Source: Candidatus Collierbacteria bacterium (lineage in GTDB: Bacteria; Patescibacteriota; Microgenomatia; UBA1400; JACPES01). Taken from it: DNA of 64,000 nt. The position numbers were made by a program, and so were the translations under genes. The notes under the pieces were generated by a model. It was not told the origin of the DNA, did no database searches, and saw nothing but the letters and a program-made list of their open reading frames with translations. The stretch covers positions 5,895 to 69,894 of the forward strand of contig JACPES010000005.1 in the NCBI GenBank assembly GCA_016183365.1, written 5' to 3'. Shown here in pieces: positions 1-64,000 of the stretch (the stretch's first letter is position 1; every line of letters begins with the position of its first letter).

Positions 1-576
1 ATCCATGGATCAGTGGAAATTGATGATACCGCGGTGACCGAAAACGAACGGCAGTTGCGGGAAAGAGTAAAACGGCTGATGACGGTTTATAAAGACGATG
101 TCTTAATCGAAGAGTTTATCGCCGGTCGGGAGTTGGCAGCGGTAGTATTTGAGGGAATGAAACGCAAGGTTTATGTCGGTGAAAAAGTTTTCAATCAAGA
201 AATAGGCGGGCAGTATAAAATCTCCAGCTTCTCGGCGGTATGGCAAGAAGACGAGTTGGATAAATCAAAATGGACATACAATTACTCCAAGTACGAGCCG
301 AACGAGGCGCTGAAAGAAGATATTAAGAAATGTTACGAAGTATTAAAAATGGAGGACTACGCTAAACTAGACATCCGTCTCGACCAGTCCGGCCGATATT
401 ATTTTATCGATCCCAACGCCAATCCGGCCTTTGGTCCCAAAGAATCCTTCTGCGCTCTCGGGACCATTATGGATTTGTATGGAATTGACTTCACCCAAAT
501 TCTTAAAAGATTGGCAATCAATACTTTAAATGGGAGTTTGATTCAGGCAAATGGCGAAGCGGCGGCAGAAAACTGA
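1..576 (+). CDS. ATP-grasp domain protein, D-Ala-D-Ala-ligase-like C-terminal half (5' partial, continues upstream of window)
   Basis: Frame is open to the window start. Motifs EEFIAGRE and IDPNANPAFGP resemble the C-terminal ATP-grasp fold of Ddl-type ligases. Confidence 0.5.
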   Translation: MHGSVEIDDTAVTENERQLRERVKRLMTVYKDDVLIEEFIAGRELAAVVFEGMKRKVYVGEKVFNQEIGGQYKISSFSAVWQEDELDKSKWTYNYSKYEPNEALKEDIKKCYEVLKMEDYAKLDIRLDQSGRYYFIDPNANPAFGPKESFCALGTIMDLYGIDFTQILKRLAINTLNGSLIQANGEAAAEN

Positions 577-577
577 A

Positions 578-1135
578 TTACTTCATCTCTAACCCCAGCG
601 CCGGATGCTTTTCCCGTAGAATGGTTTTCAAAATTTTTTTAGCCCTGTATATCTTGCCCTCAACTGCTCTTTCGCTTGATCCTGTCAATTTAGATATTTC
701 TTTAATCGTCATTTCCCGCCAGTAGCGGAATTGCAACAATTTTCTTTTTTCATCCGGCAATAAATCCAAACATTCTCTCATTGCCGCCCGCAATTCAGAT
801 AGAGCCGCCCGCTCGTACGGATCAAGTTGATTGGTATCGGCCTGGGCAATGTCCTCCAAAACCGGCAGGACCCAGCGGGAATTATCGTTGACTTGATCGC
901 GGTAATAATCGGCAATTTTGTTGAGGCCAATCCGGCAAATCCAGGTAAAATAACTTGATTTATGGCGGAAACTATGCCAGCTCTCCCATGCGGCTGAAAT
1001 CGTCCTGGCGAACACTTCTTCTGCCGCGGCCTGATCCCCGCCCATCCGCTTGACGAGGAATTTCAACAGCGGCAAGGCCAGACGGCGATAGACTATCTCG
1101 AAAGATTCGTGGCGGAAAAGTCGTAACGGCATCAA
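578..1135 (-). CDS. RNA polymerase sigma-70 family ECF sigma factor
   Basis: Region 2 like FTWICRIGLNKIADYYR and region 4 like LLPDEKRKLLQFRYWREMTIKEISKLTGSSERAVEGKIYRAKKIL. Confidence 0.8.
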   Translation of the reverse strand: MMPLRLFRHESFEIVYRRLALPLLKFLVKRMGGDQAAAEEVFARTISAAWESWHSFRHKSSYFTWICRIGLNKIADYYRDQVNDNSRWVLPVLEDIAQADTNQLDPYERAALSELRAAMRECLDLLPDEKRKLLQFRYWREMTIKEISKLTGSSERAVEGKIYRAKKILKTILREKHPALGLEMK

Positions 1136-1173
1136 TCATTTGAGTATATCACTGCAGTTTAAGAAAACTACTA

Positions 1174-1191
1174 CAATTATTTAAATAATTG
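1174..1191. promoter_or_regulatory. 18-bp perfect AT palindrome CAATTATTTAAATAATTG, upstream of the ECF sigma gene
   Basis: The identical palindrome recurs at 54436-54453 upstream of sufS. Confidence 0.5.
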
Positions 1192-1335
1192 AAGTGAAGC
1201 TCCACGGCTTCACAGCCATGGCTTCTTCCGATACGGGGTTGTATGGAGCGCAACCCCGCATCGTCCCGCTTAGCGGGACCGGTGCGTGGGTAAAAACCGT
1301 GTGGTTGTTGACTTACTGACGACTAATAGTACAAG

Positions 1336-1614
1336 ATGGCAATTGCTAATCCAGAGTGGTGGAAGAGGGCGGCGATTCCGGCACGACCGGAAATTTCTAT
1401 TTCAGATAGGTTGAAACAGGCGGTGGAATTAATGGCGGCAAATATCGGTCAGGCAATTGGCCGATTAGCCAATCCGCCCTACCCGACTTCCGACGGGAAG
1501 CCACTAAAAGTAGTTTTCTATGATGGACCAAACAGTCCCCAACCATTCATGCCGGAGCAAATAAAACAGCTGGCCGCGATTACCGAAATGTTTTCGGGAA
1601 AGAATCTGAAGTAG
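1336..1614 (+). CDS. hypothetical protein
   Basis: 92-aa ORF with no recognisable motif; its stop overlaps the 3' end of the tRNA. Confidence 0.35.
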   Translation: MAIANPEWWKRAAIPARPEISISDRLKQAVELMAANIGQAIGRLANPPYPTSDGKPLKVVFYDGPNSPQPFMPEQIKQLAAITEMFSGKNLK

Positions 1615-1685
1615 CGGCGGGTGGATTCGAACCACCAACAGACACGCCTTATGAAAGCGCCGCTCTGCCATTGAGCTACGCCGCC
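1612..1685 (-). tRNA. tRNA with CAT anticodon (Met or lysidine-Ile2)
   Basis: Reverse complement reads GGCGGCG-TA-GCTC-AATGGCA-GAGC-G-GCGCT-TTCATAA-GGCGT...GGTGG-TTCGAAT-CCACC-CGCCGCT. It has a cloverleaf with a T-loop GTTCGAATC and a 7-nt anticodon loop U-U-CAU-A-A. Confidence 0.8.
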
Positions 1686-2373
1686 TTTAATTATTTTACA
1701 CCAAATCCTTGTTTTAACCCTTTTATCCAGCCACGCATTTTTCTTAGTCGATCAAGGCTCTTACTAATGTGAATTCTGATTACTCCATAATATTCATTTC
1801 TATTTGAATATTGCTTTTTCCACTGACTGTTCTGAAAAAATGGCTTGGTAAACTGGTTATAAGGCATATCCAAATAGTTAGACCAAAACTCTTCAATTGT
1901 TTTAATTCTATCTTTGTGCGAAATATTCGCAGTAACTCTGAACCTCAAATCTCCAATTGTAATGCCTAAATATTGTTTTAACCAATTCAGTCTTTCGTTA
2001 ACTCATGATATAATAATTTTGTTCTTTAACGTGCGGGTGGGAGGTAAGTATCTCGTGAGGCTTAATTATATGGGTCTCAATAAACTTGGCTATATGCTGG
2101 AAGTCCCGACCCAAAGTCGGGATAATCAGCAGGAAAGATCCCGATTGAATCGGGGAATCCTCAGAGACTACACGCCGAGTCCCGATTTAATCGGGGAAGA
2201 TATAGTCCGACACTCTTAAGTAATGGGAGACAACAATGTGCATAATCTCACTTAATCGGGGAGCGTAACCCCGGACCCGCAACCAGATTTCGCCGGTGAA
2301 TCTTCTTACTGATTTCTTTTTAACGTCTTGAAGGATACAAGGACATGAAGGATATAAAGAGTATAATGCCCCC

Positions 2374-2961
2374 ATGAACATATACAAAGAACTCTTCAGA
2401 AAAGCCCAGGCAATCCGGTCATTGTTTCTTTTCGAAGTAGCGTTTACTCACGATGAGTGGGGCGGAATAATAATGGACGATGGCCAGATTTGGGCTGATG
2501 TTGACCGATTATCGGCTCACTTCAATGGAGATGCCAAAGTTTTCCTTCAGCTGACTGCTCAAGTTCTCGAGGCGGCGGCGGCGGACGCTGGTTTTGGGAA
2601 ATTACGAGTCATTGCTGGAGATTTCGGCAAAATCACCGGCCAAATCACCATCTCAATCCGCGGAGATTTTCCGGCGGTCCCGAGAAAGAATATCCCACCA
2701 GATCAAACGGAACGAATAATGAACCGGAGATCCGGCGTGGACGTAACATTAAGTAATGAAAAGCTCTTCTTAACGCCTTGTGTTGGATGGTTGGATTTGG
2801 GTCAATCCGAACGAACGGAAACGACTTTCCCCATAGGACATGACCCTGATAAATACTTAAGAGAACTGTCAGATGGCCTTGATGAACTTACAAGGTTAGA
2901 TGTCGCCGCCGGGCTTCTTTCCCTGGTTAAAAGCAAAGTTGAAAGAGTCGTTAATTCTTAA
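2374..2961 (+). CDS. hypothetical protein
   Basis: 195-aa ORF with plausible coding composition and no recognisable motif. Confidence 0.4.
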   Translation: MNIYKELFRKAQAIRSLFLFEVAFTHDEWGGIIMDDGQIWADVDRLSAHFNGDAKVFLQLTAQVLEAAAADAGFGKLRVIAGDFGKITGQITISIRGDFPAVPRKNIPPDQTERIMNRRSGVDVTLSNEKLFLTPCVGWLDLGQSERTETTFPIGHDPDKYLRELSDGLDELTRLDVAAGLLSLVKSKVERVVNS

Positions 2962-3341
2962 AACCGAAATCGAATCAATCGTACCCACTTCTGCCAAATT
3001 GACAGTTCTGTTTGTTTATTTTCTTCTTCACTTTGACCTTCACTCTGTTGCTCCGGCAACAAAATGACCGTCTCTCCCTCTTTTTGGAGCAACAGCTTTT
3101 CTCTGGCCATTTTTTCCACGTACTCGTCGGAGCGGTAATATTCCAACTGTTTTTTCAATTCCACTTCTTTAGCCTCTAAATCTTTCACCTCTTTTTGCAT
3201 TTTCCAGACCCGCTGTTTTTGCTGCCATAACTCTAAAATATTCCTGGAAGAACCATAAATGATAAATAGGCCAATGACAATAATGAACAGTTGGTAAAGA
3301 CGCCGCTTCATAATATTGATAATATACCCTTTTGCTTTCAA
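2958..3341 (-). CDS. septum formation initiator family protein (FtsB/DivIC-like)
   Basis: N-terminal TM (LYQLFIIVIGLFIIY) followed by a coiled-coil and a K/E-rich region. The true start may be the internal Met near 3311. Confidence 0.55.
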   Translation of the reverse strand: MKAKGYIINIMKRRLYQLFIIVIGLFIIYGSSRNILELWQQKQRVWKMQKEVKDLEAKEVELKKQLEYYRSDEYVEKMAREKLLLQKEGETVILLPEQQSEGQSEEENKQTELSIWQKWVRLIRFRF

Positions 3342-3497
3342 AATACAAAGGTATAATGCCTAACGAAGCTTTGATTGTATTATGTAATCGACTACTATAT
3401 AAATATAGTTGCCAATTTTGAAAGCTACGGCCGTGCGCCGCCAAAGCCTTGGGCGACGGGGCGTAGGCATATACCAAGATTACAAAATTAAAGCGGA

Positions 3498-4220
3498 GTG
3501 GCATATCACTGTATGGACAATCAAATGCTTATCAAGCGATATCTTAATTCTCTCCGCCAATCCGGCAAATCCATTCTGACTCTCTCTGCTTATGCCACTG
3601 ACTTGAAGCAATTCTCTACTGTAATTTCTCCAACCCCCCTTACCCTTTTAACCAATCTTAAACTAACAACCAACAACCAACAACTTATTTCCCGCTTCTC
3701 CCCCAACTCCCGAGTCCGCAAGCTTACCACCATCCGCGAATTTTTAAAATGGTGTTTTATCAAAGGCTACTTAAAAAAAGATTTATCAGGGATTATAAAA
3801 CCCGTCCGCCGGATAACTATCTCCCCGGCTAAATCATTATCAACTTCCCAATTTTACCGTCTCCGTTCCAAAGCCGATGTTAAAGAAAGGCTGCTATTAG
3901 AACTAATTATTAACATAAATCTAAAACTATCAGCCATCGTCAAATTAAAAATGAAAGATATTACCCCTCTTTTCCTCCGTTCCTGCGGAGCAGGATCCCG
4001 CTTTGTGGGACAATCCTTGGACTACTATCTGGCCCAATTCCCCCGCGGTCCCAAAAGCTATTTATTGGCCAACAAATTCAACCGGCCGATGTCAGTTAGA
4101 ACCTTAAGCTCTATATTAAAAAATTTATCCCGCCGAGCCGGGGTCAAACACGGTACTTTTAGGAATCTGCGGGCCATATATTTTGCCAGTCAAGAAAGGA
4201 CCCGATCATATAAACGATGA
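3498..4220 (+). CDS. tyrosine recombinase/phage-integrase-family protein, divergent XerC/D-like
   Basis: N-terminal SAM-like motif (IKRYLNSLRQSGKSILTLSAYATDLKQF) and a C-terminal region alignable to the integrase catalytic domain, but the active-site R and the terminal Y-motif are not clearly conserved. Confidence 0.45.
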   Translation: MAYHCMDNQMLIKRYLNSLRQSGKSILTLSAYATDLKQFSTVISPTPLTLLTNLKLTTNNQQLISRFSPNSRVRKLTTIREFLKWCFIKGYLKKDLSGIIKPVRRITISPAKSLSTSQFYRLRSKADVKERLLLELIININLKLSAIVKLKMKDITPLFLRSCGAGSRFVGQSLDYYLAQFPRGPKSYLLANKFNRPMSVRTLSSILKNLSRRAGVKHGTFRNLRAIYFASQERTRSYKR

Positions 4221-5707
4221 ATACTCAATTTAATAAAAAAATTATTGGGATCTGCCTGGTTATTTTTGCCGCCGTAATGATCTCCCCCTGGCTCAATCGG
4301 CCATTTACCGGCCATCACGATTTTACCGGCGCTTTCGACAGTTTGATGGCCAGAAATTATCTGCGCTACGGCCTGATACAAACAAAATTAGGCCAAGTTA
4401 CCAGTCTGGCCGGAGTCCAGCCGGAGAATTTTTCCTATCATACTCATCACCCGCCGGGAGTACCGCTACTAATCGCGGCGGTTTACAAAATATTTGGAGA
4501 ACACGAGTGGGCGGCCAGGGCGGAATTTGCCGCTTTTGGCCTGGGATCTGTGTATTTACTATTTCTGTTGGGGAAGAATTTTAGTGGAAATACCGGTTGG
4601 CAAGCGGCGGTTTTAATGTCCTCAACTATTTTGTTTATTTATGTTTCGGTAATGCCGGTGTATGAGTCGCCGGCATTATTTTTGATGCTGATCCAGTTTT
4701 ATGGATTTTGCCGGTTCACGGAAACCGGGAGAAAACGATATCTGGCGCTAATGACGGCGGGAGCTTTCGGCGGCTATATCATCGCCTGGGTAACATATTT
4801 TGCGGCGCCGATACTTTTGGTTAACGAAATCAGGATCAGGCGATGGAAATATATTCGTCTGCTTCTAACATTCATTGGGGCTGGTGCCGGGTTTTTCGGC
4901 CTGCATTTATGGCATACAAAAATTCTAACCGGATCATGGTTTGGCGGCGGCCTGGGAGCGATATTTTTGCACCGTTTGTCCGCGACCGAAGAAACCGACC
5001 CACGCTACGCATTTAATTTAGTAAGTTATGTCACGACTATCGCCAGGCGAATATTCGATTTTTACGGCTGGCCGATTTTAATTGCGGCCGGATTGGGATC
5101 AGCGGTAATCACTACGGATAAAACCCGCAAGAATGAAAGGTGGCTATGGTATGTCTTGTTGGGAACAGCGCTGTCACTGCCGATAGTGTTTAGAAATTAC
5201 GTATTTGTCCATGATTATTTACTATTTTACTTTTCGCCGATCTTGGGATTAAGCGCCGCGGTGGGAATAAATACTATCTTGGGCCGACTGGTACCGAAAT
5301 TTGACGATGGCCGATGGGTTCCGGCTGTGGTGGCGACCGCGGGTTTAGCCCTGGCCGGGTATTTATCAACCAAAATCGTCTGGCAAGACTTAAGAAGCAG
5401 CCTAGAGTGGTACGAAGCCAGCAAAATAATCGGGGAAAGGTTGCGACGCACTACTAAACCGGGACAGATGATTTTAGTAATGAATACCAAGCTTTATGAC
5501 CAAGAAATGCAGATGCAATATTATGCCGACAGGCCAATACTATTCCCTGTCAATGGGGTCGGATCCAAAGCAACCGGCGGCTTGGATCCGGATATTATCG
5601 TGAATGTAACAAGTGATTACCAATTTCCGGCGGCAGCTTTAGAAAAAATTTTGAATGTTTATCGGCTGGAAACCGACTACGGCATCGAGTATTATTACCG
5701 CCGCTGA
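4217..5707 (+). CDS. membrane glycosyltransferase, PMT/ArnT (GT39/GT83-like, GT-C fold) family
   Basis: About 12 TM helices; N-terminal region PWLNRPFTGHHDFTGAFDSLMARNY...HHPPGVPLLIAAVY is typical of ArnT/PMT-family proteins. Confidence 0.65.
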   Translation: MNTQFNKKIIGICLVIFAAVMISPWLNRPFTGHHDFTGAFDSLMARNYLRYGLIQTKLGQVTSLAGVQPENFSYHTHHPPGVPLLIAAVYKIFGEHEWAARAEFAAFGLGSVYLLFLLGKNFSGNTGWQAAVLMSSTILFIYVSVMPVYESPALFLMLIQFYGFCRFTETGRKRYLALMTAGAFGGYIIAWVTYFAAPILLVNEIRIRRWKYIRLLLTFIGAGAGFFGLHLWHTKILTGSWFGGGLGAIFLHRLSATEETDPRYAFNLVSYVTTIARRIFDFYGWPILIAAGLGSAVITTDKTRKNERWLWYVLLGTALSLPIVFRNYVFVHDYLLFYFSPILGLSAAVGINTILGRLVPKFDDGRWVPAVVATAGLALAGYLSTKIVWQDLRSSLEWYEASKIIGERLRRTTKPGQMILVMNTKLYDQEMQMQYYADRPILFPVNGVGSKATGGLDPDIIVNVTSDYQFPAAALEKILNVYRLETDYGIEYYYRR

Positions 5708-5751
5708 ATTACTAGTCGCGATTAATCCTCGGGGAAAGTGTGATTCTTTGT

Positions 5752-5822
5752 GGGCCCGGTAGGATTCGAACCTACGACGTTCGAGGTATAAGCTCGACGC
5801 TCTGCCGCTGAGCTACGGGCCC
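5752..5822 (-). tRNA. tRNA-Ile with UAU anticodon
   Basis: Reverse complement reads GGGCCCG-TA-GCTC-AGCGGCA-GAGC-G-TCGAG-CTTATAC-CTCGA-ACGTC-GTAGG-TTCGAAT-CCTAC-CGGGCCC-A. It is a perfect cloverleaf with anticodon loop C-U-UAU-A-C. Confidence 0.8.
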
Positions 5823-6278
5823 GCTTGTTATTTTACTACGATGCTCCCCTCCTGTCTTTCTTTTCCCTCTATTCCTTCTAATCCCTCTGTATTATTATTG
5901 GTTCGTGTCTTTCGGCTATAAATCTCTACTAAGTTACCAATTGGCAAAAATTGCGTTTGGTTTGGGATGGGAGTTTGTGCCGCTATATTTCGTCGGTTCG
6001 GAGTTTGGTAGGCAACGAGACCAAATTTATCAAGATCTCCGGTCGCATAAACAGAATATCGTGGAAGGATCAGCTGAAAGAAGTCTGTCCAGCAAGTTAA
6101 AACTCTATGACGTCTCTAGATCTTCAGGGCAGGAAGGGCTGGAAGATTTTGAAGATATTTTGCAGTTTGAAAACTTGCCGCGATGGGACAAAAATGATCA
6201 GCGACTAATCAAGCTCCGAAGCATAATTGAAGGTTATTCCCCGTCCCATCCTTCCGGTCCTTCTTTTCCTTCTTCTCC

Positions 6279-8612
6279 CTACAGCTTCGCCCTCTTGATA
6301 ATCTCCGCCTCGACTTCTTCCCTGTCCCGGCCGAATTTTAGACGCGATAGTTGGACAATCGATTTGGATAATTCTTCATTGGCGTATTTCATTTCGGAAG
6401 TTAAATCTCGGGTCAAATCCATCGAAAATGGGGTCTGGGGTTCATTATTAACCACGGTTTTGATAAACACGTGGAACCTTTCAACATTGACCAAATCGGC
6501 TTCGGAAAAAGTCGGCGAGAATTCATGCTGCAGAAAATTAGCATCAGATACCCCAACTCGAAAAGAAATCATTGTGCCGACGTTCCCGAAAACCGCGTTT
6601 TTAACCTCATCGTCAATTTGGCCGATAAACTGGTTGGCGACGGTCAGATTCAACCGATATTTCCGGGCCTCGGACAGAATCTGGGCGAAATCTTGGGTGG
6701 CGAAGTTTTGGAACTCGTCGACGTAGAGGTAGAAATCTTTTCTCTGGTCCATTGGCATATCTTGGCGGGACATGGCAGCCATTAAAATCCGCGGCACCAA
6801 CAGTAGCCCCAAAAACGAACTATTCTCTTCGCCGATCCGCCCCTTGGCGAGATTAATCAATAAAATTTTTCCCTCATCCATTATTTTGCGGAAATTAAAG
6901 CCTGACTGCGACTGACCGATGATATTCCGCATCATCTTGTCGGTCACGAAGCGGCCGAATTTAGACACGATGTAATCTAAAACTTCGGATTTATGGAAAT
7001 CGGAAGTTTGGGCAATCTGGTCAGTCCAATATCGCCGGACCATGGCATCCTGAACTTTGGGCAGCATTTCCTGAACGAATTTAGCGTCGGTCAAAATCCT
7101 GACTATTTCAATAAAAGTATTTCCCGGCTCGCTCATCACCGTCAACATCGCATTCCGGATAGCGTGTTCAAACCGCGGCCCGATAATTCCGGTTTTATGC
7201 GGATCGTAAAGCTTATACATCAAGTTAATAATGGCCGAAGCCACAAAATGTTTTTGCTCTTCGGTATTGGCCTCCAGCATATTCATCCCCAAAGGTCTTT
7301 CGGTGTCGTAAGGGTCGAAATATACCACGTCCTCCGCCCGCTCCGGCGGAATAAATTTTAAGATATCTTCGACCGCGTCGCCGTGGGGGTCAATGAAACA
7401 CAAACCCTTGCCGGCCCGGATATCCTGAAGCGCCATATCTTTTAGGAGTTCGGACTTGCCGACGCCGGTTTTCCCGATGATATACATATGCCGGCGGCGG
7501 TCGTCTTCCGACAGATAAACTTTTTTGGTTAAACCGCGGTATTTCGAAACTCCCAAAAACAAACCGCTGTCGGGAATTTCCGCCGGGGCCGGGGCCCGCT
7601 TGGTTTTTAACCAATGGACGTGAGGGGTTTCAATCGTCTTATTAGGGAAATGATAAATAGTCGCCAACTCTTCGGAGTTTAATAAAAACCGGCCGCGCCA
7701 AATCGGCATATATTTATAGATAAAATCAATCATAAATAATTTTCCGACCAGGATTTTGGAAGTATCAAAACCGGAATGTTCAGATCTGAATTGAGAAAAA
7801 GTCCCCACAATATTATTTATATGCTGTTTAGCCTTGGCCATTGCCGGGGCCACCACCACTATCCGGATGGAAGTTTCAAATCCGGCTTTAGAAGTTTTAT
7901 TGCCTATAGCCTCAAAAGTCTTGGCGTCAGCCGAAAATTTAGCTTCTTTGGGATCGGCTTCCCTTTTTTTGGTTTTGGAGATATAACTTCCGCCTTCAGT
8001 TTGCCAATCGCCGCTAGCCGGTTCGATTAAAACTTGAATCATGGCCGCTTCGCCAGCCTCCATTTTGGCCAAAACCGAGGTAATCGAACTCAAGGGATCG
8101 GTCGAAAGTTCCCGGTAAACTTTTATCGGCTCATATTTAGCTCCGGTGGTTTTTAAAGCCGCAAAAGCCACTTTTCCGCCCTTGCTGAAAATATTCGGTT
8201 CCGGCACTTCCACAATATCCCCGCCGGGCCATGCTCCATTAATTTGTTTTTCCACCAGATCCAATAATTTTCTGGGGCAAGACACGTAAAACCTGATGTC
8301 TTCTTTCTGGGCCACGATTTCAAACGAGAGATGGTCCTGGCGGACTAACCGGTCAAAAATCCACCAACCTTTGCGGCGGATGCTGGCCAACGCGGAAAAC
8401 ACCTGTTCCATGGCGTCAATTTTGACTTCGTTGTCATGCGGAACGGAAACCATAAGCGTCACGAATTCCAATGATTCCTGCTCCCTATCTTTATGCTTCC
8501 ACCATTGGATGCTTAAATAAAAGGCAATCGCCAAAGCTAGCAATCCCAAAGCCACCAACCCCAAAACCGCGGTCCAGAATTCGAGAAGAATGACGATGTT
8601 ACCGAAGGGCAT
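6279..8612 (-). CDS. VirD4/TraG/TraD-family type IV coupling protein-like ATPase
   Basis: N-terminal TM, Walker A IIGKTGVGKSELL, Walker B LYVDEFQNF. Overall architecture matches the T4SS DNA-transfer coupling protein family. Confidence 0.6.
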   Translation of the reverse strand: MPFGNIVILLEFWTAVLGLVALGLLALAIAFYLSIQWWKHKDREQESLEFVTLMVSVPHDNEVKIDAMEQVFSALASIRRKGWWIFDRLVRQDHLSFEIVAQKEDIRFYVSCPRKLLDLVEKQINGAWPGGDIVEVPEPNIFSKGGKVAFAALKTTGAKYEPIKVYRELSTDPLSSITSVLAKMEAGEAAMIQVLIEPASGDWQTEGGSYISKTKKREADPKEAKFSADAKTFEAIGNKTSKAGFETSIRIVVVAPAMAKAKQHINNIVGTFSQFRSEHSGFDTSKILVGKLFMIDFIYKYMPIWRGRFLLNSEELATIYHFPNKTIETPHVHWLKTKRAPAPAEIPDSGLFLGVSKYRGLTKKVYLSEDDRRRHMYIIGKTGVGKSELLKDMALQDIRAGKGLCFIDPHGDAVEDILKFIPPERAEDVVYFDPYDTERPLGMNMLEANTEEQKHFVASAIINLMYKLYDPHKTGIIGPRFEHAIRNAMLTVMSEPGNTFIEIVRILTDAKFVQEMLPKVQDAMVRRYWTDQIAQTSDFHKSEVLDYIVSKFGRFVTDKMMRNIIGQSQSGFNFRKIMDEGKILLINLAKGRIGEENSSFLGLLLVPRILMAAMSRQDMPMDQRKDFYLYVDEFQNFATQDFAQILSEARKYRLNLTVANQFIGQIDDEVKNAVFGNVGTMISFRVGVSDANFLQHEFSPTFSEADLVNVERFHVFIKTVVNNEPQTPFSMDLTRDLTSEMKYANEELSKSIVQLSRLKFGRDREEVEAEIIKRAKL

Positions 8613-8639
8613 GAGAATAGTGTACTACAAATATAGATG

Positions 8640-8756
8640 TCTTGAAGATAGAAATTGGATATTCTTGATTTTGAAATCTTGATGGCTCGATATCTTGAAT
8701 CAAGAATTCAAGTTAATCAAGTTCAAGAACATCAAGAATATCCATCTTCAAGAAAT
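8640..8756. promoter_or_regulatory. array of TCAAGAA/TTCTTGA iteron-like repeats upstream of the VirD4-like gene
   Basis: At least seven copies of TCAAGA(A) in both orientations, including the palindrome TCTTGAATCAAGA and a GAATTC core. Confidence 0.5.
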
Positions 8757-9173
8757 CTATTGCCTATAAAGAGTTCTTCCTGGCGCCATCAATATTACCC
8801 TTCTCACCCATTCATACAGCCATCGCCAAGCCGCAGATGTCGGTTGTTTAGCCCCCTGCTGAAAATCTGACTGTGTCACCGGCAAGACAATATTTGGCTG
8901 CTGCGGGGTGAAAGGGGAAATCGTGACATTTTCGCCTTTATGTTTTCCGACTTCTATCGGCCCCGGCAGTTGGATTTCACCCCGGACGACTTTTTCGACG
9001 TGCTCGGCCAATTCCGGGCTGATTTCCGGAGATTCCGGAATGACCTCTATGTCCGCTTTTTGTTCAACAGCAGGTTCAGTTCCGGGGTTAATTTCCGGAT
9101 GGCCAGAGGAAACCGAAGATTGAGGTGAAAGTTTAGTTTGTTGATCTGCCAAAGAAGACTGAATAAGATCCAT
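8757..9173 (-). CDS. hypothetical protein (Pro/Glu/Ser-rich)
   Basis: 138-aa ORF immediately upstream of the VirD4-like gene on the same strand; no recognisable motif. Confidence 0.3.
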   Translation of the reverse strand: MDLIQSSLADQQTKLSPQSSVSSGHPEINPGTEPAVEQKADIEVIPESPEISPELAEHVEKVVRGEIQLPGPIEVGKHKGENVTISPFTPQQPNIVLPVTQSDFQQGAKQPTSAAWRWLYEWVRRVILMAPGRTLYRQ

Positions 9174-9593
9174 ACCCTAATGGTAGCACAAAAAATGCGA
9201 GGGGGACAAAATTCAGTTACGGGTCTTTCGTTTGGTTGAACCCGAGTCTTTGTAGAAAGCGATATAAACTAGAAGTGCCATAATCATGGTTAACGCGAAC
9301 GCAATCGAAGCTCTAATATTAATGTCCCACACGTTTGGCATTTTTCCTCCTCTTAGACCATTTTTTCAGCCTGACAGCTACAGCCAAACTAACTATACCA
9401 TTGACTATATTTTGCGTCAAGACTATCAAGTTGAACGGAAACTCGAGTCCGGTAAAATTCGGCACGATTGTTACCGAACCAAACCACCCCGCCGCCAAAT
9501 TGATTAACAAATCCGCGATCGCTTACAGCCAATCTGCACCCGGCAATTTTCTCCGAAAATTCACCATAATAATGGTAACATAAAAAAAGAGTT

Positions 9594-11210
9594 ATGAAAA
9601 CCAAGTGGGCAATTCTAATATTAATTTTGGCCGGACTTATTGCTTACGGCAATACTTTAAAAAATGGCTTATTTTGGGACGATGATGAGTTTATTACCAG
9701 AAACGCCTACATCCGGTCTTTCCGCTATCTGCCGCAATGGTTCAGCCAACCGCTGACCGCCGGGGCCGGAGTAAATTCCAACTACTACTGGCCGCTACTG
9801 CAATTATCTTTTGCGGTTGATTACAAACTTTGGGGGTTGTGGCCGGCGGGGTATCACTTTGAGAATTTGCTATGGCATACGGCCGCAGCAATTCTTTTGT
9901 ATTTTTTCCTAAAAGAATTGCTGCAGAAATTCAGTATTCAGCATTCAGTATTCAGTATTGCATCGCTAATCGCTTTCGCGACATCTTTGCTCTGGCTCGT
10001 TCACCCTGCCCAAGTCGAAGCCGTGGCGTACGCTAACTCCCGCGGCGATTCGATGGCGACAGTATTCATTTTGCTGTCGCTGATTTTGTGGATGAGAAAC
10101 AAAATTAAAGGCAGCGCCATAGCTTTCATCTTGGCTTTACTCTCTAAAGAATTCGCCATCATTACCCCGGGACTTATGACCCTGATAAGTTTCGTAAACT
10201 TAACAAATGAGAAGTTTACTGTAAAGGAGACTCCTCGATGTACGTCAAGGAGTCTCCTTATTATGTTTATAATTGCCACTATTTATATTATCCTCCGCCT
10301 CACCGTCCTTAACTTTCAAAACACCCTCAATTTCTACGGTATTGATACGGCCAAAGTTGACCGCAGCCAGCCATTGGCCGTCTACGCCACTTCCCTGCCG
10401 ACGCGGCTAATGACATTTCTAAAAGTTTTACCTATCTATGGGAGCATCCTTATCTGGCCGAATGATTTGCATATGGAGAGAACGGTAAAAATTGCAACAA
10501 TTGCCGCAGATAAAACGGTAATTATAGTCGCGACAGTTATAATTGTTACATTGTTAAATTGCTACATTGCTATCAAAAGAAAAAGGCTTCTCCTGCCTTT
10601 CGCGGTCGGTTGGTTTATGATTTCCATTCTCACCGTCTCCGGCCTGATCCCCATCTCCCAAATCCTGGCGGAACATTTTCTTTATCTACCCAGTATTGGT
10701 TTCTTCCTGCTGGTATCTTGGCTTATCGTTTCTACTATCACCACAACCATAAAATCTAAAAAATGGCAGAGAATCTCATTGCTCATTGTTTTCTGCTCAT
10801 TGCTCATTCCTCTATTGTTCAAAACCATCCGCCAAAACCGGATTTGGCGCGACCCGATTACTTTTTACGAGTACACTCTGTCGCGAACCGTCCCGACAGT
10901 TAGGATTTATAACAATCTGGCTATGGCCTATGCCGATGCCGGAAAACATCAAAAAGCAATTAACAATTACCAATTAGCAATTGAGCTTGGCGACGTTTAC
11001 CCCAATCCTCATTACAACATGGGAAATACGTTAATAGAAATGGGCAAAATCGAAGAAGCGGAAAGAGAGTACAAACGAGCTTTAGAGATTGATCCAAATT
11101 TCCACTATGCTACGTTGAAGTTGGGGCAGATATATATTGATCGGGGAAAAATTGAGGATGCCAAAAAACTGGTCTGTCCGTTCTTCCCCGCCCAACTCCT
11201 ATGCTTGTAA
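9594..11210 (+). CDS. TMTC-like membrane protein: GT-C glycosyltransferase domain (DUF1736-like) with C-terminal TPR repeats
   Basis: N-terminal LFWDDDEF motif and multiple TM helices. C-terminal TPR-like repeats (YNNLAMAYADAGKHQKAINNYQLAIEL..., YNMGNTLIEMGKIEEAEREYKRALEIDPN). Confidence 0.6.
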   Translation: MKTKWAILILILAGLIAYGNTLKNGLFWDDDEFITRNAYIRSFRYLPQWFSQPLTAGAGVNSNYYWPLLQLSFAVDYKLWGLWPAGYHFENLLWHTAAAILLYFFLKELLQKFSIQHSVFSIASLIAFATSLLWLVHPAQVEAVAYANSRGDSMATVFILLSLILWMRNKIKGSAIAFILALLSKEFAIITPGLMTLISFVNLTNEKFTVKETPRCTSRSLLIMFIIATIYIILRLTVLNFQNTLNFYGIDTAKVDRSQPLAVYATSLPTRLMTFLKVLPIYGSILIWPNDLHMERTVKIATIAADKTVIIVATVIIVTLLNCYIAIKRKRLLLPFAVGWFMISILTVSGLIPISQILAEHFLYLPSIGFFLLVSWLIVSTITTTIKSKKWQRISLLIVFCSLLIPLLFKTIRQNRIWRDPITFYEYTLSRTVPTVRIYNNLAMAYADAGKHQKAINNYQLAIELGDVYPNPHYNMGNTLIEMGKIEEAEREYKRALEIDPNFHYATLKLGQIYIDRGKIEDAKKLVCPFFPAQLLCL

Positions 11211-11297
11211 GGTATCTGATACTTTACACATAGCCCAACTTTCTTAATGTATCTTTATGATTTGGGCAGGAGCCCATCGGCCTTTGGTCGAAAAACC

Positions 11298-11825
11298 CTA
11301 TCGATGTCCCAGTGTGTAAAGTGTGTCTAAGTGATTAAATCCAATATTCTGCGGTAGTTTTTTGAAGAATTTAATCTCGGCTGTGTCATCGGCAGGCTTG
11401 GAAGGCCAGGCCTTTCCCGGAAAGGCCTGGCCTTTTTGATCTGGTTTGATGGTGCATCGATATACTAAGTCGACTACGTGACCGCGCGGATCACCGGTTA
11501 GATCGTCAAATGCTTCGGCCAACTTCACATTCTCAACTTTTATCCCCAATTCTTCCTTTGCCACCCGCTTAACGCAATTCATTAACGCTTCGCCTTTCAA
11601 AACAAAACTCCCCGGCAAATGCCAGTAGCCGGCAAACGGCAGCCTTTTGCGTTTGGTCAGCAATACTGCTTTGCTGTTAAGTTTCGCAAACTTCACATTA
11701 GCGGAAGTTTGCGAAACTTCTATATCTTGCTCAATCAGGAGATTCACGGCCACCCGCGGCGCGTATTTAAAACTTCTAAGAAACGTTTGAAAGGGAAGTT
11801 TCTTGGGATTCATATCAATAATCAA
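11298..11825 (-). CDS. NUDIX hydrolase
   Basis: Nudix box GEALMNCVKRVAKEELG (Gx5Ex7REUxEExGU). Carries two in-frame palindromic repeat insertions. Confidence 0.7.
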   Translation of the reverse strand: MIIDMNPKKLPFQTFLRSFKYAPRVAVNLLIEQDIEVSQTSANVKFAKLNSKAVLLTKRKRLPFAGYWHLPGSFVLKGEALMNCVKRVAKEELGIKVENVKLAEAFDDLTGDPRGHVVDLVYRCTIKPDQKGQAFPGKAWPSKPADDTAEIKFFKKLPQNIGFNHLDTLYTLGHR

Positions 11826-12459
11826 GACCCATAACGGCTTTACGGCCAGAATCGAACGGATGTTTGATATTTTTCATCTCCGTTACCAGTTCGGCCAAAT
11901 CAATCAACTGTTTCGGCGCGTTTCTGCCGGTCAAAATAATATGCGTCTGCCCGCGTTTAGAAATTAGATCAATTAAGTCAATCAGATCAATTAATTTATC
12001 ATTGACAGCGTTGATGGCTTCGTCGAGGATTAAAAGAAATAAATGGTTGGGATGGCTTAAATGGTTAAAAGATTTTGTAGCCCTTGTAGCCATTTTGATC
12101 ATTTTTCCGCTTAATAATTCTCTCGTTAATTCCAGCGCTTCTCCCGCCGCTTTCCGGTGTTCATTTGCGCTTGCATGATCCGTCGGCAATTTATAAAATC
12201 CCAGCCCCATTGGATAAATTTCAAAGCTCCCGATTTCCCTTCTTGTGCTTTTTTGTGCTTTTTTGTGCTTTTTTGTGCTTGCCAGCATTTCCGGCAAATT
12301 ATGCTCGCCGATCCTCCATCGTTTCTCCTTATACCATTGGATCATCGCCACCCGCTTCCCCTGCCCCACCGCTCTCATCGCCACCCCAAGCGCTGCACTC
12401 GTTTTCCCCTTTCCATTCCCAGTAAAAATATAAACCAATCCGATGGCATTATCTTTCAT
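11815..12459 (-). CDS. cobA: cob(I)yrinic acid a,c-diamide / cob(I)alamin adenosyltransferase (CobA/BtuR family)
   Basis: P-loop FTGNGKGKTSAALG and ILDE motif. Contains in-frame low-complexity insertions from tandem repeats (KKHKKAQKS, LIDLIDLIDLI, NHLSHPNH). Confidence 0.65.
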   Translation of the reverse strand: MKDNAIGLVYIFTGNGKGKTSAALGVAMRAVGQGKRVAMIQWYKEKRWRIGEHNLPEMLASTKKHKKAQKSTRREIGSFEIYPMGLGFYKLPTDHASANEHRKAAGEALELTRELLSGKMIKMATRATKSFNHLSHPNHLFLLILDEAINAVNDKLIDLIDLIDLISKRGQTHIILTGRNAPKQLIDLAELVTEMKNIKHPFDSGRKAVMGLDY

Positions 12460-12528
12460 TCCCTTATCTTAACACTCGGAAAAGTTATTTTTTATCGTCG
12501 TCTTCCCCGCATCCGCAAGTAGAACACA

Positions 12529-13245
12529 TTATAACCACCCCCCTCCGATTATTAATCCTACAATATAGGCGGCCGCAGCCGCAGTCCCACCGATCAGTAG
12601 CATTTCAATCCCTGACTTGAACCAGTTTTTACCGGTAATCCAGGATCTGGCTGAGCCGACTGAAAATAAAGCCAGAGCCGTAGCCAATATGGCGGCGTAA
12701 AATTTATTAATTGAAAAGTTGAAAACATACGGAATTAATGGCAAAAATCCCGCTGCCACAAAAGCTATAAAGGTGGCAAAAGCGTGACTAATCGGAAAAG
12801 ATTTTTGGGCGGGGATAATTCCCAACTCCCAAACCATCATTTCGTCCACCCAAACCCGTTTTTTTGAAGTGATAATTTTTTCCCATTCGGAAATTCTATC
12901 CGCCGGAATTCCCCTTTTAACGGCTATATTTCTGATTTCCTCCCTCTCTTTTTCCGGAATCTCTCCAATCTCTTTTTCTTCTATCGTCAGGCTATTTTTT
13001 TCAAAATCCGCCTGGCTTTTCGAGCCTAAGTAACTGCCCAAGGCCATGGCTAATCCGTCAGCCAACATGTTGGCTAGCCCCAAAATAATTACTACCGATG
13101 ATCCCATCCCGGCTCCGGCCGCACCGGCTGCCACCGCGAAAGTCGTTATCAGTCCGTCGTTGGCGGAAAACACCACGTCCTTAATATAATTTCCGCCTCT
13201 GGTTATATGAAGCTCTCCCTCGGAATTCCGTTTTAAATTGATCAT
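12529..13245 (-). CDS. VIT1/CCC1 family iron/manganese transporter
   Basis: DVVFSANDGLITTFAVAAGAAGA motif and a C-terminal TM bundle typical of the VIT family. Confidence 0.65.
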   Translation of the reverse strand: MINLKRNSEGELHITRGGNYIKDVVFSANDGLITTFAVAAGAAGAGMGSSVVIILGLANMLADGLAMALGSYLGSKSQADFEKNSLTIEEKEIGEIPEKEREEIRNIAVKRGIPADRISEWEKIITSKKRVWVDEMMVWELGIIPAQKSFPISHAFATFIAFVAAGFLPLIPYVFNFSINKFYAAILATALALFSVGSARSWITGKNWFKSGIEMLLIGGTAAAAAYIVGLIIGGGWL

Positions 13246-13461
13246 GGGAATAATCTATCATTTTCCGCCTTCGCTTGCCATTCGCCTTTAGCAGAACTAT
13301 CCGTTCACGGCTCCTCACTGACGCTTCCCGCTCGGCTTTTCAGTACTATTCGTACACGCCTCGTGGAGCGCGTCTTGTGTGGGGCAGGCATGGCGCGCTA
13401 TCCGGCGGATTTGTTGCTCCTGCTGATTTTTCTTCCAGAAAAATCAGGGATCAACGAAAAT

Positions 13462-13497
13462 AATTAACGCATAATTAACGCATAATTAACGCAAGGG
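13462..13497. repeat. 3x tandem 11-bp repeat (ATAATTAACGC) in the leader of the VIT transporter gene
   Basis: ataattaacgcataattaacgcataattaacgc read directly. It lies in a 369-bp intergenic leader with several hairpins. Confidence 0.8.
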
Positions 13498-13614
13498 GAT
13501 TTTTAAGGCTAAAATACCGCCCCAGCGCCCATCCCAGTAGTACGTTGCTTGCTCCCCCCGATTTAATCGGGACGTCGCAAGGGCGCGACTACGGGACTTC
13601 GCTAGTTTGAATTT

Positions 13615-16170
13615 TTATAACGAACATTTTGAGTATCCACAAGAGTAACAAGTGCTGCACCCACTCTCGGAAGTCATTGCCGCTCCGCATTCCGGACAAT
13701 GGCCGTCGGCCAAATCCTCGGTGATCCGCCGTCTTTCAACCTGATATGCCCTTTGGGACAACGGCGTAATCTTCATCTGACTTTGCATCAGGCGTTGAGA
13801 TTGTTGATTGTTTTTCTCATCTTTCACATCCGCGGCAGTTTTTAATATTTGATTTTCTCTTGATCCGTCGCGATAGACGGTGATGCCTTTGCATCCAAGT
13901 TTCCAAGCGAGTAAATAAGCTTTTTCTACGTCTTTGACTGTGGCGGCACGGGAAAAATTAATGGTCTTGCTGACAGCGTTGTCAGTATATTTTTGAAACG
14001 CGGCCTGCATTTTAACGTGCCAGTCGGGAGAGATTTGGCGGGCGGTGCGGAAGATAGAAGATAAAATAGTCGAATGGTTAAGAGTGTTAAGAGTGTTAGG
14101 ATTGTTATCTACCCGATAACCATCTTTACCATCTCCACCATCTTGCCATCTTTCTATCTCTTTCTTCGCTTTTTCATAATACTTATTCGTATACCTCAAC
14201 CCTTCTTTCTCCACCACGTTTTTTGTATATTCCAAAGCAAAGTATGGTTCTATCCCCGATGAACAACCGGCAATCATGGAGATCGTCCCTGTCGGGGCGA
14301 TAGTTGTTATCGCCACGTTACGCACTTTTCGTCTGCGGCCAAACGGATTCTTGACGCTATTGAAATACGACTGTTTCCAGAGGGGGAATTCCGCCTTTTC
14401 TTTGGATAACTTCTCGCTCTCGTCCCAACTGATTTGCTGAATAAATTTCATGATCGATTCAGCTAATTTTATTCCTTCATCGCTGTCATAGCTTACGCCT
14501 AATTTAACCAACATATCCGCCCAGCCCATCACCCCAAGACCAATCCGCCGGAGTTTATGTGCCATATCGGCAATCTGTGGAATGGGATAGGTTGAGGCAT
14601 CTATGCCGTCGTCAAGAAAGCGGACCGCGGTGCGGATAACCTCTTCAAGACGGGACCGGTTAATATTGTCCAGAACACTCTGAAAACTCTGAAAGCCAGA
14701 CTGTCGGATAATCGGAGAATCGGAATGCCAGATTTTCTGGCTTTCCGGACCCCCGAGTTTTCCGAGTTTTCCGGAATCTTCCCAGAATGGTTTAATCACA
14801 AACTTCGCCAGATTTATGCTACCAAGGTTGCAAACGTCAAAAGGAAACAGAGGCTGTTCACCACATACATTTGTCGCATCTATCCGCCATTTTTTGATTA
14901 GAGGGTTATATTTATTGATAGTATCCAGATAAATCATCCCCGGGTCTCCGGTTAAGTGGGCTAAATTGATCATCTCATTCCATAGCCTCCGGGCCGAAAT
15001 TTTTTGGACCGTTGAGTCGTCGCGAGGATTAACCAATCCCCAGTCGGAATTTTTTTCTACCGCACTCATGAATCTATCAAAAGCGCCGACAGAAATATTG
15101 AAATTGCTAATTTCTCCGTCAACGGATTTGGCGCGGATAAATTCAAAAATATCCGGATGGTCAACGTTTAGGATCCCCATATTGGCGCCGCGGTGTTCGC
15201 CGCCCTGCATCACAATTTGGGTTTCGGCGTCAAACGCTTTCATAAAATTAATCGGACCGGAAGATAAGCCTCCGGAACGGACCGTATCGCCGCGGGGACG
15301 CAAATGAGAAAAATTAAAACCGGTTCCGCCGCCCATTTGATGGATCAGCGCCGCCCATTTGACGGCGTCGAAAATCTTCTCGATTGAATCCTCAACCGGT
15401 AAAACAAAACAATTGGCCAAAGATCCGTTCTGCTTATTTCCTGCCCCCCGGAAATAACACCCGGCCGGAACAAATTCAAAAAAGGTCATAATTTCCAGGT
15501 ACTTGTCCCACCAGTTATGTCTGGAAAGGCCAGGCCTTTTCAAAAAAGGCCTGGCCTTTTTTGATATCTTTTGTTCTACTTCGGCTTTCTCTGTTACAAC
15601 CACAGCGTCTGCGACGCGCCTCATTGCCTCCATGGGTGTTTCGATCACATTCCCCTCTTTATCTTTCCACAAATATCGTTTGGCCATGGCGGCATAGGCG
15701 TTATCCGACATACCAAGGCGAGAAGTGTCTGATAATTGAGAAGTACCAGATACTTCTCGTTGGGCTGCGCGCCGGTTCCGATAAAGAATGTAGGCCTGGG
15801 CCGCATCTTGGTGTCCGGCGGCCAGCAACACCTGTTCGACGATATCCTGAATTTCCTCGACTGTCCACTGATTATGACCGTTGGAACGAATCAGGGTATC
15901 CTCGACGATTTTGGCGAAGCGCTCCGCCTCTTTCCACAACGAAGATTGTTTGTCGGCTTTTTGTCGGGGAACTTCAGTCTCGGCGGCCCGACGGGCAATT
16001 TCGTCAACTCCGGTGATTTGGGAGAATTTTTTTCTTACTTGGGAAACCGCCCACAGCGACTGCCAAGCTGCCATGGTAATTTTGCCGCGGTCGTACTTTT
16101 GTTTCCGGCCGTCGCGCTTGAGGATGGTGTAAATTGGCCTATTGGTTTCTCCGGGTTTTTTATTTGACAT
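13615..16170 (-). CDS. nrdJ: class II (adenosylcobalamin-dependent) ribonucleotide reductase with N-terminal ATP-cone
   Basis: ATP-cone start IYTILKRDGRKQKYDRGKI; RNR core motifs (SLANCFVLP, ATNVCGEQ); C-terminal zinc ribbon CPECGAAMTSESGCSTCYSCGYSKC. Confidence 0.85.
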   Translation of the reverse strand: MSNKKPGETNRPIYTILKRDGRKQKYDRGKITMAAWQSLWAVSQVRKKFSQITGVDEIARRAAETEVPRQKADKQSSLWKEAERFAKIVEDTLIRSNGHNQWTVEEIQDIVEQVLLAAGHQDAAQAYILYRNRRAAQREVSGTSQLSDTSRLGMSDNAYAAMAKRYLWKDKEGNVIETPMEAMRRVADAVVVTEKAEVEQKISKKARPFLKRPGLSRHNWWDKYLEIMTFFEFVPAGCYFRGAGNKQNGSLANCFVLPVEDSIEKIFDAVKWAALIHQMGGGTGFNFSHLRPRGDTVRSGGLSSGPINFMKAFDAETQIVMQGGEHRGANMGILNVDHPDIFEFIRAKSVDGEISNFNISVGAFDRFMSAVEKNSDWGLVNPRDDSTVQKISARRLWNEMINLAHLTGDPGMIYLDTINKYNPLIKKWRIDATNVCGEQPLFPFDVCNLGSINLAKFVIKPFWEDSGKLGKLGGPESQKIWHSDSPIIRQSGFQSFQSVLDNINRSRLEEVIRTAVRFLDDGIDASTYPIPQIADMAHKLRRIGLGVMGWADMLVKLGVSYDSDEGIKLAESIMKFIQQISWDESEKLSKEKAEFPLWKQSYFNSVKNPFGRRRKVRNVAITTIAPTGTISMIAGCSSGIEPYFALEYTKNVVEKEGLRYTNKYYEKAKKEIERWQDGGDGKDGYRVDNNPNTLNTLNHSTILSSIFRTARQISPDWHVKMQAAFQKYTDNAVSKTINFSRAATVKDVEKAYLLAWKLGCKGITVYRDGSRENQILKTAADVKDEKNNQQSQRLMQSQMKITPLSQRAYQVERRRITEDLADGHCPECGAAMTSESGCSTCYSCGYSKCSL
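14671..14790. repeat. ~120-bp palindromic TIR element, in-frame within nrdJ-A
   Basis: CAGAACACTCTGAAAACTC...TTTCCGAGTTTTCCGGAA; same family as the copies in nrdJ-B, nrdJ-C, the two PBP genes and the 60530..62266 membrane-protein gene. Confidence 0.75.
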
Positions 16171-16198
16171 TATCTAGATAGAGCATATAATAAATTTA

Positions 16199-16945
16199 TT
16201 AACTCGTTTGGGATGGACGCTTGCGTCGGTTCCGACGGGTTTTTTCTTGCCAAAATCTTGTCTTGATCTGTTTCCATTTGATCACTCTTTCGGAAACAAT
16301 TTTAGTTCTAATTATTTGATAGAAAACGTTATCCTTTCCTGTCTGCGCCCATAACACGCTCCCGGCCACCATATCAGCAACATTAACCAGCGGTTCCGTT
16401 TGACTATCAACATGAACCGGCGATAACGGCTCGTCCAATAGACTAGTTAATACTTGATTAAATTTGTCTTGATCTATGGTTCTTTGAAAATGGCGGTCGA
16501 GAACGACGTGTTTAATCTGATGTTGATAGTATAAAAGACAATCTTCAAGCAGCAACCAGCAAAGAAGGGCAAAATTCTCCGGAGAATCGGTTATGCTTTG
16601 ATTTTGTTTTTCAACGATTAAAACAAAAATCTCTACGTCTTGAGCAGCCAATTTTTCCAGAAATTTTTTCTTAGTTCTGTCGCCGGCTCGATAAAACTTG
16701 ATTTCCGGCGGATTACTCTTGGCGTAATGTTTCCTGATAATTTTAGTCATGGATTTAAGTCGCTGGGGTGTTTGAGTTGATATGGCAGCTACAACCACAG
16801 CCGGATCCCGGGGATCGGGTAAAGTCCCGGATTCATCCAGATAAACAGTTCTGCCTACTCGCCTGTATTCAACCGCGGTGGGAAGCCGAGGAAATTTCCG
16901 CCCGTCGCGCTTGAGGATGATGGAAATTAACTTTTGGGATTTCAT
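16199..16945 (-). CDS. DUF3800-like protein whose first ~20 codons duplicate the nrdJ ATP-cone start
   Basis: YLDESG motif near the N-terminus (DUF3800 hallmark, recalled from memory). The N-terminus ISIILKRDGRKF and ~35 bp of DNA are near-identical to the nrdJ-A 5' end. Confidence 0.4.
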   Translation of the reverse strand: MKSQKLISIILKRDGRKFPRLPTAVEYRRVGRTVYLDESGTLPDPRDPAVVVAAISTQTPQRLKSMTKIIRKHYAKSNPPEIKFYRAGDRTKKKFLEKLAAQDVEIFVLIVEKQNQSITDSPENFALLCWLLLEDCLLYYQHQIKHVVLDRHFQRTIDQDKFNQVLTSLLDEPLSPVHVDSQTEPLVNVADMVAGSVLWAQTGKDNVFYQIIRTKIVSERVIKWKQIKTRFWQEKTRRNRRKRPSQTS

Positions 16946-17238
16946 TTGGTATATTGATTTATATTATGCCAGCTGGAATTAATGGATCTGAAGAAGATCA
17001 GGGAATATCGCGTCAAGAAACAGACCAGCCCGAAACATCCGAATCGGCAAGAACGTCGTTCCTAACATACATGGCATTTGGGATGCTGGCAATAAATGGG
17101 GCAATTGAAGTCGCCAATGGAATAGCCATGGATGACGGATCGAAAATGTTCTACGGAGGTGTTGACATATTAATTGCTGCTTTGGCATATTTTGCTACTC
17201 CGCATAGATACCGACGTGTTTAGTAGGTGTATCTTTTT

Positions 17239-19302
17239 TTAGACGCTGCATTTTGACCAACCGCAGCTATGGCAAGTGACACAACCATTTTCGGCAATTA
17301 CCGCAGCTCCACACTCCGGACAGACGGCGGCGGGACCGGAGCCGGGACGCAAAGGCAAATGTTGAATGGCAGAATTTTCATTCGTCATTCGTAATTGGTC
17401 ATTCGTCATTGTATCCTTAGCAAGATTCAAAACCTGATCTTTTTTTGAGCCGTCTCTATAAATAGTAATCCCCTTGCAGCCGAGTTTCCAGGCCAGAATG
17501 TAGGCTTTTTCTACATCTTCAACAGTAGTATTATGGGGGAAGTTAATGGTTTTGCTGATTGAGTTATCAAAATGTTTCTGCCAGGCGGCCTGAATCTTAA
17601 CGTGCCACGATGGAGAAATCTCATGGGTGGTAACAAATATCTTATAAAACCAGCCGGGCAAACCTTCGATGGATTTTAATCCGTATTCCGCGACGTGTTT
17701 CAGAACACTCGGAAAACTCGGAGTTTCAGATAAATCAGAAAGTCGGAGAATCGGAAAATCAGAACTTCTGATCTTCTGATTTTCTGACTTTCTGACATTC
17801 CGGCTTTCCGAGTTTTCAGAGTTTTCCGAAATGACTCTCTTTAGTTCTTCTTCAAACACCGGATCGACCATATATATTTCCTTCGTCGGCCTATTTTTTC
17901 TATCGTCTTCAAAGAATGTTCGTCTTTTTGTGACCAACGAAAAAATCGGCTCTATCCCCGAAGTAGTGTCGGCGAGCATCGCCGTAGTCCCAGTGGGGGC
18001 AATCATGGTAGTAGCGCAGTTTCGCATCGGATGCTTGTCAAAATAAATACTCCTGTCCCAGTTGCCGAAGTTGCCGCGGACTTTGGCCAGTTTCATACTC
18101 TCATTTTGGGCAGTTTCCTGGATGAACTTTGCCAATTTTTCCGAAAGCTCCTCCGCTTGACTAGAGTTGTACGGAATACCTAATTTAACCAACATATGGG
18201 AAAATCCCATCACGCCTAATCCAATGCGGCGGTTGCCGTTTTTGACCATCTGCTCAATTTCGGGAATAGCATAGGTATTAACTTCAATCATGTCGTCGAG
18301 AAACCGGACCCCGAGACGGACGCTCTTTTCTAAGTCTTCCCAGTCAACTCCATTCATTGTTTCCTGTTTCTTGCTTCTTGCTTCTTTTATATGATTCTGC
18401 AAGCAAATACTTGTCAAATTGCAACTCTCGTAGGGCAAAAGTCCGATTTCGCCGCAGGGATTAGTCGCTTCTATCCGTCCAATTTGGGGAGTGGGGTTGT
18501 CGCGGTTAAAAGTATCCAAAAACATCAAACCCGGATCGCCGGTTTGATGGGCGTGGTCAACGATCATTTTGAATAATTTCCGGGCTTTTATCTTTCTCAC
18601 CGGCTCCCCGGTTCTGGGGTTAATTAAATTCCACATCTTATCCGCCTGAACCGCTTTCATAAATTCGTCGGTTACTCCAACGGAAATATTAAAGTTCTTG
18701 ATAGTGCCATCCTCGTCTTTAAGGCGAATAAAGTCTTCAATGTCGGGATGGTCGGCGTTTAAAATCCCGATGTTGGCGCCTTGGCGTTTGGCGCCCTGAA
18801 GAATTTTTGACAGGGCGGCGGAATAGGCGGCCAGAAAGTCCACCGGACCGGAGGCGGCGTTGGGGACATTTTTGACTTTGTCGCCGCGGGGACGGATGCG
18901 GGAAAAATTAAAGCCGGTGCCGCCGTTATTTTTATGGACGACGGCAGCGTCACCCAAGGTTTTGAAAATCGACTGAATGTTGTCTTCGACCGGAAGAACG
19001 AAACAGCTGCTCAATTGGCCGGTGCCGCCGGGGTTACCGGCCTCAAACATGGCCTTGCCGGCGCATACGAATTTGAAATTCACCATCCGGTCGTAAAAGG
19101 CGACGGCAATCTCGGCAACTTTCCCGTTTCCGCCATTCCAATTGACTTCGGCTTTAGCCATATGTCTGGCGACCCGCCACAGCATCTCTCCCGGAGTTTC
19201 GATGACTTTTCCGGACATATCGGTGCGGAGATAACGCTTCTGGGAAATCTTTATGGCAGTTGGTGATAGTTTTGGTTCGATGATAGTCATATGTATAGAC
19301 AA
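17239..19302 (-). CDS. nrdJ: class II ribonucleotide reductase paralog (no ATP-cone)
   Basis: SSCFVLP, ATNPCGEIGL, C-terminal CPECGAAVIAENGCVTCHSCGWSKC. Carries a ~135-bp in-frame palindromic element. Confidence 0.85.
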   Translation of the reverse strand: MSIHMTIIEPKLSPTAIKISQKRYLRTDMSGKVIETPGEMLWRVARHMAKAEVNWNGGNGKVAEIAVAFYDRMVNFKFVCAGKAMFEAGNPGGTGQLSSCFVLPVEDNIQSIFKTLGDAAVVHKNNGGTGFNFSRIRPRGDKVKNVPNAASGPVDFLAAYSAALSKILQGAKRQGANIGILNADHPDIEDFIRLKDEDGTIKNFNISVGVTDEFMKAVQADKMWNLINPRTGEPVRKIKARKLFKMIVDHAHQTGDPGLMFLDTFNRDNPTPQIGRIEATNPCGEIGLLPYESCNLTSICLQNHIKEARSKKQETMNGVDWEDLEKSVRLGVRFLDDMIEVNTYAIPEIEQMVKNGNRRIGLGVMGFSHMLVKLGIPYNSSQAEELSEKLAKFIQETAQNESMKLAKVRGNFGNWDRSIYFDKHPMRNCATTMIAPTGTTAMLADTTSGIEPIFSLVTKRRTFFEDDRKNRPTKEIYMVDPVFEEELKRVISENSENSESRNVRKSENQKIRSSDFPILRLSDLSETPSFPSVLKHVAEYGLKSIEGLPGWFYKIFVTTHEISPSWHVKIQAAWQKHFDNSISKTINFPHNTTVEDVEKAYILAWKLGCKGITIYRDGSKKDQVLNLAKDTMTNDQLRMTNENSAIQHLPLRPGSGPAAVCPECGAAVIAENGCVTCHSCGWSKCSV
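17701..17835. repeat. ~135-bp palindromic TIR element, in-frame within nrdJ-B
   Basis: CAGAACACTCGGAAAACTCGGAG...TTTCCGAGTTTTCAGAGTTTTCCGAA; translated as ENSENSESRNVRKSENQKIRSSDFPILRLSDLSETPSFPSVL. Confidence 0.8.
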
Positions 19303-19332
19303 ATTTTAAATTGTAAATTAACTCTCTTGTCC

Positions 19333-21405
19333 TCATACCGAGCATTTACTCCATCCGCATTCCTGACAAGTTGCGCATCCATCCATCAACGTCAGTTCTC
19401 CCCTGCATTCCGGACACACTTCGTCAGGATTTCCTTTAACCGTTAACCTTTGACCTTTGACCTTCCCCACATTGAGCACTTGCTCTCTCCGGCAGCCGTC
19501 GCGATAAACCGTAATTCCTTTACATCCGGTTTCGAAAGCTAATAAATAAGCGTTTTTAATATCGTCGACTGTGGCCGAATTGGGCAAATTAATAGTTTTT
19601 GATACCGCCGCATCTGTATATTTTTGCCATGCGGCTTGCATTTTAATATGCCATCTGTAGGGAATTTCCATGGAGACACGGAAGATATCTCTTACTTCTT
19701 GCGGAATTTCTTTAATATTTTGGCAACTGCCGGACACAGAGACTCTCTCCAGAACACTCGGAAAACTTGGAACATCAGATAAATCAGAAGATCGGAGTTT
19801 CAGAGAACCAGAATTTCTGGTCGTCTGATTGTCTGATTTTCTGATTTTCCGGCTTTCAGAGTTTTCAGAGTTTTCTGAAATTACACCAACTGCTTTTGAA
19901 AATTCTTCGTTAACTTCTAGCAAACTCGTCTTCCCCAAATCTAAAATATTTTCCCTTCTGTACGCCAAGGCAAACAACGGTTCTATTCCACTGGAACAAC
20001 CGGCGATTATGGAAATAGTCCCGGTCGGGGCGACGGTGTTGACCGTTGAATTACGCATATGAGTGAAACCTTGCTTCTGCCAAACGCTATCTTCGAAAGC
20101 CGGGAAAGAACCACGACTTCTAGCCAGTTCCACCGAGGCGTCGCGGGCAGTATCATGGATAAATTTAGCGGTTTTTTTCGCTAGTTTCAACGCCGCTTCC
20201 GAGTCGTAACGAACCCCCAGTTTAATCAACATGTCCGCCCAGCCCATGACGCCGACGCCGATTTTTCTGGTGGTCAGGGCCATTTTTTTTAATTGGGGAA
20301 TCGGATAGTCGCAGAGGTCGATAACGTTGTCCTGAAAGTGAACCCCGAGACGGACGACCTCTTCTAATCGTTTCCAGTTGATTCTTTCCAGAACACTCGG
20401 AAAACTCTGAGAACCAGAGAAATCGGAATATCGGAGGATCGGAGAATCAGACGATCCGGCCTTCTGACTTTCTGATTTTCTGATATTCCGGCTTTCCGAG
20501 TATTCCGAGTTTTCTGAACTTACAAATCTTCCCAGGTTTATATTCCCCAAGTTGCATGACTCATACGGTAATAGGGCTTGTTCGCCACACGGGTTAGTTG
20601 CTTGATATATCCCTAATTTTGGCGTCGGACAATATTTATTCATGACATCTAAAAACACTAATCCCGGGTCGCCGACTTTCCAGGCCTGGGTGGCGATTAA
20701 ATTCCATAACTCCATCACGTCGATATCTTTTTCGGTGGCGCCGTCGTTGGGGTGAAATAAATGAATAGTCCCCTTTTTGGCTTTGACCTTTTCCATAAAT
20801 TCGTCTGTAGCCCCGACGCTGACGTTAAAATGGTAGAGCGTGGACGGATCTTCTTTGGACATAATAAATTCAACGATGTCCGGGTGATCAACCTTCAATA
20901 CTCCCATCAGGGCGGGGCGGCGGGCGCTGGCCTCGGCGATGGTGGCGGCGGAATAATTAAATAACCGCAGGAAAGAAACGGCGCCGGAACTGATGCCGCC
21001 GGTTGATTCCACCAAAGAACCCCGCGGCCTAAGATTTGTCAGCGGGATTCCAATCCCGCCGCCGGTCCGTAAAATCAGGGCCGCGTTGCGCAGTTGATCA
21101 TAAATATCTTCCAAGGAATCGGATAAAGGCAAAACATAGCAAGCCGAAAATTGTTTATGCTTGCGGCCGGCGTTAAGGAGGACCGAGCCGGAAAGATATT
21201 CCAAATTCGACATGGCCCGATAAAAATCATCGGCGACTTTTTTTATCTCCTGATCCGCTTTATCTCCCTTTACTCTTAGATATTTTTTGTCAGCCGACGC
21301 GATTAAGTTAGCTACCCGTCGGAACATCTGATCAGGGATTTCTTTTGGCAAAAGATAGCCGCGTTTTTTCAAAACTACCAAAGCGTTATCGGATAAATTT
21401 GTCAT
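19333..21405 (-). CDS. nrdJ: class II ribonucleotide reductase paralog (no ATP-cone)
   Basis: SACYVLP, ATNPCGEQAL, C-terminal CPECRGELTLMDGCATCQECGWSKC. Carries two in-frame palindromic elements. Confidence 0.85.
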   Translation of the reverse strand: MTNLSDNALVVLKKRGYLLPKEIPDQMFRRVANLIASADKKYLRVKGDKADQEIKKVADDFYRAMSNLEYLSGSVLLNAGRKHKQFSACYVLPLSDSLEDIYDQLRNAALILRTGGGIGIPLTNLRPRGSLVESTGGISSGAVSFLRLFNYSAATIAEASARRPALMGVLKVDHPDIVEFIMSKEDPSTLYHFNVSVGATDEFMEKVKAKKGTIHLFHPNDGATEKDIDVMELWNLIATQAWKVGDPGLVFLDVMNKYCPTPKLGIYQATNPCGEQALLPYESCNLGNINLGRFVSSENSEYSESRNIRKSESQKAGSSDSPILRYSDFSGSQSFPSVLERINWKRLEEVVRLGVHFQDNVIDLCDYPIPQLKKMALTTRKIGVGVMGWADMLIKLGVRYDSEAALKLAKKTAKFIHDTARDASVELARSRGSFPAFEDSVWQKQGFTHMRNSTVNTVAPTGTISIIAGCSSGIEPLFALAYRRENILDLGKTSLLEVNEEFSKAVGVISENSENSESRKIRKSDNQTTRNSGSLKLRSSDLSDVPSFPSVLERVSVSGSCQNIKEIPQEVRDIFRVSMEIPYRWHIKMQAAWQKYTDAAVSKTINLPNSATVDDIKNAYLLAFETGCKGITVYRDGCRREQVLNVGKVKGQRLTVKGNPDEVCPECRGELTLMDGCATCQECGWSKCSV
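19751..19880. repeat. palindromic TIR element copy 1 in nrdJ-C
   Basis: CCAGAACACTCGGAAAACTTGG...TTTCAGAGTTTTCAGAGTTTTCTGAA. Confidence 0.8.
20391..20520. repeat. palindromic TIR element copy 2 in nrdJ-C
   Basis: CCAGAACACTCGGAAAACTCTGAG...TTTCCGAGTATTCCGAGTTTTCTGAA. Confidence 0.8.
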
Positions 21406-21414
21406 ATTTTCTGT

Positions 21415-21545
21415 TATCGGATTTCAGTTTTCTGTTTTCGGTTTTCTGTTTTCAGGTTGACCGGTTTTCTGTTTGCCAGTTCGAAACCGATAAACTGAAG
21501 ACTGACTAACTGCAAACTGATAGCTGACAACCGAGAACTGATAAC
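21415..21545. repeat. degenerate intergenic copy of the same palindromic element (5' leader of nrdJ-C)
   Basis: tcagttttctgttttcggttttctgttttcagg ... gaaaccgataaactgaagactga. It has GTTTTCTG / CAGAAAAC-type dyad symmetry. Confidence 0.5.
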
Positions 21546-21744
21546 CGTATCCGCCCCGCCTAAATTCTTTAGCTTTTGGCGGGGCGGTCTGTTGACCTCA
21601 CCGGTATTCCGACTTTAAGAAATCACCACTGAACCGTCAACTACCAATATCCGTATCAGAGTCAATCACCACTTCCGTTTGAACCAGATTGCCGCAAAAA
21701 CTGCCAATAATAAATAAATCTATATATTAAGTTGAACAATTAAA

Positions 21745-22015
21745 CTAAAGCTGTGCTGCTATATCAATGATTTTAATTAGTACGGACGGATCTGACGGCA
21801 AACAGGCAGGATTCTCCGACGTGTGAAGTTTACGAAACTTCACAATTGCTAATTTCTTGTCCGCAACCTTTCTGACTAATTTTTCATCGGCAGAAACCAA
21901 TATGGCTTTAGCGGCTTTGGCCAAAGTCTGGCGGGAACTATCGTATGCCGACAACTGATATTTTTGGACTAAAGTCAAACATGTTTTATGTTCGTCGGCT
22001 ATCGAGCAGAAAATC
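21745..22015 (-). pseudogene. truncated PIN-domain (VapC) paralog fragment carrying a hairpin-repeat insertion
   Basis: Protein and DNA (aaagtcaaacat..ttcgtcggctatcga) are similar to the C-terminal third of the intact VapC at 23398..23832. It lacks the N-terminal catalytic region and contains a GTGAAGTTTACGAAACTTCAC insert. Confidence 0.45.
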
Positions 22016-22267
22016 TGAACTGTCTCGCGAGGCGATGATTAATTTATGGGAGGTTTATACAACAGGTCTGAAAATTTTCTCCACTCGTCAGGCGATCTTC
22101 TATTTATTTCAGCAGCCAGCATATATAAATTTGTATCCCCTTCGAAAGTTCTTTGGATACGGATATATTTTTCATCCAAAGTTTGTTTTAAGGCCATAAA
22201 ATACGGATTTCCGGATTGAGGGAAAAAGATAAAAACCGGAGGAGAATTTTTTAGCACAGACTCAAAT

Positions 22268-23152
22268 TCATTCCTTAAAATAGGAGACCGGGGGTAGAAC
22301 ATGAAAGGCGGTATAAAACCCGATGTTTAAAGTAGTTATCCGCAAATTCAGAAAAATCAGCAGAAAATAAAATAGGAGAAAAATTACCCCGGTCCGGATT
22401 TTCCTTTGTGATTTGAACAAAATGATTGCGGCGCTGATTATAACCGGGATTAATAATAATAAATAGTAACGGGCAATAACTTGATTTAAGCCTTGCAGAC
22501 TTAAAAATGGATAAATTAAAAAAGAAAAGTAGCTTTGGGCGGTTAATGTTGCTTCATAAGGCAAAAAATACTTGAGATTATTAACCACGGCTTCCTGAAA
22601 CCAACTGAAGAAATTTACTGTGGTAAATAAGATGATGGTTGGAATAAAAAAAGACGACAACACGTCTAAGACCGAAGCTTGTTTTAACATTTTGTATCTT
22701 AAATAGATAAATAAGACTGCGGAAAATAAAAGGAAGGGCCAAGCAGGCAAAAGATTGAAAGCAACCCAAAATATGCAAAATCCGAAAGTATATCCGTCCA
22801 GTCTTAGCCATTTGTTATTTATATTTAAAAAGGCGTATTCTCCTAAAACCCCAGCTAAAAACATTAACGGATAAACGACCAAAGATTCCGCTAAAAGATG
22901 GTAGCCGAAAAGATAGAATTTAATTATTTCAGTAAAAACTGAAGCGATAAAACCTTTCGCGCCAAATCTGACAGTTAAAAGAAAAGCCCCAATAAATGAT
23001 AAAAATAGCATGAATTGGCGGACTCTCTCTATTAGCATAAACAGATTTGTAAATTTAATAATTTTCCAAAAGGCGAATGCCGTAATAATTGGCAGGGGCT
23101 GATGATTGGTGGATAGATCCTGATAAAGAGATTTGTGTTTTTCCGCCATCAT
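22268..23152 (-). CDS. polytopic membrane protein, function unknown
   Basis: At least eight predicted TM helices. A 264-nt ORF (22039..22302) overlaps its 3' end in another frame and may be a frameshifted tail. Confidence 0.45.
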   Translation of the reverse strand: MMAEKHKSLYQDLSTNHQPLPIITAFAFWKIIKFTNLFMLIERVRQFMLFLSFIGAFLLTVRFGAKGFIASVFTEIIKFYLFGYHLLAESLVVYPLMFLAGVLGEYAFLNINNKWLRLDGYTFGFCIFWVAFNLLPAWPFLLFSAVLFIYLRYKMLKQASVLDVLSSFFIPTIILFTTVNFFSWFQEAVVNNLKYFLPYEATLTAQSYFSFLIYPFLSLQGLNQVIARYYLLLLIPVIISAAIILFKSQRKIRTGVIFLLFYFLLIFLNLRITTLNIGFYTAFHVLPPVSYFKE

Positions 23153-23397
23153 CCAAGCCGGAGTCAGATGCTCATTTTCATCGGCGAAATTAAATGATTG
23201 GGTTCTGGGTTTTAAGAATGAAAATTGTAATAGGAAGAATAAAATAAGTAATAAAACGTAAATGCCTAAATGAAACTTTTTAATTCCGATATCATTTTAC
23301 TAAAAAAGCTAAGTCTCTATAGGACACTGCAATTAGAGATTAAGATAAATTTTTAACACGGCCTGATTTGGCGGCAGCCGGGACAAGAATATAAAAG

Positions 23398-23832
23398 TCA
23401 TTCCGTGGACGCGGCGTATTCTTTCAGCCCAATGACCAATCTTGTATCGGCCACTTTTCTAACAAGTTTGGCATCGGCGGAGACCAATGCGGTATTGGCG
23501 GCTTTGGCTAAAGTAAGATAAGAGCCGTCGTATCCCGACAGCTGATATTTTTTGGCTAAAGTCAAACATAATTTATATTCGTCGGCTATCGATAGAAGCT
23601 GTGGTTTTGATTTAAGAAAAAATTTCAGGAATTTCAACGAATTGGAAAAAGTTATTTTATCCCTAGCGACAGCCGTCACTAAAGCATTGACAATTTCGTA
23701 CTCCCATAACAAAGGCGCTAGCAGCGTAACTTTTTTTTCCTCACTGGCTTTAAGAATGGATAGAGCCGCGGACGAGTCCTCTTCGGCAAACAGCCATTTC
23801 AAACAAACCGAGGCGTCAATAACGATATTCAT
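23398..23832 (-). CDS. vapC: PIN-domain ribonuclease toxin VapC
   Basis: MNIVIDASVCLKWL N-terminal PIN acidic motif; 144 aa; immediately downstream of a small RHH-like ORF. Confidence 0.75.
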   Translation of the reverse strand: MNIVIDASVCLKWLFAEEDSSAALSILKASEEKKVTLLAPLLWEYEIVNALVTAVARDKITFSNSLKFLKFFLKSKPQLLSIADEYKLCLTLAKKYQLSGYDGSYLTLAKAANTALVSADAKLVRKVADTRLVIGLKEYAASTE

Positions 23833-24071
23833 TAAATTTTACGGCCAGCCGCTATCAGCTGGGAAACGGGAATATCTATTTTTACCGACATGTTTCCGGC
23901 TTGTTTAGCCAAGCTTAATTGAGACCGAACGGAGATGGTTTTAAGTTTACGATAGGCTCCGGCGGCTTCGCGGATTAAAGCGGCGGTGCTTTTACCTTCG
24001 GAAAGGGCCAATAGCCGCAACGCCAGGTAATCTTCTTTGGGGAAACGAATATTCGTAGCTATTGTTTGCAT
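23832..24071 (-). CDS. vapB: ribbon-helix-helix (CopG/VapB-like) antitoxin
   Basis: 79 aa, IRFPKEDYLALRLLALSEGKSTAALIREAA RHH-like; shares a start/stop junction with vapC. Confidence 0.55.
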   Translation of the reverse strand: MQTIATNIRFPKEDYLALRLLALSEGKSTAALIREAAGAYRKLKTISVRSQLSLAKQAGNMSVKIDIPVSQLIAAGRKI

Positions 24072-24117
24072 AATGATGCTATGGTACTATGGTATGAATT
24101 TATTGTCAAGACCTAGG

Positions 24118-25251
24118 TTAACACGGCCTGATTTGACGGCATCCCGGACAGGTTTCTCCGATCGCGCAAGAAACTGTTTTCTTACAGTTCGGACAGTGAA
24201 CTCGATTGTTTTCTATTCCTAAAACCGGAACTGCTGAAAAAGTTGCCCCGCCAAATCTCGACGGCATTAAACTCCCGATGCAACCCGCAGCCGCTGTCAT
24301 AAAGGCGGCCAGAAAATTTTCTGTTGGAATCCGGCTTAATTTCTCTCTAGCAATCTCCGGAATTTTCTCTTTACCAATTAACTCCAAAACCGATTCAATA
24401 AATCCAAACACCGTTTGGGCCATTCCAATTTGCATTTTTTCGATTTCCCCTTCAGCCGAATTAACTACTTCCGCAATTTTCTTTCCGCCGTCTTTTACAA
24501 CCTGCCGGATTGCCTGCCATATTTCCCCAGAGCCGGCGCCATATAATTTTCCGATTGACACGCCTTCAATCGTCCGGCCAGGACCAAAAACAGTATTACA
24601 TGCCGCGATTAAATCCTTATGGTCGGCCTGAAATACCATTCCGGATAAAATTCTTGGACTAATCTCCGGCGGAACATTCAAGCCTGTTAAATTAGCAATC
24701 AGGCTCCTTAACTCTGGCAATGAAAAATCACTCATATACGAAGAAACGGATAATTTCCGGCTGCCGGAATTGTCTCGGCCGATAGTCCCGATGTTTATAT
24801 ACGCGTGCCGACTGCTGAATCCTTCTTTGGGGCTGGCCCATAAAATATTTTCTCCGTCTTCTTTAGATTTATTTTCATCAGCTAATATTCCGGCCACTTT
24901 TTCTAAGACTAAAAACGCTCCCGCTCCCCGTTCCGGTTCATTTTTGTCAACTCTCGATCTGGCATCGGTAAAATTTCTATTATGGAGATCTTCGCTGGCA
25001 ACGAGTTTTCCGCCGGTTAAATGATAAGAAAAATGATCCGGGGCGTATTGAAGTCTGGTTAAAAGCTCGCGGGGAAATTGAGGTAAAAGCTGTTTGACTA
25101 CTTCCGGTCCTTGCTCGCGGATAAAGTATCTCAAATCCGCAGCTAAACTTTTAATATCAAACCCTTTTGGAGATTCGTAGAATCGAAGATTGAGTGCCGG
25201 ACCTAAAATTTCTGCCATAAGTTTTTGCCCCTGCGGCGGAGGCGGTTTCAA
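24118..25251 (-). CDS. hypothetical protein with C-terminal 4-Cys zinc ribbon
   Basis: 377 aa with no motif I recognise; the C-terminus CPNCKKTVSCAIGETCPGCRQIRPC is a zinc-ribbon signature. It sits in a TA-rich island. Confidence 0.5.
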   Translation of the reverse strand: MKPPPPQGQKLMAEILGPALNLRFYESPKGFDIKSLAADLRYFIREQGPEVVKQLLPQFPRELLTRLQYAPDHFSYHLTGGKLVASEDLHNRNFTDARSRVDKNEPERGAGAFLVLEKVAGILADENKSKEDGENILWASPKEGFSSRHAYINIGTIGRDNSGSRKLSVSSYMSDFSLPELRSLIANLTGLNVPPEISPRILSGMVFQADHKDLIAACNTVFGPGRTIEGVSIGKLYGAGSGEIWQAIRQVVKDGGKKIAEVVNSAEGEIEKMQIGMAQTVFGFIESVLELIGKEKIPEIAREKLSRIPTENFLAAFMTAAAGCIGSLMPSRFGGATFSAVPVLGIENNRVHCPNCKKTVSCAIGETCPGCRQIRPC

Positions 25252-25416
25252 CTTTTTTTGATTTCAGGAGCAAGTTCCCGACTTTCCCGACCCAAGGTCA
25301 AGGATTCACGGTTGCGGCACAGTCCCCGATTTCCACGAGGTTCCTCTGTCTCCCGAAACGGAAAATGTCAACAACAGATTAATAGCATGAAGGAGAATAA
25401 TTAACAAGAGTCTAAT

Positions 25417-25692
25417 TCAGGAGCGGCGATAGACTTGGTCGTGGGTGCCGAGATCGAAAAAATAGAATATTTCATCTTCCAAGATAGCGTATAACATCCG
25501 AACACTGCCGGTGATACTAATGCTCCAAACCTGCTGTTGGCTACCGACGAGTTGATGATTTCTAAGCGAAGGATAATGAGGATTCTGTTGGAAAAGAGCG
25601 AGCTGTTTTTCGATTTTCGCCGACAAACTTTTATCTCTGCGTTTAAGCGACCGGAACCGTTTTAATAAATCTGGAGAAATCTGAATTTCCAT
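25417..25692 (-). CDS. RelE/ParE-family toxin
   Basis: 91 aa; WSISITGSVRMLYAIL...FFDLGTHDQVY matches the RelE/YafQ pattern. Confidence 0.55.
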   Translation of the reverse strand: MEIQISPDLLKRFRSLKRRDKSLSAKIEKQLALFQQNPHYPSLRNHQLVGSQQQVWSISITGSVRMLYAILEDEIFYFFDLGTHDQVYRRS

Positions 25693-25700
25693 TGATTTGA

Positions 25701-25955
25701 TTAAAGGGTTTCGAAAAATTTAGAGACATCATCAACGGCAACCGCCTTATGTCTGTCTTTTAACGCTTTTTTAAGTATTTTCTTGGTTCTATCCGACATT
25801 TCAAACACCGGAAAATCCATCGGGGAGACGTCTTTGATAACTAAATGGCGGACATATCCGGAAATAGGCAGGTCATATTTGGCGGCTTTACTGGCCAAAA
25901 ACTCCCATAGAGCCACCGGCAGATTGACTTTGATTTGAGTCTGCGGAGTAATCAT
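25701..25955 (-). CDS. putative antitoxin of RelE/ParE pair
   Basis: 84-aa ORF directly upstream and co-oriented with the toxin. Confidence 0.45.
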   Translation of the reverse strand: MITPQTQIKVNLPVALWEFLASKAAKYDLPISGYVRHLVIKDVSPMDFPVFEMSDRTKKILKKALKDRHKAVAVDDVSKFFETL

Positions 25956-26379
25956 GGTCTGATATTATCCCCTATTTCAGGACTTGTCAAGGACTTATTT
26001 TTGAATTCCCAGATAATTTACGACCAGGCGGGAGTGGGTTTTGGTGGCGGTCTAGACTATCTAAATCCCGGTATTTTTTATCTCGAATACCAGCGGATCA
26101 AAAGGATCGGAAAAATCAGTAATTCCAAGCGGGACTTGGTTTTAGAATTCCTGATAGCTGGGTTGCTGGTCTGGACCGTGAGCCAAATTACAAAATTCAG
26201 TCCGGGTTTTTGGGGAGACGGAGATTCCGGAGAAGGCGAAGTTTGATTTTTCTTTTCATTGAGGGTTATTATACAGATTTATTAAAAACCGGTTGTCAAG
26301 CAGAAGAAATAAAGGGTAAGCCTAACTTGACATCCATAAATAATCAATGTAATATAGGAGAATATAGACACGTAAATAT

Positions 26380-27510
26380 ATGATATTTAAGAGACTTGTT
26401 GCCAATCTGGTTCAAAAGGTTCTTTTCCAGGGAAAAATCATCGTCCTCTATGGTCCGCGGCGGGTGGGTAAGACTACTTTAGTTAAACAAATTATTGAAC
26501 AATATTCCGACCAAAGCCTTTATCTTAACTGCGATGAACCTGATGTTCGTCAATCCCTGACGGATAAAACCTCGACGGAACTAATAGGTCTGGCGGGAAC
26601 TAAGAAGTTAGTGGTAATCGACGAAGCCCAGAGAATACCCAATATTGGATTAACCCTAAAACTATTGGTGGATAATGCTCCGCAGATCCAGGTCATCGCT
26701 ACCGGTTCCGGTTCTTTCGATCTTTCAAATAAAATCAATGAACCGCTGACCGGCCGCGCCCATCAATTTCTACTTACTCCATTGTCCTTAGGAGAAATAT
26801 ACCCTGATTTGTTGACAGCCAATCGAATGCTCGAAACCCGACTGATTTATGGAGGATATCCGGAGGTAGTCATCCGGCCTGAACAAGCAAATACCTATTT
26901 GCGCGGCCTTTATCAAAACTATCTTTATAAGGACGCCTTGGAATATCAGCATCTGAAAAAACCGGAATTAGTGGACAAATTGCTAAGCGCTTTGGCCCTG
27001 CAAATAGGCGGAGAAGTCAGCCTAACGGAGTTGGGGGGACTTTTGGGCGTGGATAAGACGACGGTCGCCCGCTATATTTATTTACTGGAACAAGCTTTTG
27101 TAATTTTCCGCCTGCCGCCGTTATCGCGTAATTTACGCAAAGAAATTAATAAAACCAGAAAAATCTATTTTTGGGACACGGGGATCCGCAATGCCATCAT
27201 TAATAATTTTAATCCTTTATCTTTAAGAAATGACATCGGAGCTTTATGGGAAAATTTTGTCATCGTCGAAAGGTCCAAGAGAAACATGAATATTGGATCT
27301 TCTCCCAACTGCTACTTTTGGCGGACCTGGACTAAACAAGAAATTGATTATATCGAAGATTCCGGCGGCCAGTTAAAGGCATTTGAAATCAAGTGGCAGA
27401 AGCCCAAAAAAACGGCTCCGTCTTCTTGGAGACAAGCGTATTCCGCCGCCGGCTGGGAAACAATAACAAAGGAAAATTACTGGGATTTTTTGCTTACTCC
27501 AAAAACCTAA
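26380..27510 (+). CDS. AAA+ ATPase (AAA_14 + DUF4143 family, COG1373-like)
   Basis: Walker A YGPRRVGKTT and Walker B VVIDEAQ; C-terminal DUF4143-like region. Confidence 0.65.
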   Translation: MIFKRLVANLVQKVLFQGKIIVLYGPRRVGKTTLVKQIIEQYSDQSLYLNCDEPDVRQSLTDKTSTELIGLAGTKKLVVIDEAQRIPNIGLTLKLLVDNAPQIQVIATGSGSFDLSNKINEPLTGRAHQFLLTPLSLGEIYPDLLTANRMLETRLIYGGYPEVVIRPEQANTYLRGLYQNYLYKDALEYQHLKKPELVDKLLSALALQIGGEVSLTELGGLLGVDKTTVARYIYLLEQAFVIFRLPPLSRNLRKEINKTRKIYFWDTGIRNAIINNFNPLSLRNDIGALWENFVIVERSKRNMNIGSSPNCYFWRTWTKQEIDYIEDSGGQLKAFEIKWQKPKKTAPSSWRQAYSAAGWETITKENYWDFLLTPKT

Positions 27511-27860
27511 GCGTGGACAGGATTTGTTTAAACGTTTCAACCTCTTTCGAAGTGTGGTAATTTCCTGAAATAGTTATTTGATTCTCAAGAGTGAATTGAA
27601 ACCTATAGCGGACAATTTCCATTTTATCAGACCCGTCTCGATATTCATATACGCCCTTAATATTGGTTTCATAATTCTTGCCCAGTATTTTAACCTGCAC
27701 TTTCCCTGTCTCTTGACATTTGCTATTTGCACAAACTGATCCTCCAGCTGTTGAAAAAACCAGATCAGTCCCAATGAACAGAGTTGGCTTATCGTAGTCA
27801 TCAATCGAAAATTTCGATGGAAATATTCTTACCGAATACTCTCTGTAAGAGGGCAGGATT

Positions 27861-27900
27861 AATTTAATATCCAGCGACGATCGTCGCTGGATATTAAATT
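27861..27900. terminator. perfect 40-bp palindrome between convergent genes (probable bidirectional terminator)
   Basis: AATTTAATATCCAGCGACGA|TCGTCGCTGGATATTAAATT followed by ATTTTAAA. Confidence 0.55.
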
Positions 27901-28029
27901 ATTTTAAACACCAGTCAATTTATTATTCTCAAATTTTCCAGACTTCTATCATTTTATTTCATTCAGTCTCAACCTTCCATATCCAATCTACTCTCACTCA
28001 TAATGAAAACTTTTATTCTACAAGCCTAT

Positions 28030-29280
28030 TTACTTCTTCACTCCCAAATACTCCACTACTGTCCGGGCGTAGATTTTGGTGATGTCTTTTAAGCTCCCCA
28101 GATCAACATGTTCATTGGCTCCATGGGCGTTTTCGCCGTCCGGGCCGAACCCGGCTACGGTCGGAATCCCCCGGGTGACCAACATCCAGGCATCGTTCCA
28201 CGGTCCGGCGCCAGCGATTTTGGGTTTCCGGCCGGTAACTTCCAGCATATTTTTTAACAACACATCCACAATTTCTTCGTGCTTAGCTATTTCCACGCTC
28301 GGAACATAAACCAAATCTTCTATTTCATAAATGATGTCGGGACAATGAAGCTTGATAGCTTCTTCCATCCACATCTTGACCTGCTTATCGGAATTTCCCG
28401 GCATCAATCTGACATCGCCTTCGGCCACACACTTATCGGGAACTATATTTATGCTGGTGCCGCCGTTGATATTGGTCGGGAAAGTAAAAACCGGAATCCG
28501 GCCGGGAAAGGCCCGGGCCGGCCGATACGGCATCTCAATCGTCTGCAAAGCTATTATCACTCTAGCCATATCCAGAACCGCATTGCGGCCTTTTTCTTTT
28601 TTCTCCCAAGCCGAAAAACCGGTATGAACCGCTTCACCTGAAGTGGTTAAACGAAAGCGGTAACCCCCGCGGTGACCGATAGAGATTTTTCCCGTCCCCG
28701 GTTCGCCGATAATCGCGGCTTTGGCCGAAATTCCTTTTTTAACCAAATATCCTGTCCCATACTGGCTGGAAGCTCCGGGCTCTTCATCAACCACAAATTC
28801 TAAAATTAACCGGCCGTCAAGCTTAACTTTTTCTGCTACCAAAGCTTTCAAAACAAACATATAAGCCGATAAAGTCCCCTTCATATCTAAAGCTCCGACG
28901 CCATAAAGCCGGCCGTTTTCCACCTCACCGGCAAACGGTTTTCTCGTCCAGGTAGAGACTTGCTCCACCGTATCCATATGACCGTTCAATATTAGGGATT
29001 TCCTGAACCTATCCGGTCCAAAATTACAAACCACATTAGTCCGTTCCCGGCTTTCCCCAATCCGCTTAGGCGATAACCCCATATTTTTTATTTCGCTATA
29101 GATCAGTTTAGCCACTTTGGCTTCAACCGGAATATCTTTGGGCGATAAATCAGGAGTATATTGATTCGTTGATCTGGCTTTAACCAATTTCTGTAAAAGT
29201 TCTATCTGATCGGAGAAATTTTTTTCTATCCGCTTTTCTAACCGCTTGATTAAAGAAGAACTGGGAACCGTCTCTGACAT
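28030..29280 (-). CDS. M20 family metallopeptidase (ArgE/DapE-like)
   Basis: LNGHMDTV, GALDMKG, and E/H ligand spacing typical of M20 peptidases. Confidence 0.7.
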   Translation of the reverse strand: MSETVPSSSLIKRLEKRIEKNFSDQIELLQKLVKARSTNQYTPDLSPKDIPVEAKVAKLIYSEIKNMGLSPKRIGESRERTNVVCNFGPDRFRKSLILNGHMDTVEQVSTWTRKPFAGEVENGRLYGVGALDMKGTLSAYMFVLKALVAEKVKLDGRLILEFVVDEEPGASSQYGTGYLVKKGISAKAAIIGEPGTGKISIGHRGGYRFRLTTSGEAVHTGFSAWEKKEKGRNAVLDMARVIIALQTIEMPYRPARAFPGRIPVFTFPTNINGGTSINIVPDKCVAEGDVRLMPGNSDKQVKMWMEEAIKLHCPDIIYEIEDLVYVPSVEIAKHEEIVDVLLKNMLEVTGRKPKIAGAGPWNDAWMLVTRGIPTVAGFGPDGENAHGANEHVDLGSLKDITKIYARTVVEYLGVKK

Positions 29281-29322
29281 TAAAGTTCATTGTAACACAC
29301 ACAAATAAATACCGAAGATAAT

Positions 29323-29976
29323 TTATCTAAACAGGAATATGGCCAAGCCCCACCCGAAGTGGGAAACCACCGGAGCGATCAAATTCTTGAGCTTCTCTTG
29401 CAAAATCACATTCCCCGTGCCTAAGATAAATAGCATTGTCAGCTGAAAAATTACCGTTTGGGGGGCAAATTTATACCAAAAAATTAAAATCGGAGAGTGA
29501 ACTGCCGCAAACATCGCCGCGGTTAATAGCCGAGGCAGCCAAACACCTTTAATATCAGCCTTAATATGGCTAAAAATATACCCCGGAAACAGCCATTCTT
29601 CCCAAACGGAGGTTAATATGCCGATCAAAGTAAAGGCCAAAATCGAGCTTCCGGTTAACCCTTCCGGCTGAAGATTCCCAAAAGACAGAAAGCTGGAAAA
29701 GCCATAAATCACGACGTATCCTAACCCAAACACCAAACCCCATCCCAAGGCCTTTACCCAATCTCCGCTTCCCCAAACCTCCATAAAGTATTTCAGCCAA
29801 TTTTTAGGCTTTTCAATTAACATCGCTACGCCTACAAATACTATTGGTTTAAGGAAAGTTTCTTCGACTTCCTCCGGAAAGCGGAATACCAGCCTATATA
29901 TCCCCCATAAGACAAATACCACCGCGTAAACCTTAAAAGCGGAATGAAGTTTATTAAAACGCCTGAAGAAAAACAT
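29323..29976 (-). CDS. CPBP-family intramembrane metalloprotease (CAAX protease/Abi)
   Basis: TM protein with EEWLFPGY (EExxxR-like) and FAAVHS motifs. Confidence 0.6.
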   Translation of the reverse strand: MFFFRRFNKLHSAFKVYAVVFVLWGIYRLVFRFPEEVEETFLKPIVFVGVAMLIEKPKNWLKYFMEVWGSGDWVKALGWGLVFGLGYVVIYGFSSFLSFGNLQPEGLTGSSILAFTLIGILTSVWEEWLFPGYIFSHIKADIKGVWLPRLLTAAMFAAVHSPILIFWYKFAPQTVIFQLTMLFILGTGNVILQEKLKNLIAPVVSHFGWGLAIFLFR

Positions 29977-29988
29977 CTTAAAAGTAGC

Positions 29989-30534
29989 CTAGCACAAATT
30001 TTGAGTCCAGTTCAAGTGGCGTGAAATCAGATCAACTTCTTCTTCCGGCGTCATTACTGTCGAGTCCAAAACCAGTTGAAAATATCTGGGGTTAAGAAAG
30101 TCATGATGACCATAGAGATGAGACCATTTTTCTTGGTCCAGTTTTTCCCTGAGAATTAGGAGTTCTTTGGCTTTATCGATAGAATATCCCCGACTGACAG
30201 CGTACCGGCGGATCCGCTCTTCTACCGGGCAGGCAATTAGAATCCGAAGAGCATGACTGATATCGCGGCTTAAAAAACCGGCCAGTTTGGAGGTGACAAC
30301 GACGGAAGACAGAGATTTGAGGGTTGAGATAGTTTCGTTATCTACTTGAAGGTCGATTTCGTCGGCGTATTTTTGAGGATTTTTTTCCAGGTCAAAACCG
30401 GAATGCAGGGAGACATCACGGAAAATTTGACTGGCGTCGCGAAGCGGCCAACCGAGAGTTTGAGATAACTGCTTGACAAGAGTTGACGTCCCGGCTCCGA
30501 TCCTGCCGGAAACGGCGATATTCTTAAACTCCAT
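29989..30534 (-). CDS. archaeal-type cytidylate kinase-like P-loop kinase
   Basis: P-loop SGRIGAGTSTL at the N-terminus, ~180 aa, overall pattern of short archaeal Cmk/AAA kinases. Confidence 0.45.
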   Translation of the reverse strand: MEFKNIAVSGRIGAGTSTLVKQLSQTLGWPLRDASQIFRDVSLHSGFDLEKNPQKYADEIDLQVDNETISTLKSLSSVVVTSKLAGFLSRDISHALRILIACPVEERIRRYAVSRGYSIDKAKELLILREKLDQEKWSHLYGHHDFLNPRYFQLVLDSTVMTPEEEVDLISRHLNWTQNLC

Positions 30535-30576
30535 GGGTTATTTTAACACGCCGGTTGCCGGAAATGTTAAAATCTA

Positions 30577-31020
30577 ATGATTATGAAGTTGAATTTGGAG
30601 CAGAAGCGGAAAATCGTGGATTATTTTAGGCGGCGGCCGGAGGCGGCCGGGGTGTATCTTTACGGATCGCAGACCGGGAGCGGGGCGGGCCCCTTAAGCG
30701 ATGTAGATGTGGCGGTAATAATGTCCGGGGAAACGGCCAAAGACAAATATCTTGATTTTCAACTGGAATATATCAACGAAATCCAATCAATCCTCAAGGT
30801 TGATTTGACCGCCGACGTTAAAATTCTTAACGAAGATTACGCTTTAATTTATCAAGCGTCGGTAATTAACCAGGGCGAATTGATTGTCAATAATCGCCCC
30901 AAAGAAGTCGATCAGTTTGCCCATCGGGTAGGAATACTGTATCCTGATTTTTATCCTGTGCTGTCAAATTACTATTTTAAAATGTACCAACGCTTGGAAG
31001 AAGGGACCTATGCCTCTTGA
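30577..31020 (+). CDS. minimal nucleotidyltransferase (MNT antitoxin-like)
   Basis: GSQTGSGAGPLSDVDVAV matches the GS...DxD nucleotidyltransferase motif. Confidence 0.6.
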   Translation: MIMKLNLEQKRKIVDYFRRRPEAAGVYLYGSQTGSGAGPLSDVDVAVIMSGETAKDKYLDFQLEYINEIQSILKVDLTADVKILNEDYALIYQASVINQGELIVNNRPKEVDQFAHRVGILYPDFYPVLSNYYFKMYQRLEEGTYAS

Positions 31021-31432
31021 CAAAGACCAAATCAGTCAAAAATTAGCGCAGTTGGAAGAATATATTTCTAAAATTAGAAAATATGGTCAAAGCCCGGAAT
31101 CTGAATTCACGGCCGACTCGATGGTGGAAGCGGCGGCGGAAAGGGCAATTTATAAAGCGGCGCAGCAAGTGATTGATATCGCCCAGTCTATCAGCAGCAG
31201 TTTGAGGTTCGGCCCGCCGCGATTTTATCGGGATTTATTTATTCAGCTGGGAGAACGCGGAGTTATTTCTAAAGAACTGCAACCTAAACTTGAAGCGATG
31301 GCCGGGTTAAGAAATAAACTGGCTCATGAATATGCCGTGATTAATCCGAAAGAAATTTATCAAGTGGCAAAACAAGATTATCAAGACCTGGTTGAGTTTG
31401 CCAAACAGGTGGCATCTTACCTGCAAAAATAA
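31010..31432 (+). CDS. HEPN-domain protein (DUF86/HepT-like)
   Basis: R-x4-H motif LRNKLAHEY; overlaps and is co-oriented with the MNT gene. Confidence 0.6.
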   Translation: MPLDKDQISQKLAQLEEYISKIRKYGQSPESEFTADSMVEAAAERAIYKAAQQVIDIAQSISSSLRFGPPRFYRDLFIQLGERGVISKELQPKLEAMAGLRNKLAHEYAVINPKEIYQVAKQDYQDLVEFAKQVASYLQK

Positions 31433-31437
31433 ACTTC

Positions 31438-31932
31438 CTATATCCGGCAGGAGAGGACGGCGGCCATGGAGGCGGCTAATTGATTTAGGCGGGCGTTGGC
31501 TTCGGGGAGAGTCAAGAAATACCGGTGATGAGGAAAATAATGGAAGGCGAGATTGCGGCTTTGTTTCCAACATTGCCAGAGCTGATCGGACAAATGGGGG
31601 TCGGGGCAGGCGGCCACAATTTGGTCATAGACGTAACCATCATTCTTGAAGCGGGCCGGCAGACTGGGATTTAAGGCCTTGCCGATGCGGAAGTGATCGC
31701 TTTTATACTGATATTCGGTAATAAAGGCATTGGCAAAAAACCATTTCTTTAGGAATCCTTCGTAGGCCTTGGCCATAGGAAAGACGATAAACGAGAAATC
31801 ATGGATTTCTCTAATTTTCAATTTACAATTTTCAACTTTCAATGAGTCAAAAAGCAAATAAGAGAGATTGACCAGGTCGCGCATGCCTTCGTCGAGAAAT
31901 TGATACCAGGGTTGATGGTTAAAATCCGGCAT
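31438..31932 (-). CDS. hypothetical protein
   Basis: 164-aa ORF, no recognisable motif. Confidence 0.35.
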   Translation of the reverse strand: MPDFNHQPWYQFLDEGMRDLVNLSYLLFDSLKVENCKLKIREIHDFSFIVFPMAKAYEGFLKKWFFANAFITEYQYKSDHFRIGKALNPSLPARFKNDGYVYDQIVAACPDPHLSDQLWQCWKQSRNLAFHYFPHHRYFLTLPEANARLNQLAASMAAVLSCRI

Positions 31933-31941
31933 AGTACTATT

Positions 31942-33066
31942 TTATATATCATGCCAGCGCTGGTGGGAAGCGGCAATGCCAAGAGTTAGCCAGAAGATAA
32001 CTTCTGTGGCAATGGAAGTAATGTTGGTTTGGGAATAGAAAAGGTATAGGATCAGCGGCAGGAAAACGGCAGTACGGCGCGCCAGCCAAACTGCCCGACC
32101 AATGAGAAGAAGATAAATTGCCAATCCGATAACTCCGGTAGTCGTAAAAACTTCAAGGATGACGCCATGAGCTTTGTCCAGATAAATATCCGGCTGGAAC
32201 TTCATCGGCCAGGGATTAGCGTCAAAAGCATAGTCAACGTTAGCCCAGCCCCAGCCAAATAGCGGCCGCCGGAGCGCTCCATTTAAGACGCTGCGGATAA
32301 TTCTTTCCCGGCTTTCGGGGACAAACTGGCGACTCGGGTACGGCCGGGACCAGGCGGCTTGCCAAAAGTAAACAGCGGCAAATATCATCATGATTCCCAA
32401 CGCAGACACGATGGCTAATTGAATCTGTCGAGACATTTTTTTGACGGCCAGATAAGTGAAAAATATTATGATACCGAGAAGTCCGCCCCAAGATTTAGTT
32501 ATGGCGATAGCCGCAATCGGAAATATGACGGCAATTTTGGACCATCTGTTGCGAAGCATTTCCCAGACGAACGGCAGGGTTACCGTCAGGTAACCGGCAA
32601 GAAAGTTGGGCTGGCCGAAAGCAGTCCGGCCGAAAATAGCTAATATACCGGCTGCCAACGAACCGGTGGCAATGATTTGAAAAGTAAATTTTTGCCATGA
32701 TGATCGCCAAAATAGGGCGGTGAAAAGAAATAGTCCGATTAAATGAGCTAAAGTGAAAAGGCCGTCGCCGCGATAGTAATTCCCCCAGATGCTTTTGAGG
32801 AGATCGGCGCCTAAAATTGAGGCGACTACTGCCCAAAGAAAAAAAGCGATCACCAATCCTAGAAGTTTGCCGTCAATTTTAGAGTTAATAGCGGCCGGAT
32901 TTTTAGCCAATAGGTTGATTAGGGCTGCCAAACCCAGAAGTTCCAGCCAACGACTGATAAACCAGACGCGAGGGATTTCGTAAGGGATTTTCGCCCACGG
33001 CCAAAAAATAAAAGGAGAGGCGGCCAAACCAATGAATAAAACAAATTTGACTTTTTTGGGTTTCAT
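31942..33066 (-). CDS. O-antigen ligase/polymerase-like (Wzy_C) membrane protein
   Basis: About 10 TM helices with a large periplasmic loop pattern typical of WaaL/O-antigen ligase family proteins. Confidence 0.5.
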   Translation of the reverse strand: MKPKKVKFVLFIGLAASPFIFWPWAKIPYEIPRVWFISRWLELLGLAALINLLAKNPAAINSKIDGKLLGLVIAFFLWAVVASILGADLLKSIWGNYYRGDGLFTLAHLIGLFLFTALFWRSSWQKFTFQIIATGSLAAGILAIFGRTAFGQPNFLAGYLTVTLPFVWEMLRNRWSKIAVIFPIAAIAITKSWGGLLGIIIFFTYLAVKKMSRQIQLAIVSALGIMMIFAAVYFWQAAWSRPYPSRQFVPESRERIIRSVLNGALRRPLFGWGWANVDYAFDANPWPMKFQPDIYLDKAHGVILEVFTTTGVIGLAIYLLLIGRAVWLARRTAVFLPLILYLFYSQTNITSIATEVIFWLTLGIAASHQRWHDI

Positions 33067-33083
33067 ATGTATAATGCCGCCCT

Positions 33084-33671
33084 ATGACAAACGGTATGAA
33101 ATACTATAGCGTTTTGATAATGGCTTTGACAAGTTTAGCTATGCCCGGATGGTTTAAAAGATTGCGTTCCCAGCTTCCCCATTGGAACGCTATGAATAAT
33201 TCCCAAAAAGTGGCATTGATATCATTTGTTTCGCTATCACTGCTGCTACCGATTATTACATTGGCGACATTGGAAGGCACACGGCTGGCATCCCGGGCCG
33301 ATATGCCAGTAACTCCTCCGGTAACGCCGACCCCGACACCCACCCCTATTCCTAATCCACGACGTTGTCTTGCATCAAATTTTGATCTTCCTAATATTAT
33401 GAAAACTAATAATCGCTATGATGGATATTTCTATATAATCAATGGAACCGACGAAACTATCTGGTACAACATCGTATTTAAATCAAATTTAGGCTCCTTT
33501 GGTCCGATTAGCGCTCAAGTCATGGGATTACCACGAAAGAAAACTGCTGTTGGGTTTGCGATTTACAAGGTTGACTCTTCTAAAGCTCTTGGAACGATAA
33601 CTGCGACTACTACTGTTGAAGGAGATTCTACCCCCTGTGACAGTGAAGTACACAGAGTCAAGGTGAAATAA
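33084..33671 (+). CDS. secreted hypothetical protein with PT-rich linker
   Basis: Signal/TM at the N-terminus, then a PVTPPVTPTPTPTPIP linker and a beta-rich C-terminal domain. Confidence 0.4.
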   Translation: MTNGMKYYSVLIMALTSLAMPGWFKRLRSQLPHWNAMNNSQKVALISFVSLSLLLPIITLATLEGTRLASRADMPVTPPVTPTPTPTPIPNPRRCLASNFDLPNIMKTNNRYDGYFYIINGTDETIWYNIVFKSNLGSFGPISAQVMGLPRKKTAVGFAIYKVDSSKALGTITATTTVEGDSTPCDSEVHRVKVK

Positions 33672-33829
33672 ACTCACTGATAAATTCTTTTTTATTTATG
33701 ATAATTTCTTGAGGCGATTTGCTCTTCTATGTTATTCCAACCGCACTAATCCGTTTTCCTTCCGCTTGCTTATTAAATAATTCATAAAACCGCTAAATTT
33801 GTTTATATATTTTATATATAATATTCCAC

Positions 33830-36355
33830 ATGGCGAAGACAAAACCAAGGAAGAAGGTAGAAAGTAGAAGAAAGAATGATAAGAATAAATCACTATTATT
33901 GTGGCAAAAATTTAAAAAATTTGCCTTTACTTTTGAATTGACACCGGAGAATATCCGGAGATCGTGGACTCGAAAAGGGCTAAGGGCCAAGGGCCAAGGG
34001 CCAAGGGCCAAAACTCGCCGCCGATTTCTTATTTACTCATTAGTATTTATTAGTTTATTCGTAATTATTAGTATTTATTTATTACGGGATATTCCCTCTC
34101 CAACCAAACTCGCTTCCGGCAACTTTCCGGTTTCGACTCAAATTTTCGACCGCAACGGCCAACTGTTGTACGAAATTTACGCCGACCAGAACCGGACGCC
34201 GATTAAACTTAAGGATCTGCCGCCGTTTGTCTTGCAGGCGACGATTGCGATTGAGGACAAGAATTTTTACCGGCATTTTGGGATTGATATTTTTGGAGTC
34301 GCCCGGGCGGCGGTGAAAACCCTGACCGGACAGCGGCTGGAGGGCGGATCGACGATTACCCAGCAATTGGTCAAAATGACGCTGTTGACGCCGGAGCGAA
34401 GTTTGAGCCGGAAAATTCGGGAGGCGGCGCTGGCGGTAGCGACGGAAGTTTTATATTCTAAAGATCAAATATTGGAGATGTATTTGAACCACGCGCCTTA
34501 CGGCGGAACGGCTTATGGAATCGAGCAGGCAGCCAAAAGATATTTTGGCAAAAGCGCCAAGGATTTGAGTTTGCCGGAGGCAGCCCTTCTGGCAGGATTG
34601 CCGCAGGCGCCATCAGCGTATTCGCCATTCGGGTCGCGGCCGGAGAACGCCAAACAACGGCAAAAAGATGTGTTGCGGCGGATGAAAGAAGATAGATATA
34701 TCACTTCCCAGGAAGAGAGGGAAACGGAAGAGGCGGTTTTGGAATATTCTACTGCGAATATTCCGATTCGGGCGCCACATTTTGTGTTATGGATAAAGGA
34801 TTTATTGATTGAAAAATTCGGCCAAAAAACAGTAGAGGGTGGAGGATTAAGTGTGACAACAACGCTGGACTTGGCGATTCAAGAAATGGCTCAAGCCAGC
34901 GTGTCAGCCGAGGTAAAAAAACTAAAAAGTTTGCGGGTGGGCAACGGAGCGGCGTTGGTCACCAATCCGGGGACCGGAGAAATTTTAGCGATGGTGGGGT
35001 CAAAAGATTATTTTGATACGGAAAACGACGGCAATGTCAATGTGACAATTCGGCCGCGCCAACCGGGATCCTCCATTAAGCCCGTTATGTACGCTGGCGG
35101 TTTTTCGACCGGAAAACTTACTCCCTCCACTATGTTGATTGATGCGCCGACCTGTTTCAGAGTTCTCAACCAACCGGATTATTGTCCCCAAAATTATGAC
35201 GGTCAGTCCCATGGTCCGGTTCAAATCAGGTTTGCTCTGGGCAATTCTTACAATATTCCGGCGGTAAAATCCCTGGCATATATCGGCCTGGAGGATATGA
35301 TCGCGACGGCGTCGGCAATGGGAATCTCGACTTTTACCGATCCCTCCCGCTATGGTTTGTCGTTAACCTTGGGCGGCGGAGAAGTTACTATGTCCGATAT
35401 GGCCACGGCTTTTGGAACCCTGGCAAATAACGGGGTAAAAGTGCCGCTAAACCCGTTTTTGAAGATAGAAAATTATAGAGGAGAGGTTTTATACCAACGG
35501 ACTACGGAGGAACGACTAAATGATCTTCGGAACACTCAGAATACTCAGAAAGCCAGAGAATCAGACAATCAGAAATTCGGAGAATCAGAGTCTCTGGACT
35601 TCCGATCCTCAGATTCTCTGATAATCCGGTCCTCTGAGTTTTCCGAGTTTTCTGAAATCATCCAGGCTATTCCGGCAGAAGCAGCATACTTGGTCAGTCA
35701 TATTCTCCTGGACAATAACGCCCGGACCGCCGCATTTGGGCCGAGTTCGCAACTGGTAATACCGGGGCAAGTGGTTTCGGTAAAGACCGGAACTACCAAT
35801 GACCTTCGGGACAACTGGACTTTGGGGTACACCCCGGAACGGCTAGTGGCGGTATGGGTGGGAAATAATGATAATAAACCAATGAACCAAGCTCTGGTTT
35901 CTGGCATCACCGGGGCAGCGCCGATTTGGCACAACATCATGAGACAACTGCTATGGAGTCGAAGGCCTATTTGGCCGGAAAGACCGGAAGGGGTGGTCGG
36001 AAAAGATGTCTGCGTTCTGACCGGTCTCTTACCGACGCCAGGAAATTTATGCGATACTCGGCATGAATTTTTCTGGGATAAGTTCTTGCCCGCGAATAAT
36101 TATCCCCTCCAACGGGAGATCTGGATTCGCAAAGATACCGGGACGCCGATTGATCCCAATATTCCGCTGGACCAGCAAGGAGAGTTAGAATTGCAAAACC
36201 ATACGGTTATTTCCGACCCGCTGGTGCCGGAATTCTGTTTGGACTGCGCGTATCCGGTAATTCAGGAGTTAAATCCCGACGGATCGGTGAAAGAGGAGCG
36301 GATCAATTACCCCGGGTCGGTGATTAACACTACGTCATTGCGAGCCCCGCCGTAG
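33830..36355 (+). CDS. class A penicillin-binding protein (transglycosylase + transpeptidase)
   Basis: EDKNFYRHFGIDIFGVARA, GGSTITQQLVK (GT51); SIKP, SYN, KTGT transpeptidase motifs. Contains a ~135-bp in-frame repeat, and its stop codon lies inside a repeat. Confidence 0.85.
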   Translation: MAKTKPRKKVESRRKNDKNKSLLLWQKFKKFAFTFELTPENIRRSWTRKGLRAKGQGPRAKTRRRFLIYSLVFISLFVIISIYLLRDIPSPTKLASGNFPVSTQIFDRNGQLLYEIYADQNRTPIKLKDLPPFVLQATIAIEDKNFYRHFGIDIFGVARAAVKTLTGQRLEGGSTITQQLVKMTLLTPERSLSRKIREAALAVATEVLYSKDQILEMYLNHAPYGGTAYGIEQAAKRYFGKSAKDLSLPEAALLAGLPQAPSAYSPFGSRPENAKQRQKDVLRRMKEDRYITSQEERETEEAVLEYSTANIPIRAPHFVLWIKDLLIEKFGQKTVEGGGLSVTTTLDLAIQEMAQASVSAEVKKLKSLRVGNGAALVTNPGTGEILAMVGSKDYFDTENDGNVNVTIRPRQPGSSIKPVMYAGGFSTGKLTPSTMLIDAPTCFRVLNQPDYCPQNYDGQSHGPVQIRFALGNSYNIPAVKSLAYIGLEDMIATASAMGISTFTDPSRYGLSLTLGGGEVTMSDMATAFGTLANNGVKVPLNPFLKIENYRGEVLYQRTTEERLNDLRNTQNTQKARESDNQKFGESESLDFRSSDSLIIRSSEFSEFSEIIQAIPAEAAYLVSHILLDNNARTAAFGPSSQLVIPGQVVSVKTGTTNDLRDNWTLGYTPERLVAVWVGNNDNKPMNQALVSGITGAAPIWHNIMRQLLWSRRPIWPERPEGVVGKDVCVLTGLLPTPGNLCDTRHEFFWDKFLPANNYPLQREIWIRKDTGTPIDPNIPLDQQGELELQNHTVISDPLVPEFCLDCAYPVIQELNPDGSVKEERINYPGSVINTTSLRAPP
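35526..35662. repeat. palindromic TIR element in-frame within PBP gene 1
   Basis: GGAACACTCAGAATACTCAGAAAG...GAGTTTTCCGAGTTTTCTGAA; translated as RNTQNTQKARESDNQKFGESESLDFRSSDSLIIRSSEFSEFSE. Confidence 0.8.
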
Positions 36356-36788
36356 GCGGGGCGTGGCAATCTAAAGTCATTGCGAGCGACCGGAGGGAGC
36401 GCGGCAATCTAAAAATTTGATGCAAGAACAGTCCTTCTGTGTTTATTTGATGAGCAATCCCGGCAGAACGGTACTTTATACCGGTGTAACCCGAAACTTG
36501 ATAAAACGGGTATGGCAACATAAAGAGAAAGTCGCTGATGGTTTTACCAAGAAATACAATGTTACCGATATGGTCTATTACGAAATCCTTGATTCACCGA
36601 TTGAAGCAATCGAACGCGAAAAGCAAATTAAGAGTTGGTCGAGAAAAAGGAAAAATCGCTTGGTAGAAGCGGAAAATTCTTCATGGAAAGATTTATACGA
36701 TGAAATCGTATCATGGTGAGTAATGCAAGAGGGATGACGCTAAAGCGTCAGATTGCCACGCCCCGCCGGTAGCGGGGCTCGCAATGAC
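36344..36788. mobile_element. GIY-YIG gene cassette bounded by ~39-bp terminal inverted repeats
   Basis: Left GTCATTGCGAGCCCCGCCGTAGGCGGGGCGTGGCAATCT (36344-36382, plus a second partial tandem copy 36377-36410). Right AGATTGCCACGCCCCGCCGGTAGCGGGGCTCGCAATGAC (36750-36788) is its reverse complement. Confidence 0.65.
36417..36719 (+). CDS. GIY-YIG nuclease family protein (YhbQ/Slx1-like small form)
   Basis: FCVYLMSNPGRTVLYTGVTRNLIKRVWQHKE is a GIY-YIG motif; 100 aa. Confidence 0.7.
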   Translation: MMQEQSFCVYLMSNPGRTVLYTGVTRNLIKRVWQHKEKVADGFTKKYNVTDMVYYEILDSPIEAIEREKQIKSWSRKRKNRLVEAENSSWKDLYDEIVSW

Positions 36789-36797
36789 GATACTTCT

Positions 36798-37094
36798 CTA
36801 GGCTTTTTCAACCAATTCATAGGCCTTTTCTTCTGTCAGCTTATCTAAATTAATTCCCCGCTTTTTGGCCCAGCGGCGGCCGACTTTTTTGCCTGCTGCC
36901 ATCATTCGGTCAAACCGCAGCCTCCACATTTTCTCTTTTGCCTGCTCGGTTTCCAGAATTCGTCTATAAGACAGCAGTACCGCTTCCGGGACGCTATCTC
37001 GAACAATTACTACCGAAGTATCCTGTTGGGAAACATCGGCCACTAATCTGCTCAAGTTATTTCTGGCATCGGTGATACTGACTATCTGTTGCAT
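36798..37094 (-). CDS. Phd/YefM-family antitoxin (no cognate toxin adjacent)
   Basis: N-terminal ISITDARNNLSRLVADV...VVIVRDSVPEAVLLSY matches the Phd/YefM pattern. Confidence 0.55.
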   Translation of the reverse strand: MQQIVSITDARNNLSRLVADVSQQDTSVVIVRDSVPEAVLLSYRRILETEQAKEKMWRLRFDRMMAAGKKVGRRWAKKRGINLDKLTEEKAYELVEKA

Positions 37095-37292
37095 ACAACG
37101 TACATTGTAAACGACAATAATAATTTGTCAAGAAGATAAATTTCGGAATATATCGTAACGAAGCCAAATCCCTACGAGTCGGTGATTGACGTGACCGGAC
37201 TGGGCCGATAAGCAATCGGCACCATTTCGGCGGGTGTCAAATTTTTAATTTACTTCTTGTGAGTTAACCGGCCAACTTTTATAATCCTGCCC

Positions 37293-39665
37293 ATGGACAG
37301 AAGGCGCCGCCGCGTTGGTTTTGACGTAGATGTTTTTTCCGGATTCAGGTTATTAGGTAAACCCCTTTATTACTTTCTATTTTTGGCGCTGCCATCCGGC
37401 ATTCTTTTAATTACCAGTCTTGCCGCTAGACTAAAAACTAATTCCCAAAAATATTCAAAAGGGGCCATCAGGAAAACCCGCAAGACTGCCAAACGGCTTG
37501 GTTTTCCAAAAATTGTTATTCCAAAAATTTCATTGCCGCCTATATCGATTTTCTATGCCGCAATTTTTTTATCTATTATTGGCATTCTATGGATGTTTTA
37601 TTTTTATATCTTCAAAGATCTTCCCACCCCTTATGATTTAAAAAAACACCAGCCAAAACTCAGTACCCATATTTTGGACCGCAATGAACAAGAGCTGTAT
37701 AAAATCTATAAGGACGAAAACCGGTCATTGATAAAAATAGATGAGCTCCCGTCATACTTAATTGACGCTACGGTTTCTATCGAAGATAAAGAATTTTGGA
37801 ATCATGCGGGTTTTTCACCCACTGGCATCATTCGAGCAATTTACCACAATTGGTTTATCTCCTTAGCCCTTAGCCCTAGACCCTCGACTCTTGCTACGCA
37901 GGGCGGATCTACCATCACCCAACAGCTAATAAAAAATACATTGTTAACTCCGGAAAAAACTATAAGACGAAAGGTGCGAGAATTAATTCTGTCCGTATGG
38001 GTAGAACGGGTATTTTCTAAAAAAGAAATTTTGGAAATGTATCTTAACGAAGTAAGCTTTGGCGGCACGGCTTACGGAATCCAGGAAGCCTCACAACAGT
38101 ATTTCGGAAAGAATGCCGTCTCCTTATCACTGGCTGAAGCCGCTTTATTAGCCGGTTTACCGGCCGCTCCGACCGCCTATTCTCCTTTCGGAATCAACCA
38201 AGGAAAAGCTAAAGAACGACAAGCCGATGTTTTAAGGAGGATGGCAGAAGACAAAAATATTTCTGCGGAATCAGCGGAAGAAGCCCTAAGGGAAGAACTT
38301 AAATTTTCCCAAAATTCGACCAATATTAAAGCCCCGCATTTTGTGATGTACGTCCGCGACTGGTTGGCTTCAAAGTTTGGAGAGGATATGGTAAACAACG
38401 GCGGCCTTAAAGTTATTACCACTCTTGATCTGGATTTACAGGAATTTGTTCAAAAAACGGTAACTGACGAAGTAGCCAGCCTAAAAAAATTAAAGGTTAC
38501 CAATGGAGCGGCGTTAGTGACTGATCCTAAAAGCGGGGAAATCTTGAGCCTGGTAGGTTCCCAAAATTATTTCGACTTTCAACATGACGGTCAAGTCAAC
38601 GTTGTTTTCCGTCCGCGCCAACCGGGATCGTCCATTAAGCCCATAATGTACGCTGCGGCATTCCAGAAAGGTTTTACCCCGGCCTCGGTGATTCTCGACG
38701 CCCCGATATCTTTTTCAACTCCCGGTTCTAAACCATACAGTCCGGTTAATTACGATGGTAAATTTCATGGCCCGATCCCAATTAGGACCGCTTTAGCCAG
38801 TTCTTACAATGTTCCGGCAGTTAAAGTTCTGTCAACTATCGGAGTTAATATTATGATAGATCAAGGAGAAGCCATGGGGATAAACACCTGGGGCGACAGA
38901 AAAAGGTTTGGTTTATCGCTGACTTTGGGTGGCGGAGAAATTACCATGGCAGATATGGCGGAAGCATACGGAACGATAGCAAATTATGGGGTCTATGTTC
39001 CGCTAAATCCAATACTCAAAGTTGAAAATAGTCAGGGAAAAGTGTTGTTTCAGAAAACTCCGAATAGTCAGAATGTCGGAACGTCAGACAGTCAGACAGT
39101 CGGAAATTCTGATTCTCAGATTTTTCCGAGTATTCCGAACAGGGCTATGCCCGCCGGAGTAGCTTTTCAATTAATTGATATCTTGTCTGACCCGATCGCC
39201 CGAGCTCCGGCATTCGGGACCAGATCAGTCTTAAATATCCCTGGCCATCAGGTGGCGGTTAAAACCGGCACTACCAATAATCTTCGGGACAACTGGACAT
39301 TCGGCTTTACGACTGACTTCGTAGTATCTGCCTGGGTGGGCAATAACGATAATTCTCCGATGAGCTATATTGCTTCCGGAATTACCGGGGCATCTCCGAT
39401 TTGGTCAAGAATTACCCAAGGCATTTTAAGCCAGAGAAAAACTCCGCACGTCTTTCCCCAACCCCAAGATTTAGTGACTATAAAAATCTGCGCTCTAACC
39501 GGACAATTAGCATGCGAAGATTGTCCGGTCCGGGAAGAATTTTTTATTCCCGGGACTGAACCCAAAACCGCCTGCCGTCCGGAGACGATCGATGAAATCA
39601 GACGCAAACAGGAAGAATCAAAAAATAAAGACCGGATTCTGGATGGGGCTGCCTCCAGACGCTAA
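37293..39665 (+). CDS. class A penicillin-binding protein paralog
   Basis: EDKEFWNHAGF, GGSTITQQLIK; SIKP, SYN, KTGT. Contains an ~80-bp in-frame repeat (39061-39140). Confidence 0.85.
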   Translation: MDRRRRRVGFDVDVFSGFRLLGKPLYYFLFLALPSGILLITSLAARLKTNSQKYSKGAIRKTRKTAKRLGFPKIVIPKISLPPISIFYAAIFLSIIGILWMFYFYIFKDLPTPYDLKKHQPKLSTHILDRNEQELYKIYKDENRSLIKIDELPSYLIDATVSIEDKEFWNHAGFSPTGIIRAIYHNWFISLALSPRPSTLATQGGSTITQQLIKNTLLTPEKTIRRKVRELILSVWVERVFSKKEILEMYLNEVSFGGTAYGIQEASQQYFGKNAVSLSLAEAALLAGLPAAPTAYSPFGINQGKAKERQADVLRRMAEDKNISAESAEEALREELKFSQNSTNIKAPHFVMYVRDWLASKFGEDMVNNGGLKVITTLDLDLQEFVQKTVTDEVASLKKLKVTNGAALVTDPKSGEILSLVGSQNYFDFQHDGQVNVVFRPRQPGSSIKPIMYAAAFQKGFTPASVILDAPISFSTPGSKPYSPVNYDGKFHGPIPIRTALASSYNVPAVKVLSTIGVNIMIDQGEAMGINTWGDRKRFGLSLTLGGGEITMADMAEAYGTIANYGVYVPLNPILKVENSQGKVLFQKTPNSQNVGTSDSQTVGNSDSQIFPSIPNRAMPAGVAFQLIDILSDPIARAPAFGTRSVLNIPGHQVAVKTGTTNNLRDNWTFGFTTDFVVSAWVGNNDNSPMSYIASGITGASPIWSRITQGILSQRKTPHVFPQPQDLVTIKICALTGQLACEDCPVREEFFIPGTEPKTACRPETIDEIRRKQEESKNKDRILDGAASRR
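39061..39140. repeat. short copy of the palindromic TIR element in PBP gene 2
   Basis: GTCAGAATGTCGGAACGTCAGACAGTCAGACAGTCGGAAATTCTGATTCTCAGATTTTTCCGAGTATTCCGAAC. Confidence 0.65.
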
Positions 39666-39838
39666 ATTATTCACCCCCCTTAAGGTAAAAAAATAAAGAC
39701 ACCAAAAGAGTAACTATAAATAAAAACAATCCGGCCCACCTTGGACCGGAGGTTTCTTTAGCTCTTTTTCTTCTATTACTGGCCCGATCCGACAACTTAA
39801 GCTCCACCTGTTGTCTCCTGACCAGCTTTAAATTATTA

Positions 39839-40543
39839 TTATCTTTTAGGCCATCCATACTTTAACCTTTCTTTGGCTAATCTGACAATCTTGTCAACCA
39901 CTTCTGCAATCGTCATATCGCTGGTATCGATTGCGACGGCGCCGGCGGCCTTTTTTAGCGGCCGGAGGGGCCGAGTGATATCTTGATTATCCCTGTCGAT
40001 TAATTCTTTCAGAACTTGATTAAAAATCGGGTTTAAGCCGCGAGCTATTAACTCTTGACGCCGCCTTTTGGCCCTGATTTCAGGCGCGGCGGTGAGAAAA
40101 ATCTTTAATTGGGCGTCAGGAATGACAAAAGTGCCAATGTCCCGACCCTCCATAACAACATTTTGATTTTTGGCTAACAATCTTTGAATTTCAGTCAGAT
40201 AATCGCGGACGCAAAGATATTTGCTTACTAATGAGGATCCGCGGCTACTTTCTTCGGAGCGAATTTCCCAGGAGACATCTTTCCCTTCCAAAATAACGGT
40301 ACATAGCCGGCCATCTTGTTCGTTTTCGGTCGGAGGACGCAATTCCAATTTAGGGGTTAGTTTTTCGATCAAAGAACAAACTGCCGCCTCATCGGTTTTG
40401 TTAACTCTATCCCAATCGCATAAAACTGAAATAGCCCTATACATGGCTCCGGTGTCAACGTAAAGAAAGCCTAATTTTTCGGCGACTTGCTTGGCGATTG
40501 TCCCCTTCCCGGCAGCGATGGGCCCATCAATAGCAATCTGCAT
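39839..40543 (-). CDS. cmk: cytidylate kinase
   Basis: IAIDGPIAAGKGT, DTGAMYRA, GRDIGTFV, KIFLTAAPEIRAKRR. Confidence 0.8.
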   Translation of the reverse strand: MQIAIDGPIAAGKGTIAKQVAEKLGFLYVDTGAMYRAISVLCDWDRVNKTDEAAVCSLIEKLTPKLELRPPTENEQDGRLCTVILEGKDVSWEIRSEESSRGSSLVSKYLCVRDYLTEIQRLLAKNQNVVMEGRDIGTFVIPDAQLKIFLTAAPEIRAKRRRQELIARGLNPIFNQVLKELIDRDNQDITRPLRPLKKAAGAVAIDTSDMTIAEVVDKIVRLAKERLKYGWPKR

Positions 40544-40601
40544 AAAGGGAATTTTACCACGGATTTATTAACCCCGGTGTAAAGCATCAGATACTTTACA
40601 C

Positions 40602-41567
40602 TTATACCGGATTAACGGGAGGTTTACCGGAAAGTACGGTCAAAACATTTTCCACCGCAATTTTGGTCATTTCCTCTCTGGCCTCAATCGTAGCTGAACC
40701 GATATGAGGCGTCATAATAATATTGGGCAGCTTAGTCATCTTCCACCAAGTAGAGTCATCTGCTAATCCGGTTTCATTTTCATAGACGTCAATAGCCGCT
40801 CCCCAAATTCGCCTATTCACCAAGGCTTCATATAACGCTGCCTCATTTATCACCGGTCCCCTGGAAGTATTGATTAAAATAGCCGATGGTTTCATTAAAT
40901 CTAACTGATCCTTCCCGATCATATGCCTGGTTTTCGGCGTCAAAGGCACGTGCAGACTAATCACATCAACTTCAGACAACAACTGTGGAAGCTTCTCAAA
41001 CCTCCAGCCAGGAACCGCTGCCTCCGGCTTTTCTGACCGGGCGGTGTAGACCACTTTCATTCCCAAAACCGAATCAGCCAGCCGGGCAGTCGCCAGTCCT
41101 ATAGTCCCCAAGCCGACGATGCCAATAGTTTTCTCCGACAAATCCAGTCCCAGAAACAAGCTCGGATCCCAGGCCGTGTAGTTTCCTTCCCGCATCCATT
41201 TATCCGACTCCACGATCCTTCTGGACAACGCCAAAATCAAGGCAATAGTCAACTCGGCGACTGAATCGCCTAAATGGCTGGGGGTATTGGTAACGGCAAT
41301 ATTTTTTTGAGAAGCGGCGTCTAGATCTATATTGTCAAAGCCAACGGCATAATTGGCGACAATTTTAAGATCCGGACCGGCCTTGTCAAAAAATTCAGAG
41401 TCCATTTTTTCCGTCAGCATCGGAATTACCGCGCTGGTTCCGGCTGTTTTTTTTAATAAAATATCACGGGGAATTATCCCCGGCCCTGGCCAAATTTCGA
41501 CCTCATGGATTTTTTTCAATTCTTCAAGCGCTTTCCCCGGAATTTGTCTGGTAATAAAAATCTTCAT
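40602..41567 (-). CDS. D-isomer-specific 2-hydroxyacid dehydrogenase (glyoxylate/hydroxypyruvate reductase-like)
   Basis: NAD-binding GIVGLGTIG and catalytic R/E/H region (NTSRGPVI...MTPHIGSAT). Confidence 0.75.
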   Translation of the reverse strand: MKIFITRQIPGKALEELKKIHEVEIWPGPGIIPRDILLKKTAGTSAVIPMLTEKMDSEFFDKAGPDLKIVANYAVGFDNIDLDAASQKNIAVTNTPSHLGDSVAELTIALILALSRRIVESDKWMREGNYTAWDPSLFLGLDLSEKTIGIVGLGTIGLATARLADSVLGMKVVYTARSEKPEAAVPGWRFEKLPQLLSEVDVISLHVPLTPKTRHMIGKDQLDLMKPSAILINTSRGPVINEAALYEALVNRRIWGAAIDVYENETGLADDSTWWKMTKLPNIIMTPHIGSATIEAREEMTKIAVENVLTVLSGKPPVNPV

Positions 41568-42544
41568 AAGTGAGTCAAACCTTTCTTTGCCCCAATAAAC
41601 TTAACTACATTCGCCGCCTGTTTTTTCCCCAATTCAACAGATTCTTCAATTGATTTCCCTCTCATAAATCCGACCACAAACCCAGAACCGAAAGCGTCGC
41701 CGGCGCCGGTAGAATCAACCATTTTGGTTTTAATTCCTTTATACCAGAAGCAATTTCCATTGTGACAAATCCGCCCTCCCCTTTTACCGTCGGTGATTAC
41801 CAAAATCGTTTCCGGCAAAATAGGGCAATGGTCAGCTTTCCAAACCGTTTCATCAATATAATTAACGCCAAAAAATTCTGTGGCTTCTTGACGATTCAAT
41901 TGCAAAACCTTGACGGCGTCTATTAAGGCCTGGCCTTGTCCAAACAATCCAGACAAGAATCCAGACAAGGCCAGGCCTTTTCTGACAACAGCAATTTCGG
42001 CTACACCAGGATTCCAGAAAACCTTCCTTTCCTTCTCCTTTCCCCAAACCAAAACTTTTTCCACTAATTCCATATCCCCGCCGACGCTGGTTAAATAAAT
42101 CCAACCCCCGGGCTTTAAAATCATTCCCAATTTGTCAAACGGAATATCACCGGCGATCAACATTTTTGAAGCCCCACGATAGGTAACAATCGAATTCTTT
42201 CCCTCGCTGGACAATAAAATTACCGATACGGCCGTAGTCTCGTTTTCTTCCTGAGTAACAAAAGACCGATCCAAACCCTCACGTTCAAGTTCAATTAAAA
42301 TTGTTGCTGACGCCGGGTCTTTGCCTATTTCAATAATCGGCGCCGCCTGAAAACCGTTTCTGGCAAAAGCCACCGCTGAATTGGTCGCGCCGCCGCCACT
42401 GGTCATCACTAATTCCTGGGCTTCGATCTTACCTTCATATTTCTCGCAAAGATAAACGCCCCGCTCGTGGTGATCAATCTTAAATTGGTCTGATTTTAGG
42501 AAAATATCCAATGTCGCCGAGCCGATGGAAACCACATCAAGCAT
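41564..42544 (-). CDS. PfkB-family carbohydrate kinase (ribokinase-like)
   Basis: C-terminal DSTGAGDAFGSGFV motif and N-terminal GGGATN. Confidence 0.7.
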   Translation of the reverse strand: MLDVVSIGSATLDIFLKSDQFKIDHHERGVYLCEKYEGKIEAQELVMTSGGGATNSAVAFARNGFQAAPIIEIGKDPASATILIELEREGLDRSFVTQEENETTAVSVILLSSEGKNSIVTYRGASKMLIAGDIPFDKLGMILKPGGWIYLTSVGGDMELVEKVLVWGKEKERKVFWNPGVAEIAVVRKGLALSGFLSGLFGQGQALIDAVKVLQLNRQEATEFFGVNYIDETVWKADHCPILPETILVITDGKRGGRICHNGNCFWYKGIKTKMVDSTGAGDAFGSGFVVGFMRGKSIEESVELGKKQAANVVKFIGAKKGLTHL

Positions 42545-42566
42545 GAGTCTATGCTATCAAAATAAA

Positions 42567-43004
42567 CTAAGAGATAGAAGTAGGAAGTAAAACTTTAATG
42601 TCTTTCATTGGAAAGTCTTTGTAATTTCTTGTGACCAAAGTTAGATTGTACAATTTAGCTGTAGCGGCGATAAAACAAGCTAATAAGTAAACGCGTTTTT
42701 TCTTGCGGGCAAAATCTTTTCGATACTTCCCGGCGATTTCCGCCACAACTTGATCGACTGCTAACGCTCCGAATCTGCTGACTAGTAAATCCAATTTTTC
42801 TTTCTCGATCACAGAAGCCTTGCTGACTATCTCGGCAACGGTCACCGCAGACAGGGCAATTTCTCCACTTTCAATCCAAGATTTAACTCGTGAAGCGATT
42901 GGCTCTTCTCCGTGGAAAGCCTCCAGCATCACGTTGGTATCTAATAGATATTTAGGGGCGGTGCCGATCTTCATCTTTTCGCAATTTCCTTTGCCACTCG
43001 CCAA
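42567..43004 (-). CDS. vapC: PIN-domain toxin VapC
   Basis: KYLLDTNVMLEAF PIN motif; paired with a small upstream ORF. Confidence 0.6.
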   Translation of the reverse strand: MASGKGNCEKMKIGTAPKYLLDTNVMLEAFHGEEPIASRVKSWIESGEIALSAVTVAEIVSKASVIEKEKLDLLVSRFGALAVDQVVAEIAGKYRKDFARKKKRVYLLACFIAATAKLYNLTLVTRNYKDFPMKDIKVLLPTSIS

Positions 43005-43239
43005 TATTTTTTACGTTTTTCCATCCGCTTTTCGACTTGGGGACACTGCCTATCACCGTTTGGGCTATCAATTTAAGATCGTTCCTTTCCACGTCTTCAA
43101 TCGCCATTCTCAGAACCGCAGCTCGTCGAAGATATTCGCTGAGACTTTCGTTCGATATGGTACTCCGCGTCTCTACCAACTTCTTTAACGCCGGTGACAA
43201 AGATATCTGGGTTCTGGTGGGGTAAATCGCCGTATTCAT
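42952..43239 (-). CDS. putative RHH-type antitoxin (VapB-like)
   Basis: 95-aa ORF upstream of, and overlapping, the PIN gene; SLSEYLRRAAVLRM is RHH-like. Confidence 0.45.
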   Translation of the reverse strand: MNTAIYPTRTQISLSPALKKLVETRSTISNESLSEYLRRAAVLRMAIEDVERNDLKLIAQTVIGSVPKSKSGWKNVKNIGEWQRKLRKDEDRHRP

Positions 43240-43354
43240 AATGATGTAATGTTAATACATCATTATATTGAAGTCAAGACACATTATTGGCGTTGTTTTA
43301 GTAAAATAAAACAAACTGCAATCGCTCTGATATTTCATCCCAATTAATCATTTT

Positions 43355-44170
43355 TTAATCAAACAATATTTTAGCTATTTGTTTGGCGAATTCGACAGGA
43401 TTGGGGCGCTGCCAGATGTTGCGGCCCACGGCCATGCCGGCGGCGCCGGCGGCTTTGACTACTTTCGCCAATTGAAGTACTTGATCGTCTGGAATTTTTG
43501 AGCCGCCACTAATAAAAACTTTACACTTGCCGGCATTTTGGATTATCCAGCCAAGATTTTTAATGTCCTGGTCTTGGTTATCGCCAAGAGTAAATTGGAG
43601 TTTGACGGCGTCGGCACCAAGCTCTAATGCCAACCGAGCGGCATACGCCAATTTTTCCGGATCGTGAGGATTGATAATATGTTCTCCCCGTAAATAAAAC
43701 CAGCCGATAGTCGGAATTCCTTTTTGATTGCATTCCCTGACAACCCTGCCAAAAGTTTCCGTCATTTCGGCCTCGCGTTCACTGCCAACGTAAACCGTGT
43801 AACCAACGCCGCTTGCCCCCAACCCCAAAGCCTCATCAACCGAACATAACAATGGCGCGAATGGTTCTTCGCCGACATGAAAAGCGGTCTTGCCGTTGAG
43901 TTTTATTATTAACGGCGGCAAATCATTGCTTTTTGCTTCTTGCTTCTTGCTTCTTGGATAATATCTCTCCGCTATTCCCTTTTGAAAAATGACTCCGGTA
44001 AAAACCCCGGATTTCTTGGCAATATCTAAAATATATGCCGGATCAACGTTTTTAGCGTTAAAATCGCTCGGCCCATGCTCAAAACCCTGATCATAAGCCA
44101 AAAACAAGCCGTGATTATTTCTTAAAAATTTATCCACTTTGAAAGAACAAAAAGCAAAAAACGGAATCAA
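43355..44170 (-). CDS. class I fructose-bisphosphate aldolase, archaeal DhnA type
   Basis: LAYDQGFEHGP, Schiff-base region VKLQF, and DhnA-family length. Contains an in-frame (TGCTTCT)n-derived insertion. Confidence 0.65.
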   Translation of the reverse strand: MIPFFAFCSFKVDKFLRNNHGLFLAYDQGFEHGPSDFNAKNVDPAYILDIAKKSGVFTGVIFQKGIAERYYPRSKKQEAKSNDLPPLIIKLNGKTAFHVGEEPFAPLLCSVDEALGLGASGVGYTVYVGSEREAEMTETFGRVVRECNQKGIPTIGWFYLRGEHIINPHDPEKLAYAARLALELGADAVKLQFTLGDNQDQDIKNLGWIIQNAGKCKVFISGGSKIPDDQVLQLAKVVKAAGAAGMAVGRNIWQRPNPVEFAKQIAKILFD

Positions 44171-44184
44171 TTGTTTTTTGTTTT

Positions 44185-45216
44185 TTACTTTACCACTTCC
44201 AACACAGACTTGAAAATATTTTCCGCCGTCATTTCATACCTTTCCAATAATTCTCCCGCCTCTCCTGATTCTCCGAAACAATCCTTCATCCCGACTCTTT
44301 TTATCGGGACAGGACAAAATTCAGACAAAACTTCAGCCACCGCCCCACCCAAACCTCCTGTAATCTGATGTTCTTCCACCGTCACCACCCGGCCGGTTTT
44401 GCGGGCGGATTTGACGATGGTCTGGACATCGAGCGGCTTAATGGTGGAAACGTTGATAACTTCTGCAGAAAGTGGACTACTAAAATGGTTAGAATGGCTA
44501 GAATGGTCAAAATGGCTAGAAGCCCGCAACTTATCTTTATAACCATTTAAGCCATTTAAACCATTGTAACCATTTTGTAGCGCTTCTGCCGCTTTTATCG
44601 CCTCATACACCAACGGCCCGCAAGCCACAATTGTAACGTCTGTTCCTTCTTTCAATATTTCGGCTTTTCCGATCCGAAAAGGGATATCGCGATGGCAAAA
44701 AACTGGCGTTTTTTCCCGAGTCAGGCGAATGTAAATCGGACCCTTGTTTTCCGCCGCCGCTAGGGTTGCCGCCCGGGCCTGATTATAATCGGCCGGAACC
44801 AGAACTGTCATATTCGGCAACACCCGAGCCAAAGCGATATCTTCCAATCCTTGATGGGTAGCCCCGTCCGGCCCATTAGATAAGCCGGAATGCCCGCCGA
44901 TGATTTTGACATTAAGATTTGCATAACAAATTGAAGCCCTAATCTGCTCCCAATTCCTCCCCGGATTAAAAACTGCAAAACTGGTTATAAAAGGAATAAA
45001 TCCCTCTGCCGCCAGCCCGGCGGCAATTCCGGCCATATTCTGCTCGGCTACTCCGACTTGAATAAATCGATCCGGAAATTGTTTGGCAAAATCAGTTACC
45101 TTCAAACTTTCACCTAAATCCGCCGTTAAAACCACCACTTGACGGTCGGTTTTCCCCAATTCCACCAAAGCCTCTCCAAAACCGTCTCTTGTCGCTTTCA
45201 TATCATTACTTTTCAT
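44185..45216 (-). CDS. transketolase C-terminal subunit (pyrimidine-binding + C-terminal domains)
   Basis: GVAEQNMAGIAAGLA, PDGATHQGLEDIA; with an in-frame NGYNGLNGLNGYK...HSSHSNH repeat-derived insert. Confidence 0.8.
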   Translation of the reverse strand: MKSNDMKATRDGFGEALVELGKTDRQVVVLTADLGESLKVTDFAKQFPDRFIQVGVAEQNMAGIAAGLAAEGFIPFITSFAVFNPGRNWEQIRASICYANLNVKIIGGHSGLSNGPDGATHQGLEDIALARVLPNMTVLVPADYNQARAATLAAAENKGPIYIRLTREKTPVFCHRDIPFRIGKAEILKEGTDVTIVACGPLVYEAIKAAEALQNGYNGLNGLNGYKDKLRASSHFDHSSHSNHFSSPLSAEVINVSTIKPLDVQTIVKSARKTGRVVTVEEHQITGGLGGAVAEVLSEFCPVPIKRVGMKDCFGESGEAGELLERYEMTAENIFKSVLEVVK

Positions 45217-46156
45217 AGATCCCCGGAAATCCTTCCCCCAATGTCCTTAGCCGATTAAGTTCTGCCAAAGCCTCTACCGCCTGACCCTTTTCCATCGGCG
45301 GAATCCCATGCCAATTTGGCATATTTTCCATAAATGCAACGCCTTTTCCCGGAATAGTATTGGCCATAATCCACACTGGCTTTCGATGGATACTTAAATC
45401 AAAATCTAAAGCATTTGAAATCTCCTGAAAATTGTGACCATTGATAGACAAAACATGGAAACCAAACGCTCCCAGTTTTTCCGCCAGTGGTTCCAATGGC
45501 ATTATTTCTTCTGTGAATCCGCCGATTTGGATATGATTTCTATCGGTAATAAAAGTCAGATGATCCAAATTATTTTTGGAAGCGAACATCGCCGCTTCCC
45601 AAGTTTGCCCTTCCTGTAACTCGGCATCGGAGGTGAAACAAATGACACGGGGGAGATGAACAAGAGAATGGCTAGAATGGTTAGAATGGCTATAAAGGTT
45701 TTTTTCTTTCTGACCATTTAAACCATTGTAACCATTTTTAACCATTTCCTGTTTTTTTCTCACCGCCATCGCTACTCCGACTGCCGTGCTCACTCCCTGA
45801 CCCAATGGACCGGAAGTATTTTCTATCCCCGGGGCGCTTCTGAAATGCGGATGACCTTGTAGTCTGGAATTAATCTTTCTAAAAGTCAGCAGTTCTTCTT
45901 TCGGAAAATAACCGGCATGAGCTAAAGCCGCATACCACACCGGACAAATATGACCATTGGATAATATAATTCTATCCCGATTTTCATCCCACGGATTTTT
46001 CGGATCAAGATTCAGCTTACCCCCGAAATAAACAGCGGTAAATACATCCGCCATTCCCAAAGATCCGGCAGAATGACCGGAACCGGCGGAGACAAGCATT
46101 TTAATTACGTCTTGTCTAATTTCGTTGGCCTTGTCTTGGAGTTCTTCGAGAGTCAT
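45206..46156 (-). CDS. transketolase N-terminal subunit (TPP-binding)
   Basis: GHSAGSLGMADV, ILSNGH, GPLGQG; with an in-frame NGYNGLNGQ...HSNHSSHS insert. Confidence 0.8.
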   Translation of the reverse strand: MTLEELQDKANEIRQDVIKMLVSAGSGHSAGSLGMADVFTAVYFGGKLNLDPKNPWDENRDRIILSNGHICPVWYAALAHAGYFPKEELLTFRKINSRLQGHPHFRSAPGIENTSGPLGQGVSTAVGVAMAVRKKQEMVKNGYNGLNGQKEKNLYSHSNHSSHSLVHLPRVICFTSDAELQEGQTWEAAMFASKNNLDHLTFITDRNHIQIGGFTEEIMPLEPLAEKLGAFGFHVLSINGHNFQEISNALDFDLSIHRKPVWIMANTIPGKGVAFMENMPNWHGIPPMEKGQAVEALAELNRLRTLGEGFPGIYEK

Positions 46157-46223
46157 AATTAAGAAATCTAAGTCTGTGCTAATCGATCCTAATCTACGAA
46201 TCCTTAAATATTCGGATCGCGAT

Positions 46224-46877
46224 TTAAGTCATAAACGCTTTCTCTCCGCACACTTTGCAATGTTTATGATCCACTTGCTTCAATCTCCATTCAAAATGCT
46301 CTATCGCCGGCAACACTTTCTCAATTCTGTCCACAATCGCAAAAACATCCAATTCTTTCTTATCAATATTAAGATTCTCTTTAATAGCCGATATAACCGG
46401 ATACCAAAACTCTCCGAATAAAACAAACGGCTTATGATGGCCATAATAAAGCTTGGCCAACACCCATGCCGTTCCCAATTCGCTGATAGTCCCGGTTCCG
46501 CCCTTAAAAATTATAAATAAGTCCGAATGCTCCAACAATTTAAACATCCTGGTAATGTAATTAGTAGTTTTAATCTCTTTATCCGTCACATTGCCTAAAT
46601 ATCTGCCTTCAAATCCGGGGGCGTCTTCGGGGTAAAAAGTTATCGAAATTGTTTCTCCGCCGGCTTCCTTGGCGCCTTTGGTAGAAGCGTCCATCACTCC
46701 CGGGCCGCCGCCGTTGACAATGGTAAAGCCGTTAGCCGCCAATATTTTGGCCGTTTCGAAGGCATCTTTATATATCCGACCATTTTCCGGCACGTCGGAG
46801 TCTCCGAAAAAAGCAATATTCTTGATTAAAGGACGCAAAGTATGCGGTTTCAGCGGCATAATAATTTTATTCAACAA
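46224..46877 (-). CDS. LOG family protein (TIGR00730 Rossmann-fold nucleotide-binding / cytokinin riboside 5'-monophosphate phosphoribohydrolase-like)
   Basis: NGGGPGVMDA and FKGGTGTISELG motifs. Confidence 0.65.
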   Translation of the reverse strand: MLNKIIMPLKPHTLRPLIKNIAFFGDSDVPENGRIYKDAFETAKILAANGFTIVNGGGPGVMDASTKGAKEAGGETISITFYPEDAPGFEGRYLGNVTDKEIKTTNYITRMFKLLEHSDLFIIFKGGTGTISELGTAWVLAKLYYGHHKPFVLFGEFWYPVISAIKENLNIDKKELDVFAIVDRIEKVLPAIEHFEWRLKQVDHKHCKVCGEKAFMT

Positions 46878-47520
46878 ATTTGTTTAATTCCTTAATCGCC
46901 AAGGCTATGTCTTTATGTTCCCACAACCAACTCCCGACTGCAAATTGGTCAGCCCCGGCTAATTTACTCATTTTAATATGGATCGGATCTTCGCCGCCGT
47001 CAATAATTAAATTGCCTTTATTCCCGAACATTGTTAATTCTTTGATTTTTTCTATGATACGGTGAATAAAATATTGACCTGAATATCCGGCTTTAACCGA
47101 CATTGCCAAAACGCCATCTCCGGTTGTCAATGCTGCCATTGCCCGTTTATCCAAAGAAGTTGCCGGAGTATAAACGTCTAAGGCTAAACCGGCGCTGCAA
47201 CCGACGCTATGCGCCTGCGATATAAAATCTTCTTGGTTGCTCATTCTCTCAATCTGCCCAATTATCCTCAAATTTTGAACTTTTTCCTTTAACTCGAGGC
47301 AATCTGCCAAAAAAACTATAGGGTCAACTGTCATTAAATGTATGTCCAAAGACAATTCCGCAAGATCTAACTCCAGCAAATCCCCAGGTTCCGAGGTAAT
47401 TTCATTTCCAAAAATTCCGTCGTAAATATCAATTTGAATCCGATCAACCAAGCCGGAAACTAAATTTATTTTTTTTTGAATTTCATCGATGGAGTTTTCT
47501 AGAATTGCCGGAATGATCAT
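46867..47520 (-). CDS. rpe: ribulose-phosphate 3-epimerase-like
   Basis: IIPAILEN...IQIDIYDGIF...AVGSWLW resembles RPE family TIM-barrel motifs. Confidence 0.55.
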   Translation of the reverse strand: MIIPAILENSIDEIQKKINLVSGLVDRIQIDIYDGIFGNEITSEPGDLLELDLAELSLDIHLMTVDPIVFLADCLELKEKVQNLRIIGQIERMSNQEDFISQAHSVGCSAGLALDVYTPATSLDKRAMAALTTGDGVLAMSVKAGYSGQYFIHRIIEKIKELTMFGNKGNLIIDGGEDPIHIKMSKLAGADQFAVGSWLWEHKDIALAIKELNKFVE

Positions 47521-47559
47521 GATAAAACAATGGCTAAAATGGTTAAATGGCTACAATGG

Positions 47560-48045
47560 CTAAAAGTGATTTGCTTCAATCTTACGAATTTCATCAAGCC
47601 GTCGTTCATATCGCTTCTCTTTCACGTATGGTGTCGCGAGAAACATCCCGACCAATTTTTTTGCGCCAGCGAACTTAATTTCATCCGACGGCAAAATCAA
47701 GACATTCATGTCGTCATCGTGCCGACCGGCGCGGACTTGATTTGCCGAAAAGCCGATTGCCGCTCTGATTCCATCAATTTTGTTTACCGCCGCCGACGCC
47801 CCCACCCCGGAACCGCACAATAAAATTCCCATTGACCCCGAAGTATTTGTTACCGCTTTCCCCAGTTTTTCCGCGACCAATGGGTAATCATCGTTTGGAT
47901 CGAAAACCACTGCTCCCATATCAACTACTTCATATCCCAAGTTAATCAACCAAAGTTTAAGCTCTTCTTTTAATTTAAATCCCCGATGATCCGCCCCAAT
48001 ATAAATTTTCATGCTTTTTGAGCCAATGTAACCATTTTTAGCCAT
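47560..48045 (-). CDS. rpiB: ribose-5-phosphate isomerase B
   Basis: MKIYIGADHRGFKLKEEL core. The first 11 codons (MAKNGYIGSKS) are encoded by an AATGG-repeat, so the true start is probably Met12 (48012). Confidence 0.75.
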   Translation of the reverse strand: MAKNGYIGSKSMKIYIGADHRGFKLKEELKLWLINLGYEVVDMGAVVFDPNDDYPLVAEKLGKAVTNTSGSMGILLCGSGVGASAAVNKIDGIRAAIGFSANQVRAGRHDDDMNVLILPSDEIKFAGAKKLVGMFLATPYVKEKRYERRLDEIRKIEANHF

Positions 48046-48408
48046 TCAGCTAAAGCCGAGTTCGGCTTTAGCTCTTTCGCTCATCATATCCTGATGCCAA
48101 GGGGGATCGAAGATCAATTCCAGTCTTAAATCCTTATATGGATCAAAACCCGGAATATCCGCCAATGCCTGTCTGATCATTGGTTGGAAAACGGCCGCCA
48201 GCGGACACCCCGGAGAGGTTAGGGTCATGGTGATAGCTATGAGTTGTTGGTTATTAGTTATTGGTTGATGATCGTTTTTTGTTTTTTGTTTTTTGTTTTT
48301 TGTTAATTTAATCTCGTATACCAGTCCCAAATCCACGATATTCATTCCCAGCTCCGGATCAATCACTTGCCGCAATCGACCTTCAATTAGTTTTTTGGTT
48401 ATTACCAT
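48046..48408 (-). CDS. DUF59/MIP18-family (SufT-like) Fe-S assembly protein
   Basis: IDPELGMNIVDLGLVY...SPGCP motif. Has an in-frame KNKKQKTKN insert from a (GTTTTTT)n run. Confidence 0.55.
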   Translation of the reverse strand: MVITKKLIEGRLRQVIDPELGMNIVDLGLVYEIKLTKNKKQKTKNDHQPITNNQQLIAITMTLTSPGCPLAAVFQPMIRQALADIPGFDPYKDLRLELIFDPPWHQDMMSERAKAELGFS

Positions 48409-48533
48409 AATTGTCTTAAGATTTTCTTAAGCTTTAGCTTTAATTTCAAATCACTCACGGTGAAATTACTTGCTCGATGCGATACGAATAACACGAATTA
48501 TCATCCGAATACCACGAATTTTCGACATTCGCA

Positions 48534-49277
48534 TCATTCGTATGTCATTTGCAGATTAGTATCGCTATCAACACATTCTAGCAACTTTTTGACTTTTTCC
48601 CAACTCACCTGTTCAAACTGTCGATAATAAATCCCTACCGTCCCCAAGTAGGGATCTTTATGAAGAATCACAACTTGATCCGCTACCTGTCGCAACATAT
48701 CCGCCGCTTCGGTTGAAGCCACCGGCAAACCAACGATTATTTGATAAGATCTAACCTTGCCGTACGGAAAGGTTAGATCTTTTTTGACTGATTTTTGGAT
48801 CCCTTTGAGCGCGGCCATCATCGAAATTCCCGTCGCCGCCCCGTCGTCAACTAAAACAATATTTCCCGATTTTGGCGGTCTGATGTTTTTGGTAATTCCG
48901 ATTTTTCTTATATATTCTGATATTTCAATCTTTTTGTCATCTATCTGCTGTTTTTGCCATTCTTTATCCAGCCGCCAGCGTCGCAATATCTCTTTATTCC
49001 ACCAAACTACAATATCCGGCCGCAAAGTTTGGGAAGTTTGCGAAACTTCCCATTTCGGAATCTCCGCCACCGCCCCGACAGCAAACTCCGGATTTCCCGG
49101 GGCGCCAACCTTTCTGACGATCAACGTTTCAAGCGGCGATTCCAAAATTCTGGCGACTTCAGCCGCCACCACGACTCCACCCCGAGCCAAGCCGAAAACT
49201 ATATCCGGACTAATTCCCCGCCGCTTTAACTCTTCCCCCAACAGTATGCCTGCCTGTGACCGCGAATCAAATACCAT
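48534..49277 (-). CDS. phosphoribosyltransferase-domain protein
   Basis: PRPP-binding VLVDDGAATG and GLARGGVVVAAEVA motifs. Contains an in-frame GGAAGTTTGCGAAACTTCC hairpin insert. Confidence 0.55.
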   Translation of the reverse strand: MVFDSRSQAGILLGEELKRRGISPDIVFGLARGGVVVAAEVARILESPLETLIVRKVGAPGNPEFAVGAVAEIPKWEVSQTSQTLRPDIVVWWNKEILRRWRLDKEWQKQQIDDKKIEISEYIRKIGITKNIRPPKSGNIVLVDDGAATGISMMAALKGIQKSVKKDLTFPYGKVRSYQIIVGLPVASTEAADMLRQVADQVVILHKDPYLGTVGIYYRQFEQVSWEKVKKLLECVDSDTNLQMTYE

Positions 49278-49296
49278 CAGGTATACTTTACTCTAA

Positions 49297-50136
49297 ATGA
49301 ACAGGGTTCCATTTTTTTCTGTTGTCGTTCCCACTCTCAATGAAGAAAAATACCTCCCAAAGCTTCTTCACTGTCTAGTAAACCAAATCGACAAGAACTT
49401 TGAGGTTATCGTGGTTGATGGCCAGTCAGAAGATAGAACCGTTGAAGTCGCCAAAAATTTTCTTCTCTCTATACTTCCCCTTGCTGTTCTTAACGCAACT
49501 AAGCGCAATGTAAGCTATCAGAGAAACTTGGGTTCCAAACATGCCAAAGGGAAATTTTTGGTTTTTCTTGATGCAGATACCCAAATACCATTTAATTTCC
49601 TTAGTCAAGTTCATCACTATCTCCTGGAAAATAGAAATTGTAACCTTCTTACTACCTGGATGAAGCCAGACTCGAAAAGTAAAGCCGATCAAGCATTGAT
49701 TGCTATCGCCAATACTCTTATTGAACTTGCCAAGACTGTCGATAAACCATTTATGGGGGGGTTCAATGTTGTTATCAAAAAATTAACCTTTAGGCAAGTC
49801 CATGGTTTTGACGAAAAGCTTAGGCTTGCCGAAGACCATGATTTGGCCCAGCGCCTTCTAAAGTCTAAGGTTATTCTCCATATTCTAAAAGAGCCAAAAG
49901 TGACTATATCTTTGAGAAGATTTCGTCGTGAAGGCACCCTCAGTCTTCTCCGCAAATACGCGATGGTGACTTCCAAACTTCTTTTCGAAGGCCCAATAAC
50001 CGATCAGCTTTTCGATTATCCCATGGGTGGCAAAGTCTCCCGGGGGAAAAATAAGACCATCAAACTCAAATTTAATCAGCGTTTAAATAAGCTCAAAAGG
50101 TACCTTAATCGAATAAACCTTTCTTTGGATTTCTAG
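49297..50136 (+). CDS. family 2 glycosyltransferase
   Basis: FSVVVPTLNEEKYL...EVIVVDGQSEDRT...FLDAD, the GT2 DxD region. Confidence 0.7.
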   Translation: MNRVPFFSVVVPTLNEEKYLPKLLHCLVNQIDKNFEVIVVDGQSEDRTVEVAKNFLLSILPLAVLNATKRNVSYQRNLGSKHAKGKFLVFLDADTQIPFNFLSQVHHYLLENRNCNLLTTWMKPDSKSKADQALIAIANTLIELAKTVDKPFMGGFNVVIKKLTFRQVHGFDEKLRLAEDHDLAQRLLKSKVILHILKEPKVTISLRRFRREGTLSLLRKYAMVTSKLLFEGPITDQLFDYPMGGKVSRGKNKTIKLKFNQRLNKLKRYLNRINLSLDF

Positions 50137-50234
50137 GTTGACCCATCAACTCTAAATTAGCCCACAGGAACATTCCGGCAGCCCAGGCAAAGCGGCAAAA
50201 AACCCGTCTCTGGCCCAATAATCAGATAAAATCC

Positions 50235-50705
50235 TCATTTAAACTCCCCCCGCAACACCACTGTTTCGCCGCGCAAGACTTCGACGGTTTTATAAACCAT
50301 GGGATCCATGGAAACCGTTTTCTCCAACAACCACCCGGCTTTAGCGATAGTCAGCTGCCCCAGTTGAATGGTGTCACCGTTACCACTCAACCTGGCTGTG
50401 TATTTTTCTTTTTCGGTCAAATTCGGCAGGTTGGCCAGAATCGTTACCAGCCTGCGGTCGTCGCGGGTGGCCAAACCGGAAGCTGCCGAACCGTCAACCG
50501 GATTCAGCGCCGTTTTCTGGACGTCTTCCGGGATCGTCACCCCAAACTGTTTTTGAATTTGACTCACCCGATCCTCAATTTCCACTCCTTCGCCCCCTCC
50601 GGCCGCTTCTTTACCCACCCCTTCCGGCTTGCCTTTATGAAAACACCCCGCCAAAACTAAACCTGCGGTCAGGACCAATAGAATTTTTGATTTCATTGTT
50701 ATCAC
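50235..50705 (-). CDS. putative lipoprotein
   Basis: Signal peptide with lipobox LAGC. Confidence 0.4.
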   Translation of the reverse strand: MITMKSKILLVLTAGLVLAGCFHKGKPEGVGKEAAGGGEGVEIEDRVSQIQKQFGVTIPEDVQKTALNPVDGSAASGLATRDDRRLVTILANLPNLTEKEKYTARLSGNGDTIQLGQLTIAKAGWLLEKTVSMDPMVYKTVEVLRGETVVLRGEFK

Positions 50706-50723
50706 CTCCTTTGGGCAGGAGGA

Positions 50724-51365
50724 TCACTGTGGCTTAGATAATACTTCTTCTACAGCTAATTTCAATCCACTTGCCGAAACCTTCTTCCCATTCACAAAAA
50801 ACGTCGGGGTGGCGTTAATCCCCAATTGATTCCCAAAGCTCATGTCAGCCAGAATCAGGTCTTTTTTTAATTGCTTGGATATTTCGCTTTTGAACTTATC
50901 TAAATCCGGGACCCCCGATTCTCTAGCCAAATTGATAAATAAATCTTGCGGGCTTCCCAGTTGTTCCCAAGTGTTTTGATTATCAAATAAAACCCTGGAG
51001 TATTCCCAAAATTTTCCTTGGCTATCCGCCGCCTCCGACGCTATAGAAGCCGCTAGAGCGTTTTTATGAATAGATGTCAAAGGAAAATGCCTATAAATAA
51101 ACCTTATTTTCCCTTCGTGCTTTACCATCAATTCATCAAGAGTTAAAGCTGCCAAGCGGCAGGCCGGACACTGGAAGTCAGAAAATTCAACCACGGTCAC
51201 CGGAGCGTTTTCTTCGCCAAGAACATGAGTGGCTCCCAAAACCAATTTTTGAGAGTCAATAGCGGCTGAAGAATTATTGACGGGTTTAGATAAAAAAAGA
51301 GAGGCTCCAATTATAATTAGAACGGTTCCGCCTATCATAGAGATTATGATTTTCCAGTTAATCAT
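50724..51365 (-). CDS. DsbA-like thioredoxin-fold thiol:disulfide oxidoreductase
   Basis: N-terminal TM, then FSDFQCPACR CxxC motif. Confidence 0.65.
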   Translation of the reverse strand: MINWKIIISMIGGTVLIIIGASLFLSKPVNNSSAAIDSQKLVLGATHVLGEENAPVTVVEFSDFQCPACRLAALTLDELMVKHEGKIRFIYRHFPLTSIHKNALAASIASEAADSQGKFWEYSRVLFDNQNTWEQLGSPQDLFINLARESGVPDLDKFKSEISKQLKKDLILADMSFGNQLGINATPTFFVNGKKVSASGLKLAVEEVLSKPQ

Positions 51366-51466
51366 TTGGTTGCAAATTTATTAATTATTAAATTGTTATA
51401 TTGCTAAATTTGTTCCGGTACAATCAGCAATTTAACAATCTAGCAATGTAGCAATGTAGCAATTTT

Positions 51467-51691
51467 TCATAGTGGCCAAATTTTCTTGCCGCTTTCATCA
51501 TAAACTTCAATCGCTGCCGTCGGACAGCTCTGGGCGGCCAATAAAATGGCATCGTCCGCATCCTTATCCCCGGTTGATTTGATAACCACCGCTTTGTTTT
51601 GGCTATCCAATTTAAATGTTTTTGGGGCTACGGCCACACAACTGGCGGCGCCGATGCATTTGTCACGCAAAACTTTGACAGAATAAGACAT
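51467..51691 (-). CDS. ferredoxin (single [3Fe/4Fe-4S] cluster type)
   Basis: 74 aa with CIGAASC...CP cysteine pattern. Confidence 0.6.
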   Translation of the reverse strand: MSYSVKVLRDKCIGAASCVAVAPKTFKLDSQNKAVVIKSTGDKDADDAILLAAQSCPTAAIEVYDESGKKIWPL

Positions 51692-51727
51692 ATAATTGTT
51701 ATAACCTTTATAACTGATAGAGATTAA

Positions 51728-52513
51728 TTAAAAAAACTTTTCCGTGTGAATATGTTCTTTGTTTATACCAACTTCGGCAAGTTTTGTCGATAGCTCTTCA
51801 ATCATGAATTTATTCCCGCAGAGATAGAAACACATTGTTGATTGTTGATTGTCCCGGCTTTGCCGAGGATCCCGCTTCGCCCTGTACCAGACGGTACGGG
51901 GCTTCGCGGGATTGATTGTTGATTGTTTTGTATATTCGATTAGATGTTGAGTCACGTGCCCGAAGTGGAGAGGCCAATTTTTCGGCGGACGGGACAGTAT
52001 CAAGTCCCACTTGAAATTCTGATATTCTTTTTCCAGATTATCGAAGTCTTCAACCCAGAAACAGTCCTCCTGCCGCCTCATCCCCCACCAGAGACGAATC
52101 GGCCCTTGATGTTTTTTGGTTATGAGCAGGTCAAGAATCATTGATCTTATTGGCGAAATTCCGGAACCGGTGGCGACAAAAAGCAATTGGTGATTAACGC
52201 AAGCGTCCTGGACAACGAAATTGCCGAAGGGGGCGACAAATTTCACTTGCTCTCCCGGTTTTAAGTTTTTAAGATATTGGGATCCTGATCCTTGAGGCTT
52301 GACGTCAACCAGTAACTCAACCGCGTGACTCATCTCCGGCCGGGAAGCGATGGAATAGTTGCGGCGAATACCCTTGGCGGCTTCAACAGTTAAAATCAGA
52401 TACTGGCCGGCCTGAAATTCGATTTTGTCGGGATTCACTAACTCCAGATGAAGATACTGGAAAGAACCGGCGATAAGTTGATGTTCGGAAACACGAGCGG
52501 TGAATGATTGCAT
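51728..52513 (-). CDS. FAD/NAD(P)-binding oxidoreductase (ferredoxin-NADP reductase-like)
   Basis: RNYSIAS (RxYS FAD motif), GSGISP NAD(P) motif. Start chosen at the internal Met abutting sufU. Contains a GC-rich palindromic in-frame insert. Confidence 0.6.
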   Translation of the reverse strand: MQSFTARVSEHQLIAGSFQYLHLELVNPDKIEFQAGQYLILTVEAAKGIRRNYSIASRPEMSHAVELLVDVKPQGSGSQYLKNLKPGEQVKFVAPFGNFVVQDACVNHQLLFVATGSGISPIRSMILDLLITKKHQGPIRLWWGMRRQEDCFWVEDFDNLEKEYQNFKWDLILSRPPKNWPLHFGHVTQHLIEYTKQSTINPAKPRTVWYRAKRDPRQSRDNQQSTMCFYLCGNKFMIEELSTKLAEVGINKEHIHTEKFF

Positions 52514-52515
52514 TG

Positions 52516-52911
52516 TTATATTGCTACATTGCGAATCGCTTTTTGCAAAGCAACAAGCGGTAGGATAGCACATTTAATTCTAGCATGAGAGATGTCGCCG
52601 CCAAGCAACTCGACCATGCCAGCTTGACTTATTTGACTAATTTGGCTAATGCGCCGAATTTGCTTGACCCTTTCCGACAGGAGCGACGCTCCGGCAGTGC
52701 TTATGGCGCACCCTACTCCTCTCCAGGCAATTTCGCCAATCTCTGTTCTCTGTTCTCTGTTCGCTGATCTCTTTACTCTAACCTGAAACTCAATCAAGTC
52801 TCCGCAGCTGGCGTTGGCTTCTTGGACGACAGCATCGGGATTTTTTAACTCACCGAAGTTGCGGGGGTGTTGATAGTGGTCGATGATGAGATCGTGATAG
52901 ATGTTGGACAT
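52516..52911 (-). CDS. sufU: SUF-system NifU/IscU-like scaffold (SufU)
   Basis: NASCGD and GCAIS cysteine motifs. Has an in-frame ISQISQISQ insert from a tandem 9-mer. Confidence 0.75.
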   Translation of the reverse strand: MSNIYHDLIIDHYQHPRNFGELKNPDAVVQEANASCGDLIEFQVRVKRSANREQRTEIGEIAWRGVGCAISTAGASLLSERVKQIRRISQISQISQAGMVELLGGDISHARIKCAILPLVALQKAIRNVAI

Positions 52912-52986
52912 TGTTAGATTGTTAGATTGTTAGATTGTTTTTGTTAACAATCCAGCAATTTAGCAATGTAGCAATTTTACTCGACA

Positions 52987-54366
52987 TTAACCGAATATTT
53001 TCGGTATTAAATTTAAAGCTTTGATAAATCGGTTGATATCCTCTTTCGTATTGTAAATCCCAAAACTTACTCTGGTGGTTGCCGCTAAGCCCAATTTAGC
53101 GTGCAGCGGCATGACGCAGTGGTGGCCGGAGCGGACGGCGATACCTTGGCTATCTAAAACCTGGGCCACATCATGGCCATGGATTTCTTTGCTGTTAGCG
53201 CTCAAGGTAAATGCAACTAGTCCACTTCTGTCTTGCGCATTTTTTGGGCCAAGAATGTTTATTAATAACCCGTCATTCCGAGCAAGGAGTCTGCGACGAG
53301 CCGACCCGCCCGCCTCGCTACGCGAAGCGTTGCGGGCAGGGGAATCTAGCGAAGCGATCAAATGTCTGGTCAATTCTATCTCGTGTTTTCTGATATTTTC
53401 CATTCCGATTCCCTGCAAATATTTGACTGCTGCCGCCAGTCCTACAGCGCCGGCGACGTTGGGGGTGCCGGCTTCAAATTTATCGGGTAAACCGGTAAAG
53501 GTCGTTTCCTGCCAATCTACGGTATTTATCATCCCGCCGCCGGTTAAAAACGGCGGCATGTTCTTCAGAATTTCTCTTTTTCCCCAAAGACACCCGATCC
53601 CCATCGGGCCATACATTTTATGCCCGGAAAAAGCGTAAAAATCGCAGCCCAAGTCTTTGACGTTGACCGGCGTGTGGGGAACGGCCTGGGCCCCGTCGAC
53701 TAGCAATAAGGGGTAAGAGCTAAGGGATAAGGGTTGAAGGAAACGCTTGTTTTTTGTCCCGCGGAGCGGGATCCTGCTTTGCAGGATTTTTTGTTTTTTG
53801 ATCATTTCCGCAATTTTTTTAATCGGATTTATCGTTCCCAAAAAATTGCTGACGTGGACGACGGAAACGAGTTTAGTTCGAGGAGAAAGTTTACGCTTCA
53901 AATCCAAAATATCCAGCTTGCCGTTTTTATCTACTTTAATATATTGAAGCGTGGCTTTTTGCCGCTCGGCAAGCATTTGCCAGGGAACTAAATTGCTGTG
54001 ATGTTCCATTTCTGAAATCAGAATTTCGTCTCCGGCGTTGACGTTCTGCCTACCCCAAGAGTAAGCGACCAAATTAATGGCTTCGGTGGAGTTGCGGACA
54101 AAAATTAATTCATTAGGATCTTTGGCGCCGATGAAACCGGAGACGGTTTTTCTGGATTCTTCATATAATCTGGTTGACTCATCACCTAAAGTATGAATGC
54201 CGCGGTGAACATTGGCGTTGTGATTCCAGTAATAATCGACCACCGCGTCAATCACTTCTTGAGGCTTTTGGGAAGTGGCGGCACTATCCAAATAGACTAA
54301 CGGTTGACCATTTATTTGACGATTAAAAATCGGAAAATCTTTTTTTATTAAATTTATGAACTTCAT
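52987..54366 (-). CDS. sufS: cysteine desulfurase SufS (class V aminotransferase)
   Basis: FSGHKMYGPMGIG PLP-lysine motif and HHCV-like region RSGHHC. Two GC-rich in-frame inserts. Confidence 0.85.
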   Translation of the reverse strand: MKFINLIKKDFPIFNRQINGQPLVYLDSAATSQKPQEVIDAVVDYYWNHNANVHRGIHTLGDESTRLYEESRKTVSGFIGAKDPNELIFVRNSTEAINLVAYSWGRQNVNAGDEILISEMEHHSNLVPWQMLAERQKATLQYIKVDKNGKLDILDLKRKLSPRTKLVSVVHVSNFLGTINPIKKIAEMIKKQKILQSRIPLRGTKNKRFLQPLSLSSYPLLLVDGAQAVPHTPVNVKDLGCDFYAFSGHKMYGPMGIGCLWGKREILKNMPPFLTGGGMINTVDWQETTFTGLPDKFEAGTPNVAGAVGLAAAVKYLQGIGMENIRKHEIELTRHLIASLDSPARNASRSEAGGSARRRLLARNDGLLINILGPKNAQDRSGLVAFTLSANSKEIHGHDVAQVLDSQGIAVRSGHHCVMPLHAKLGLAATTRVSFGIYNTKEDINRFIKALNLIPKIFG

Positions 54367-54432
54367 TTTGACTAATATATTTTGTTAACCAATGAGATAC
54401 AAACGTATTTTACTCTTCACCATCATAAAAAC

Positions 54433-54456
54433 TTCAATTATTTAAATAATTGAAGT
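54433..54456. promoter_or_regulatory. CTTCAATTATTTAAATAATTGAAG palindrome in the sufD-sufS spacer
   Basis: 24-bp perfect palindrome; its core is identical to the site at 1174-1191. Confidence 0.5.
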
Positions 54457-54475
54457 TTTTTAGTAAATTAATAAA

Positions 54476-54940
54476 TTATTTTACTAAAAAGCCCTCTGCT
54501 ATCATATCTTTTGCCTGCTTCAATTTTATCCCCCGGTTTTGCAGATAAAAGATTTCTTCCTCGTCTATTTTGCCAACTGTAGCGGCATGAGAACATTTAA
54601 CTTCGTCTGTTTCAATTTCTAAATTTGGAACCGCTTCGGCTTTGGCGTTTTCCGATACCAACAATATTCTTTCTTCCAAAAAAGCCTCTGTTCCCTTCGC
54701 TTCCGGCAAAACTTTTATTGTCCCAAAAACAGAAGTTCTGGCCGAGCCATCAACAACACCTTTAATATTGGTTCTAGAACTGGTGTTGGGAGCAGCATGG
54801 ATTATTTCGATATCCCAACGACCGACTTCTTTTCCCTTGAGCTTAAAACGACCGACAACCTCCAACTCTTGGCCTTCTTGGTCAAGGACGAAGCGATAAC
54901 TGCCGGGTTTGTTGATGATCTGCTTCATAATTCCTTTCAT
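54476..54940 (-). CDS. sufD: SufD-like Fe-S assembly protein (short form)
   Basis: C-terminal beta-helix region homologous to SufB/SufD (CSHAATVGKIDEEEIFYLQNRGI). Start set at the internal Met; upstream codons are repeat-derived. Confidence 0.5.
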   Translation of the reverse strand: MKGIMKQIINKPGSYRFVLDQEGQELEVVGRFKLKGKEVGRWDIEIIHAAPNTSSRTNIKGVVDGSARTSVFGTIKVLPEAKGTEAFLEERILLVSENAKAEAVPNLEIETDEVKCSHAATVGKIDEEEIFYLQNRGIKLKQAKDMIAEGFLVK

Positions 54941-55059
54941 TTTGCTGACGGGCCCTGATTTTTCGATGAGAAAAATCAGCAGGCACGCCAGCACCCCGTA
55001 CCGACGCTCTTCGCGAGCGTGGACGTAGACCACGGCGCGAAGTAAGTCTGGCACTGGGG

Positions 55060-56493
55060 CTACCCAACGCTTCCACTTATCTCTAAATCTATTAATCTGT
55101 TCATTTCAACGGCATATTCCAGCGGCAGTTTTTTGACCAACGGATCGACGAATCCCTGAACGATCATTTTGCCGGCTTCATTTTCAGGAATTCCTCTGTT
55201 CATTAAATAAAACAGCTGCTCTTCTCCGATTCTGGAGACGCTGGCTTCGTGTTCCAGAGTAACATCGGAATTAAAAATTTTATTGGTGGGATAAGTGTCG
55301 GAACGGCTTAACGGATCAAGAATCAAGGCGTCGCAGACCACTTTACTTTTAGAGTGATGAGCATTTGGCCCGATATTCACCATCCCCCGATAGCTCGTCC
55401 GTCCGCCACCGCGGCTGATTGACTTGCTGATAATAGCACTCGATGTATACGGCGCTAAATGAATGGCTTTACTACCTGTATCCAATTGTTGACCGGGACC
55501 GGCCATGGCCATTGATAATGTTTCTCCGACAGCTCCCTTTCCGGCTAAAATGAATCCCGGATATTTCATCGTCGCCTTACTTCCCATATTAAAATCTGTC
55601 CAAATCATCCGGCCTTCTTCTTCTACCCAGGCACGCTTTGTCACCAAGTTGTAGACATTTCGGTACCAGTTTTGAACCGTCGTATATTGAATGGTTGCGC
55701 CTTTTTTGACAAAGATTTCTACTACTGCCGAGTGTAGTGATCCGTCGGAAAACGCCGGGGCCGTACAGCCTTCAATGTAGTGAACTTTTGCCCCTTCATC
55801 GGCAATAATTAAGGTCCTTTCAAACTGTCCGGCGTTGGGAGAATTAATTCTAAAATACGCTTGAAGGGGCAAACCAACGTCGACATTTTTGGGGACGTAA
55901 ACGAAAGAACCGCCGCTCCAGACGGCTGTGTTGAGGGCGGCAAATTTATTGTCGCCAACCGGAATAAGAGAAGCAAAATATTCTCTGATCAAATCGGGAT
56001 ATTGTTTTAATCCGTCGTCCATTCCCAAAAAGACAACGCCTTTGTCGGCCAACATTTTCTTGATTGATCCATACACTACGGTGCTGTCGAACTGGGTTTT
56101 AACTCCGGCTAGAGCTTTCCGTTCCGCTTCGGGAATGCCCAAACGCTCGAATGTTTGTTTGATCTCGGTCGGGACCTCATCCCATGTCCTGCTTTCTCCG
56201 GCGGTGGGCTTAAGATAATAGTGAAGATTGTCAAAATCGATAGCGGATAAGTCGGCGCCCCAGGCCGGCATTGGCCTTGAATCAAAAATCTTAAGACCTT
56301 CCAAACGCATTTGGCGCATCCAGTCGGGTTCAAATTTTCGCGAGCTGATGTCTTCAACTACTCGGCTTGACAATCCTTTTCCGGATTTATAGGCATATTT
56401 ATCCGTCGGAGTATGGAAACCGTAACGATAGTTGTCGTCGGTTAAACCTTTAATTTCTGGTCGTGGTGGTTGGATGGGGGCGAAGCGAGACAC
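55060..56493 (-). CDS. sufB: Fe-S cluster assembly protein SufB
   Basis: Typical SufB length, with conserved C-terminal region ...TLEHEASVSRIGEEQLFYLMNRGI. Confidence 0.85.
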   Translation of the reverse strand: MSRFAPIQPPRPEIKGLTDDNYRYGFHTPTDKYAYKSGKGLSSRVVEDISSRKFEPDWMRQMRLEGLKIFDSRPMPAWGADLSAIDFDNLHYYLKPTAGESRTWDEVPTEIKQTFERLGIPEAERKALAGVKTQFDSTVVYGSIKKMLADKGVVFLGMDDGLKQYPDLIREYFASLIPVGDNKFAALNTAVWSGGSFVYVPKNVDVGLPLQAYFRINSPNAGQFERTLIIADEGAKVHYIEGCTAPAFSDGSLHSAVVEIFVKKGATIQYTTVQNWYRNVYNLVTKRAWVEEEGRMIWTDFNMGSKATMKYPGFILAGKGAVGETLSMAMAGPGQQLDTGSKAIHLAPYTSSAIISKSISRGGGRTSYRGMVNIGPNAHHSKSKVVCDALILDPLSRSDTYPTNKIFNSDVTLEHEASVSRIGEEQLFYLMNRGIPENEAGKMIVQGFVDPLVKKLPLEYAVEMNRLIDLEISGSVG

Positions 56494-56494
56494 G

Positions 56495-57316
56495 CTATTT
56501 GTATCCTTCTTTCTCTATTCTCTCCGCCAGTTCTTTTCCGCCGGTTTCAACAATTCTTCCGTTTTTCATAATATGGACGTAGTCAGGTTGTAGATATTGA
56601 AGAAGTTTGGCGTAATGAGTAATCACAAGAATCCCGGGTTTCTGAAGGACAAAGGACGACCTGCCCGCCAGTCGCCTGACGGCTCCAGCCGGATGGCAGG
56701 CGGGAGGACGAAGGACGAAGGATTTAATATTTTCGGCGATGGTTAGCAAGGCGTCAATGTCCAAACCGCTGTCTGTTTCGTCAAGAATGGCGTATTTTGG
56801 TTGAAGCACCAACATTTGCAAAACCTCCAACCGCTTTTTCTCTCCTCCGGAAAAACCGACGTTGATGCCGCGGCGCAAGAGTTCCGGCTTCACTCCGACT
56901 TTTTTGGCAAGCTTTTCTAAGTCTTTTCTGAATTTGAGGACGTCAAGATGCGATTGCTGATTGTTGTTATAGGCTATTTTTTCTTGAAGAGAGCGCCATA
57001 GTAGTTGTTCGACAGTTACGCCCTCCACCCCCACCGGATATTGCACCGCCAAAAACAACCCCATCCTCGCCCTCTCATCCGGTGTCTTGACCGTTATGTC
57101 CTCTCCATCAAGCTCAACTGTCGATGTCCTTTGTTTTTTGTTTCTTGTCTGGTAACGCGGATGTCCCATCAGCGCCATCGCCAGCGATGACTTACCGCTG
57201 CCGTTTGGCCCCATCAGGGCGTGAATCTCACCGAGCTTTATCGTTAAGGTTACGCCCTTGACGATTTCTTTACCATCTATGGTGACAAATAAGTTATTTA
57301 TTTTTAACATATTCAT
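56495..57316 (-). CDS. sufC: Fe-S cluster assembly ATPase SufC
   Basis: Walker A GPNGSGKSS, ABC signature FSGGEKKR, Walker B ILDETDSGLD. Carries a ~66-bp GC-rich in-frame insert (56646-56722). Confidence 0.85.
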   Translation of the reverse strand: MNMLKINNLFVTIDGKEIVKGVTLTIKLGEIHALMGPNGSGKSSLAMALMGHPRYQTRNKKQRTSTVELDGEDITVKTPDERARMGLFLAVQYPVGVEGVTVEQLLWRSLQEKIAYNNNQQSHLDVLKFRKDLEKLAKKVGVKPELLRRGINVGFSGGEKKRLEVLQMLVLQPKYAILDETDSGLDIDALLTIAENIKSFVLRPPACHPAGAVRRLAGRSSFVLQKPGILVITHYAKLLQYLQPDYVHIMKNGRIVETGGKELAERIEKEGYK

Positions 57317-57421
57317 TCACAACACGGGTCCTTGAACCCGCAGTTGGGACAGATAGATTCCTTCATGCCGACGACGGCGCCAATGAGGCGACCGCATTGA
57401 GGACAGGGTTGCGTCGGATAA

Positions 57422-58027
57422 TCAGGCCGCTTCTTCAAATCTTTTGGCGACCTCATCCCAGTTGACGACGTTCCACCAGGCTTTAAGGTATTCATCTCTC
57501 TTATTTTGATACTTCAGGTAATAAGCATGCTCCCAAACGTCAACGCCCAGAATTGGGATATCGCCGTTCATCAACGGGCTATCTTGATTAGCAGTAGCAT
57601 AGGCTTTGAGTTTGTCACCGGAAACTACTAACCAGCTCCAACCGCTGCCGAATTGACCCATTCCATTGACGGTTATCAATTCCATCAATTTATCAAGAGA
57701 ACCAAAAGTTTTATTTATCGCCTCAGACAAAACTGTTGACGGCTTTCTGTTTTTTGGCGTCATTATTTCCCAAAATAACGAATGGTTGGCGTGCCCGCCA
57801 CCGTGATTTTTGACGGCAGTCCGGATGTCTTCAGGGATATTGTTTAAATCCTTCAATAATTCCTCAACTGACTTACTCCCTAATTCCGGATGCTTGGCAA
57901 CCGCGTCATTTAGTTTCGCGACATAAGCCGCGTGATGTTTATCGTGGTGAATCTCCATGGTCTTGGCGTCAATTACCGGCTCAAGAGCATCAAAAGAATA
58001 TAGTAATTCTGGTAATTCAAATGGCAT
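57422..58027 (-). CDS. sod: Fe/Mn superoxide dismutase
   Basis: HHDKHHAAYV and DVWEHAYY motifs. Confidence 0.85.
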   Translation of the reverse strand: MPFELPELLYSFDALEPVIDAKTMEIHHDKHHAAYVAKLNDAVAKHPELGSKSVEELLKDLNNIPEDIRTAVKNHGGGHANHSLFWEIMTPKNRKPSTVLSEAINKTFGSLDKLMELITVNGMGQFGSGWSWLVVSGDKLKAYATANQDSPLMNGDIPILGVDVWEHAYYLKYQNKRDEYLKAWWNVVNWDEVAKRFEEAA

Positions 58028-58403
58028 TATGACTCACCTCCAATCCGGACAGACTGTCATTGGTTATACCGACTAATTTAGCTTCTATTTCTTTTTGAAC
58101 ACATTCCGCTCCGCCATGACAATCGCTGGGGAAATGACAAGAGATCAAATCGATTTTACGCCCCAACGCCAAATAAATATCAGCCAAAGAAAGAATCTTT
58201 CCATCATTTAATCCGTATCCGCCGTTCCGGCCGCGAGAAACCCATAAAATTCCAGACAGCCGTAATTTCCCGACTATCTGCTCCAAAAACTTAAATGAAA
58301 GATGGTGTGCGGTGGCAATTTTCTTGACCGTCACCGGCCCCTGCCCAGATTGCTTGGCAATCTCTGCTAAAAATATTAACGCGTAACGTACGTCTTGTGT
58401 CAT
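58017..58403 (-). CDS. Rrf2-family transcriptional regulator (IscR/SufR-like, three-Cys cluster ligand motif)
   Basis: N-terminal wHTH (VRYALIFLAEIAKQ) and CHFPSDCHGGAEC cysteine motif. Confidence 0.7.
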   Translation of the reverse strand: MTQDVRYALIFLAEIAKQSGQGPVTVKKIATAHHLSFKFLEQIVGKLRLSGILWVSRGRNGGYGLNDGKILSLADIYLALGRKIDLISCHFPSDCHGGAECVQKEIEAKLVGITNDSLSGLEVSHNAI

Positions 58404-58446
58404 AAACTTTATTTTCCCCTAGTAACTTAGTAGGAATATATCATTC

Positions 58447-58719
58447 TTGACAAGAATATCAAGATGGAATATTATAAATTTTGAAATGTCTAGATTAGTT
58501 CAGCACAATTCCACAGCTCCGGTGCCGATCAAATCCCCGGCCGACGGCTCGCCGACGTGGATCTGCCAGTGCGGCTTATCCAAAAACCAACCCCTCTGCG
58601 ACGGCTCGCACCAGGCCTGTAAAGATGAAGACAGTAACAAACTCTACGAGTACAACGAAAAGCTGGAAAGAAACGAATTGTCTCAGTCTCCAAGGCCGTC
58701 TTCTGTTTATAAATCTTAA
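58447..58719 (+). CDS. CDGSH iron-sulfur domain protein
   Basis: CQCGLSKNQPLCDGSH motif. Confidence 0.65.
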   Translation: MTRISRWNIINFEMSRLVQHNSTAPVPIKSPADGSPTWICQCGLSKNQPLCDGSHQACKDEDSNKLYEYNEKLERNELSQSPRPSSVYKS

Positions 58720-58738
58720 AGAGTAATCCGCTGGTATA

Positions 58739-59824
58739 ATGCCCCTAATGGACGGCTCAATCGGTAAACAATATCTTAAGGATTATCTGGACAAATCCGA
58801 TCCCTTGTTTGAGGAACATCTTCAGAAAAAGATTGACGAGGCGCGAGAAATCAGCAAAATTCCGGCCGAGTTGTTGAAAAGATTTTTAGACACTGCCAGA
58901 CGGGGAAAGAAAATCCGAGGGGCGCTGGTGACACTGGGATATAAAGTCGCCGGAGGGACGGATGAGATGACGGCACTTCAAGCGGGACTTGTAATGGAAC
59001 TGTTTCATACCGCACTACTGATTCAGGACGACGTTATGGATCAAGACAATCTTCGGCGAGAATTGCCTGCGCTACACCATCAATTTAAACAATTCGGGAA
59101 AAAATTAACTGTCAGAGGGGACTTTTTGCATTACGGCGAGTCGATGGTTTCTTGCGTTACCGACGCTATTTTTTACTTATCTTGGGAAAAACTTCTGGAA
59201 TTAAATGTTGATAGTAAAAACATTATCGCCGCCGGAAAAACCTATGCTCAATATGCGGTCAGAACCGCTTGGGGACAAGCTCTTGACATCACTACTACCG
59301 CACTGGGCGAAATCAAAGAAAAAGACGCCATGGCCATTCTCCGCTATAAATCAGCCGAATATACCGGAGTGTTGCCTCTTTTGGCTGGAGCGGCTCTGGC
59401 GGGAGAAAAAGACGAGAAAAAACTTCGGGCGATCAAAGATTACGGTTTGGCTTTTGGCTGGGCGTTTCAAATCCAGGACGACATTTTAGGGATGTTTGGT
59501 GATGAAGAAAAAGTCGGTAAGCCAGTGGGATCGGATTTGCGGGAGGGGAAAAATACGCTGCTAATGCTTCATCTGGCGCAAAAGGGAACACCGGAGCAGC
59601 GGGCATTCCAAAGAAAAGTTTTGGGGAATAAAAATATCACCAAAGACGATGTGTTGAAAATGCGCCAGATTCTCCGCGACGCCAGATCCTACCAACACGT
59701 CGTCGATCTGGGTTGGAAATACGTTGACGAAGGCAAAAAACAAATTCCGTTAATCACTGCCGACAAAAAATTACAAGCAATATTGGAGTCATTGATAGTT
59801 TATATGATGGAGAGGGTGAAATAG
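58739..59824 (+). CDS. polyprenyl (geranylgeranyl/farnesyl) diphosphate synthase
   Basis: First DDxxD LLIQDDVMD and second QIQDDILG motifs. Confidence 0.8.
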   Translation: MPLMDGSIGKQYLKDYLDKSDPLFEEHLQKKIDEAREISKIPAELLKRFLDTARRGKKIRGALVTLGYKVAGGTDEMTALQAGLVMELFHTALLIQDDVMDQDNLRRELPALHHQFKQFGKKLTVRGDFLHYGESMVSCVTDAIFYLSWEKLLELNVDSKNIIAAGKTYAQYAVRTAWGQALDITTTALGEIKEKDAMAILRYKSAEYTGVLPLLAGAALAGEKDEKKLRAIKDYGLAFGWAFQIQDDILGMFGDEEKVGKPVGSDLREGKNTLLMLHLAQKGTPEQRAFQRKVLGNKNITKDDVLKMRQILRDARSYQHVVDLGWKYVDEGKKQIPLITADKKLQAILESLIVYMMERVK

Positions 59825-60208
59825 TTAAGCGTTGAAGAATTTTAGGCCCGGGATTCCCTGAAAATGTTTTTTATTTCTGGTCGCTAGCTGAACTTTGAGC
59901 CAGATTGAGGTTGCTCCAATAATAAAATCTGAAGTTTGGATAGCCAATTTCCGTTCCCGCCTAAGTTCGCCGCTAAATCTGGCAAGCACTTTGTCAAATG
60001 TAACAACCTTGAAGCTGTCAATAAATTTCTCGAGGGTGACAGCGGTTTCGGCTGAAGATTTACCGGCAAACAATTCCATCACGGTAATGCTGGAAAGATA
60101 AAGTTCAATTTGGCGTTGTTTTTGCAGCCCGATCAGCGCAGGAAACGATCCCCGTCCGGAGCGGAAAAAATCAATTAATATATCGGTATCCACCAATACC
60201 TTCTTCAT
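59825..60208 (-). CDS. vapC: PIN-domain toxin VapC
   Basis: MKKVLVDTDILIDFF PIN motif. Confidence 0.7.
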   Translation of the reverse strand: MKKVLVDTDILIDFFRSGRGSFPALIGLQKQRQIELYLSSITVMELFAGKSSAETAVTLEKFIDSFKVVTFDKVLARFSGELRRERKLAIQTSDFIIGATSIWLKVQLATRNKKHFQGIPGLKFFNA

Positions 60209-60492
60209 TAACTCTCTCCCAGATGTTTCATATATTCTCTTTCTTTTTTGTTTCTGAAAAGCTTTCTATCGAAAGTAATTTTGCCCACCAATTTTTCTGC
60301 CAGCTCGAGCGCTCTTCCAGCCCTAGCTTCTAAGTCGTCATCCATTTTTGTAACTTTGAAGATTTTCCTGCCCTTGTTTTCAACTTCAACTTCGTAGCCC
60401 TCCAGCGATACCAAACCGGCATACTTGAATAAATCTTTTCTGAATGCGGTAATCGGCACGGTCGTAATCATATGTACATAAGTGTACACCAT
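60208..60492 (-). CDS. putative antitoxin paired with VapC
   Basis: 94-aa ORF abutting the PIN gene on the same strand; the start may be an internal Met. Confidence 0.45.
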   Translation of the reverse strand: MVYTYVHMITTVPITAFRKDLFKYAGLVSLEGYEVEVENKGRKIFKVTKMDDDLEARAGRALELAEKLVGKITFDRKLFRNKKEREYMKHLGES

Positions 60493-60529
60493 CCGTCAGG
60501 TTTGTCAATATCCCCTATAATGACTTATC

Positions 60530-62266
60530 ATGATACCTAAATCCTATCAATGGCTTTTGTGGGGTAGTTTTATTTTTTTCCTGGGGGCAATGCTATTGCG
60601 TCAGGAATCGGCAATAACTCAAGACTTAGGCCGGCATTTAAGATTAGGAGAAATGATTGTGGCCGGCGGAGACGAAAGAAAATGCGCGCTGTTTAGCAAC
60701 TGCCTGACGTTTACACACCCCGACTATCTGTTTGTTAACCATCACTGGGGAAGTGAGATAATCTTTTACCTCATCCATAAATGGGCAGGATTTTCCGGAA
60801 TCATCATTTTCAAAGCAATTATTCTGGGGCTGACGTTTTTAATTACAGTTCTCCATGCATCACAGTTTCTGAACACTCTGAAAACTCAGAGAACCGGAGA
60901 TCCAGAGAATCGGATAATCAGAAAATCAGATATCCGACTGTCCGGCGTTCTGAATTTCCGACAATCTGGATTTCTGAGCATTCCGAGTTTTCCGAACCTT
61001 GCCATCGCCGTCGCGCTGACATTTCTCTCCATCCAAATGATGGCCGATCGGCTAACGACCAGGCCGGAAATTTTTGGATATTTGCTGTTCGCGATATTGT
61101 TTTGGGTGTTGGACAGACGTAAAGAGAGATTGCCACGTCATCCCTCGACAAGCTTGGGACTCCTCGCAATGACGGTAACGACCTCCTTGATAATTTTAAT
61201 TTGGGTGAATTTACATATCTCTTTTATTTTTGGCTTGATTTTGGTTTGGATTTGGGCAGGGAGTCGACTATTAACGTCATTGCGAGGGAACGTTAGCGAC
61301 CGCGGCAATCTCCAAGATCGCCATGTCCCGATTTCATCGGGGCTCTCGATGACTCCGGTGGCGATTGCAACTGCGTCTACTATTGCGTCTACTATGATAA
61401 TCATTTTCAACCCTTCCGGCCTCCGCGGCGCCCTAATGCCGCTATCAATTCTCAAGGATTACGGGTACACCGTCGTTGAAAACATGACTCCGTTTTTCCT
61501 TTCTGCCTTTAAGCCTCAACCGGAATATTGGATTTACACCCTATTGTTGCTAACTGTCACTGTTTTATTAATTATTTCCCCAAAGAAACCGCCTCTCTTC
61601 TCTATCTTGACCTTTTATATCTTTTCTATCTTTCCGTTGATAGCCGTGAGGCACTTGCCGTTTTTTGGCTTGACGACGGTACCGATTTTAACCCTGTTGG
61701 TTGCTGTGAAGTTTCGCAAACTTCACAATGATGAAAAGTTTGCGAAACTGCCGATTCTAGTGGCGAGTAGTTTGCTAATCGCGGCGTTGACCAATCCAAT
61801 TCCGCTCGTTTATGGCAAATTGTCACCGATTGGTTTGACAATAGATTCGCGACACAATCAGGCCATTGACTTTGTTAAGCAAAATAATCTTCAGGGGCAA
61901 ATGTGGAACAATTACGATATCGGCAGTTTCCTGGAATGGGCTATCCCTGAACATAAAACCTTTGTCGACGGACGGCCGGAAGCGTTTCCGGTCGGATTTT
62001 TCCAAGATGTCTATATCCCGATGCAAGAGGATAAAACAGCTTGGGATTTGGTAGCAACTAAATACGATATCCAGTGGATATTCGTAGCCCTGACTGACGC
62101 CACCCCCTGGTTTATCAAATGGTGGCAGATGATCCGAGACCATAAAGATTGGCGAATTGTATATATTGATAACTTCAGCGCTGTTTTGGTCAAAGTCGAT
62201 AGTCAGAACAACTTGATTGGACCTCAAGGGAAAACCAAAATTCTGAACATCAATAGTCTGGATTGA
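60530..62266 (+). CDS. polytopic membrane protein, probable GT-C-fold glycosyltransferase
   Basis: More than 10 TM helices and a C-terminal soluble domain. Contains at least three different in-frame repeat insertions (60868-60990, 61276-61353, 61706-61749). Confidence 0.45.
   Translation: MIPKSYQWLLWGSFIFFLGAMLLRQESAITQDLGRHLRLGEMIVAGGDERKCALFSNCLTFTHPDYLFVNHHWGSEIIFYLIHKWAGFSGIIIFKAIILGLTFLITVLHASQFLNTLKTQRTGDPENRIIRKSDIRLSGVLNFRQSGFLSIPSFPNLAIAVALTFLSIQMMADRLTTRPEIFGYLLFAILFWVLDRRKERLPRHPSTSLGLLAMTVTTSLIILIWVNLHISFIFGLILVWIWAGSRLLTSLRGNVSDRGNLQDRHVPISSGLSMTPVAIATASTIASTMIIIFNPSGLRGALMPLSILKDYGYTVVENMTPFFLSAFKPQPEYWIYTLLLLTVTVLLIISPKKPPLFSILTFYIFSIFPLIAVRHLPFFGLTTVPILTLLVAVKFRKLHNDEKFAKLPILVASSLLIAALTNPIPLVYGKLSPIGLTIDSRHNQAIDFVKQNNLQGQMWNNYDIGSFLEWAIPEHKTFVDGRPEAFPVGFFQDVYIPMQEDKTAWDLVATKYDIQWIFVALTDATPWFIKWWQMIRDHKDWRIVYIDNFSAVLVKVDSQNNLIGPQGKTKILNINSLD
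60868..60990. repeat. palindromic TIR element in-frame in the 60530..62266 membrane-protein gene
   Basis: TCTGAACACTCTGAAAACTCAGAG...GCATTCCGAGTTTTCCGAAC. Confidence 0.8.
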
Positions 62267-63018
62267 CAAAGAGTCAGGTTTCGGTTACCCTCTTTGACAA
62301 GATGACAGAATCTCCCGGAAACAAAAATATCTTAATTGCCCTTTTAGTCGTAGCGGCTTTTTTGATCGGAGCCTTGACGACCGAAGTCCGTTATCTCAAA
62401 AAATCCAATAGCCAAAATAGCCAGTCGCTAAACAACGCCCAAAATGTCGCCAAAGAAGAAAATATCTCCGCCCCGCCGCTGACTGATTCCGACCATGTTT
62501 TAGGCAATCGGAATTCCAGACTGCTATTTATAGTGTATTCTGACCTGGAATGCCCGTTCTGCAAACTTTTTCACCATACCACCAAACAAATTCTGGAAGA
62601 ATATAAGGATAATTTGGCAATTGTATACCGGCATTTCCCCTTGGATATTCATCCAAAAGCCAGGAAGGAAGCTGAAGCGGTCGAATGCGCCCAAGAAATT
62701 GGCAAACCTGATGATTTCTGGAAATTGGTGGATAAAATTTTCGAAGTTACCCCGTCCAACAACGGTTTAAACCCTGACGATCTGCCAAAGTTAGCCATGC
62801 AAATCGGTTTGAATGAAAATAAATTCAAAGATTGTCTGTCCAGTGGGAAATTCGCCCAAAGGGTAGAAAGCGACTATAGTCAAGGTTCTCGAGCCGGGAT
62901 ATCGGCCACCCCCAGTAGTGTCATTATTGATACCAAAACCGGAAAAACTAAAACTATAACCGGCGCTGTTCAGGCAAACCAAATCAAGTCAGTAATAGAT
63001 TCTATGCTAAAAGAATAG
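62263..63018 (+). CDS. DsbA-like thiol:disulfide oxidoreductase
   Basis: N-terminal TM and DLECPFCK CxxC motif. Confidence 0.65.
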   Translation: MTKSQVSVTLFDKMTESPGNKNILIALLVVAAFLIGALTTEVRYLKKSNSQNSQSLNNAQNVAKEENISAPPLTDSDHVLGNRNSRLLFIVYSDLECPFCKLFHHTTKQILEEYKDNLAIVYRHFPLDIHPKARKEAEAVECAQEIGKPDDFWKLVDKIFEVTPSNNGLNPDDLPKLAMQIGLNENKFKDCLSSGKFAQRVESDYSQGSRAGISATPSSVIIDTKTGKTKTITGAVQANQIKSVIDSMLKE

Positions 63019-63669
63019 ATGAATCATCTATTGAAAAAATTAAGCTTCGTTCTTCTGGCTGTTTTAATTACGGCCGGGGGAATTTTTGCTCTCAGCCGAA
63101 AACCTAAAACGGTTGAAGGAATAGAAACATTCTCTGATCAAGGCCGCAACCACGTCCCAGACGGAACCGTAGTGGAATATAACAGCAACCCTCCCACATC
63201 CGGACCTCACTCCGCCATATGGGAAAAACCGGGAATATACAACAATGTTCTTGAAGACGGAAAATTAATTCATTCGCTTGAACACGGCTATGTAATAATT
63301 TCGTATAACTGCGATAAAAAACAGGCCTTTAGCCCTTGGCTTTTAGCCCTTGGCCTTAATGTTTATGCCCATGAGACAGACGAACCCCATGAAGAAATTC
63401 CGGCCTCTGACAGTGCCGAGATTAAAACCGGAAATATTTCTGGCTGGAAAGACGATCCCGATTGTCAAAATTTAGTCGGGCAAATAAAACAAATAACCAA
63501 AAAAACCGGAATTAACCGGCTGATTGTGGTACCACGGCCAAATCTGGATGCGCCAATCGCCATGACTGCATGGACAAAGTTAATGAAACTGAATACTGCG
63601 GAAGAAGATAAAATTATTGAATTTATCAAATTGTTCCGCAATAAAGGCCCTGAAAAAACCATGGAATGA
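63019..63669 (+). CDS. DUF3105-like protein
   Basis: NPPTSGPH...LEHGYV motifs; directly follows the DsbA-like gene. Confidence 0.5.
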   Translation: MNHLLKKLSFVLLAVLITAGGIFALSRKPKTVEGIETFSDQGRNHVPDGTVVEYNSNPPTSGPHSAIWEKPGIYNNVLEDGKLIHSLEHGYVIISYNCDKKQAFSPWLLALGLNVYAHETDEPHEEIPASDSAEIKTGNISGWKDDPDCQNLVGQIKQITKKTGINRLIVVPRPNLDAPIAMTAWTKLMKLNTAEEDKIIEFIKLFRNKGPEKTME

Positions 63670-64000
63670 CAGATTTTTTTCAACAAGTCTACGCTCTAAC
63701 TTCTAAAGTCCCAAAAGGCAAAGTAACTACCTATGGAACAATTGCCAAATCCATTTCAACCCGCAACGCCCGCAGAGTTGGCCATGCCCTCCACTCCAAT
63801 AAAAACAGTCGGGTTCCTTGCCACCGGGTAGTCTTTGCAAACGGTTCTTTGGCCCCCGGATACGCTTTCGGAGGACCAACGGTTCAAAAGAAAAAGCTGT
63901 TGTCGGAAGGAGTTGGTTTTACCACCGACGGAAAGGTGGATCTAAATCGGTTCTTTTTCCAACTTGGAGATTTTAAACAATCTGAAAATATTCCCGATTA
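63666..64000 (+). CDS. methylated-DNA-protein-cysteine methyltransferase DNA-binding domain protein (Ogt-like), 3' partial at window end
   Basis: ATG overlaps the previous stop (ATGA). PCHRVV active-site motif. The frame is open to the window end. Confidence 0.6.
   Translation, partial: MTDFFQQVYALTSKVPKGKVTTYGTIAKSISTRNARRVGHALHSNKNSRVPCHRVVFANGSLAPGYAFGGPTVQKKKLLSEGVGFTTDGKVDLNRFFFQLGDFKQSENIPD

Follow-up and report, generated by a model that had tools for sequence, protein, structure and literature searches.

Most bacteria read the isoleucine codon AUA with a tRNA whose gene carries a CAU anticodon and which TilS modifies to lysidine, and tilS is usually treated as near-universal and essential. 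The initial annotation of the 64-kb stretch of DNA analysed here (hereafter the window) started from this rule, which is correct for classical bacteria, and drew attention to a tRNA-Ile gene in which a UAU anticodon is encoded directly. Such a gene raises the questions of whether it is a functional tRNA for isoleucine, how common such genes are in the lineage that carries it, and whether it reads AUA in place of the lysidine system or beside it. Replacement has been described in Mycoplasma mobile (Silva et al. 2006, PMC1635315), and nine species from three clades have been reported to lack tilS and to carry tRNA-Ile(TAT), with a few others carrying both (Taniguchi 2013, PMC3575796).

The tRNA-Ile(UAU) gene and its family

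ARAGORN calls a tRNA-Ile with anticodon (tat) at 5750-5822 on the minus strand, and the Rfam model RF00005 covers 5751-5822 on that strand end to end, with 72.8 bits and E = 5e-14 against a gathering score of 29 (Table 1). The cloverleaf consists of the acceptor stem GGGCCCG/CGGGCCC, the D arm GCUC-AGCGGCA-GAGC, the anticodon arm UCGAG-CUUAUAC-CUCGA, the variable loop ACGUC and the T arm GUAGG-UUCGAAU-CCUAC. The 7-nt anticodon loop CUUAUAC occupies positions 5792-5786, with the UAU anticodon (U34-A35-U36) at 5790-5788 and an A at position 37. The discriminator A73 lies at 5751 and is followed by CAAAG, hence CCA is not encoded. When the sequence is read directly, there is neither an intron nor an alternative anticodon register. 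The cloverleaf and the loop CUUAUAC described in the initial annotation are thus borne out by ARAGORN, by Rfam and by direct reading, and the tRNA scan that it had proposed as a check returns the same anticodon position. For the isolated RNA the thermodynamic minimum free energy structure is not a cloverleaf, as is common among tRNAs; the fold is settled by the covariance model and the family alignment.

Table 1 Positions of the tRNA genes and associated features in the window
Feature	Position	Strand	Basis and remarks
Elongator-type tRNA(CAU)	1612-1685	minus	ARAGORN tRNA-Met(cat) from 1611; Rfam 60.2 bits
5' exon, initiator-type tRNA(CAU)	2032-2062	plus	Splice-register scan; ends at U33
Group I intron (anticodon loop, U33/C34)	2063-2240	plus	Rfam Intron_gpI; sequence
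3' exon, initiator-type tRNA(CAU)	2241-2285	plus	Starts with anticodon CAU; ends ...ACCCGCA-A-CCA
Xer-like tyrosine recombinase	3498-4220		Weak family match (Pfam/NCBIfam)
tRNA-Ile(UAU) gene	5751-5822	minus	72 nt; ARAGORN, Rfam, family alignment
Sigma-70-like promoter match AAGACA, 17 nt, TAAAAT	5830-5858	minus	Consensus scan, 9/12; not evidence of function
VirD4/TraD-like coupling ATPase, 777 aa	6279-8612	minus	Weak Pfam/NCBIfam matches to TrwB, TraD and VirD4 families

The gene is present in one copy in the 64-kb window, and three Logan metagenome contigs, independent of one another and each from a different sequencing run, contain an identical tRNA-Ile(UAU). A sigma-70-like match found by consensus scan ends 8 nt upstream of the 5' end of the tRNA and is possibly its own promoter.

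To place the gene in a family, we scanned one genome per GTDB species with the generic pattern GTAGCTCA..AGAGC......CTTATA..GGTTCRANTCC, which gives at least 120 loci in species-representative genomes. In an alignment of the 120 listed tRNAs with the window tRNA (n = 121), double compensatory changes are seen at 14 of the 21 stem pairs, and every sequence has A73. The alignment indicates that the family is functional, with its stems under purifying selection, and that these genes are not pseudogenes.

Of the 120 matches listed, at least 63 are, according to their record titles, metagenome-assembled genomes (MAGs) of Patescibacteria, or the candidate phyla radiation (CPR). They include Saccharibacteria, Uhrbacteria, Taylorbacteria, Niyogibacteria, Kaiserbacteria, Vogelbacteria, Nealsonbacteria, Buchananbacteria and Magasanikiibacteria, as well as Peribacteria, Dojkabacteria, WWE3, Woesebacteria, Levyibacteriota and Microgenomates. 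The other matches listed are mostly from Chloroflexota (including Limnocylindrales), Planctomycetota and Dormibacterota, with a few from Actinomycetota and Bacteroidota. On these matches, tRNA-Ile(UAU) genes are common in the CPR, although a count of at least 120 loci does not translate into a prevalence figure. The view that a genomic UAU-Ile tRNA is confined to a minority of lineages, held in the initial annotation, agrees with the literature, which treats such genes as exceptional, but it does not hold for the CPR, in which they are not rare. The relatives nearest to the window tRNA have the same anticodon arm, with CGAGCUUAUACCUCG in Taylorbacteria, Uhrbacteria and Niyogibacteria among the matches listed and the longer GCGUCGAGCUUAUACCUCGAA in the metagenome contig L124. 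Literature searches that combined lysidine or tilS with the names of CPR groups returned no paper that connects them with Patescibacteria.

Meaning of AUA and the CAU tRNAs of the window

The AUA codon usage that the initial annotation suggested measuring proved substantial. Across 64 non-overlapping ORFs of the window, AUA makes up 261 of 18,378 codons (14.2 per 1000, the ‘high’ class on the scale of PMC12514573) and 18.7% of the isoleucine codons, and it occurs in 58 of the 64 ORFs. The meaning of the codon was tested by aligning the 851-aa ribonucleotide reductase of the window with 106 homologues. At its nine AUA sites the homologues have 62% isoleucine, 14% valine and 0.9% methionine, and one of these sites is isoleucine in all 106 homologues. 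For comparison, the homologues have isoleucine at 52% of AUU and 49% of AUC positions, and methionine at 50% of AUG positions. The alignment indicates that AUA is isoleucine in this genome, not methionine. As AUA is both frequent and read as isoleucine, a dedicated AUA decoder is needed.

The isoleucine identity of the UAU tRNA is based on its anticodon, on the meaning of AUA and on a sub-threshold resemblance to plastid tRNA-Ile(CAU), the comparison of tRNA bodies being uninformative. In that nearest-neighbour comparison, against 381 tRNAs from the fetched loci, isoleucine is not separated from valine, and valine tRNAs are as close as any. The plastid resemblance comes from the Rfam family RF04354 (‘Plastid-ycf2’), whose consensus is the reverse complement of plastid trnI-CAU: in antisense the window tRNA-Ile(UAU) scores a sub-threshold 46 bits, a weak pointer, and the elongator-type tRNA(CAU) of the window scores 15 bits.

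The initial annotation placed a separate CAU tRNA at 1612-1685. ARAGORN and Rfam both recover that gene, but a second CAU tRNA, split across 2032-2285, had been missed. The tRNA at 1612-1685 has a G1-U72 wobble pair, C11:G24, the loop UUCAUAA and a 7-nt variable region, and it is not an initiator because it combines C11:G24 with an anticodon stem lacking GGG/CCC. It is probably the elongator tRNA-Met. The elongator tRNA-Met of Bacillus subtilis presumably has a similar GGCGG...CCGCU acceptor stem and U32, a likeness that we take as a lead and not as a test. Homologues with the G1-U72 pair adjoin the UAU tRNA in loci L022 (at 8 nt), L083, L124 and L125.

The second gene is interrupted in its anticodon loop. 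Rfam Intron_gpI matches 2053-2228 at 66.1 bits (gathering score 50), and the flanking exons form a tRNA. When every splice register is compared, 2062|2241 alone combines a U ahead of the 5' splice site with a terminal G in the intron, and it yields the anticodon CAU with the junction CU/CAUAA, at anticodon-loop position 2. P1 comprises the pairs G2057-C2078, A2058-U2077, G2059-C2076, G2060-U2075 and C2061-G2074 and the wobble U2062-G2073; a 4-bp P10 pairs C2241-A2244 with G2072-U2069 and abuts P1, and the omega G is G2240. Scanning metagenomes with the 3' half of the split tRNA recovers two intron-less alleles. The uninterrupted gene of L126 equals the predicted ligated exons exactly, and that of L124 is one base off, in the variable region (TTAAC vs TTAAT) and away from the junction. 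Because both alleles match the predicted junction, they confirm it independently. In a third contig, L125, the gene is interrupted at this very site by a group I intron that is different and longer. Alternative registers that would give UAU or UAA were considered and rejected, as they break the U-1 and omega-G rules and disagree with the intron-less alleles. An intron between U33 and C34 is the ‘fMet.2Ug’ setting of Williams 2020 (bioRxiv 10.1101/2020.01.27.920355), and on its predicted structure we assign the gene at 2032-2285 to this class of group I intron-split tRNAs.

After splicing, the predicted tRNA has G2:C71, C3:G70, A11:U24, A73 and an encoded CCA, and its first pair, U1:A72, is weak. 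The initiator-type tRNAs of L022 and L083 have exactly the same anticodon arm, GUGAGG-CUCAUAA-UCUCAC. These features identify the predicted tRNA, at the level of the gene, as initiator-type. With the fMet.2Ug genes it shares the U33/C34 intron, the CAU anticodon, the initiator-type acceptor stem, the U-1 wobble in P1, the omega G and the presence or absence of the intron among alleles. It differs from the fMet.2Ug hosts in a D loop without GG, the T loop AGCGUAA, a U1:A72 pair instead of the C1xA72 mismatch, and an anticodon stem (GUGAGG/UCUCAC, with A29:U41 and G31-U39) that lacks the three consecutive G:C pairs of initiators. A further oddity is that one additional G separates the T stem from the acceptor stem. 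ARAGORN calls this tRNA only at a lowered threshold. Also unlike the fMet.2Ug hosts, its intron-less form escapes standard detection: ARAGORN at default settings makes no call for the copies in L124 and L126, and the intron-less allele has no match to RF00005 even at E <= 10. Its perfect conservation across four distinct genomic contexts argues that this non-canonical initiator-type tRNA is functional. A pyrrolysine- or Sec-like tRNA had been considered, as the anticodon stem has 6 bp, GG and TΨC are missing and the acceptor/T junction contains an additional base, and was rejected on the CAU anticodon and on acceptor and anticodon arms homologous to those of initiator tRNAs. Hence, of the two CAU tRNAs in the window, one is initiator-type and one elongator-type, and neither looks like tRNA-Ile2.

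Genomic neighbourhood

The window has a GC content of about 0.44 throughout, and the region of tRNA-Ile(UAU) is typical of it. Its ORFs encode two class A penicillin-binding proteins, a SUF Fe-S operon (SufS, NifU-like, SufD, SufB, SufC and an Rrf2 regulator), a split transketolase with RpiB, Rpe and DeoC, an Fe/Mn superoxide dismutase, DsbA-like proteins, DivIC, D-Ala-D-Ala ligase, an ECF-type sigma factor and three paralogues of the ribonucleotide reductase large subunit. Many toxin-antitoxin genes are present, and many ORFs are without a Pfam or NCBIfam family match. This gene content is that of a bacterial chromosome, reduced and patchy in the manner typical of the CPR. Among named homologues, the one closest to the 851-aa reductase comes from Candidatus Collierbacteria (66% identity), and proteins of the Microgenomates group and of Woesebacteria come next; NCBI places Collierbacteria within the Microgenomates group of Patescibacteria.

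Two other origins were considered for the DNA. The GGGCCCGUAGCUCAG start had suggested an archaeon, an origin rejected on the bacterial genes (penicillin-binding proteins, SUF, sigma-70) and on the CPR-wide tRNA family. The group I intron and the sparse tRNAs had suggested a phage or jumbo phage, an origin rejected on the gene content and on IMG/VR, from which the 21-mer of the tRNA-Ile(UAU) anticodon arm is absent.

Directly upstream of tRNA-Ile(UAU), on the same strand, lies the VirD4-like ATPase gene. Its product has 59-65% identity with proteins from Woesebacteria, from Levyibacteriota and from further Patescibacteria MAGs. On two proteins, this ATPase and the 851-aa reductase, we place the organism in Patescibacteria, probably in the Microgenomates group. 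Downstream are a PMT-family glycosyltransferase, the Xer-like recombinase, DivIC, a 195-aa ORF and then the two CAU tRNA genes. A VirD4-like homologue is also found near the UAU tRNA in six other loci (L012, L060, L006, L083, L058 and L022), at distances from a few tens of bases to 2.5 kb; in L012, L058 and L083, the last a complete Woesebacteria genome, the tRNA follows the VirD4-like gene by 31-62 nt. Initiator-type and elongator-type CAU tRNAs lie near the UAU tRNA in L022, L083, L057 and L124. Judged by gene order, the VirD4-like ATPase, the elongator-type tRNA(CAU), the initiator-type tRNA(CAU) and tRNA-Ile(UAU) form a recurring CPR neighbourhood.

Reading of AUA and its wider meaning

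The best explanation, to which we give a probability of roughly 85%, is that the window carries a functional, chromosomal, single-copy tRNA-Ile with a genomic UAU anticodon that would read AUA in a CPR bacterium, probably of the Microgenomates group. The tRNA may be transcribed from its own promoter, and CCA would be added enzymatically after transcription, as it is not encoded. In M. mobile, tRNA-Ile2(UAU) works with an IleRS carrying Arg865 and with ribosomal discrimination against AUG (PMC3575796). On this precedent, the IleRS of the organism would accept U34; it would have a basic residue (Arg or Lys) where E. coli has Trp905, or else belong to the IleRS2 type. AUA would be read by pairing of U34 with A, and AUG misreading would be kept low, as in M. 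mobile, by a competing tRNA-Met(CAU), here encoded 4 kb away, and ribosome features or a modification of U34 possibly add to the discrimination.

The window gene is a further example of a known way of reading AUA and not a new mechanism. Like M. mobile (PMC3575796, PMC1635315), the organism has a genomic UAU tRNA-Ile and puts AUA to real use, and its tRNA has an A at position 37, where t6A is found in M. mobile. In contrast to the isolated and recent switch of that member of the Mollicutes, the window gene comes from Patescibacteria and belongs to a large, old-looking family with conserved synteny. The bacterial tRNA-Ile2(CAU) made by TilS, with lysidine (k2C34), does the same job of reading AUA as isoleucine, and the plastid tRNA-Ile(CAU) resembles the body of the window tRNA (the 46 bits in antisense on RF04354); however, the window gene has U34, so that conversion of C34 to lysidine is neither needed nor possible. 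Eukaryotic tRNA-Ile(UAU), cited in PMC3575796, is likewise a U34-type AUA decoder, with U34 and U36 pseudouridylated (pseudouridine-A-pseudouridine), in another domain of life.

Whether the UAU tRNA is the sole AUA decoder, with tilS and tRNA-Ile2(CAU) lost, has a probability of about one half. No tilS, IleRS or PP-loop ORF was found by Pfam and NCBIfam in the window (about 64 ORFs), in L001, which adds about 6 kb, or in the genome-scan loci, and the PP-loop motif SGGxDS has no match in the window and 121 loci. The absence of tilS from these roughly 70 kb says nothing about the rest of the genome. A redundant arrangement, in which TilS and a tRNA-Ile2(CAU) are encoded outside the window and AUA is read by a lysidine tRNA as well as by the UAU tRNA, falls only slightly short of an even chance. 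Dual reading has been proposed for bacteria that carry both tilS and tRNA-Ile(TAT), namely Lactobacillus casei, L. plantarum, Cyanothece and Ferrimonas (PMC3575796). Like the window, L. casei/plantarum, Cyanothece PCC 7424 and Ferrimonas balearica have a genomic UAU-Ile tRNA; co-occurrence with tilS is documented in them. Within the CPR, the cultivated saccharibacterium Southlakia epibionticum has an annotated ‘tRNA lysidine(34) synthetase TilS’, SEML1_0730, marked ES in two of three essentiality columns (PMC10633639), and CPR membership therefore does not imply the loss of tilS. The same gene table names a single gene tRNA-Ile, so that this genome may lack the UAU tRNA, which weakens it as a case of redundancy. 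With UAU tRNAs in many CPR genomes and TilS in S. epibionticum, both strategies exist within the CPR. Redundancy is further disfavoured by the window itself, in which the two clustered CAU tRNAs are of the initiator and elongator types, no tilS or PP-loop ORF is present, and the antisense trnI-CAU model scores the tRNA(CAU) at 1612-1685 far below the UAU tRNA (15 vs 46 bits).

The remaining explanations concern the nature of the gene itself. It is very unlikely that the tRNA is cargo of, or an attachment site at the edge of, an integrative or conjugative element, although a VirD4/TraD-like ATPase and a weak tyrosine-recombinase match flank it (Table 1) and a mobile group I intron lies 3.5 kb away. 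At least six diverged CPR genomes have the same pairing of ATPase and tRNA, and in them the tRNA has itself diverged (about 70-75% identity) with covarying stems, which fits vertical descent. The flanks are housekeeping in character (DivIC, D-Ala-D-Ala ligase, sigma-70 and the PMT-family glycosyltransferase), the GC content is typical of the window, a direct repeat of the tRNA is absent from the window, and IMG/VR gives no match. More improbable still is a mis-assigned tRNA, that is, a pseudogene or a tRNA for another amino acid, with AUA reassigned, for example to methionine as in mitochondria. ARAGORN names tRNAs by anticodon alone, and the nearest-neighbour comparison of tRNA bodies does not discriminate isoleucine from valine; yet the AUA sites align with isoleucine as AUU and AUC sites do, and not with methionine, and a perfect cloverleaf with A37 and A73, strong covariation in the family and an identical sequence in three samples all speak for a functional tRNA-Ile.

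Taken singly, the tRNA-Ile(UAU) gene of the window changes little, given that it behaves as the known examples predict and is ordinary for its lineage. Its relatives are of wider interest. UAU-Ile tRNAs are abundant in the CPR and are also found in MAGs of Chloroflexota, Planctomycetota and Dormibacterota, far beyond the nine species of 2013, and their breadth in the CPR is not discussed in the searchable literature. They offer a large natural sample for studying what allows IleRS and ribosomes to handle an AUA decoder with U34, and one that also bears on whether tilS has been lost repeatedly.

A broader reading, which we hold only tentatively and with the odds leaning against it, is that a U34 tRNA-Ile has taken the place of the lysidine system across much of Patescibacteria, including the Microgenomates-like lineage of the window. 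In that case a compact syntenic trio would serve the AUN box without TilS, consisting of the G1-U72 elongator tRNA-Met, a structurally aberrant initiator missed by standard tRNA finders, and tRNA-Ile(UAU). If true, the solution known from Mycoplasma mobile would have arisen independently and on a phylogenetically far larger scale, and this would imply lineage-wide adaptations of IleRS and of the ribosome; CPR organisms are already known for unusual ribosomes. The initiator-type tRNA, being invisible to the Rfam tRNA model and to default ARAGORN, may also make genomes of this lineage appear initiator-less. What is worth keeping from this locus is that Met, initiator and Ile(UAU) tRNA genes recur as a trio, and that its non-canonical initiator is sometimes split by an intron.

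Intron-split and G1-U72 tRNA(CAU) genes

The third tRNA gene of the window, an initiator-type tRNA(CAU), is interrupted by a group I intron that separates U33 from C34. Its mature product is non-canonical, with the T loop AGCGUAA, a D loop lacking GG and a U1:A72 pair. The gene was not called by ARAGORN at default settings and is absent from the initial annotation too, and the intron-less form gave no match to the Rfam tRNA model, even at E <= 10. Among metagenome contigs matching its 3' half, L124 and L126 carry intron-less alleles and L125 carries an allele with a different intron.

The elongator-type tRNA(CAU) was compared in the window, two of these contigs (L124 and L125) and two loci with a tRNA-Ile(UAU) match (L022 and L083). 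A G1-U72 wobble tops the acceptor stem in all five, and position 32 is U or A in four, the exception being L022. The same wobble occurs in 25 tRNA-Ile(UAU) genes of the 121-sequence alignment (the window tRNA and the matches listed).

Coordinates of the tRNA and protein-coding features
Feature	Location	Strand	Details
Initiator-type tRNA(CAU)	window 2032-2285	+	intron 2063-2240 between exons 2032-2062 and 2241-2285
Elongator-type tRNA(CAU)	window 1612-1685	-	G1-U72
Elongator-type tRNA(CAU)	L022:84-157		G1-U72; C32
Elongator-type tRNA(CAU)	L083:4828-4902		G1-U72; U or A at 32
Elongator-type tRNA(CAU)	L124:3110-3183		G1-U72; U or A at 32
Elongator-type tRNA(CAU)	L125:637-709		G1-U72; U or A at 32
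tRNA array	L033:3493-7539		Planctomycetota MAG contig
tRNA array	L101:663-3957		Planctomycetota MAG contig
VirD4/TraD-like ATPase	window 6279-8612	-	777 aa; immediate neighbour of tRNA-Ile(UAU)
Ribonucleotide reductase large subunits	window 11815-21405	-	three tandem paralogues; 851, 687 and 690 aa

Other genes of the window

The 851-aa ribonucleotide reductase contains an ATP-cone, and its best named homologues are called adenosylcobalamin-dependent by NCBI. A DUF3800 gene lies between the tandem paralogues, and next to them are a NUDIX gene and the gene of a corrinoid adenosyltransferase (CobA/BtuR); some close homologues elsewhere (P0002, P0004) contain inteins.

Toxin-antitoxin-like genes are dense in the window (23398-23832, 25417-25955, 30577-31432, 42567-43004 and 59825-60492) and encode three PIN-domain proteins and a YafQ-like toxin, together with a nucleotidyltransferase/HepT pair. 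Further PIN genes lie upstream on L001, a metagenome contig extending the window.

Antisense match and neighbours of tRNA-Ile(UAU)

Rfam RF04354 ('Plastid-ycf2 5UTR RNA') matches the antisense strand (window 5750-5822, +) of tRNA-Ile(UAU) at 46 bits, below its gathering score of 65.7. The reverse complement of its consensus is plastid trnI-CAU, and the family therefore cross-matches the antisense of bacterial tRNA-Ile genes.

In the two Planctomycetota arrays, about 29-32 tRNA genes occupy 3-4 kb and tRNA-Ile(UAU) adjoins tRNA-Ile(GAU); these arrays may be mobile or phage-derived.

The VirD4/TraD-like ATPase repeatedly adjoins tRNA-Ile(UAU) (window, L012, L060, L006, L083, L058 and L022), with 59-65% identity across distant lineages of the candidate phyla radiation (CPR). 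Among these loci, L012 is titled Bathyarchaeia, and L006 and L022 Gammaproteobacteria. In all three, the gene adjoining tRNA-Ile(UAU) is of CPR type (59-65% identical to that of the window); these contigs are probably CPR DNA that was mis-binned or mislabelled.

Follow-up and report, generated by a model that had tools for sequence, protein, structure and literature searches.

Short palindromes within unrelated genes of a Candidatus Collierbacteria genome: a probable family of miniature insertion elements

A short palindrome was found in seven copies at five unrelated loci in a 64,000-nucleotide stretch of a Candidatus Collierbacteria genome (the window), by pattern search and by a covariance model. 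The copies probably belong to a family of miniature palindromic insertion elements confined to this lineage. Housekeeping genes make up the window, which is 88% coding; they include SUF, transketolase, three ribonucleotide reductase genes and superoxide dismutase. Apart from two tRNAs and one group I intron, the window has no Rfam 15 match. The relevant features are as follows.

9594..11210, plus strand: membrane protein with C-terminal TPR repeats (host gene 2); insert in a loop between transmembrane helices.
10186..10219, unstranded: unit and decayed partner in the TPR membrane gene, TAAGTTT-CGT-AAACTTA at 10186-10202; TAAGTTTCGTAAACTTA; absent from an initial annotation of this DNA.
11298..11825, minus strand: NUDIX hydrolase (host gene 1); Pfam PF00293; 100% identity to a Candidatus Collierbacteria protein.
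11402-11434, unstranded: second, unrelated palindrome of the NUDIX gene, an in-protein insert.
11678..11720, unstranded: NUDIX-gene doublet of two inverted units, A (11678-11694) and B (11704-11720), with spacer ACATTAGCG.
15738..15758, unstranded: probable sister-subfamily member, GAGAAGTA-CCAGA-TACTTCTC, of the type GAAG-TAT...ATA-CTTC, in a ribonucleotide reductase gene; weak covariance-model match.
21745-21978, minus strand: degenerate PIN-like ORF of 77 aa; hairpin in its tail.
21822..21844, unstranded: single unit in the tail of the PIN-like ORF, TGTGAAGTTT-ACG-AAACTTCACA, with a 10-bp stem; read VKFRKLH.
48534..49277, minus strand: phosphoribosyltransferase (host gene 3); Pfam PF00156; orthologue alignment.
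49021..49052, unstranded: unit and partner remnant in the phosphoribosyltransferase gene, TGGGAAGTTT-GCG-AAACTTCCCA at 49030-49052 (mRNA reading WEVSQTS).
60530..62266, plus strand: polytopic membrane protein of unknown family (host gene 4); insert in a hypervariable loop.
61705..61751, unstranded: inverted doublet in host gene 4, TGTGAAGTTT-CGC-AAACTTCACA at 61705-27 (VKFRKLH), spacer ATGATGA and partner at 61735-51.

The pattern GAAGTTT-NNN-AAACTTC, with at most one mismatch, was matched five times in the window (11678-11694, as TAAGTTT... with one mismatch; 11704-11720; 21825-41; 49033-49; 61708-24), as compared with 0.02 matches expected from 100 dinucleotide shuffles. Allowing two mismatches added two copies, the partner at 61735-51 and the unit at 10186-10202. 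A covariance model trained on 14 copies and used with a cut-off of E=0.1 retrieved precisely these seven copies from the window and nothing further. The initial annotation had described perfect hairpins with 7-bp stems at four sites. The sites stand, given the excess of matches over expectation; the stem length does not, as three copies have 10-bp stems (21822-44 and 61705-27, both TGTGAAGTTT/AAACTTCACA, and 49030-52, TGGGAAGTTT/AAACTTCCCA). Nor are all copies perfect, those at 11678 and the second at 61.7 kb being flawed, and the site at 10186 had been overlooked. Each unit is palindromic and 17-23 bp long. The family consensus is TGKG-AAGTTT-CGY-AAACTT-CMCA, in which the K:M position of the outer stem covaries between copies (TGTG/CACA versus TGGG/CCCA). 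Copy density in the window is about 1 per 9 kb. Beyond the window, related genomes carry copies in other genes (a kinase-like ORF in L216, two loci in L007, and L288), and the 15-17-mer core is shared by at least eight unrelated loci.

The units frequently come in inverted pairs, or doublets, whose members lie 6-16 nt apart and together span about 40-48 nt (11678-11720, 61705-51, L001:11525-66, L005, L216, L290 and L293). RNA folding, which the initial annotation had also proposed, showed the doublets to be single long stable hairpins. The NUDIX doublet folds as one 16-bp hairpin, with -23.9 kcal/mol for RNA (z -7.1) and -17 for DNA, and the doublet at 61.7 kb as one long hairpin at -20.3 kcal/mol as RNA and -15.5 as DNA; z values of doublet folds ranged from -3.8 to -8.2, and single units folded at -10 to -12.5 kcal/mol. 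The loops are complementary within every doublet (CGC/GCG, CGT/ACG, ACG/CGT and, in one case, ACG/TGT, which includes a G.T pair), indicating that the doublet acts as one unit. A rule that the CGY unit always comes first was discarded, the order being reversed in L216, L290, L293 and the GAAGGAT doublet. Doublets are also present at the phosphoribosyltransferase and TPR sites, where one of the two units has been cut short or overwritten. At the former, what is left of the truncated partner (CGCAAAGTTTG, 49021-49031) adjoins the unit; at the latter, the left arm of the partner alone remains (GAGAAGTTTAC, 10209-10219), and another palindrome (10224-10259) stands where its right arm was. The closest relative of the window, L001, carries an intact doublet orthologous to the 10186 site (L001:11525/11550). 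The inverted doublet appears to be the natural form of the element, and single units are best explained as products of deletion or decay, or as precursors. A role of the hairpins in mRNA stability or attenuation, suggested in the initial annotation, was unsupported, with no T-run, Rfam match or position bias found for the copies.

In the NUDIX gene, positions 11676-11722 consist of TAAGTTTCGCAAACTTC, a 9-nt spacer and GAAGTTTGCGAAACTTC, and the doublet adds 48 nt (16 codons) relative to orthologues. Most of 43 NUDIX orthologues have no insert and read VNLLVVRDDGAILL / AVNLLVVRDDGAILLTKR at this point. Among relatives, the loop is empty in L007-L011, extended by 48 nt with two units in L005 as in the window, and occupied by a single unit in L006 and L292 (the second one) and in L291 (the first one). 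L290 and L293 carry a differently built doublet, with flipped loops, other outer stems and other spacers. An AlphaFold model of the NUDIX protein (mean pLDDT 84) placed the insert in a loop, residues 37-49, between two strands; mean pLDDT fell to 64 at residues 41-50, and values below 50 were confined to the second, unrelated palindromic insert.

Similar observations were made at the other loci. The insert in the phosphoribosyltransferase, a protein 100% identical to one from a Candidatus Collierbacteria MAG, comprises 15 codons (IPKWEVSQTSQTLRPDI); basal phosphoribosyltransferases lack these residues and read GAVAE-G-AVWWDE, and in other lineages the identical point is filled by other palindrome-encoded peptides. 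In both membrane proteins the site is a hypervariable loop between helices, occupied by unrelated palindromes that differ from lineage to lineage. The alignment of the PIN-like ORF to its lone homologue ends exactly where the hairpin begins. The view in the initial annotation that a DNA palindrome had been inserted in-frame in unrelated genes is thus borne out. For the NUDIX protein, the phosphoribosyltransferase and the two membrane proteins, orthologues are either free of the additional residues or have a different palindrome in the same loop. The residues are not shared by orthologues, and the motif is not part of a known protein domain, as it falls outside the Pfam match or in a gap of it and in a low-confidence AlphaFold loop. 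Since orthologues lack the residues or have other palindromes, the copies are insertions at the DNA level rather than protein motifs.

Depending on the frame, the same core DNA encodes EVSQTS, KFRKL/KFAKL or SF(A/V)NF/L, and all three frames occur. In the NUDIX mRNA, unit A (TAAGTTT-CGC-AAACTTC) reads VKFAKLN and unit B (GAAGTTT-GCG-AAACTTC) reads EVSQTS; the unit at 10186-10202 is in frame 3 and reads SFVNL, and the degenerate partner at 61735-51 (AAAGTTT-GCG-AAACTGC) reads EKFAKL. The peptides quoted in the initial annotation were all correct. Its proposal that orientation decides between EVSQTS and KF(R/A)KL was mistaken: the reading frame decides, and orientation swaps the loop codon alone (R/A, Q/E). 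Two frames contain stops, TAA (CGT loop, frame 1) and TGA (in TGTGAAG), and neither is used inside ORFs; in L007, an ATP-grasp gene uses the TGA of TGTGAAG as its stop codon. Six of the seven window copies lie within ORFs of at least 175 codons, which is no enrichment because the window is 88% coding. The further statement that all copies are in-frame held for the four ORF hosts, largely as a consequence of coding density and of selection against stops and frameshifts. Being in-frame reflects survival rather than targeting. Between the window and L005, the NUDIX units are identical at 13 of 13 third-codon positions, as compared with 48% gene-wide, indicating that constraint acts on nucleotides. 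The unit under selection is DNA or RNA and not the peptide.

The core of the element is strikingly conserved. Among 11 units in the NUDIX loop of seven lineages, the AAGTTT/AAACTT core was invariant (132/132 nt); the NUDIX genes of these lineages are 59-77% identical, and 34-65% at third codon positions. Loops, outer stems and spacers vary among the same 11 units. The phosphoribosyltransferase genes of the window and L287 (69% identical) have the same nucleotide at 18 of 18 stem positions and differ in the loop, CGC versus ACG, by an in-situ loop inversion plus one change.

In other lineages the same positions are occupied by other families. The NUDIX position holds GAAGGAT-GCG-ATCCTTC in L001 and GAAGTAT-CTG-ATACTTC in L294, and both replacing families have copies elsewhere, GAAGGAT at L001:3507 and GAAGTAT at 15738 of the window, the latter one base off the palindrome that fills the L294 loop. 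The GAAGTTT, GAAGGAT and GAAGTAT families have a common GAAG...CTTC frame with three co-varying inner pairs. In L289 the apex of the doublet is replaced by another palindrome, and in L007 a loop used by the AAGTTT family holds a palindrome of another family (AAGGCCAGGCCTT...). At least five further palindrome families act likewise in the same small genome. Occupancy was incongruent with the NUDIX tree (neighbour-joining, bootstrap), an observation that is suggestive only, as support was mostly weak. The sister pair P0009/P0010, with 100% support, is a recombinant mosaic whose hairpins differ.

In the closest relatives the covariance model detected nine copies, and about 370 kb of sequence from more distant Microgenomates yielded none; the doublet-pattern genome scan gave, among the matches listed, one Collierbacteria locus, L216. 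From these scans, the family appears to be restricted to close relatives. Alignment of 14 copies with their flanks revealed no GTAG/CTAC or CGTC/GACG tag, and no target-site duplication, direct repeat or conserved flank, the orthologues being too divergent for exact junctions. Insertion by microhomology to a GAAG already present in the unoccupied NUDIX loop (CGN GAA G, encoding Arg-Glu) fits L290, L293 and L294, and does not fit the window, L005 or L291; it was retained as an idea only. Neither transposase nor HUH enzyme was found among the approximately 55 ORFs of the window (Pfam; the window covers about 64 kb, the whole genome perhaps 1 Mb), and neither transposase nor RAYT (IS200/IS605-type Y1 HUH) in the annotated flanks of relatives.

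We propose that new copies would arise by copy-and-paste, probably via single-stranded hairpin DNA, and would repeatedly land in or beside existing hairpins. A trans-acting enzyme that recognizes the invariant AAGTTT/AAACTT stem may be responsible. The copies that survive would be those whose length is a multiple of three, with a stop-free frame, in a surface loop, linker or gene tail, and they would be translated as 5-16 meaningless additional residues, presumably of no benefit to the host. Mobility is what we infer from the pattern of copies, since no mobilizing enzyme, target duplication or strain-level polymorphism was found. The invariant core is the chief unexplained fact. It implies either continual renewal or overwriting by an active, enzyme-constrained family, or sequence-specific selection.

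This last point bears directly on an unlikely alternative, that the palindromes are a host-functional signal, either a double-stranded DNA binding site (parS-, matS- or Noc-like) or an RNA hairpin for mRNA decay or ribosome pausing, placed in coding loops for lack of intergenic space. An immobile selfish relic should decay, so that a core identical at 132 of 132 positions across seven lineages at saturating synonymous divergence, amid varying loops, spacers and outer stems, requires either re-insertion and overwriting or sequence-specific selection, and the latter favours function. Copies at about 1 per 9 kb and stable hairpins (z -3.4 to -7) would also suit a signal. A signal is harder to reconcile with sites that are variously empty, occupied by one unit, by two, or by another family, with decayed or overwritten copies (10209-10219, 61735-51), and with copies that arise as added codons rather than substitutions. 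Orientation bias relative to transcription, a T-run and an Rfam match are all lacking, and at least five other palindrome families behave alike, too many for dedicated binding proteins. An improbable alternative does without mobility: template switching at quasi-palindromes would make, perfect, extend, invert and duplicate hairpins locally, and the likeness between loci would be convergent. Quasi-palindrome correction and the inversion of hairpin loops in chloroplasts are established processes, and the loop inverted in situ between orthologues (CGC versus ACG, with identical stems), the locus-specific yet complementary outer stems and the inverted doublets with complementary loops are what they would leave behind. 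Template switching does not account for the occurrence of one 15-17-mer core at no fewer than eight unrelated loci (0.02 matches expected), nor can it give identity of the core across lineages, because it preserves pairing and not sequence. It probably keeps stems perfect and flips loops, and thus aids maintenance, and it is not the source of the family.

Two further readings carry very little weight. That EVSQTS or KFxKL is a selected short linear motif, as its recurrence in several proteins might suggest, is very improbable: one DNA gives three unrelated peptides according to frame, the NUDIX third-codon positions are identical at 13 of 13 as against 48%, and the inserts lie in low-confidence loops and are missing from most orthologues. 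An artefact of metagenomic assembly, or a chimera, is scarcely credible. Assemblers can be misled by palindromes, but identical or orthologous copies occur in independent NCBI, JGI, ENA and Logan assemblies of different samples, and the reading frames are intact. Miniature palindromic insertion elements remain our preferred explanation.

A more specific proposal, which we regard as speculative and rather unlikely, is that the hairpins are the substrate of an undescribed, sequence-specific hairpin-homing system in the candidate phyla radiation, in which a trans factor reads the AAGTTT/AAACTT stem and re-installs or overwrites elements at existing hairpins in protein loops. If so, the GAAG...CTTC frame and its three co-varying inner pairs would define sister specificities (TTT, GAT and TAT), and the conservation of the core, the replacement of families at the same codon and an occupancy that departs from the gene tree would be explained together. 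Domestication would also be possible, for example as sites for chromosome organization or recombination within coding loops, intergenic DNA being scarce. In any case, a stem that is invariant at saturating divergence offers a handle for finding the factor that recognizes it.

Several known classes of element were considered and set aside. [quoted passage not shown] Intrinsic terminators and attenuators are GC-rich hairpins with a T-run behind them, placed at gene ends or in leaders, and do not fit an AT-rich stem in mid-ORF with no T-run, although one L007 copy overlaps a stop codon. DNA uptake sequences (USS/DUS) are about 10-12 nt long, occur at about 1 per kb, arise by substitution and present the same motif across a species family, whereas the present copies occur at about 1 per 9 kb as added, inserted codons. 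No Rfam 15 family matched at its gathering score. There was no sign of a phage origin either: a scan of viral sequences with the 17-mer gave single matches only, at chance level, and a BLAST search of the NUDIX region against phages gave no match.

Template switching at quasi-palindromes corrects stems, and hairpin loops invert in chloroplast DNA. The perfect stems, flipped loops (CGC to GCG or ACG) and extension of stems into flanks seen here resemble the products of these processes, which differ in being means of maintenance and not of dispersal, and which could not place the same core at many loci. Closer in behaviour are organellar elements, namely the double-hairpin elements of Allomyces and other fungal mitochondria, yeast GC clusters and the coding palindromes of Nematomorpha (PMC6649704, PMC4478555, PMC7218506). 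Like the Collierbacteria family, these are small, have spread in gene-dense genomes, preserve the frame in coding sequence and have no known transposase. They belong to eukaryotic organelles and to other sequence families, however, and the Nematomorpha repeats reach 284 bp.

Nested palindromes of the form AAGTTT-NNN-AAACTT...AAGTTT-N'N'N'-AAACTT were also seen, among the matches listed, in Saprospiraceae, Flavobacteriia and Oscillospiraceae. They share the arrangement of a palindrome of palindromes with complementary loops, and differ in having AT-rich loops and a fixed spacer of 3-5 nt and in belonging to other phyla. Those of Saprospiraceae also occur inside long ORFs (KFRKLSKFPKL, SLLNFESLVNL), and one of them sits just before a conserved ILLVEDN segment, possibly the start of a receiver domain. 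The AAGTTT/AAACTT core is common to these phyla because the search pattern set it, and it is no evidence of common descent. In-frame mini-palindromes may be more widespread than is recognized.

Repetitive extragenic palindromes (REPs) and REPINs are regarded as extragenic. Their palindromic units of 20-40 bp form inverted doublets that fold as one hairpin, and they are mobilized by RAYTs (PMC3116915, PMC3337134, PMC3733652); some REPs have been reported within genes, and the unit ends in a GTAG or CGTC tetranucleotide tag (PMC3733652). The present family is similar in being a short repeated palindrome (seven copies in 64 kb) with doublet hairpins, with singlets as apparent remnants and with a family-specific conserved stem, and in being lineage-restricted and vertically inherited. 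It is dissimilar in that the copies lack a GTAG/CGTC tag, are overwhelmingly intragenic and translated and have a short spacer of varying length, 6-16 nt. No RAYT was found among the window ORFs (Pfam) or in the annotated flanks of relatives.

To our knowledge, Rickettsia has so far been the clear bacterial example of repeat DNA that colonizes protein-coding sequence. Rickettsia palindromic elements (RPEs), as summarized in PMC10969869 and PMC3733652 from Ogata et al. (2000), measure about 100-150 bp, and the peptide that they encode, 30-50 aa long, is conserved; they end in CGTC (PMC3733652). In both cases several palindromic families coexist in a small, reduced genome, in-frame within unrelated housekeeping genes, at translated locations that the fold tolerates (here NUDIX loop 37-49) and that are missing from orthologues. 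The Collierbacteria units are shorter, 17-23 bp (doublets about 45 bp) and 5-16 aa, and their peptide depends on the frame; they have no CGTC end and no sequence relationship to RPEs, and belong to another phylum (candidate phyla radiation, Microgenomates). In Collierbacteria, moreover, different families re-use the same protein loops. As the family lacks defining features of RPEs, of REPs and REPINs and of the organellar elements, it is a member of none of these groups, although it works like them.

The full-text literature searched gave no account of such elements from the candidate phyla radiation. They would account for many of the unusual lineage-specific insertions and interrupted Pfam matches seen in the proteins of these bacteria, and phylogenomic work should mask them; the inserts also serve as natural maps of insertion tolerance in proteins. 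Gene-dense genomes would thus filter selfish or structural DNA into loops and not exclude it. The outcome is the same as in Rickettsia, reached in an unrelated ultra-small genome with smaller units, with REPIN-like doublets and with families that compete for loops.

The NUDIX gene that hosts the GAAGTTT doublet also carries, in-frame, a palindrome of a second family, AAGGCCAGGCCTTTC-CCG-GAAAGGCCTGGCCTT, with stems of 13–16 bp. It is translated KGQAFPGKAWP, and this segment alone has a pLDDT below 50 in the AlphaFold model of the NUDIX protein. A ribonucleotide reductase gene contains another in-frame copy, and the TPR-protein loop that bears GAAGTTT units in the window bears a palindrome of the second family in L007, one of the other loci compared. 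Members of this family were found at the following sites.

Window 11402-11434, in the NUDIX gene
Window 15525-15559, in the ribonucleotide reductase gene
L007, in the TPR-protein loop
L001 (another contig), 10369-10397

The third family, CTGATTTTTC...GAAAAATCAG, has stems of 10–11 bp and two copies in the window, one intergenic (13423-13447) and the other (54955-54979) within a short SufBD-core gene (54476-55054). A further palindrome, AAGGAGACTCCT-(12 nt)-AGGAGTCTCCTT (window 10224-10259), lies in the TPR membrane gene, where it directly adjoins the decayed second GAAGTTT unit and takes the place of the right arm of that unit; L001 has CTTCGCGCACGCGAAG at the matching position instead. The long perfect intergenic palindromes of the window, such as TAATTTAATATCCAGCGAC-GATC-GTCGCTGGATATTAAATTA, are unrelated to the coding families.

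Window 27860-27901, intergenic palindrome, stem 19 bp
Window 43238-43266, intergenic palindrome, stem 11 bp
Window 54427-54460, intergenic palindrome, stem 15 bp

Several window genes carry in-frame low-complexity repeat peptides, of the types SENSESRKIRKSD...SFPSVLER and LRGNVSDRGNLQDRH, and this same DNA is found in intergenic sequence too. In orthologues the repeats are absent or present as other variants. They add a further kind of in-frame repeat insertion to those already described for the Collierbacteria genome.

Window 19333-21405, repeats in ribonucleotide reductase
Window 60530-62266, repeats in the membrane protein
Window 21405-21530, intergenic repeats

Rfam revealed a group I intron (66 bits) at 2053-2228. 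Its flanks, GCGGGTGGGAGG...GGCTTAA and ...ACCCGCAACCA, resemble a tRNA-Leu(UAA) gene that is interrupted within its anticodon loop, one half on each side of the intron; ARAGORN made no tRNA call at 2033-2285. Ribonucleotide reductase orthologues of a related contig (L001/L002:1-6821; 1009+ and 1227 aa) contain LAGLIDADG-domain inteins. The three ribonucleotide reductases of the window (13615-21405) are 851, 687 and 690 aa, and Pfam detected no intein domain in them.

Window 2033-2285, + strand, split tRNA-Leu(UAA)-like locus with group I intron (Rfam and flank sequence)
Window 3498-4220, + strand, 240-aa ORF lying between DivIC and PMT_2
Window 36344-36362 and 36760-36778, GC-rich hairpins GCCCCGCC...GGCGGGGC on either side of the GIY-YIG ORF 36417-36719

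Two NUDIX alleles, P0009 (from about L006) and P0010 (from L294), are identical over their 3' 115 codons and differ throughout their 5' 45 codons, which include the loop palindrome, itself not the same in the two. This pattern points to recombination across lineages, the breakpoint falling shortly downstream of the site that the hairpin occupies. Near the hairpins, the 240-aa ORF was the sole recombinase-like gene observed; it had no Pfam match at 1e-6. Because its syntenic counterpart in L002 (18998-19681) weakly matches Phage_int_SAM_1, the ORF may encode a divergent Xer-like tyrosine recombinase. The ORF at 36417-36719 is a small GIY-YIG nuclease, as annotated by Pfam at the identical locus L050. 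This ORF and its bracketing hairpins may together form a very small mobile cassette; alternatively, the two hairpins may be no more than terminators.

Among the matches listed, nested palindromes of the form AAGTTT-NNN-AAACTT-(3-5 nt)-AAGTTT-N'N'N'-AAACTT, with complementary loops, were abundant in other phyla, their common core following from the search pattern. They occur in Oscillospiraceae (L190 and many others), where flanks are conserved (cgctgcct...actgattt) and most are not in long ORFs, and in Saprospiraceae MAGs (L250, L199, L203, L201, L186, L238), where they lie within ORFs of 550–1465 codons and are translated KFRKLSKFPKL or SLLNFESLVNL. One Saprospiraceae example is immediately upstream of a conserved ILLVEDN segment, which may be the start of a receiver domain.

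Follow-up and report, generated by a model that had tools for sequence, protein, structure and literature searches.

The nrdJ genes of a Candidatus Collierbacteria bacterium contain in-frame inserts that probably belong to a dispersed, non-autonomous family of palindromic repeats of Microgenomates (CPR/Patescibacteria), similar to MITEs and to Rickettsia palindromic elements (RPEs), which is translated as loop extensions and whose host loops are recolonised. The element is apparently an undescribed counterpart of the RPEs. Until now, palindromic repeats that code for protein have been regarded as something peculiar to Rickettsia and Wolbachia, apart from scattered intragenic REPs and MITEs in other organisms. 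The CPR would now offer an independent, multi-family and widespread equivalent, a further system in which to study the entry of such elements into genes and their tolerance by small genomes.

The window (the whole stretch of DNA that was analysed, 64,000 nucleotides) contains seven in-frame copies: four in nrdJ genes, a pair in paralogous PBP1A-type genes and a single copy in a membrane-protein gene (Table 1; extents are those bounded by the terminal inverted repeats, TIRs). The strain is contained in the groundwater series SRR12113383–SRR12113431; exact look-ups of the nrdJ-B protein and of one other protein of the window gave no match. The original prediction had placed four palindromic copies in the three tandem nrdJ genes with the frame intact, and all four are present, at 107–132 nt, none of them frame-breaking. 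Its scope, nrdJ only, was too narrow, since nhmmer gave the three further in-frame copies. Allowing up to 3 mismatches, the window has 15 occurrences of the terminal 17-mer, versus 0.4 expected from shuffles. All four nrdJ copies lie on the minus (coding) strand in a common orientation and share both entry and exit frame. The peptides that they encode are hydrophilic, as had been claimed (GRAVY −0.6 to −1.1), and span 36–45 residues rather than about 40–45. The two copies in the PBP1A-type paralogs occupy the same loop; the longer one uses a different reading frame (NTQNTQ...SEFSEFSE), and the copy in the membrane-protein gene follows a third frame path (LNTLKTQ...SIPSFPN).

Table 1. The nrdJ genes and the copies of the repeat (family 1) in the window.
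Feature	Position	Strand	Description
nrdJ-A	13615–16170	−	Class II ribonucleotide reductase, N-terminal ATP-cone; hosts copy A
nrdJ-B	17239–19302	−	Hosts copy B
nrdJ-C	19333–21405	−	Hosts copies C1 and C2; 100% identical to an NCBI Candidatus Collierbacteria protein
Copy A	14669–14775	−	107 nt, degenerate, shorter; in frame, nrdJ-A aa 466–501 (site 1)
Copy B	17699–17830	−	132 nt, 15 TCNGA cores; in frame, nrdJ-B aa 491–535 (site 2)
Copy C1	19748–19879	−	132 nt; in frame, nrdJ-C aa 509–553 (site 2)
Copy C2	20387–20518	−	132 nt; in frame, nrdJ-C aa 296–340 (site 1)
Family-1 copy	35526–35656	−	131 nt, antisense to host; in frame, PBP1A-type gene (33830–36355, +) aa 566–609
Family-1 short copy	39049–39139	+	91 nt; in frame, paralogous PBP1A-type gene (37293–39665, +) aa 586–616
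Family-1 copy	60867–60996	−	130 nt, antisense to host; in frame, membrane-protein ORF (60530–62266, +) aa 113–156

Each copy is bounded by TIRs of ~27 nt composed of three TCNGAAAAC units, with the tip TTCNGAA. These conserved ends read TTCNGAAAACTCNGAANACTCNGA and its complement, and the ends quoted in the original prediction are indeed reverse complements of each other. The inverted-repeat end motif of the family is TTCNGAAAACTCNGAANACTC. The two ends can be told apart by GAAAAC at one and GAACAC at the other; neither a CGTC nor a GTAG tag was found at the element ends, which read TTCNGAA... and ...TTCNGAA. The interior is a phased run of 8–9-nt units with a TCNGA core, variable in unit number, in which the left arm is purine-rich and the right arm pyrimidine-rich. 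In an alignment of 69 copies, the 64 conserved columns (TIRs and TCNGA cores) have a mean identity of 93% and the 54 variable columns of 44%. Overall, TIR-bounded copies measure 91–165 nt and have no independent ORF; their length modulo 3 is mixed and gives no consistent signal. Folding of the element as RNA, which had been suggested as a check, gave strong hairpins for the four nrdJ copies (−48 to −67 kcal/mol, z-scores −4.5 to −9.8). As for the internally palindromic core described earlier, the array of short repeats is there, whereas a palindrome specific to each copy is not: left and right arms match at 0.51 within one copy versus 0.49 for arms taken from different copies. Since chimeras made of arms from different copies fold as well as native copies, and interior self-complementarity equals complementarity across copies, we abandoned the idea that copy-specific hairpins are maintained; arm covariation was likewise absent.

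Protein alignment confirmed that site 1 is common to nrdJ-A and nrdJ-C and site 2 to nrdJ-B and nrdJ-C. When aligned, as had been proposed, with the solved Thermotoga NrdJ (PDB 1xje), the inserts fall at two loops, where they appear as gaps between residues 345–351 and 532–549, and an AlphaFold model gives the nrdJ inserts pLDDT below 50 (residues 299–335, 512–520 and 533–548). The PBP insertion site corresponds to a variable region of the solved Pseudomonas PBP1a structure (PDB 4oon). Judging from the gaps against 1xje and 4oon and from the low pLDDT, the in-frame inserts are predicted to be solvent-exposed, as are the segments encoded by RPEs.

Public Microgenomates (CPR) contigs contain 83 non-redundant copies: 35 genic in frame, 5 probably genic, 36 intergenic and 7 at contig edges. 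The census of genic and intergenic copies that had been called for thus gives roughly half of each, and the proposed likeness to RPE behaviour is borne out by a dispersed palindromic repeat that stands in frame in housekeeping genes. The element was found in 55 metagenome loci, and genome bins gave 9 true matches, in Levyibacteria, Woesebacteria, Collierbacteria, Microgenomates and Saccharimonadales; searches of phage, plasmid and viral collections gave no match. Its in-frame hosts, many of them unrelated essential genes, include DNA ligase, RadA, topoisomerase I, MreB, the CPSase large chain (CPSase L) and PBP1A, and further a Pyr_redox_2 enzyme, a phosphorylase, Wzy_C and DUF2298. Other palindrome families are likewise dispersed, and coding hairpins scoring 16 or more numbered 14 inside genes versus none in 10 codon shuffles.

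Host genes enter the repeat in at least three frames (SEN.., QKT.., GKL..) and leave it in three (..SFPSVL, ..EFSE, ..RVFRVF), and relative to the host 16 copies are sense and 12 antisense (orientation was called by the GAACAC end marker, because nhmmer orientation is unreliable for some copies). The use of several frames and of both orientations indicates that conservation lies in the DNA and not in the peptide; inside the nrdJ-C copy dN/dS is ~1. Profile searches with the insert peptides returned almost nothing (1 match among 18 candidates; 50 weak matches in another search), several of the weak matches being unrelated low-complexity or phage tail-fibre proteins; because the queries are short and of low complexity, peptide searches tell little about spread. 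Frames are open in copies at a fraction of ~0.15, no better than in random sequence, and intergenic copies are free of stops no more often than random sequence is, so we rejected the possibility that the element is pre-adapted to be coding. With so few open frames, genic copies, which are nearly as numerous as intergenic ones (close to 1:1), are more frequent than a naive insert-and-filter process would lead one to expect.

Occupancy of the nrdJ loops varies among relatives. The related contig L007 carries the same three-gene array, with no element at site 1 of nrdJ-A, a different palindrome family at site 2 of nrdJ-B and another at site 1 of nrdJ-C. Site 1 of nrdJ-B, empty in the window, is filled in L010, the only ortholog filled there. 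Among the sites examined in L078 and L079, both nrdJ-C sites are empty in each, as is site 1 of nrdJ-B in L078. Across six orthologs, site 1 of nrdJ-C holds four different inserts, or none. The same loops elsewhere contain, in L009, (CAGAAAA)x4 together with a perfect palindrome of 36 nt and, in nrdJ-A of L007, (CCAGGCA)x3. Since relatives that share the array differ in occupancy, occupancy must have changed after the paralogs duplicated. The original prediction offered a choice between site-specific insertion and an insertion that predates the paralog duplication; put in this way, it is unsupported, given the differences seen in L007, L010, L078 and L079. Tolerant loops that are colonised repeatedly by several palindrome families fit better, and some target preference in insertion, perhaps for a TTCNGAA-like target, may also play a part. 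Repeated colonisation of permissive loops would explain why the paralogs share insertion sites.

It seems unlikely that the element is kept in genes by nucleotide selection for a DNA- or RNA-level function, as a protein-bound TCNGA array or a structured mRNA. Such a function would be consistent with the strong hairpins and with the conservation of TIRs and TCNGA cores, at least 90% across distant Microgenomates lineages while the spacers between the cores are near random. It would also be consistent with divergence among nrdJ-C orthologs, where the copy has pS 0.18–0.23 and pN 0.17–0.20 versus pS 0.69–0.72 elsewhere in the gene; within the TIR, synonymous positions (GAA and AAC, for example) stay unchanged. 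A passive fossil would not behave so. Genic copies might then not be passive, with their TIRs and TCNGA array kept by nucleotide-level selection or by repeated insertion at one codon, exact to the nucleotide, in separate lineages, a proposal that we hold to be similarly doubtful; if true, the element would be a functional or homing-like DNA module within coding sequence, and this would explain why the nrdJ-C copy has a pS of ~0.2 while host synonymous sites are near saturation. However, the contrast is weak in nrdJ-B (pS 0.40 in the element versus 0.56 in the host), the arms do not covary and fold equally well as chimeras, close relatives differ in occupancy, and intergenic copies make up about half of the total. 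The same pattern could, moreover, arise if copies evolved in concert toward a family consensus that itself changes slowly, and the conservation of genic copies above host synonymous sites raises the question of whether concerted evolution or a hidden function is responsible. On the mRNA strand A–C mismatches outnumber G–U wobble pairs in both orientations (74 versus 47, and 80 versus 28), the opposite of what RNA-hairpin selection predicts, and we rejected such selection. TCNGA is neither avoided nor enriched in the rest of the window (observed/expected 0.94), which also speaks against a nucleotide function; on the same figure we discarded TCNGA as a restriction or methylation motif.

We regard it as quite improbable that the nrdJ copies are old, each site having received one insertion before the paralogs duplicated and passed it on vertically since. 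The common orientation and frames of the four nrdJ copies would agree with this, as would the identical junction residues at site 2 of nrdJ-B and nrdJ-C (VI before SENSEN, K/E after SFPSVL) and copy C1, which is common to three diverged genomes and is the same copy at the same site in L007 and L010. The array, however, is older than the split between the window and L007, yet occupancy differs at site 1 of nrdJ-A, in nrdJ-B and at site 1 of nrdJ-C; the paralogous proteins are only 42–45% identical, whereas their elements are 80–83% identical in DNA; and in the RadA orthologs of L071 and L075 the same loop holds copies in opposite orientations. The data already point to gains after the nrdJ duplication. 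That the palindromes were made in place, by replication slippage or template switching in repeat-prone loops and not by transposition, is very improbable. This origin would suit the lineage-specific simple repeats and palindromes of the same loops (L009, L007), the variable number of interior 8-nt units, and the outcome of searches for traces of transposition: the flanks have no direct repeat in common (the TTCNGAA pair at the ends is inverted, not direct), neither the window nor 490 kb of loci shows a solo TIR beside a transposase, and no transposase or RAYT is present in the annotated parts of the window. But more than 80 copies, located in unrelated genes and spacers of several candidate phyla, have these 27-nt TIRs and this plan in common, which requires copying from a common source; slippage may account for the interior variation, not for dispersal. 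The negative searches for traces of transposition also weigh against the mobile family preferred here, as do the lack of matches in phage, plasmid and viral collections and the lack of near-identical copies at different loci, the best non-orthologous pair being 76% identical at variable columns. We give scarcely any credence to intron- or intein-like removal of the segments after transcription or translation. nrdJ is a known intein host gene, several nrdJ-C orthologs carry inteins, and a group I intron lies elsewhere in the window. Inteins, however, have splicing blocks, start with Cys/Ser/Thr, end with His-Asn followed by Cys/Ser/Thr, and measure at least ~130 residues, whereas the inserts, at 31–45 residues, have neither intein blocks nor junction residues and end in ..SVLE, ..FSE or ..FPN. 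Pfam shows only RNR domains in the nrdJ genes and no intein match, and Rfam at 13500–21700 gave only far sub-threshold chance matches to generic hairpin (miRNA precursor) models and no intron model. The same DNA is, furthermore, read in different frames in different hosts, and TIR-bounded lengths are not multiples of three in 4 of the 7 window copies, so that exact removal of the element would break the frame. From this we infer that the inserts are translated rather than excised.

A dispersed repeat family translated within loops, the reading preferred here, has its closest likeness in the RPEs. RPE-1 to RPE-10 and the Wolbachia palindromic elements (Ogata et al. 2000, 2002, 2005, as summarised in PMC10969869 and PMC3767692) are 100–150 bp long and form more than one family in each genome, with about half of their copies in frame in unrelated housekeeping genes, solvent-exposed encoded segments, orthologs often filled at the same locus, discussion of hot spots, an ATGAC motif in some families and no known transposase; a CGTC tetranucleotide stands at one end (PMC3733652). 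The CPR element is likewise palindromic, about half genic in frame, accompanied by several families, recurrent in the same loops and built on a recurring short motif (here TCNGA), with no transposase found. Unlike RPEs, which inhabit obligate intracellular Alphaproteobacteria, it resides in free-living or episymbiotic hosts; it has clear ~27-nt TIRs and phased 8–9-nt sub-repeats but no CGTC tag, and it is read in several frames, with no conserved peptide that defines the family. The likeness is one of description, and no sequence relationship can be claimed; as the host is Candidatus Collierbacteria, common descent with RPEs is unlikely.

In-frame fusions are also on record for MITEs (Coxiella QMITE1, Anabaena MITEb and MITEe), as are intragenic ERIC and BOX elements (PMC10969869, PMC5896051). 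The CPR element resembles MITEs in size (70–300 bp), TIRs (15–30 bp), lack of transposase coding, multicopy dispersal, occasional translational fusion, and presence or absence between relatives, as in orthologous nrdJ. It differs from them in that its flanks gave no target-site duplication and the 490 kb of loci and the window no cognate insertion sequence, and in its in-frame genic share (about half), far above what MITEs usually show. REPs with a GTAG or CGTC tag also occur as palindromes within genes, many of which serve replication and repair (PMC3733652), and in related species one gene can carry different REPs at nearly the same position, but they measure 20–40 bp and are often RAYT-linked, whereas the CPR element, at 91–165 bp, lacks both tags, and the annotated parts of the window showed no RAYT. 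PARCELs are similarly dispersed and probably mobile coding sequences with dyad symmetry; they consist of a conserved amphipathic motif of 25 residues, repeated in tandem in proteins whose function is unknown, while single copies of the CPR element interrupt known enzymes and have no conserved peptide motif. The original description of such behaviour as rare elsewhere was overstated, intragenic REPs and MITEs having been reported in several species (PMC3733652, PMC10969869).

The family would spread in trans by means of some other enzyme and land in intergenic as well as coding DNA. Coding copies would survive purifying selection only if they keep the frame, are free of stops and lie in structurally tolerant surface loops; the survivors would be translated into hydrophilic extensions of loops, 30–45 residues long and probably disordered. 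Both nrdJ loops, together with a loop in the PBP transpeptidase domain, are probably such permissive spots, recolonised by family 1 and by other palindrome families. This bears on whether such elements provide raw material for new protein loops. For annotation, it would mean that the 30–45-residue low-complexity inserts of many CPR proteins are repeat DNA rather than lineage-specific domains, and in metagenome assembly the repeats are likely break points. Tryptic peptides predicted to cross the insert junctions include SSDFPILR and LSDLSETPSFPSVLK.

Repeat finding and alignment recovered four copies of a dispersed palindromic repeat of about 130 bases (family 1), each bounded by terminal inverted repeats (TIRs), in the three tandem nrdJ paralogs, and the reading frame is intact across all four. 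NrdJ-C is 100% identical to an NCBI protein assigned to Candidatus Collierbacteria bacterium (Microgenomates, CPR). Allowing up to 3 mismatches, we counted 15 occurrences of the terminal 17-mer in the window; the expectation from shuffled sequence is 0.4. The original prediction of four in-frame palindromic copies that add hydrophilic residues was thus borne out, the encoded peptides being 36-45 residues long and strongly hydrophilic. RNA folding, which had been proposed as a check, gave long hairpins for the nrdJ copies (-48 to -67 kcal/mol, z-scores -4.5 to -9.8).

Coordinates of features in the window
Feature	Position	Strand	Remarks
nrdJ-A	13615-16170	minus	class II ribonucleotide reductase
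nrdJ-B	17239-19302	minus	class II ribonucleotide reductase
nrdJ-C	19333-21405	minus	class II ribonucleotide reductase
Family-1 copy in nrdJ-A	14669-14775		107 nt, TIR-bounded
Family-1 copy in nrdJ-B	17699-17830		132 nt, TIR-bounded
Family-1 copy in nrdJ-C	19748-19879		132 nt, TIR-bounded
Family-1 copy in nrdJ-C	20387-20518		132 nt, TIR-bounded
Family-1 copy in PBP1A-type gene	35526-35656
Family-1 copy in paralogous PBP gene	39049-39139		same loop as other PBP copy
Family-1 copy in membrane-protein gene	60867-60996
AATGGYTAG-unit palindrome	44482-44576		in frame, transketolase half
AATGGYTAG-unit palindrome	45667-45736		in frame, other transketolase half
ATTGYTAG-unit palindrome	51374-51465
ATTGYTAG-unit palindrome	52910-52975
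CNGAAAA-heptamer palindrome	21408-21549		immediately upstream of nrdJ-C start
Small perfect palindrome	11402-11434		in frame
Small perfect palindrome	15525-15559		in frame
Small perfect palindrome	41925-41979		in frame
Small perfect palindrome	11679-11719		in frame
Small perfect palindrome	61710-61749		in frame
GIY-YIG nuclease-domain ORF	36417-36719	plus	89-100 residues, between both copy-bearing PBP genes
DUF3800 ORF	16199-16945	minus	between nrdJ-A and nrdJ-B
BtuR/CobO corrinoid adenosyltransferase gene	11815-12459
Tandem decamer (TTTTTGTGCT)x4	12240-12279		within BtuR/CobO gene
tRNA-like gene, apparently split	2031-2290	plus

A profile built from the nrdJ copies detected three further copies in the window, all in frame, two of them in PBP paralogs that share 49% protein identity. 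These three use other reading frames and two lie antisense to their hosts, so that the same DNA encodes unrelated peptides (SENSEN...SFPSVL, NTQNTQ...SEFSEFSE and LNTLKTQ...SIPSFPN among the window copies). Intron- or intein-like excision of the inserts would be an alternative to their translation. However, the Pfam domains of the nrdJ genes (read from the same genes on identical public contigs) are RNR only, the inserts have neither the size nor the junction residues of inteins, and the Rfam hits were confined to generic hairpin models, far below threshold. Moreover, the TIR-bounded length is not divisible by three in four of the seven window copies, so cutting out exactly the element would cause a frameshift. 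Translation of the inserts is therefore the most economical reading.

Relative to Thermotoga maritima NrdJ (solved structures 1xje and 1xjk), the two insert-bearing loops lie between residues 345 and 351, just past the CNLGSI strand (site 1), and between residues 532 and 549 (site 2). The AlphaFold model of NrdJ-C has a confident core, with pLDDT below 50 at residues 299-335, 512-520 and 533-548. The PBP insert falls in a transpeptidase-domain stretch that is variable also in Pseudomonas PBP1a (solved structure 4oon), and the membrane-protein insert forms a hydrophilic segment within a hydrophobic protein. We infer that the inserts are solvent-exposed.

Searching species-representative genomes with an exact pattern of both ends gave 12 matches, nine of which fit the element profile; these come from Levyibacteriota, Woesebacteria, Collierbacteria, Microgenomates and Saccharimonadales bins, and from two bins labelled Gammaproteobacteria, which may be mis-binned. 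The same pattern matched 55 metagenome loci, and had zero matches in the viral contigs, phages and plasmids searched. In 490 kb of fetched loci the profile found 83 non-redundant copies. The genic versus intergenic count, suggested with the original prediction, came to 35 clearly inside long ORFs and 5 probably inside ORFs, against 36 intergenic or in short ORFs (7 lie at contig edges). Hosts include ATP-dependent DNA ligase, RadA (four contigs), topoisomerase I (two), MreB, carbamoyl-phosphate synthase large chain, a Pyr_redox_2 enzyme, glycogen phosphorylase, and Wzy_C and DUF2298 membrane proteins.

In an alignment of 69 copies the left end, TTCNGAAAACTCNGAANACTCNGA, is conserved, as is the complementary right end, which terminates in GAGTGTTCNGAA. 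The interior is variable apart from a TCNGA core every 8-9 nt, with purine-rich spacers in the left half and pyrimidine-rich ones in the right; pairwise identity averages 93% over 64 conserved columns and 44% over 54 variable ones. Elsewhere in the window TCNGA shows no depletion or enrichment. The internally palindromic core originally proposed did not survive as a copy-specific feature: arms match within a copy no better (0.51) than between copies (0.49), and chimeras of arms from different copies fold as well as native copies. In intergenic copies 0-1 of the six frames are open, much as in random sequence, which indicates that the element has no intrinsic stop-free property. We found no target-site duplication around the copies, no consistent length modulo 3 among them, and no solo TIR adjoining a transposase in the 490 kb examined. 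Small GC-rich hairpins (for example CCTGCCCAGCCGGCAGG) are nested within family-1 copies on contigs L010 (3051-3209) and L024 (2021-2185), indicating that small palindromes also insert into existing elements.

Among relatives with NrdJ-C 72-81% identical, length differences largely correspond to presence or absence of inserts at the two loops. In nrdJ-A, site 1 holds family 1 in the window and 27 nt only in L007, a related contig with matching gene order (C-B-small ORF-A). In nrdJ-B, site 2 is filled by family 1 in the window and in L010, and by an AATGGCT-unit palindrome instead in L007; site 1 has no insert in the window, a different palindrome in L007, family 1 in L010, an unrelated insert in L079, and is empty in L078. 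In nrdJ-C, site 1 carries family 1 in the window, a different palindrome of GAATACTGA units in L007, (CAGAAAA)x4 in L009 and GC-rich repeats in L010, while site 2 carries family 1 in the window, L007 and L010 and a perfect 36-nt palindrome in L009; both are empty in L078 and L079. Copies in RadA orthologs (L071 and L075) occupy the same loop in opposite orientation. These data show repeated occupation of a small number of loops, by several palindrome families. The occupancy differences between orthologs do not bear out the proposed choice between site-specific and pre-duplication insertion and, with the oppositely oriented RadA copies, contradict a single insertion before the paralogs duplicated. 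The pattern is better read as permissive loops being colonised repeatedly, perhaps with a degree of target preference.

The orthologous copy at nrdJ-C site 2 in three genomes has pS of 0.18-0.23 and pN of 0.17-0.20, against 0.69-0.72 and 0.13 for nrdJ-C outside the copy. The near equality of pN and pS within the copy indicates no protein-level constraint. The contrast is weaker at nrdJ-B site 2 (pS 0.40 in the copy, 0.56 in the host). A 132-nt subfamily comprises the nrdJ copies of the three Collierbacteria-like genomes; within it, orthologous and non-orthologous pairs are about equally alike (0.63-0.76 over variable columns; background 0.44). Hence the copies are not neutral fossils that match the host lineages in age, and they are not conserved peptides either. 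Their low divergence could reflect selection acting on the nucleotide sequence, a later re-insertion at one and the same site, or concerted evolution in which copies follow a slowly changing consensus. On the mRNA strand, A-C mismatches exceed G-U pairs in both orientations, which is evidence against selection for a hairpin in the mRNA.

Family 1 behaves as Rickettsia and Wolbachia palindromic elements do, and this likeness, with the dispersed in-frame copies in other genes, supports the comparison first made from the nrdJ inserts. Membership by sequence in the RPE families is unlikely, given the host. Family 1 also has neither of the end tags, CGTC or GTAG, that mark RPEs and REPs (PMC3733652). 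It also differs from PARCELs (PMC2996958). Its TIRs, small size and lack of an ORF are MITE-like, but, unlike for a proven MITE, neither target-site duplication nor a cognate insertion sequence was found. We conclude that family 1 is an RPE/MITE-like element with a distinctive phased sub-repeat architecture. Full-text literature searches found no description of such elements in CPR, Patescibacteria or Microgenomates. The phenomenon is real and seems to have gone undescribed, widely distributed though it is in a major uncultured lineage; the class itself, however, is known, and mobility is putative.

Coding palindromes are numerous in this genome: a hairpin scan found 14 palindromes scoring at least 16 inside genes, and none in 10 codon shuffles. 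Besides family 1 and a group of small GC-rich palindromes, three unit-based families are present, all recurring outside the window: AATGGYTAG (L007 4085-4185; L064; L065; the family fills nrdJ-B site 2 in L007), ATTGYTAG (mostly intergenic; L065 5677-5746) and CNGAAAA (relatives inside the DNA-ligase ORF of L013, 5532-5663, and at L065 8772-8885). Such a set of coding palindrome families resembles the multi-family picture of Rickettsia palindromic elements (PMC10969869, PMC3767692). In L007 a family-1 copy (301-441) directly precedes the nrdJ-C start. The small perfect palindromes consist of AAGGCCAGGCCTT or AAGTTTCGCAAACTT plus complement, in NUDIX, nrdJ-A, PfkB and membrane-protein genes; the one in nrdJ-A encodes an extra ..ARPFLKRPGL.., missing from other NrdJ sequences.

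Inteins (PF14528, PF14890) are present in several nrdJ-C orthologs about 1010-1110 residues long (P0003, P0007, P0012-P0014 and P0016), so the same gene is targeted by a second class of selfish element. At its start the DUF3800 ORF duplicates 47 nt of the nrdJ-A 5' end with 81% identity (16895-16941 and 16102-16148, respectively), encoding ..ILKRDGRK.., the ATP-cone start, which suggests that the DUF3800 gene landed in, or captured, this start. The decamer-bearing BtuR/CobO gene is two ORFs (about 1.2 kb) from the B12-dependent nrdJ cluster. The tRNA-like gene, not called by ARAGORN, has acceptor halves TGCGGGT...ACCCGCA followed by ACCA, and a T-arm; a compact group I intron (Rfam RF00028 match at 2053-2228, 66 bits) apparently interrupts it.
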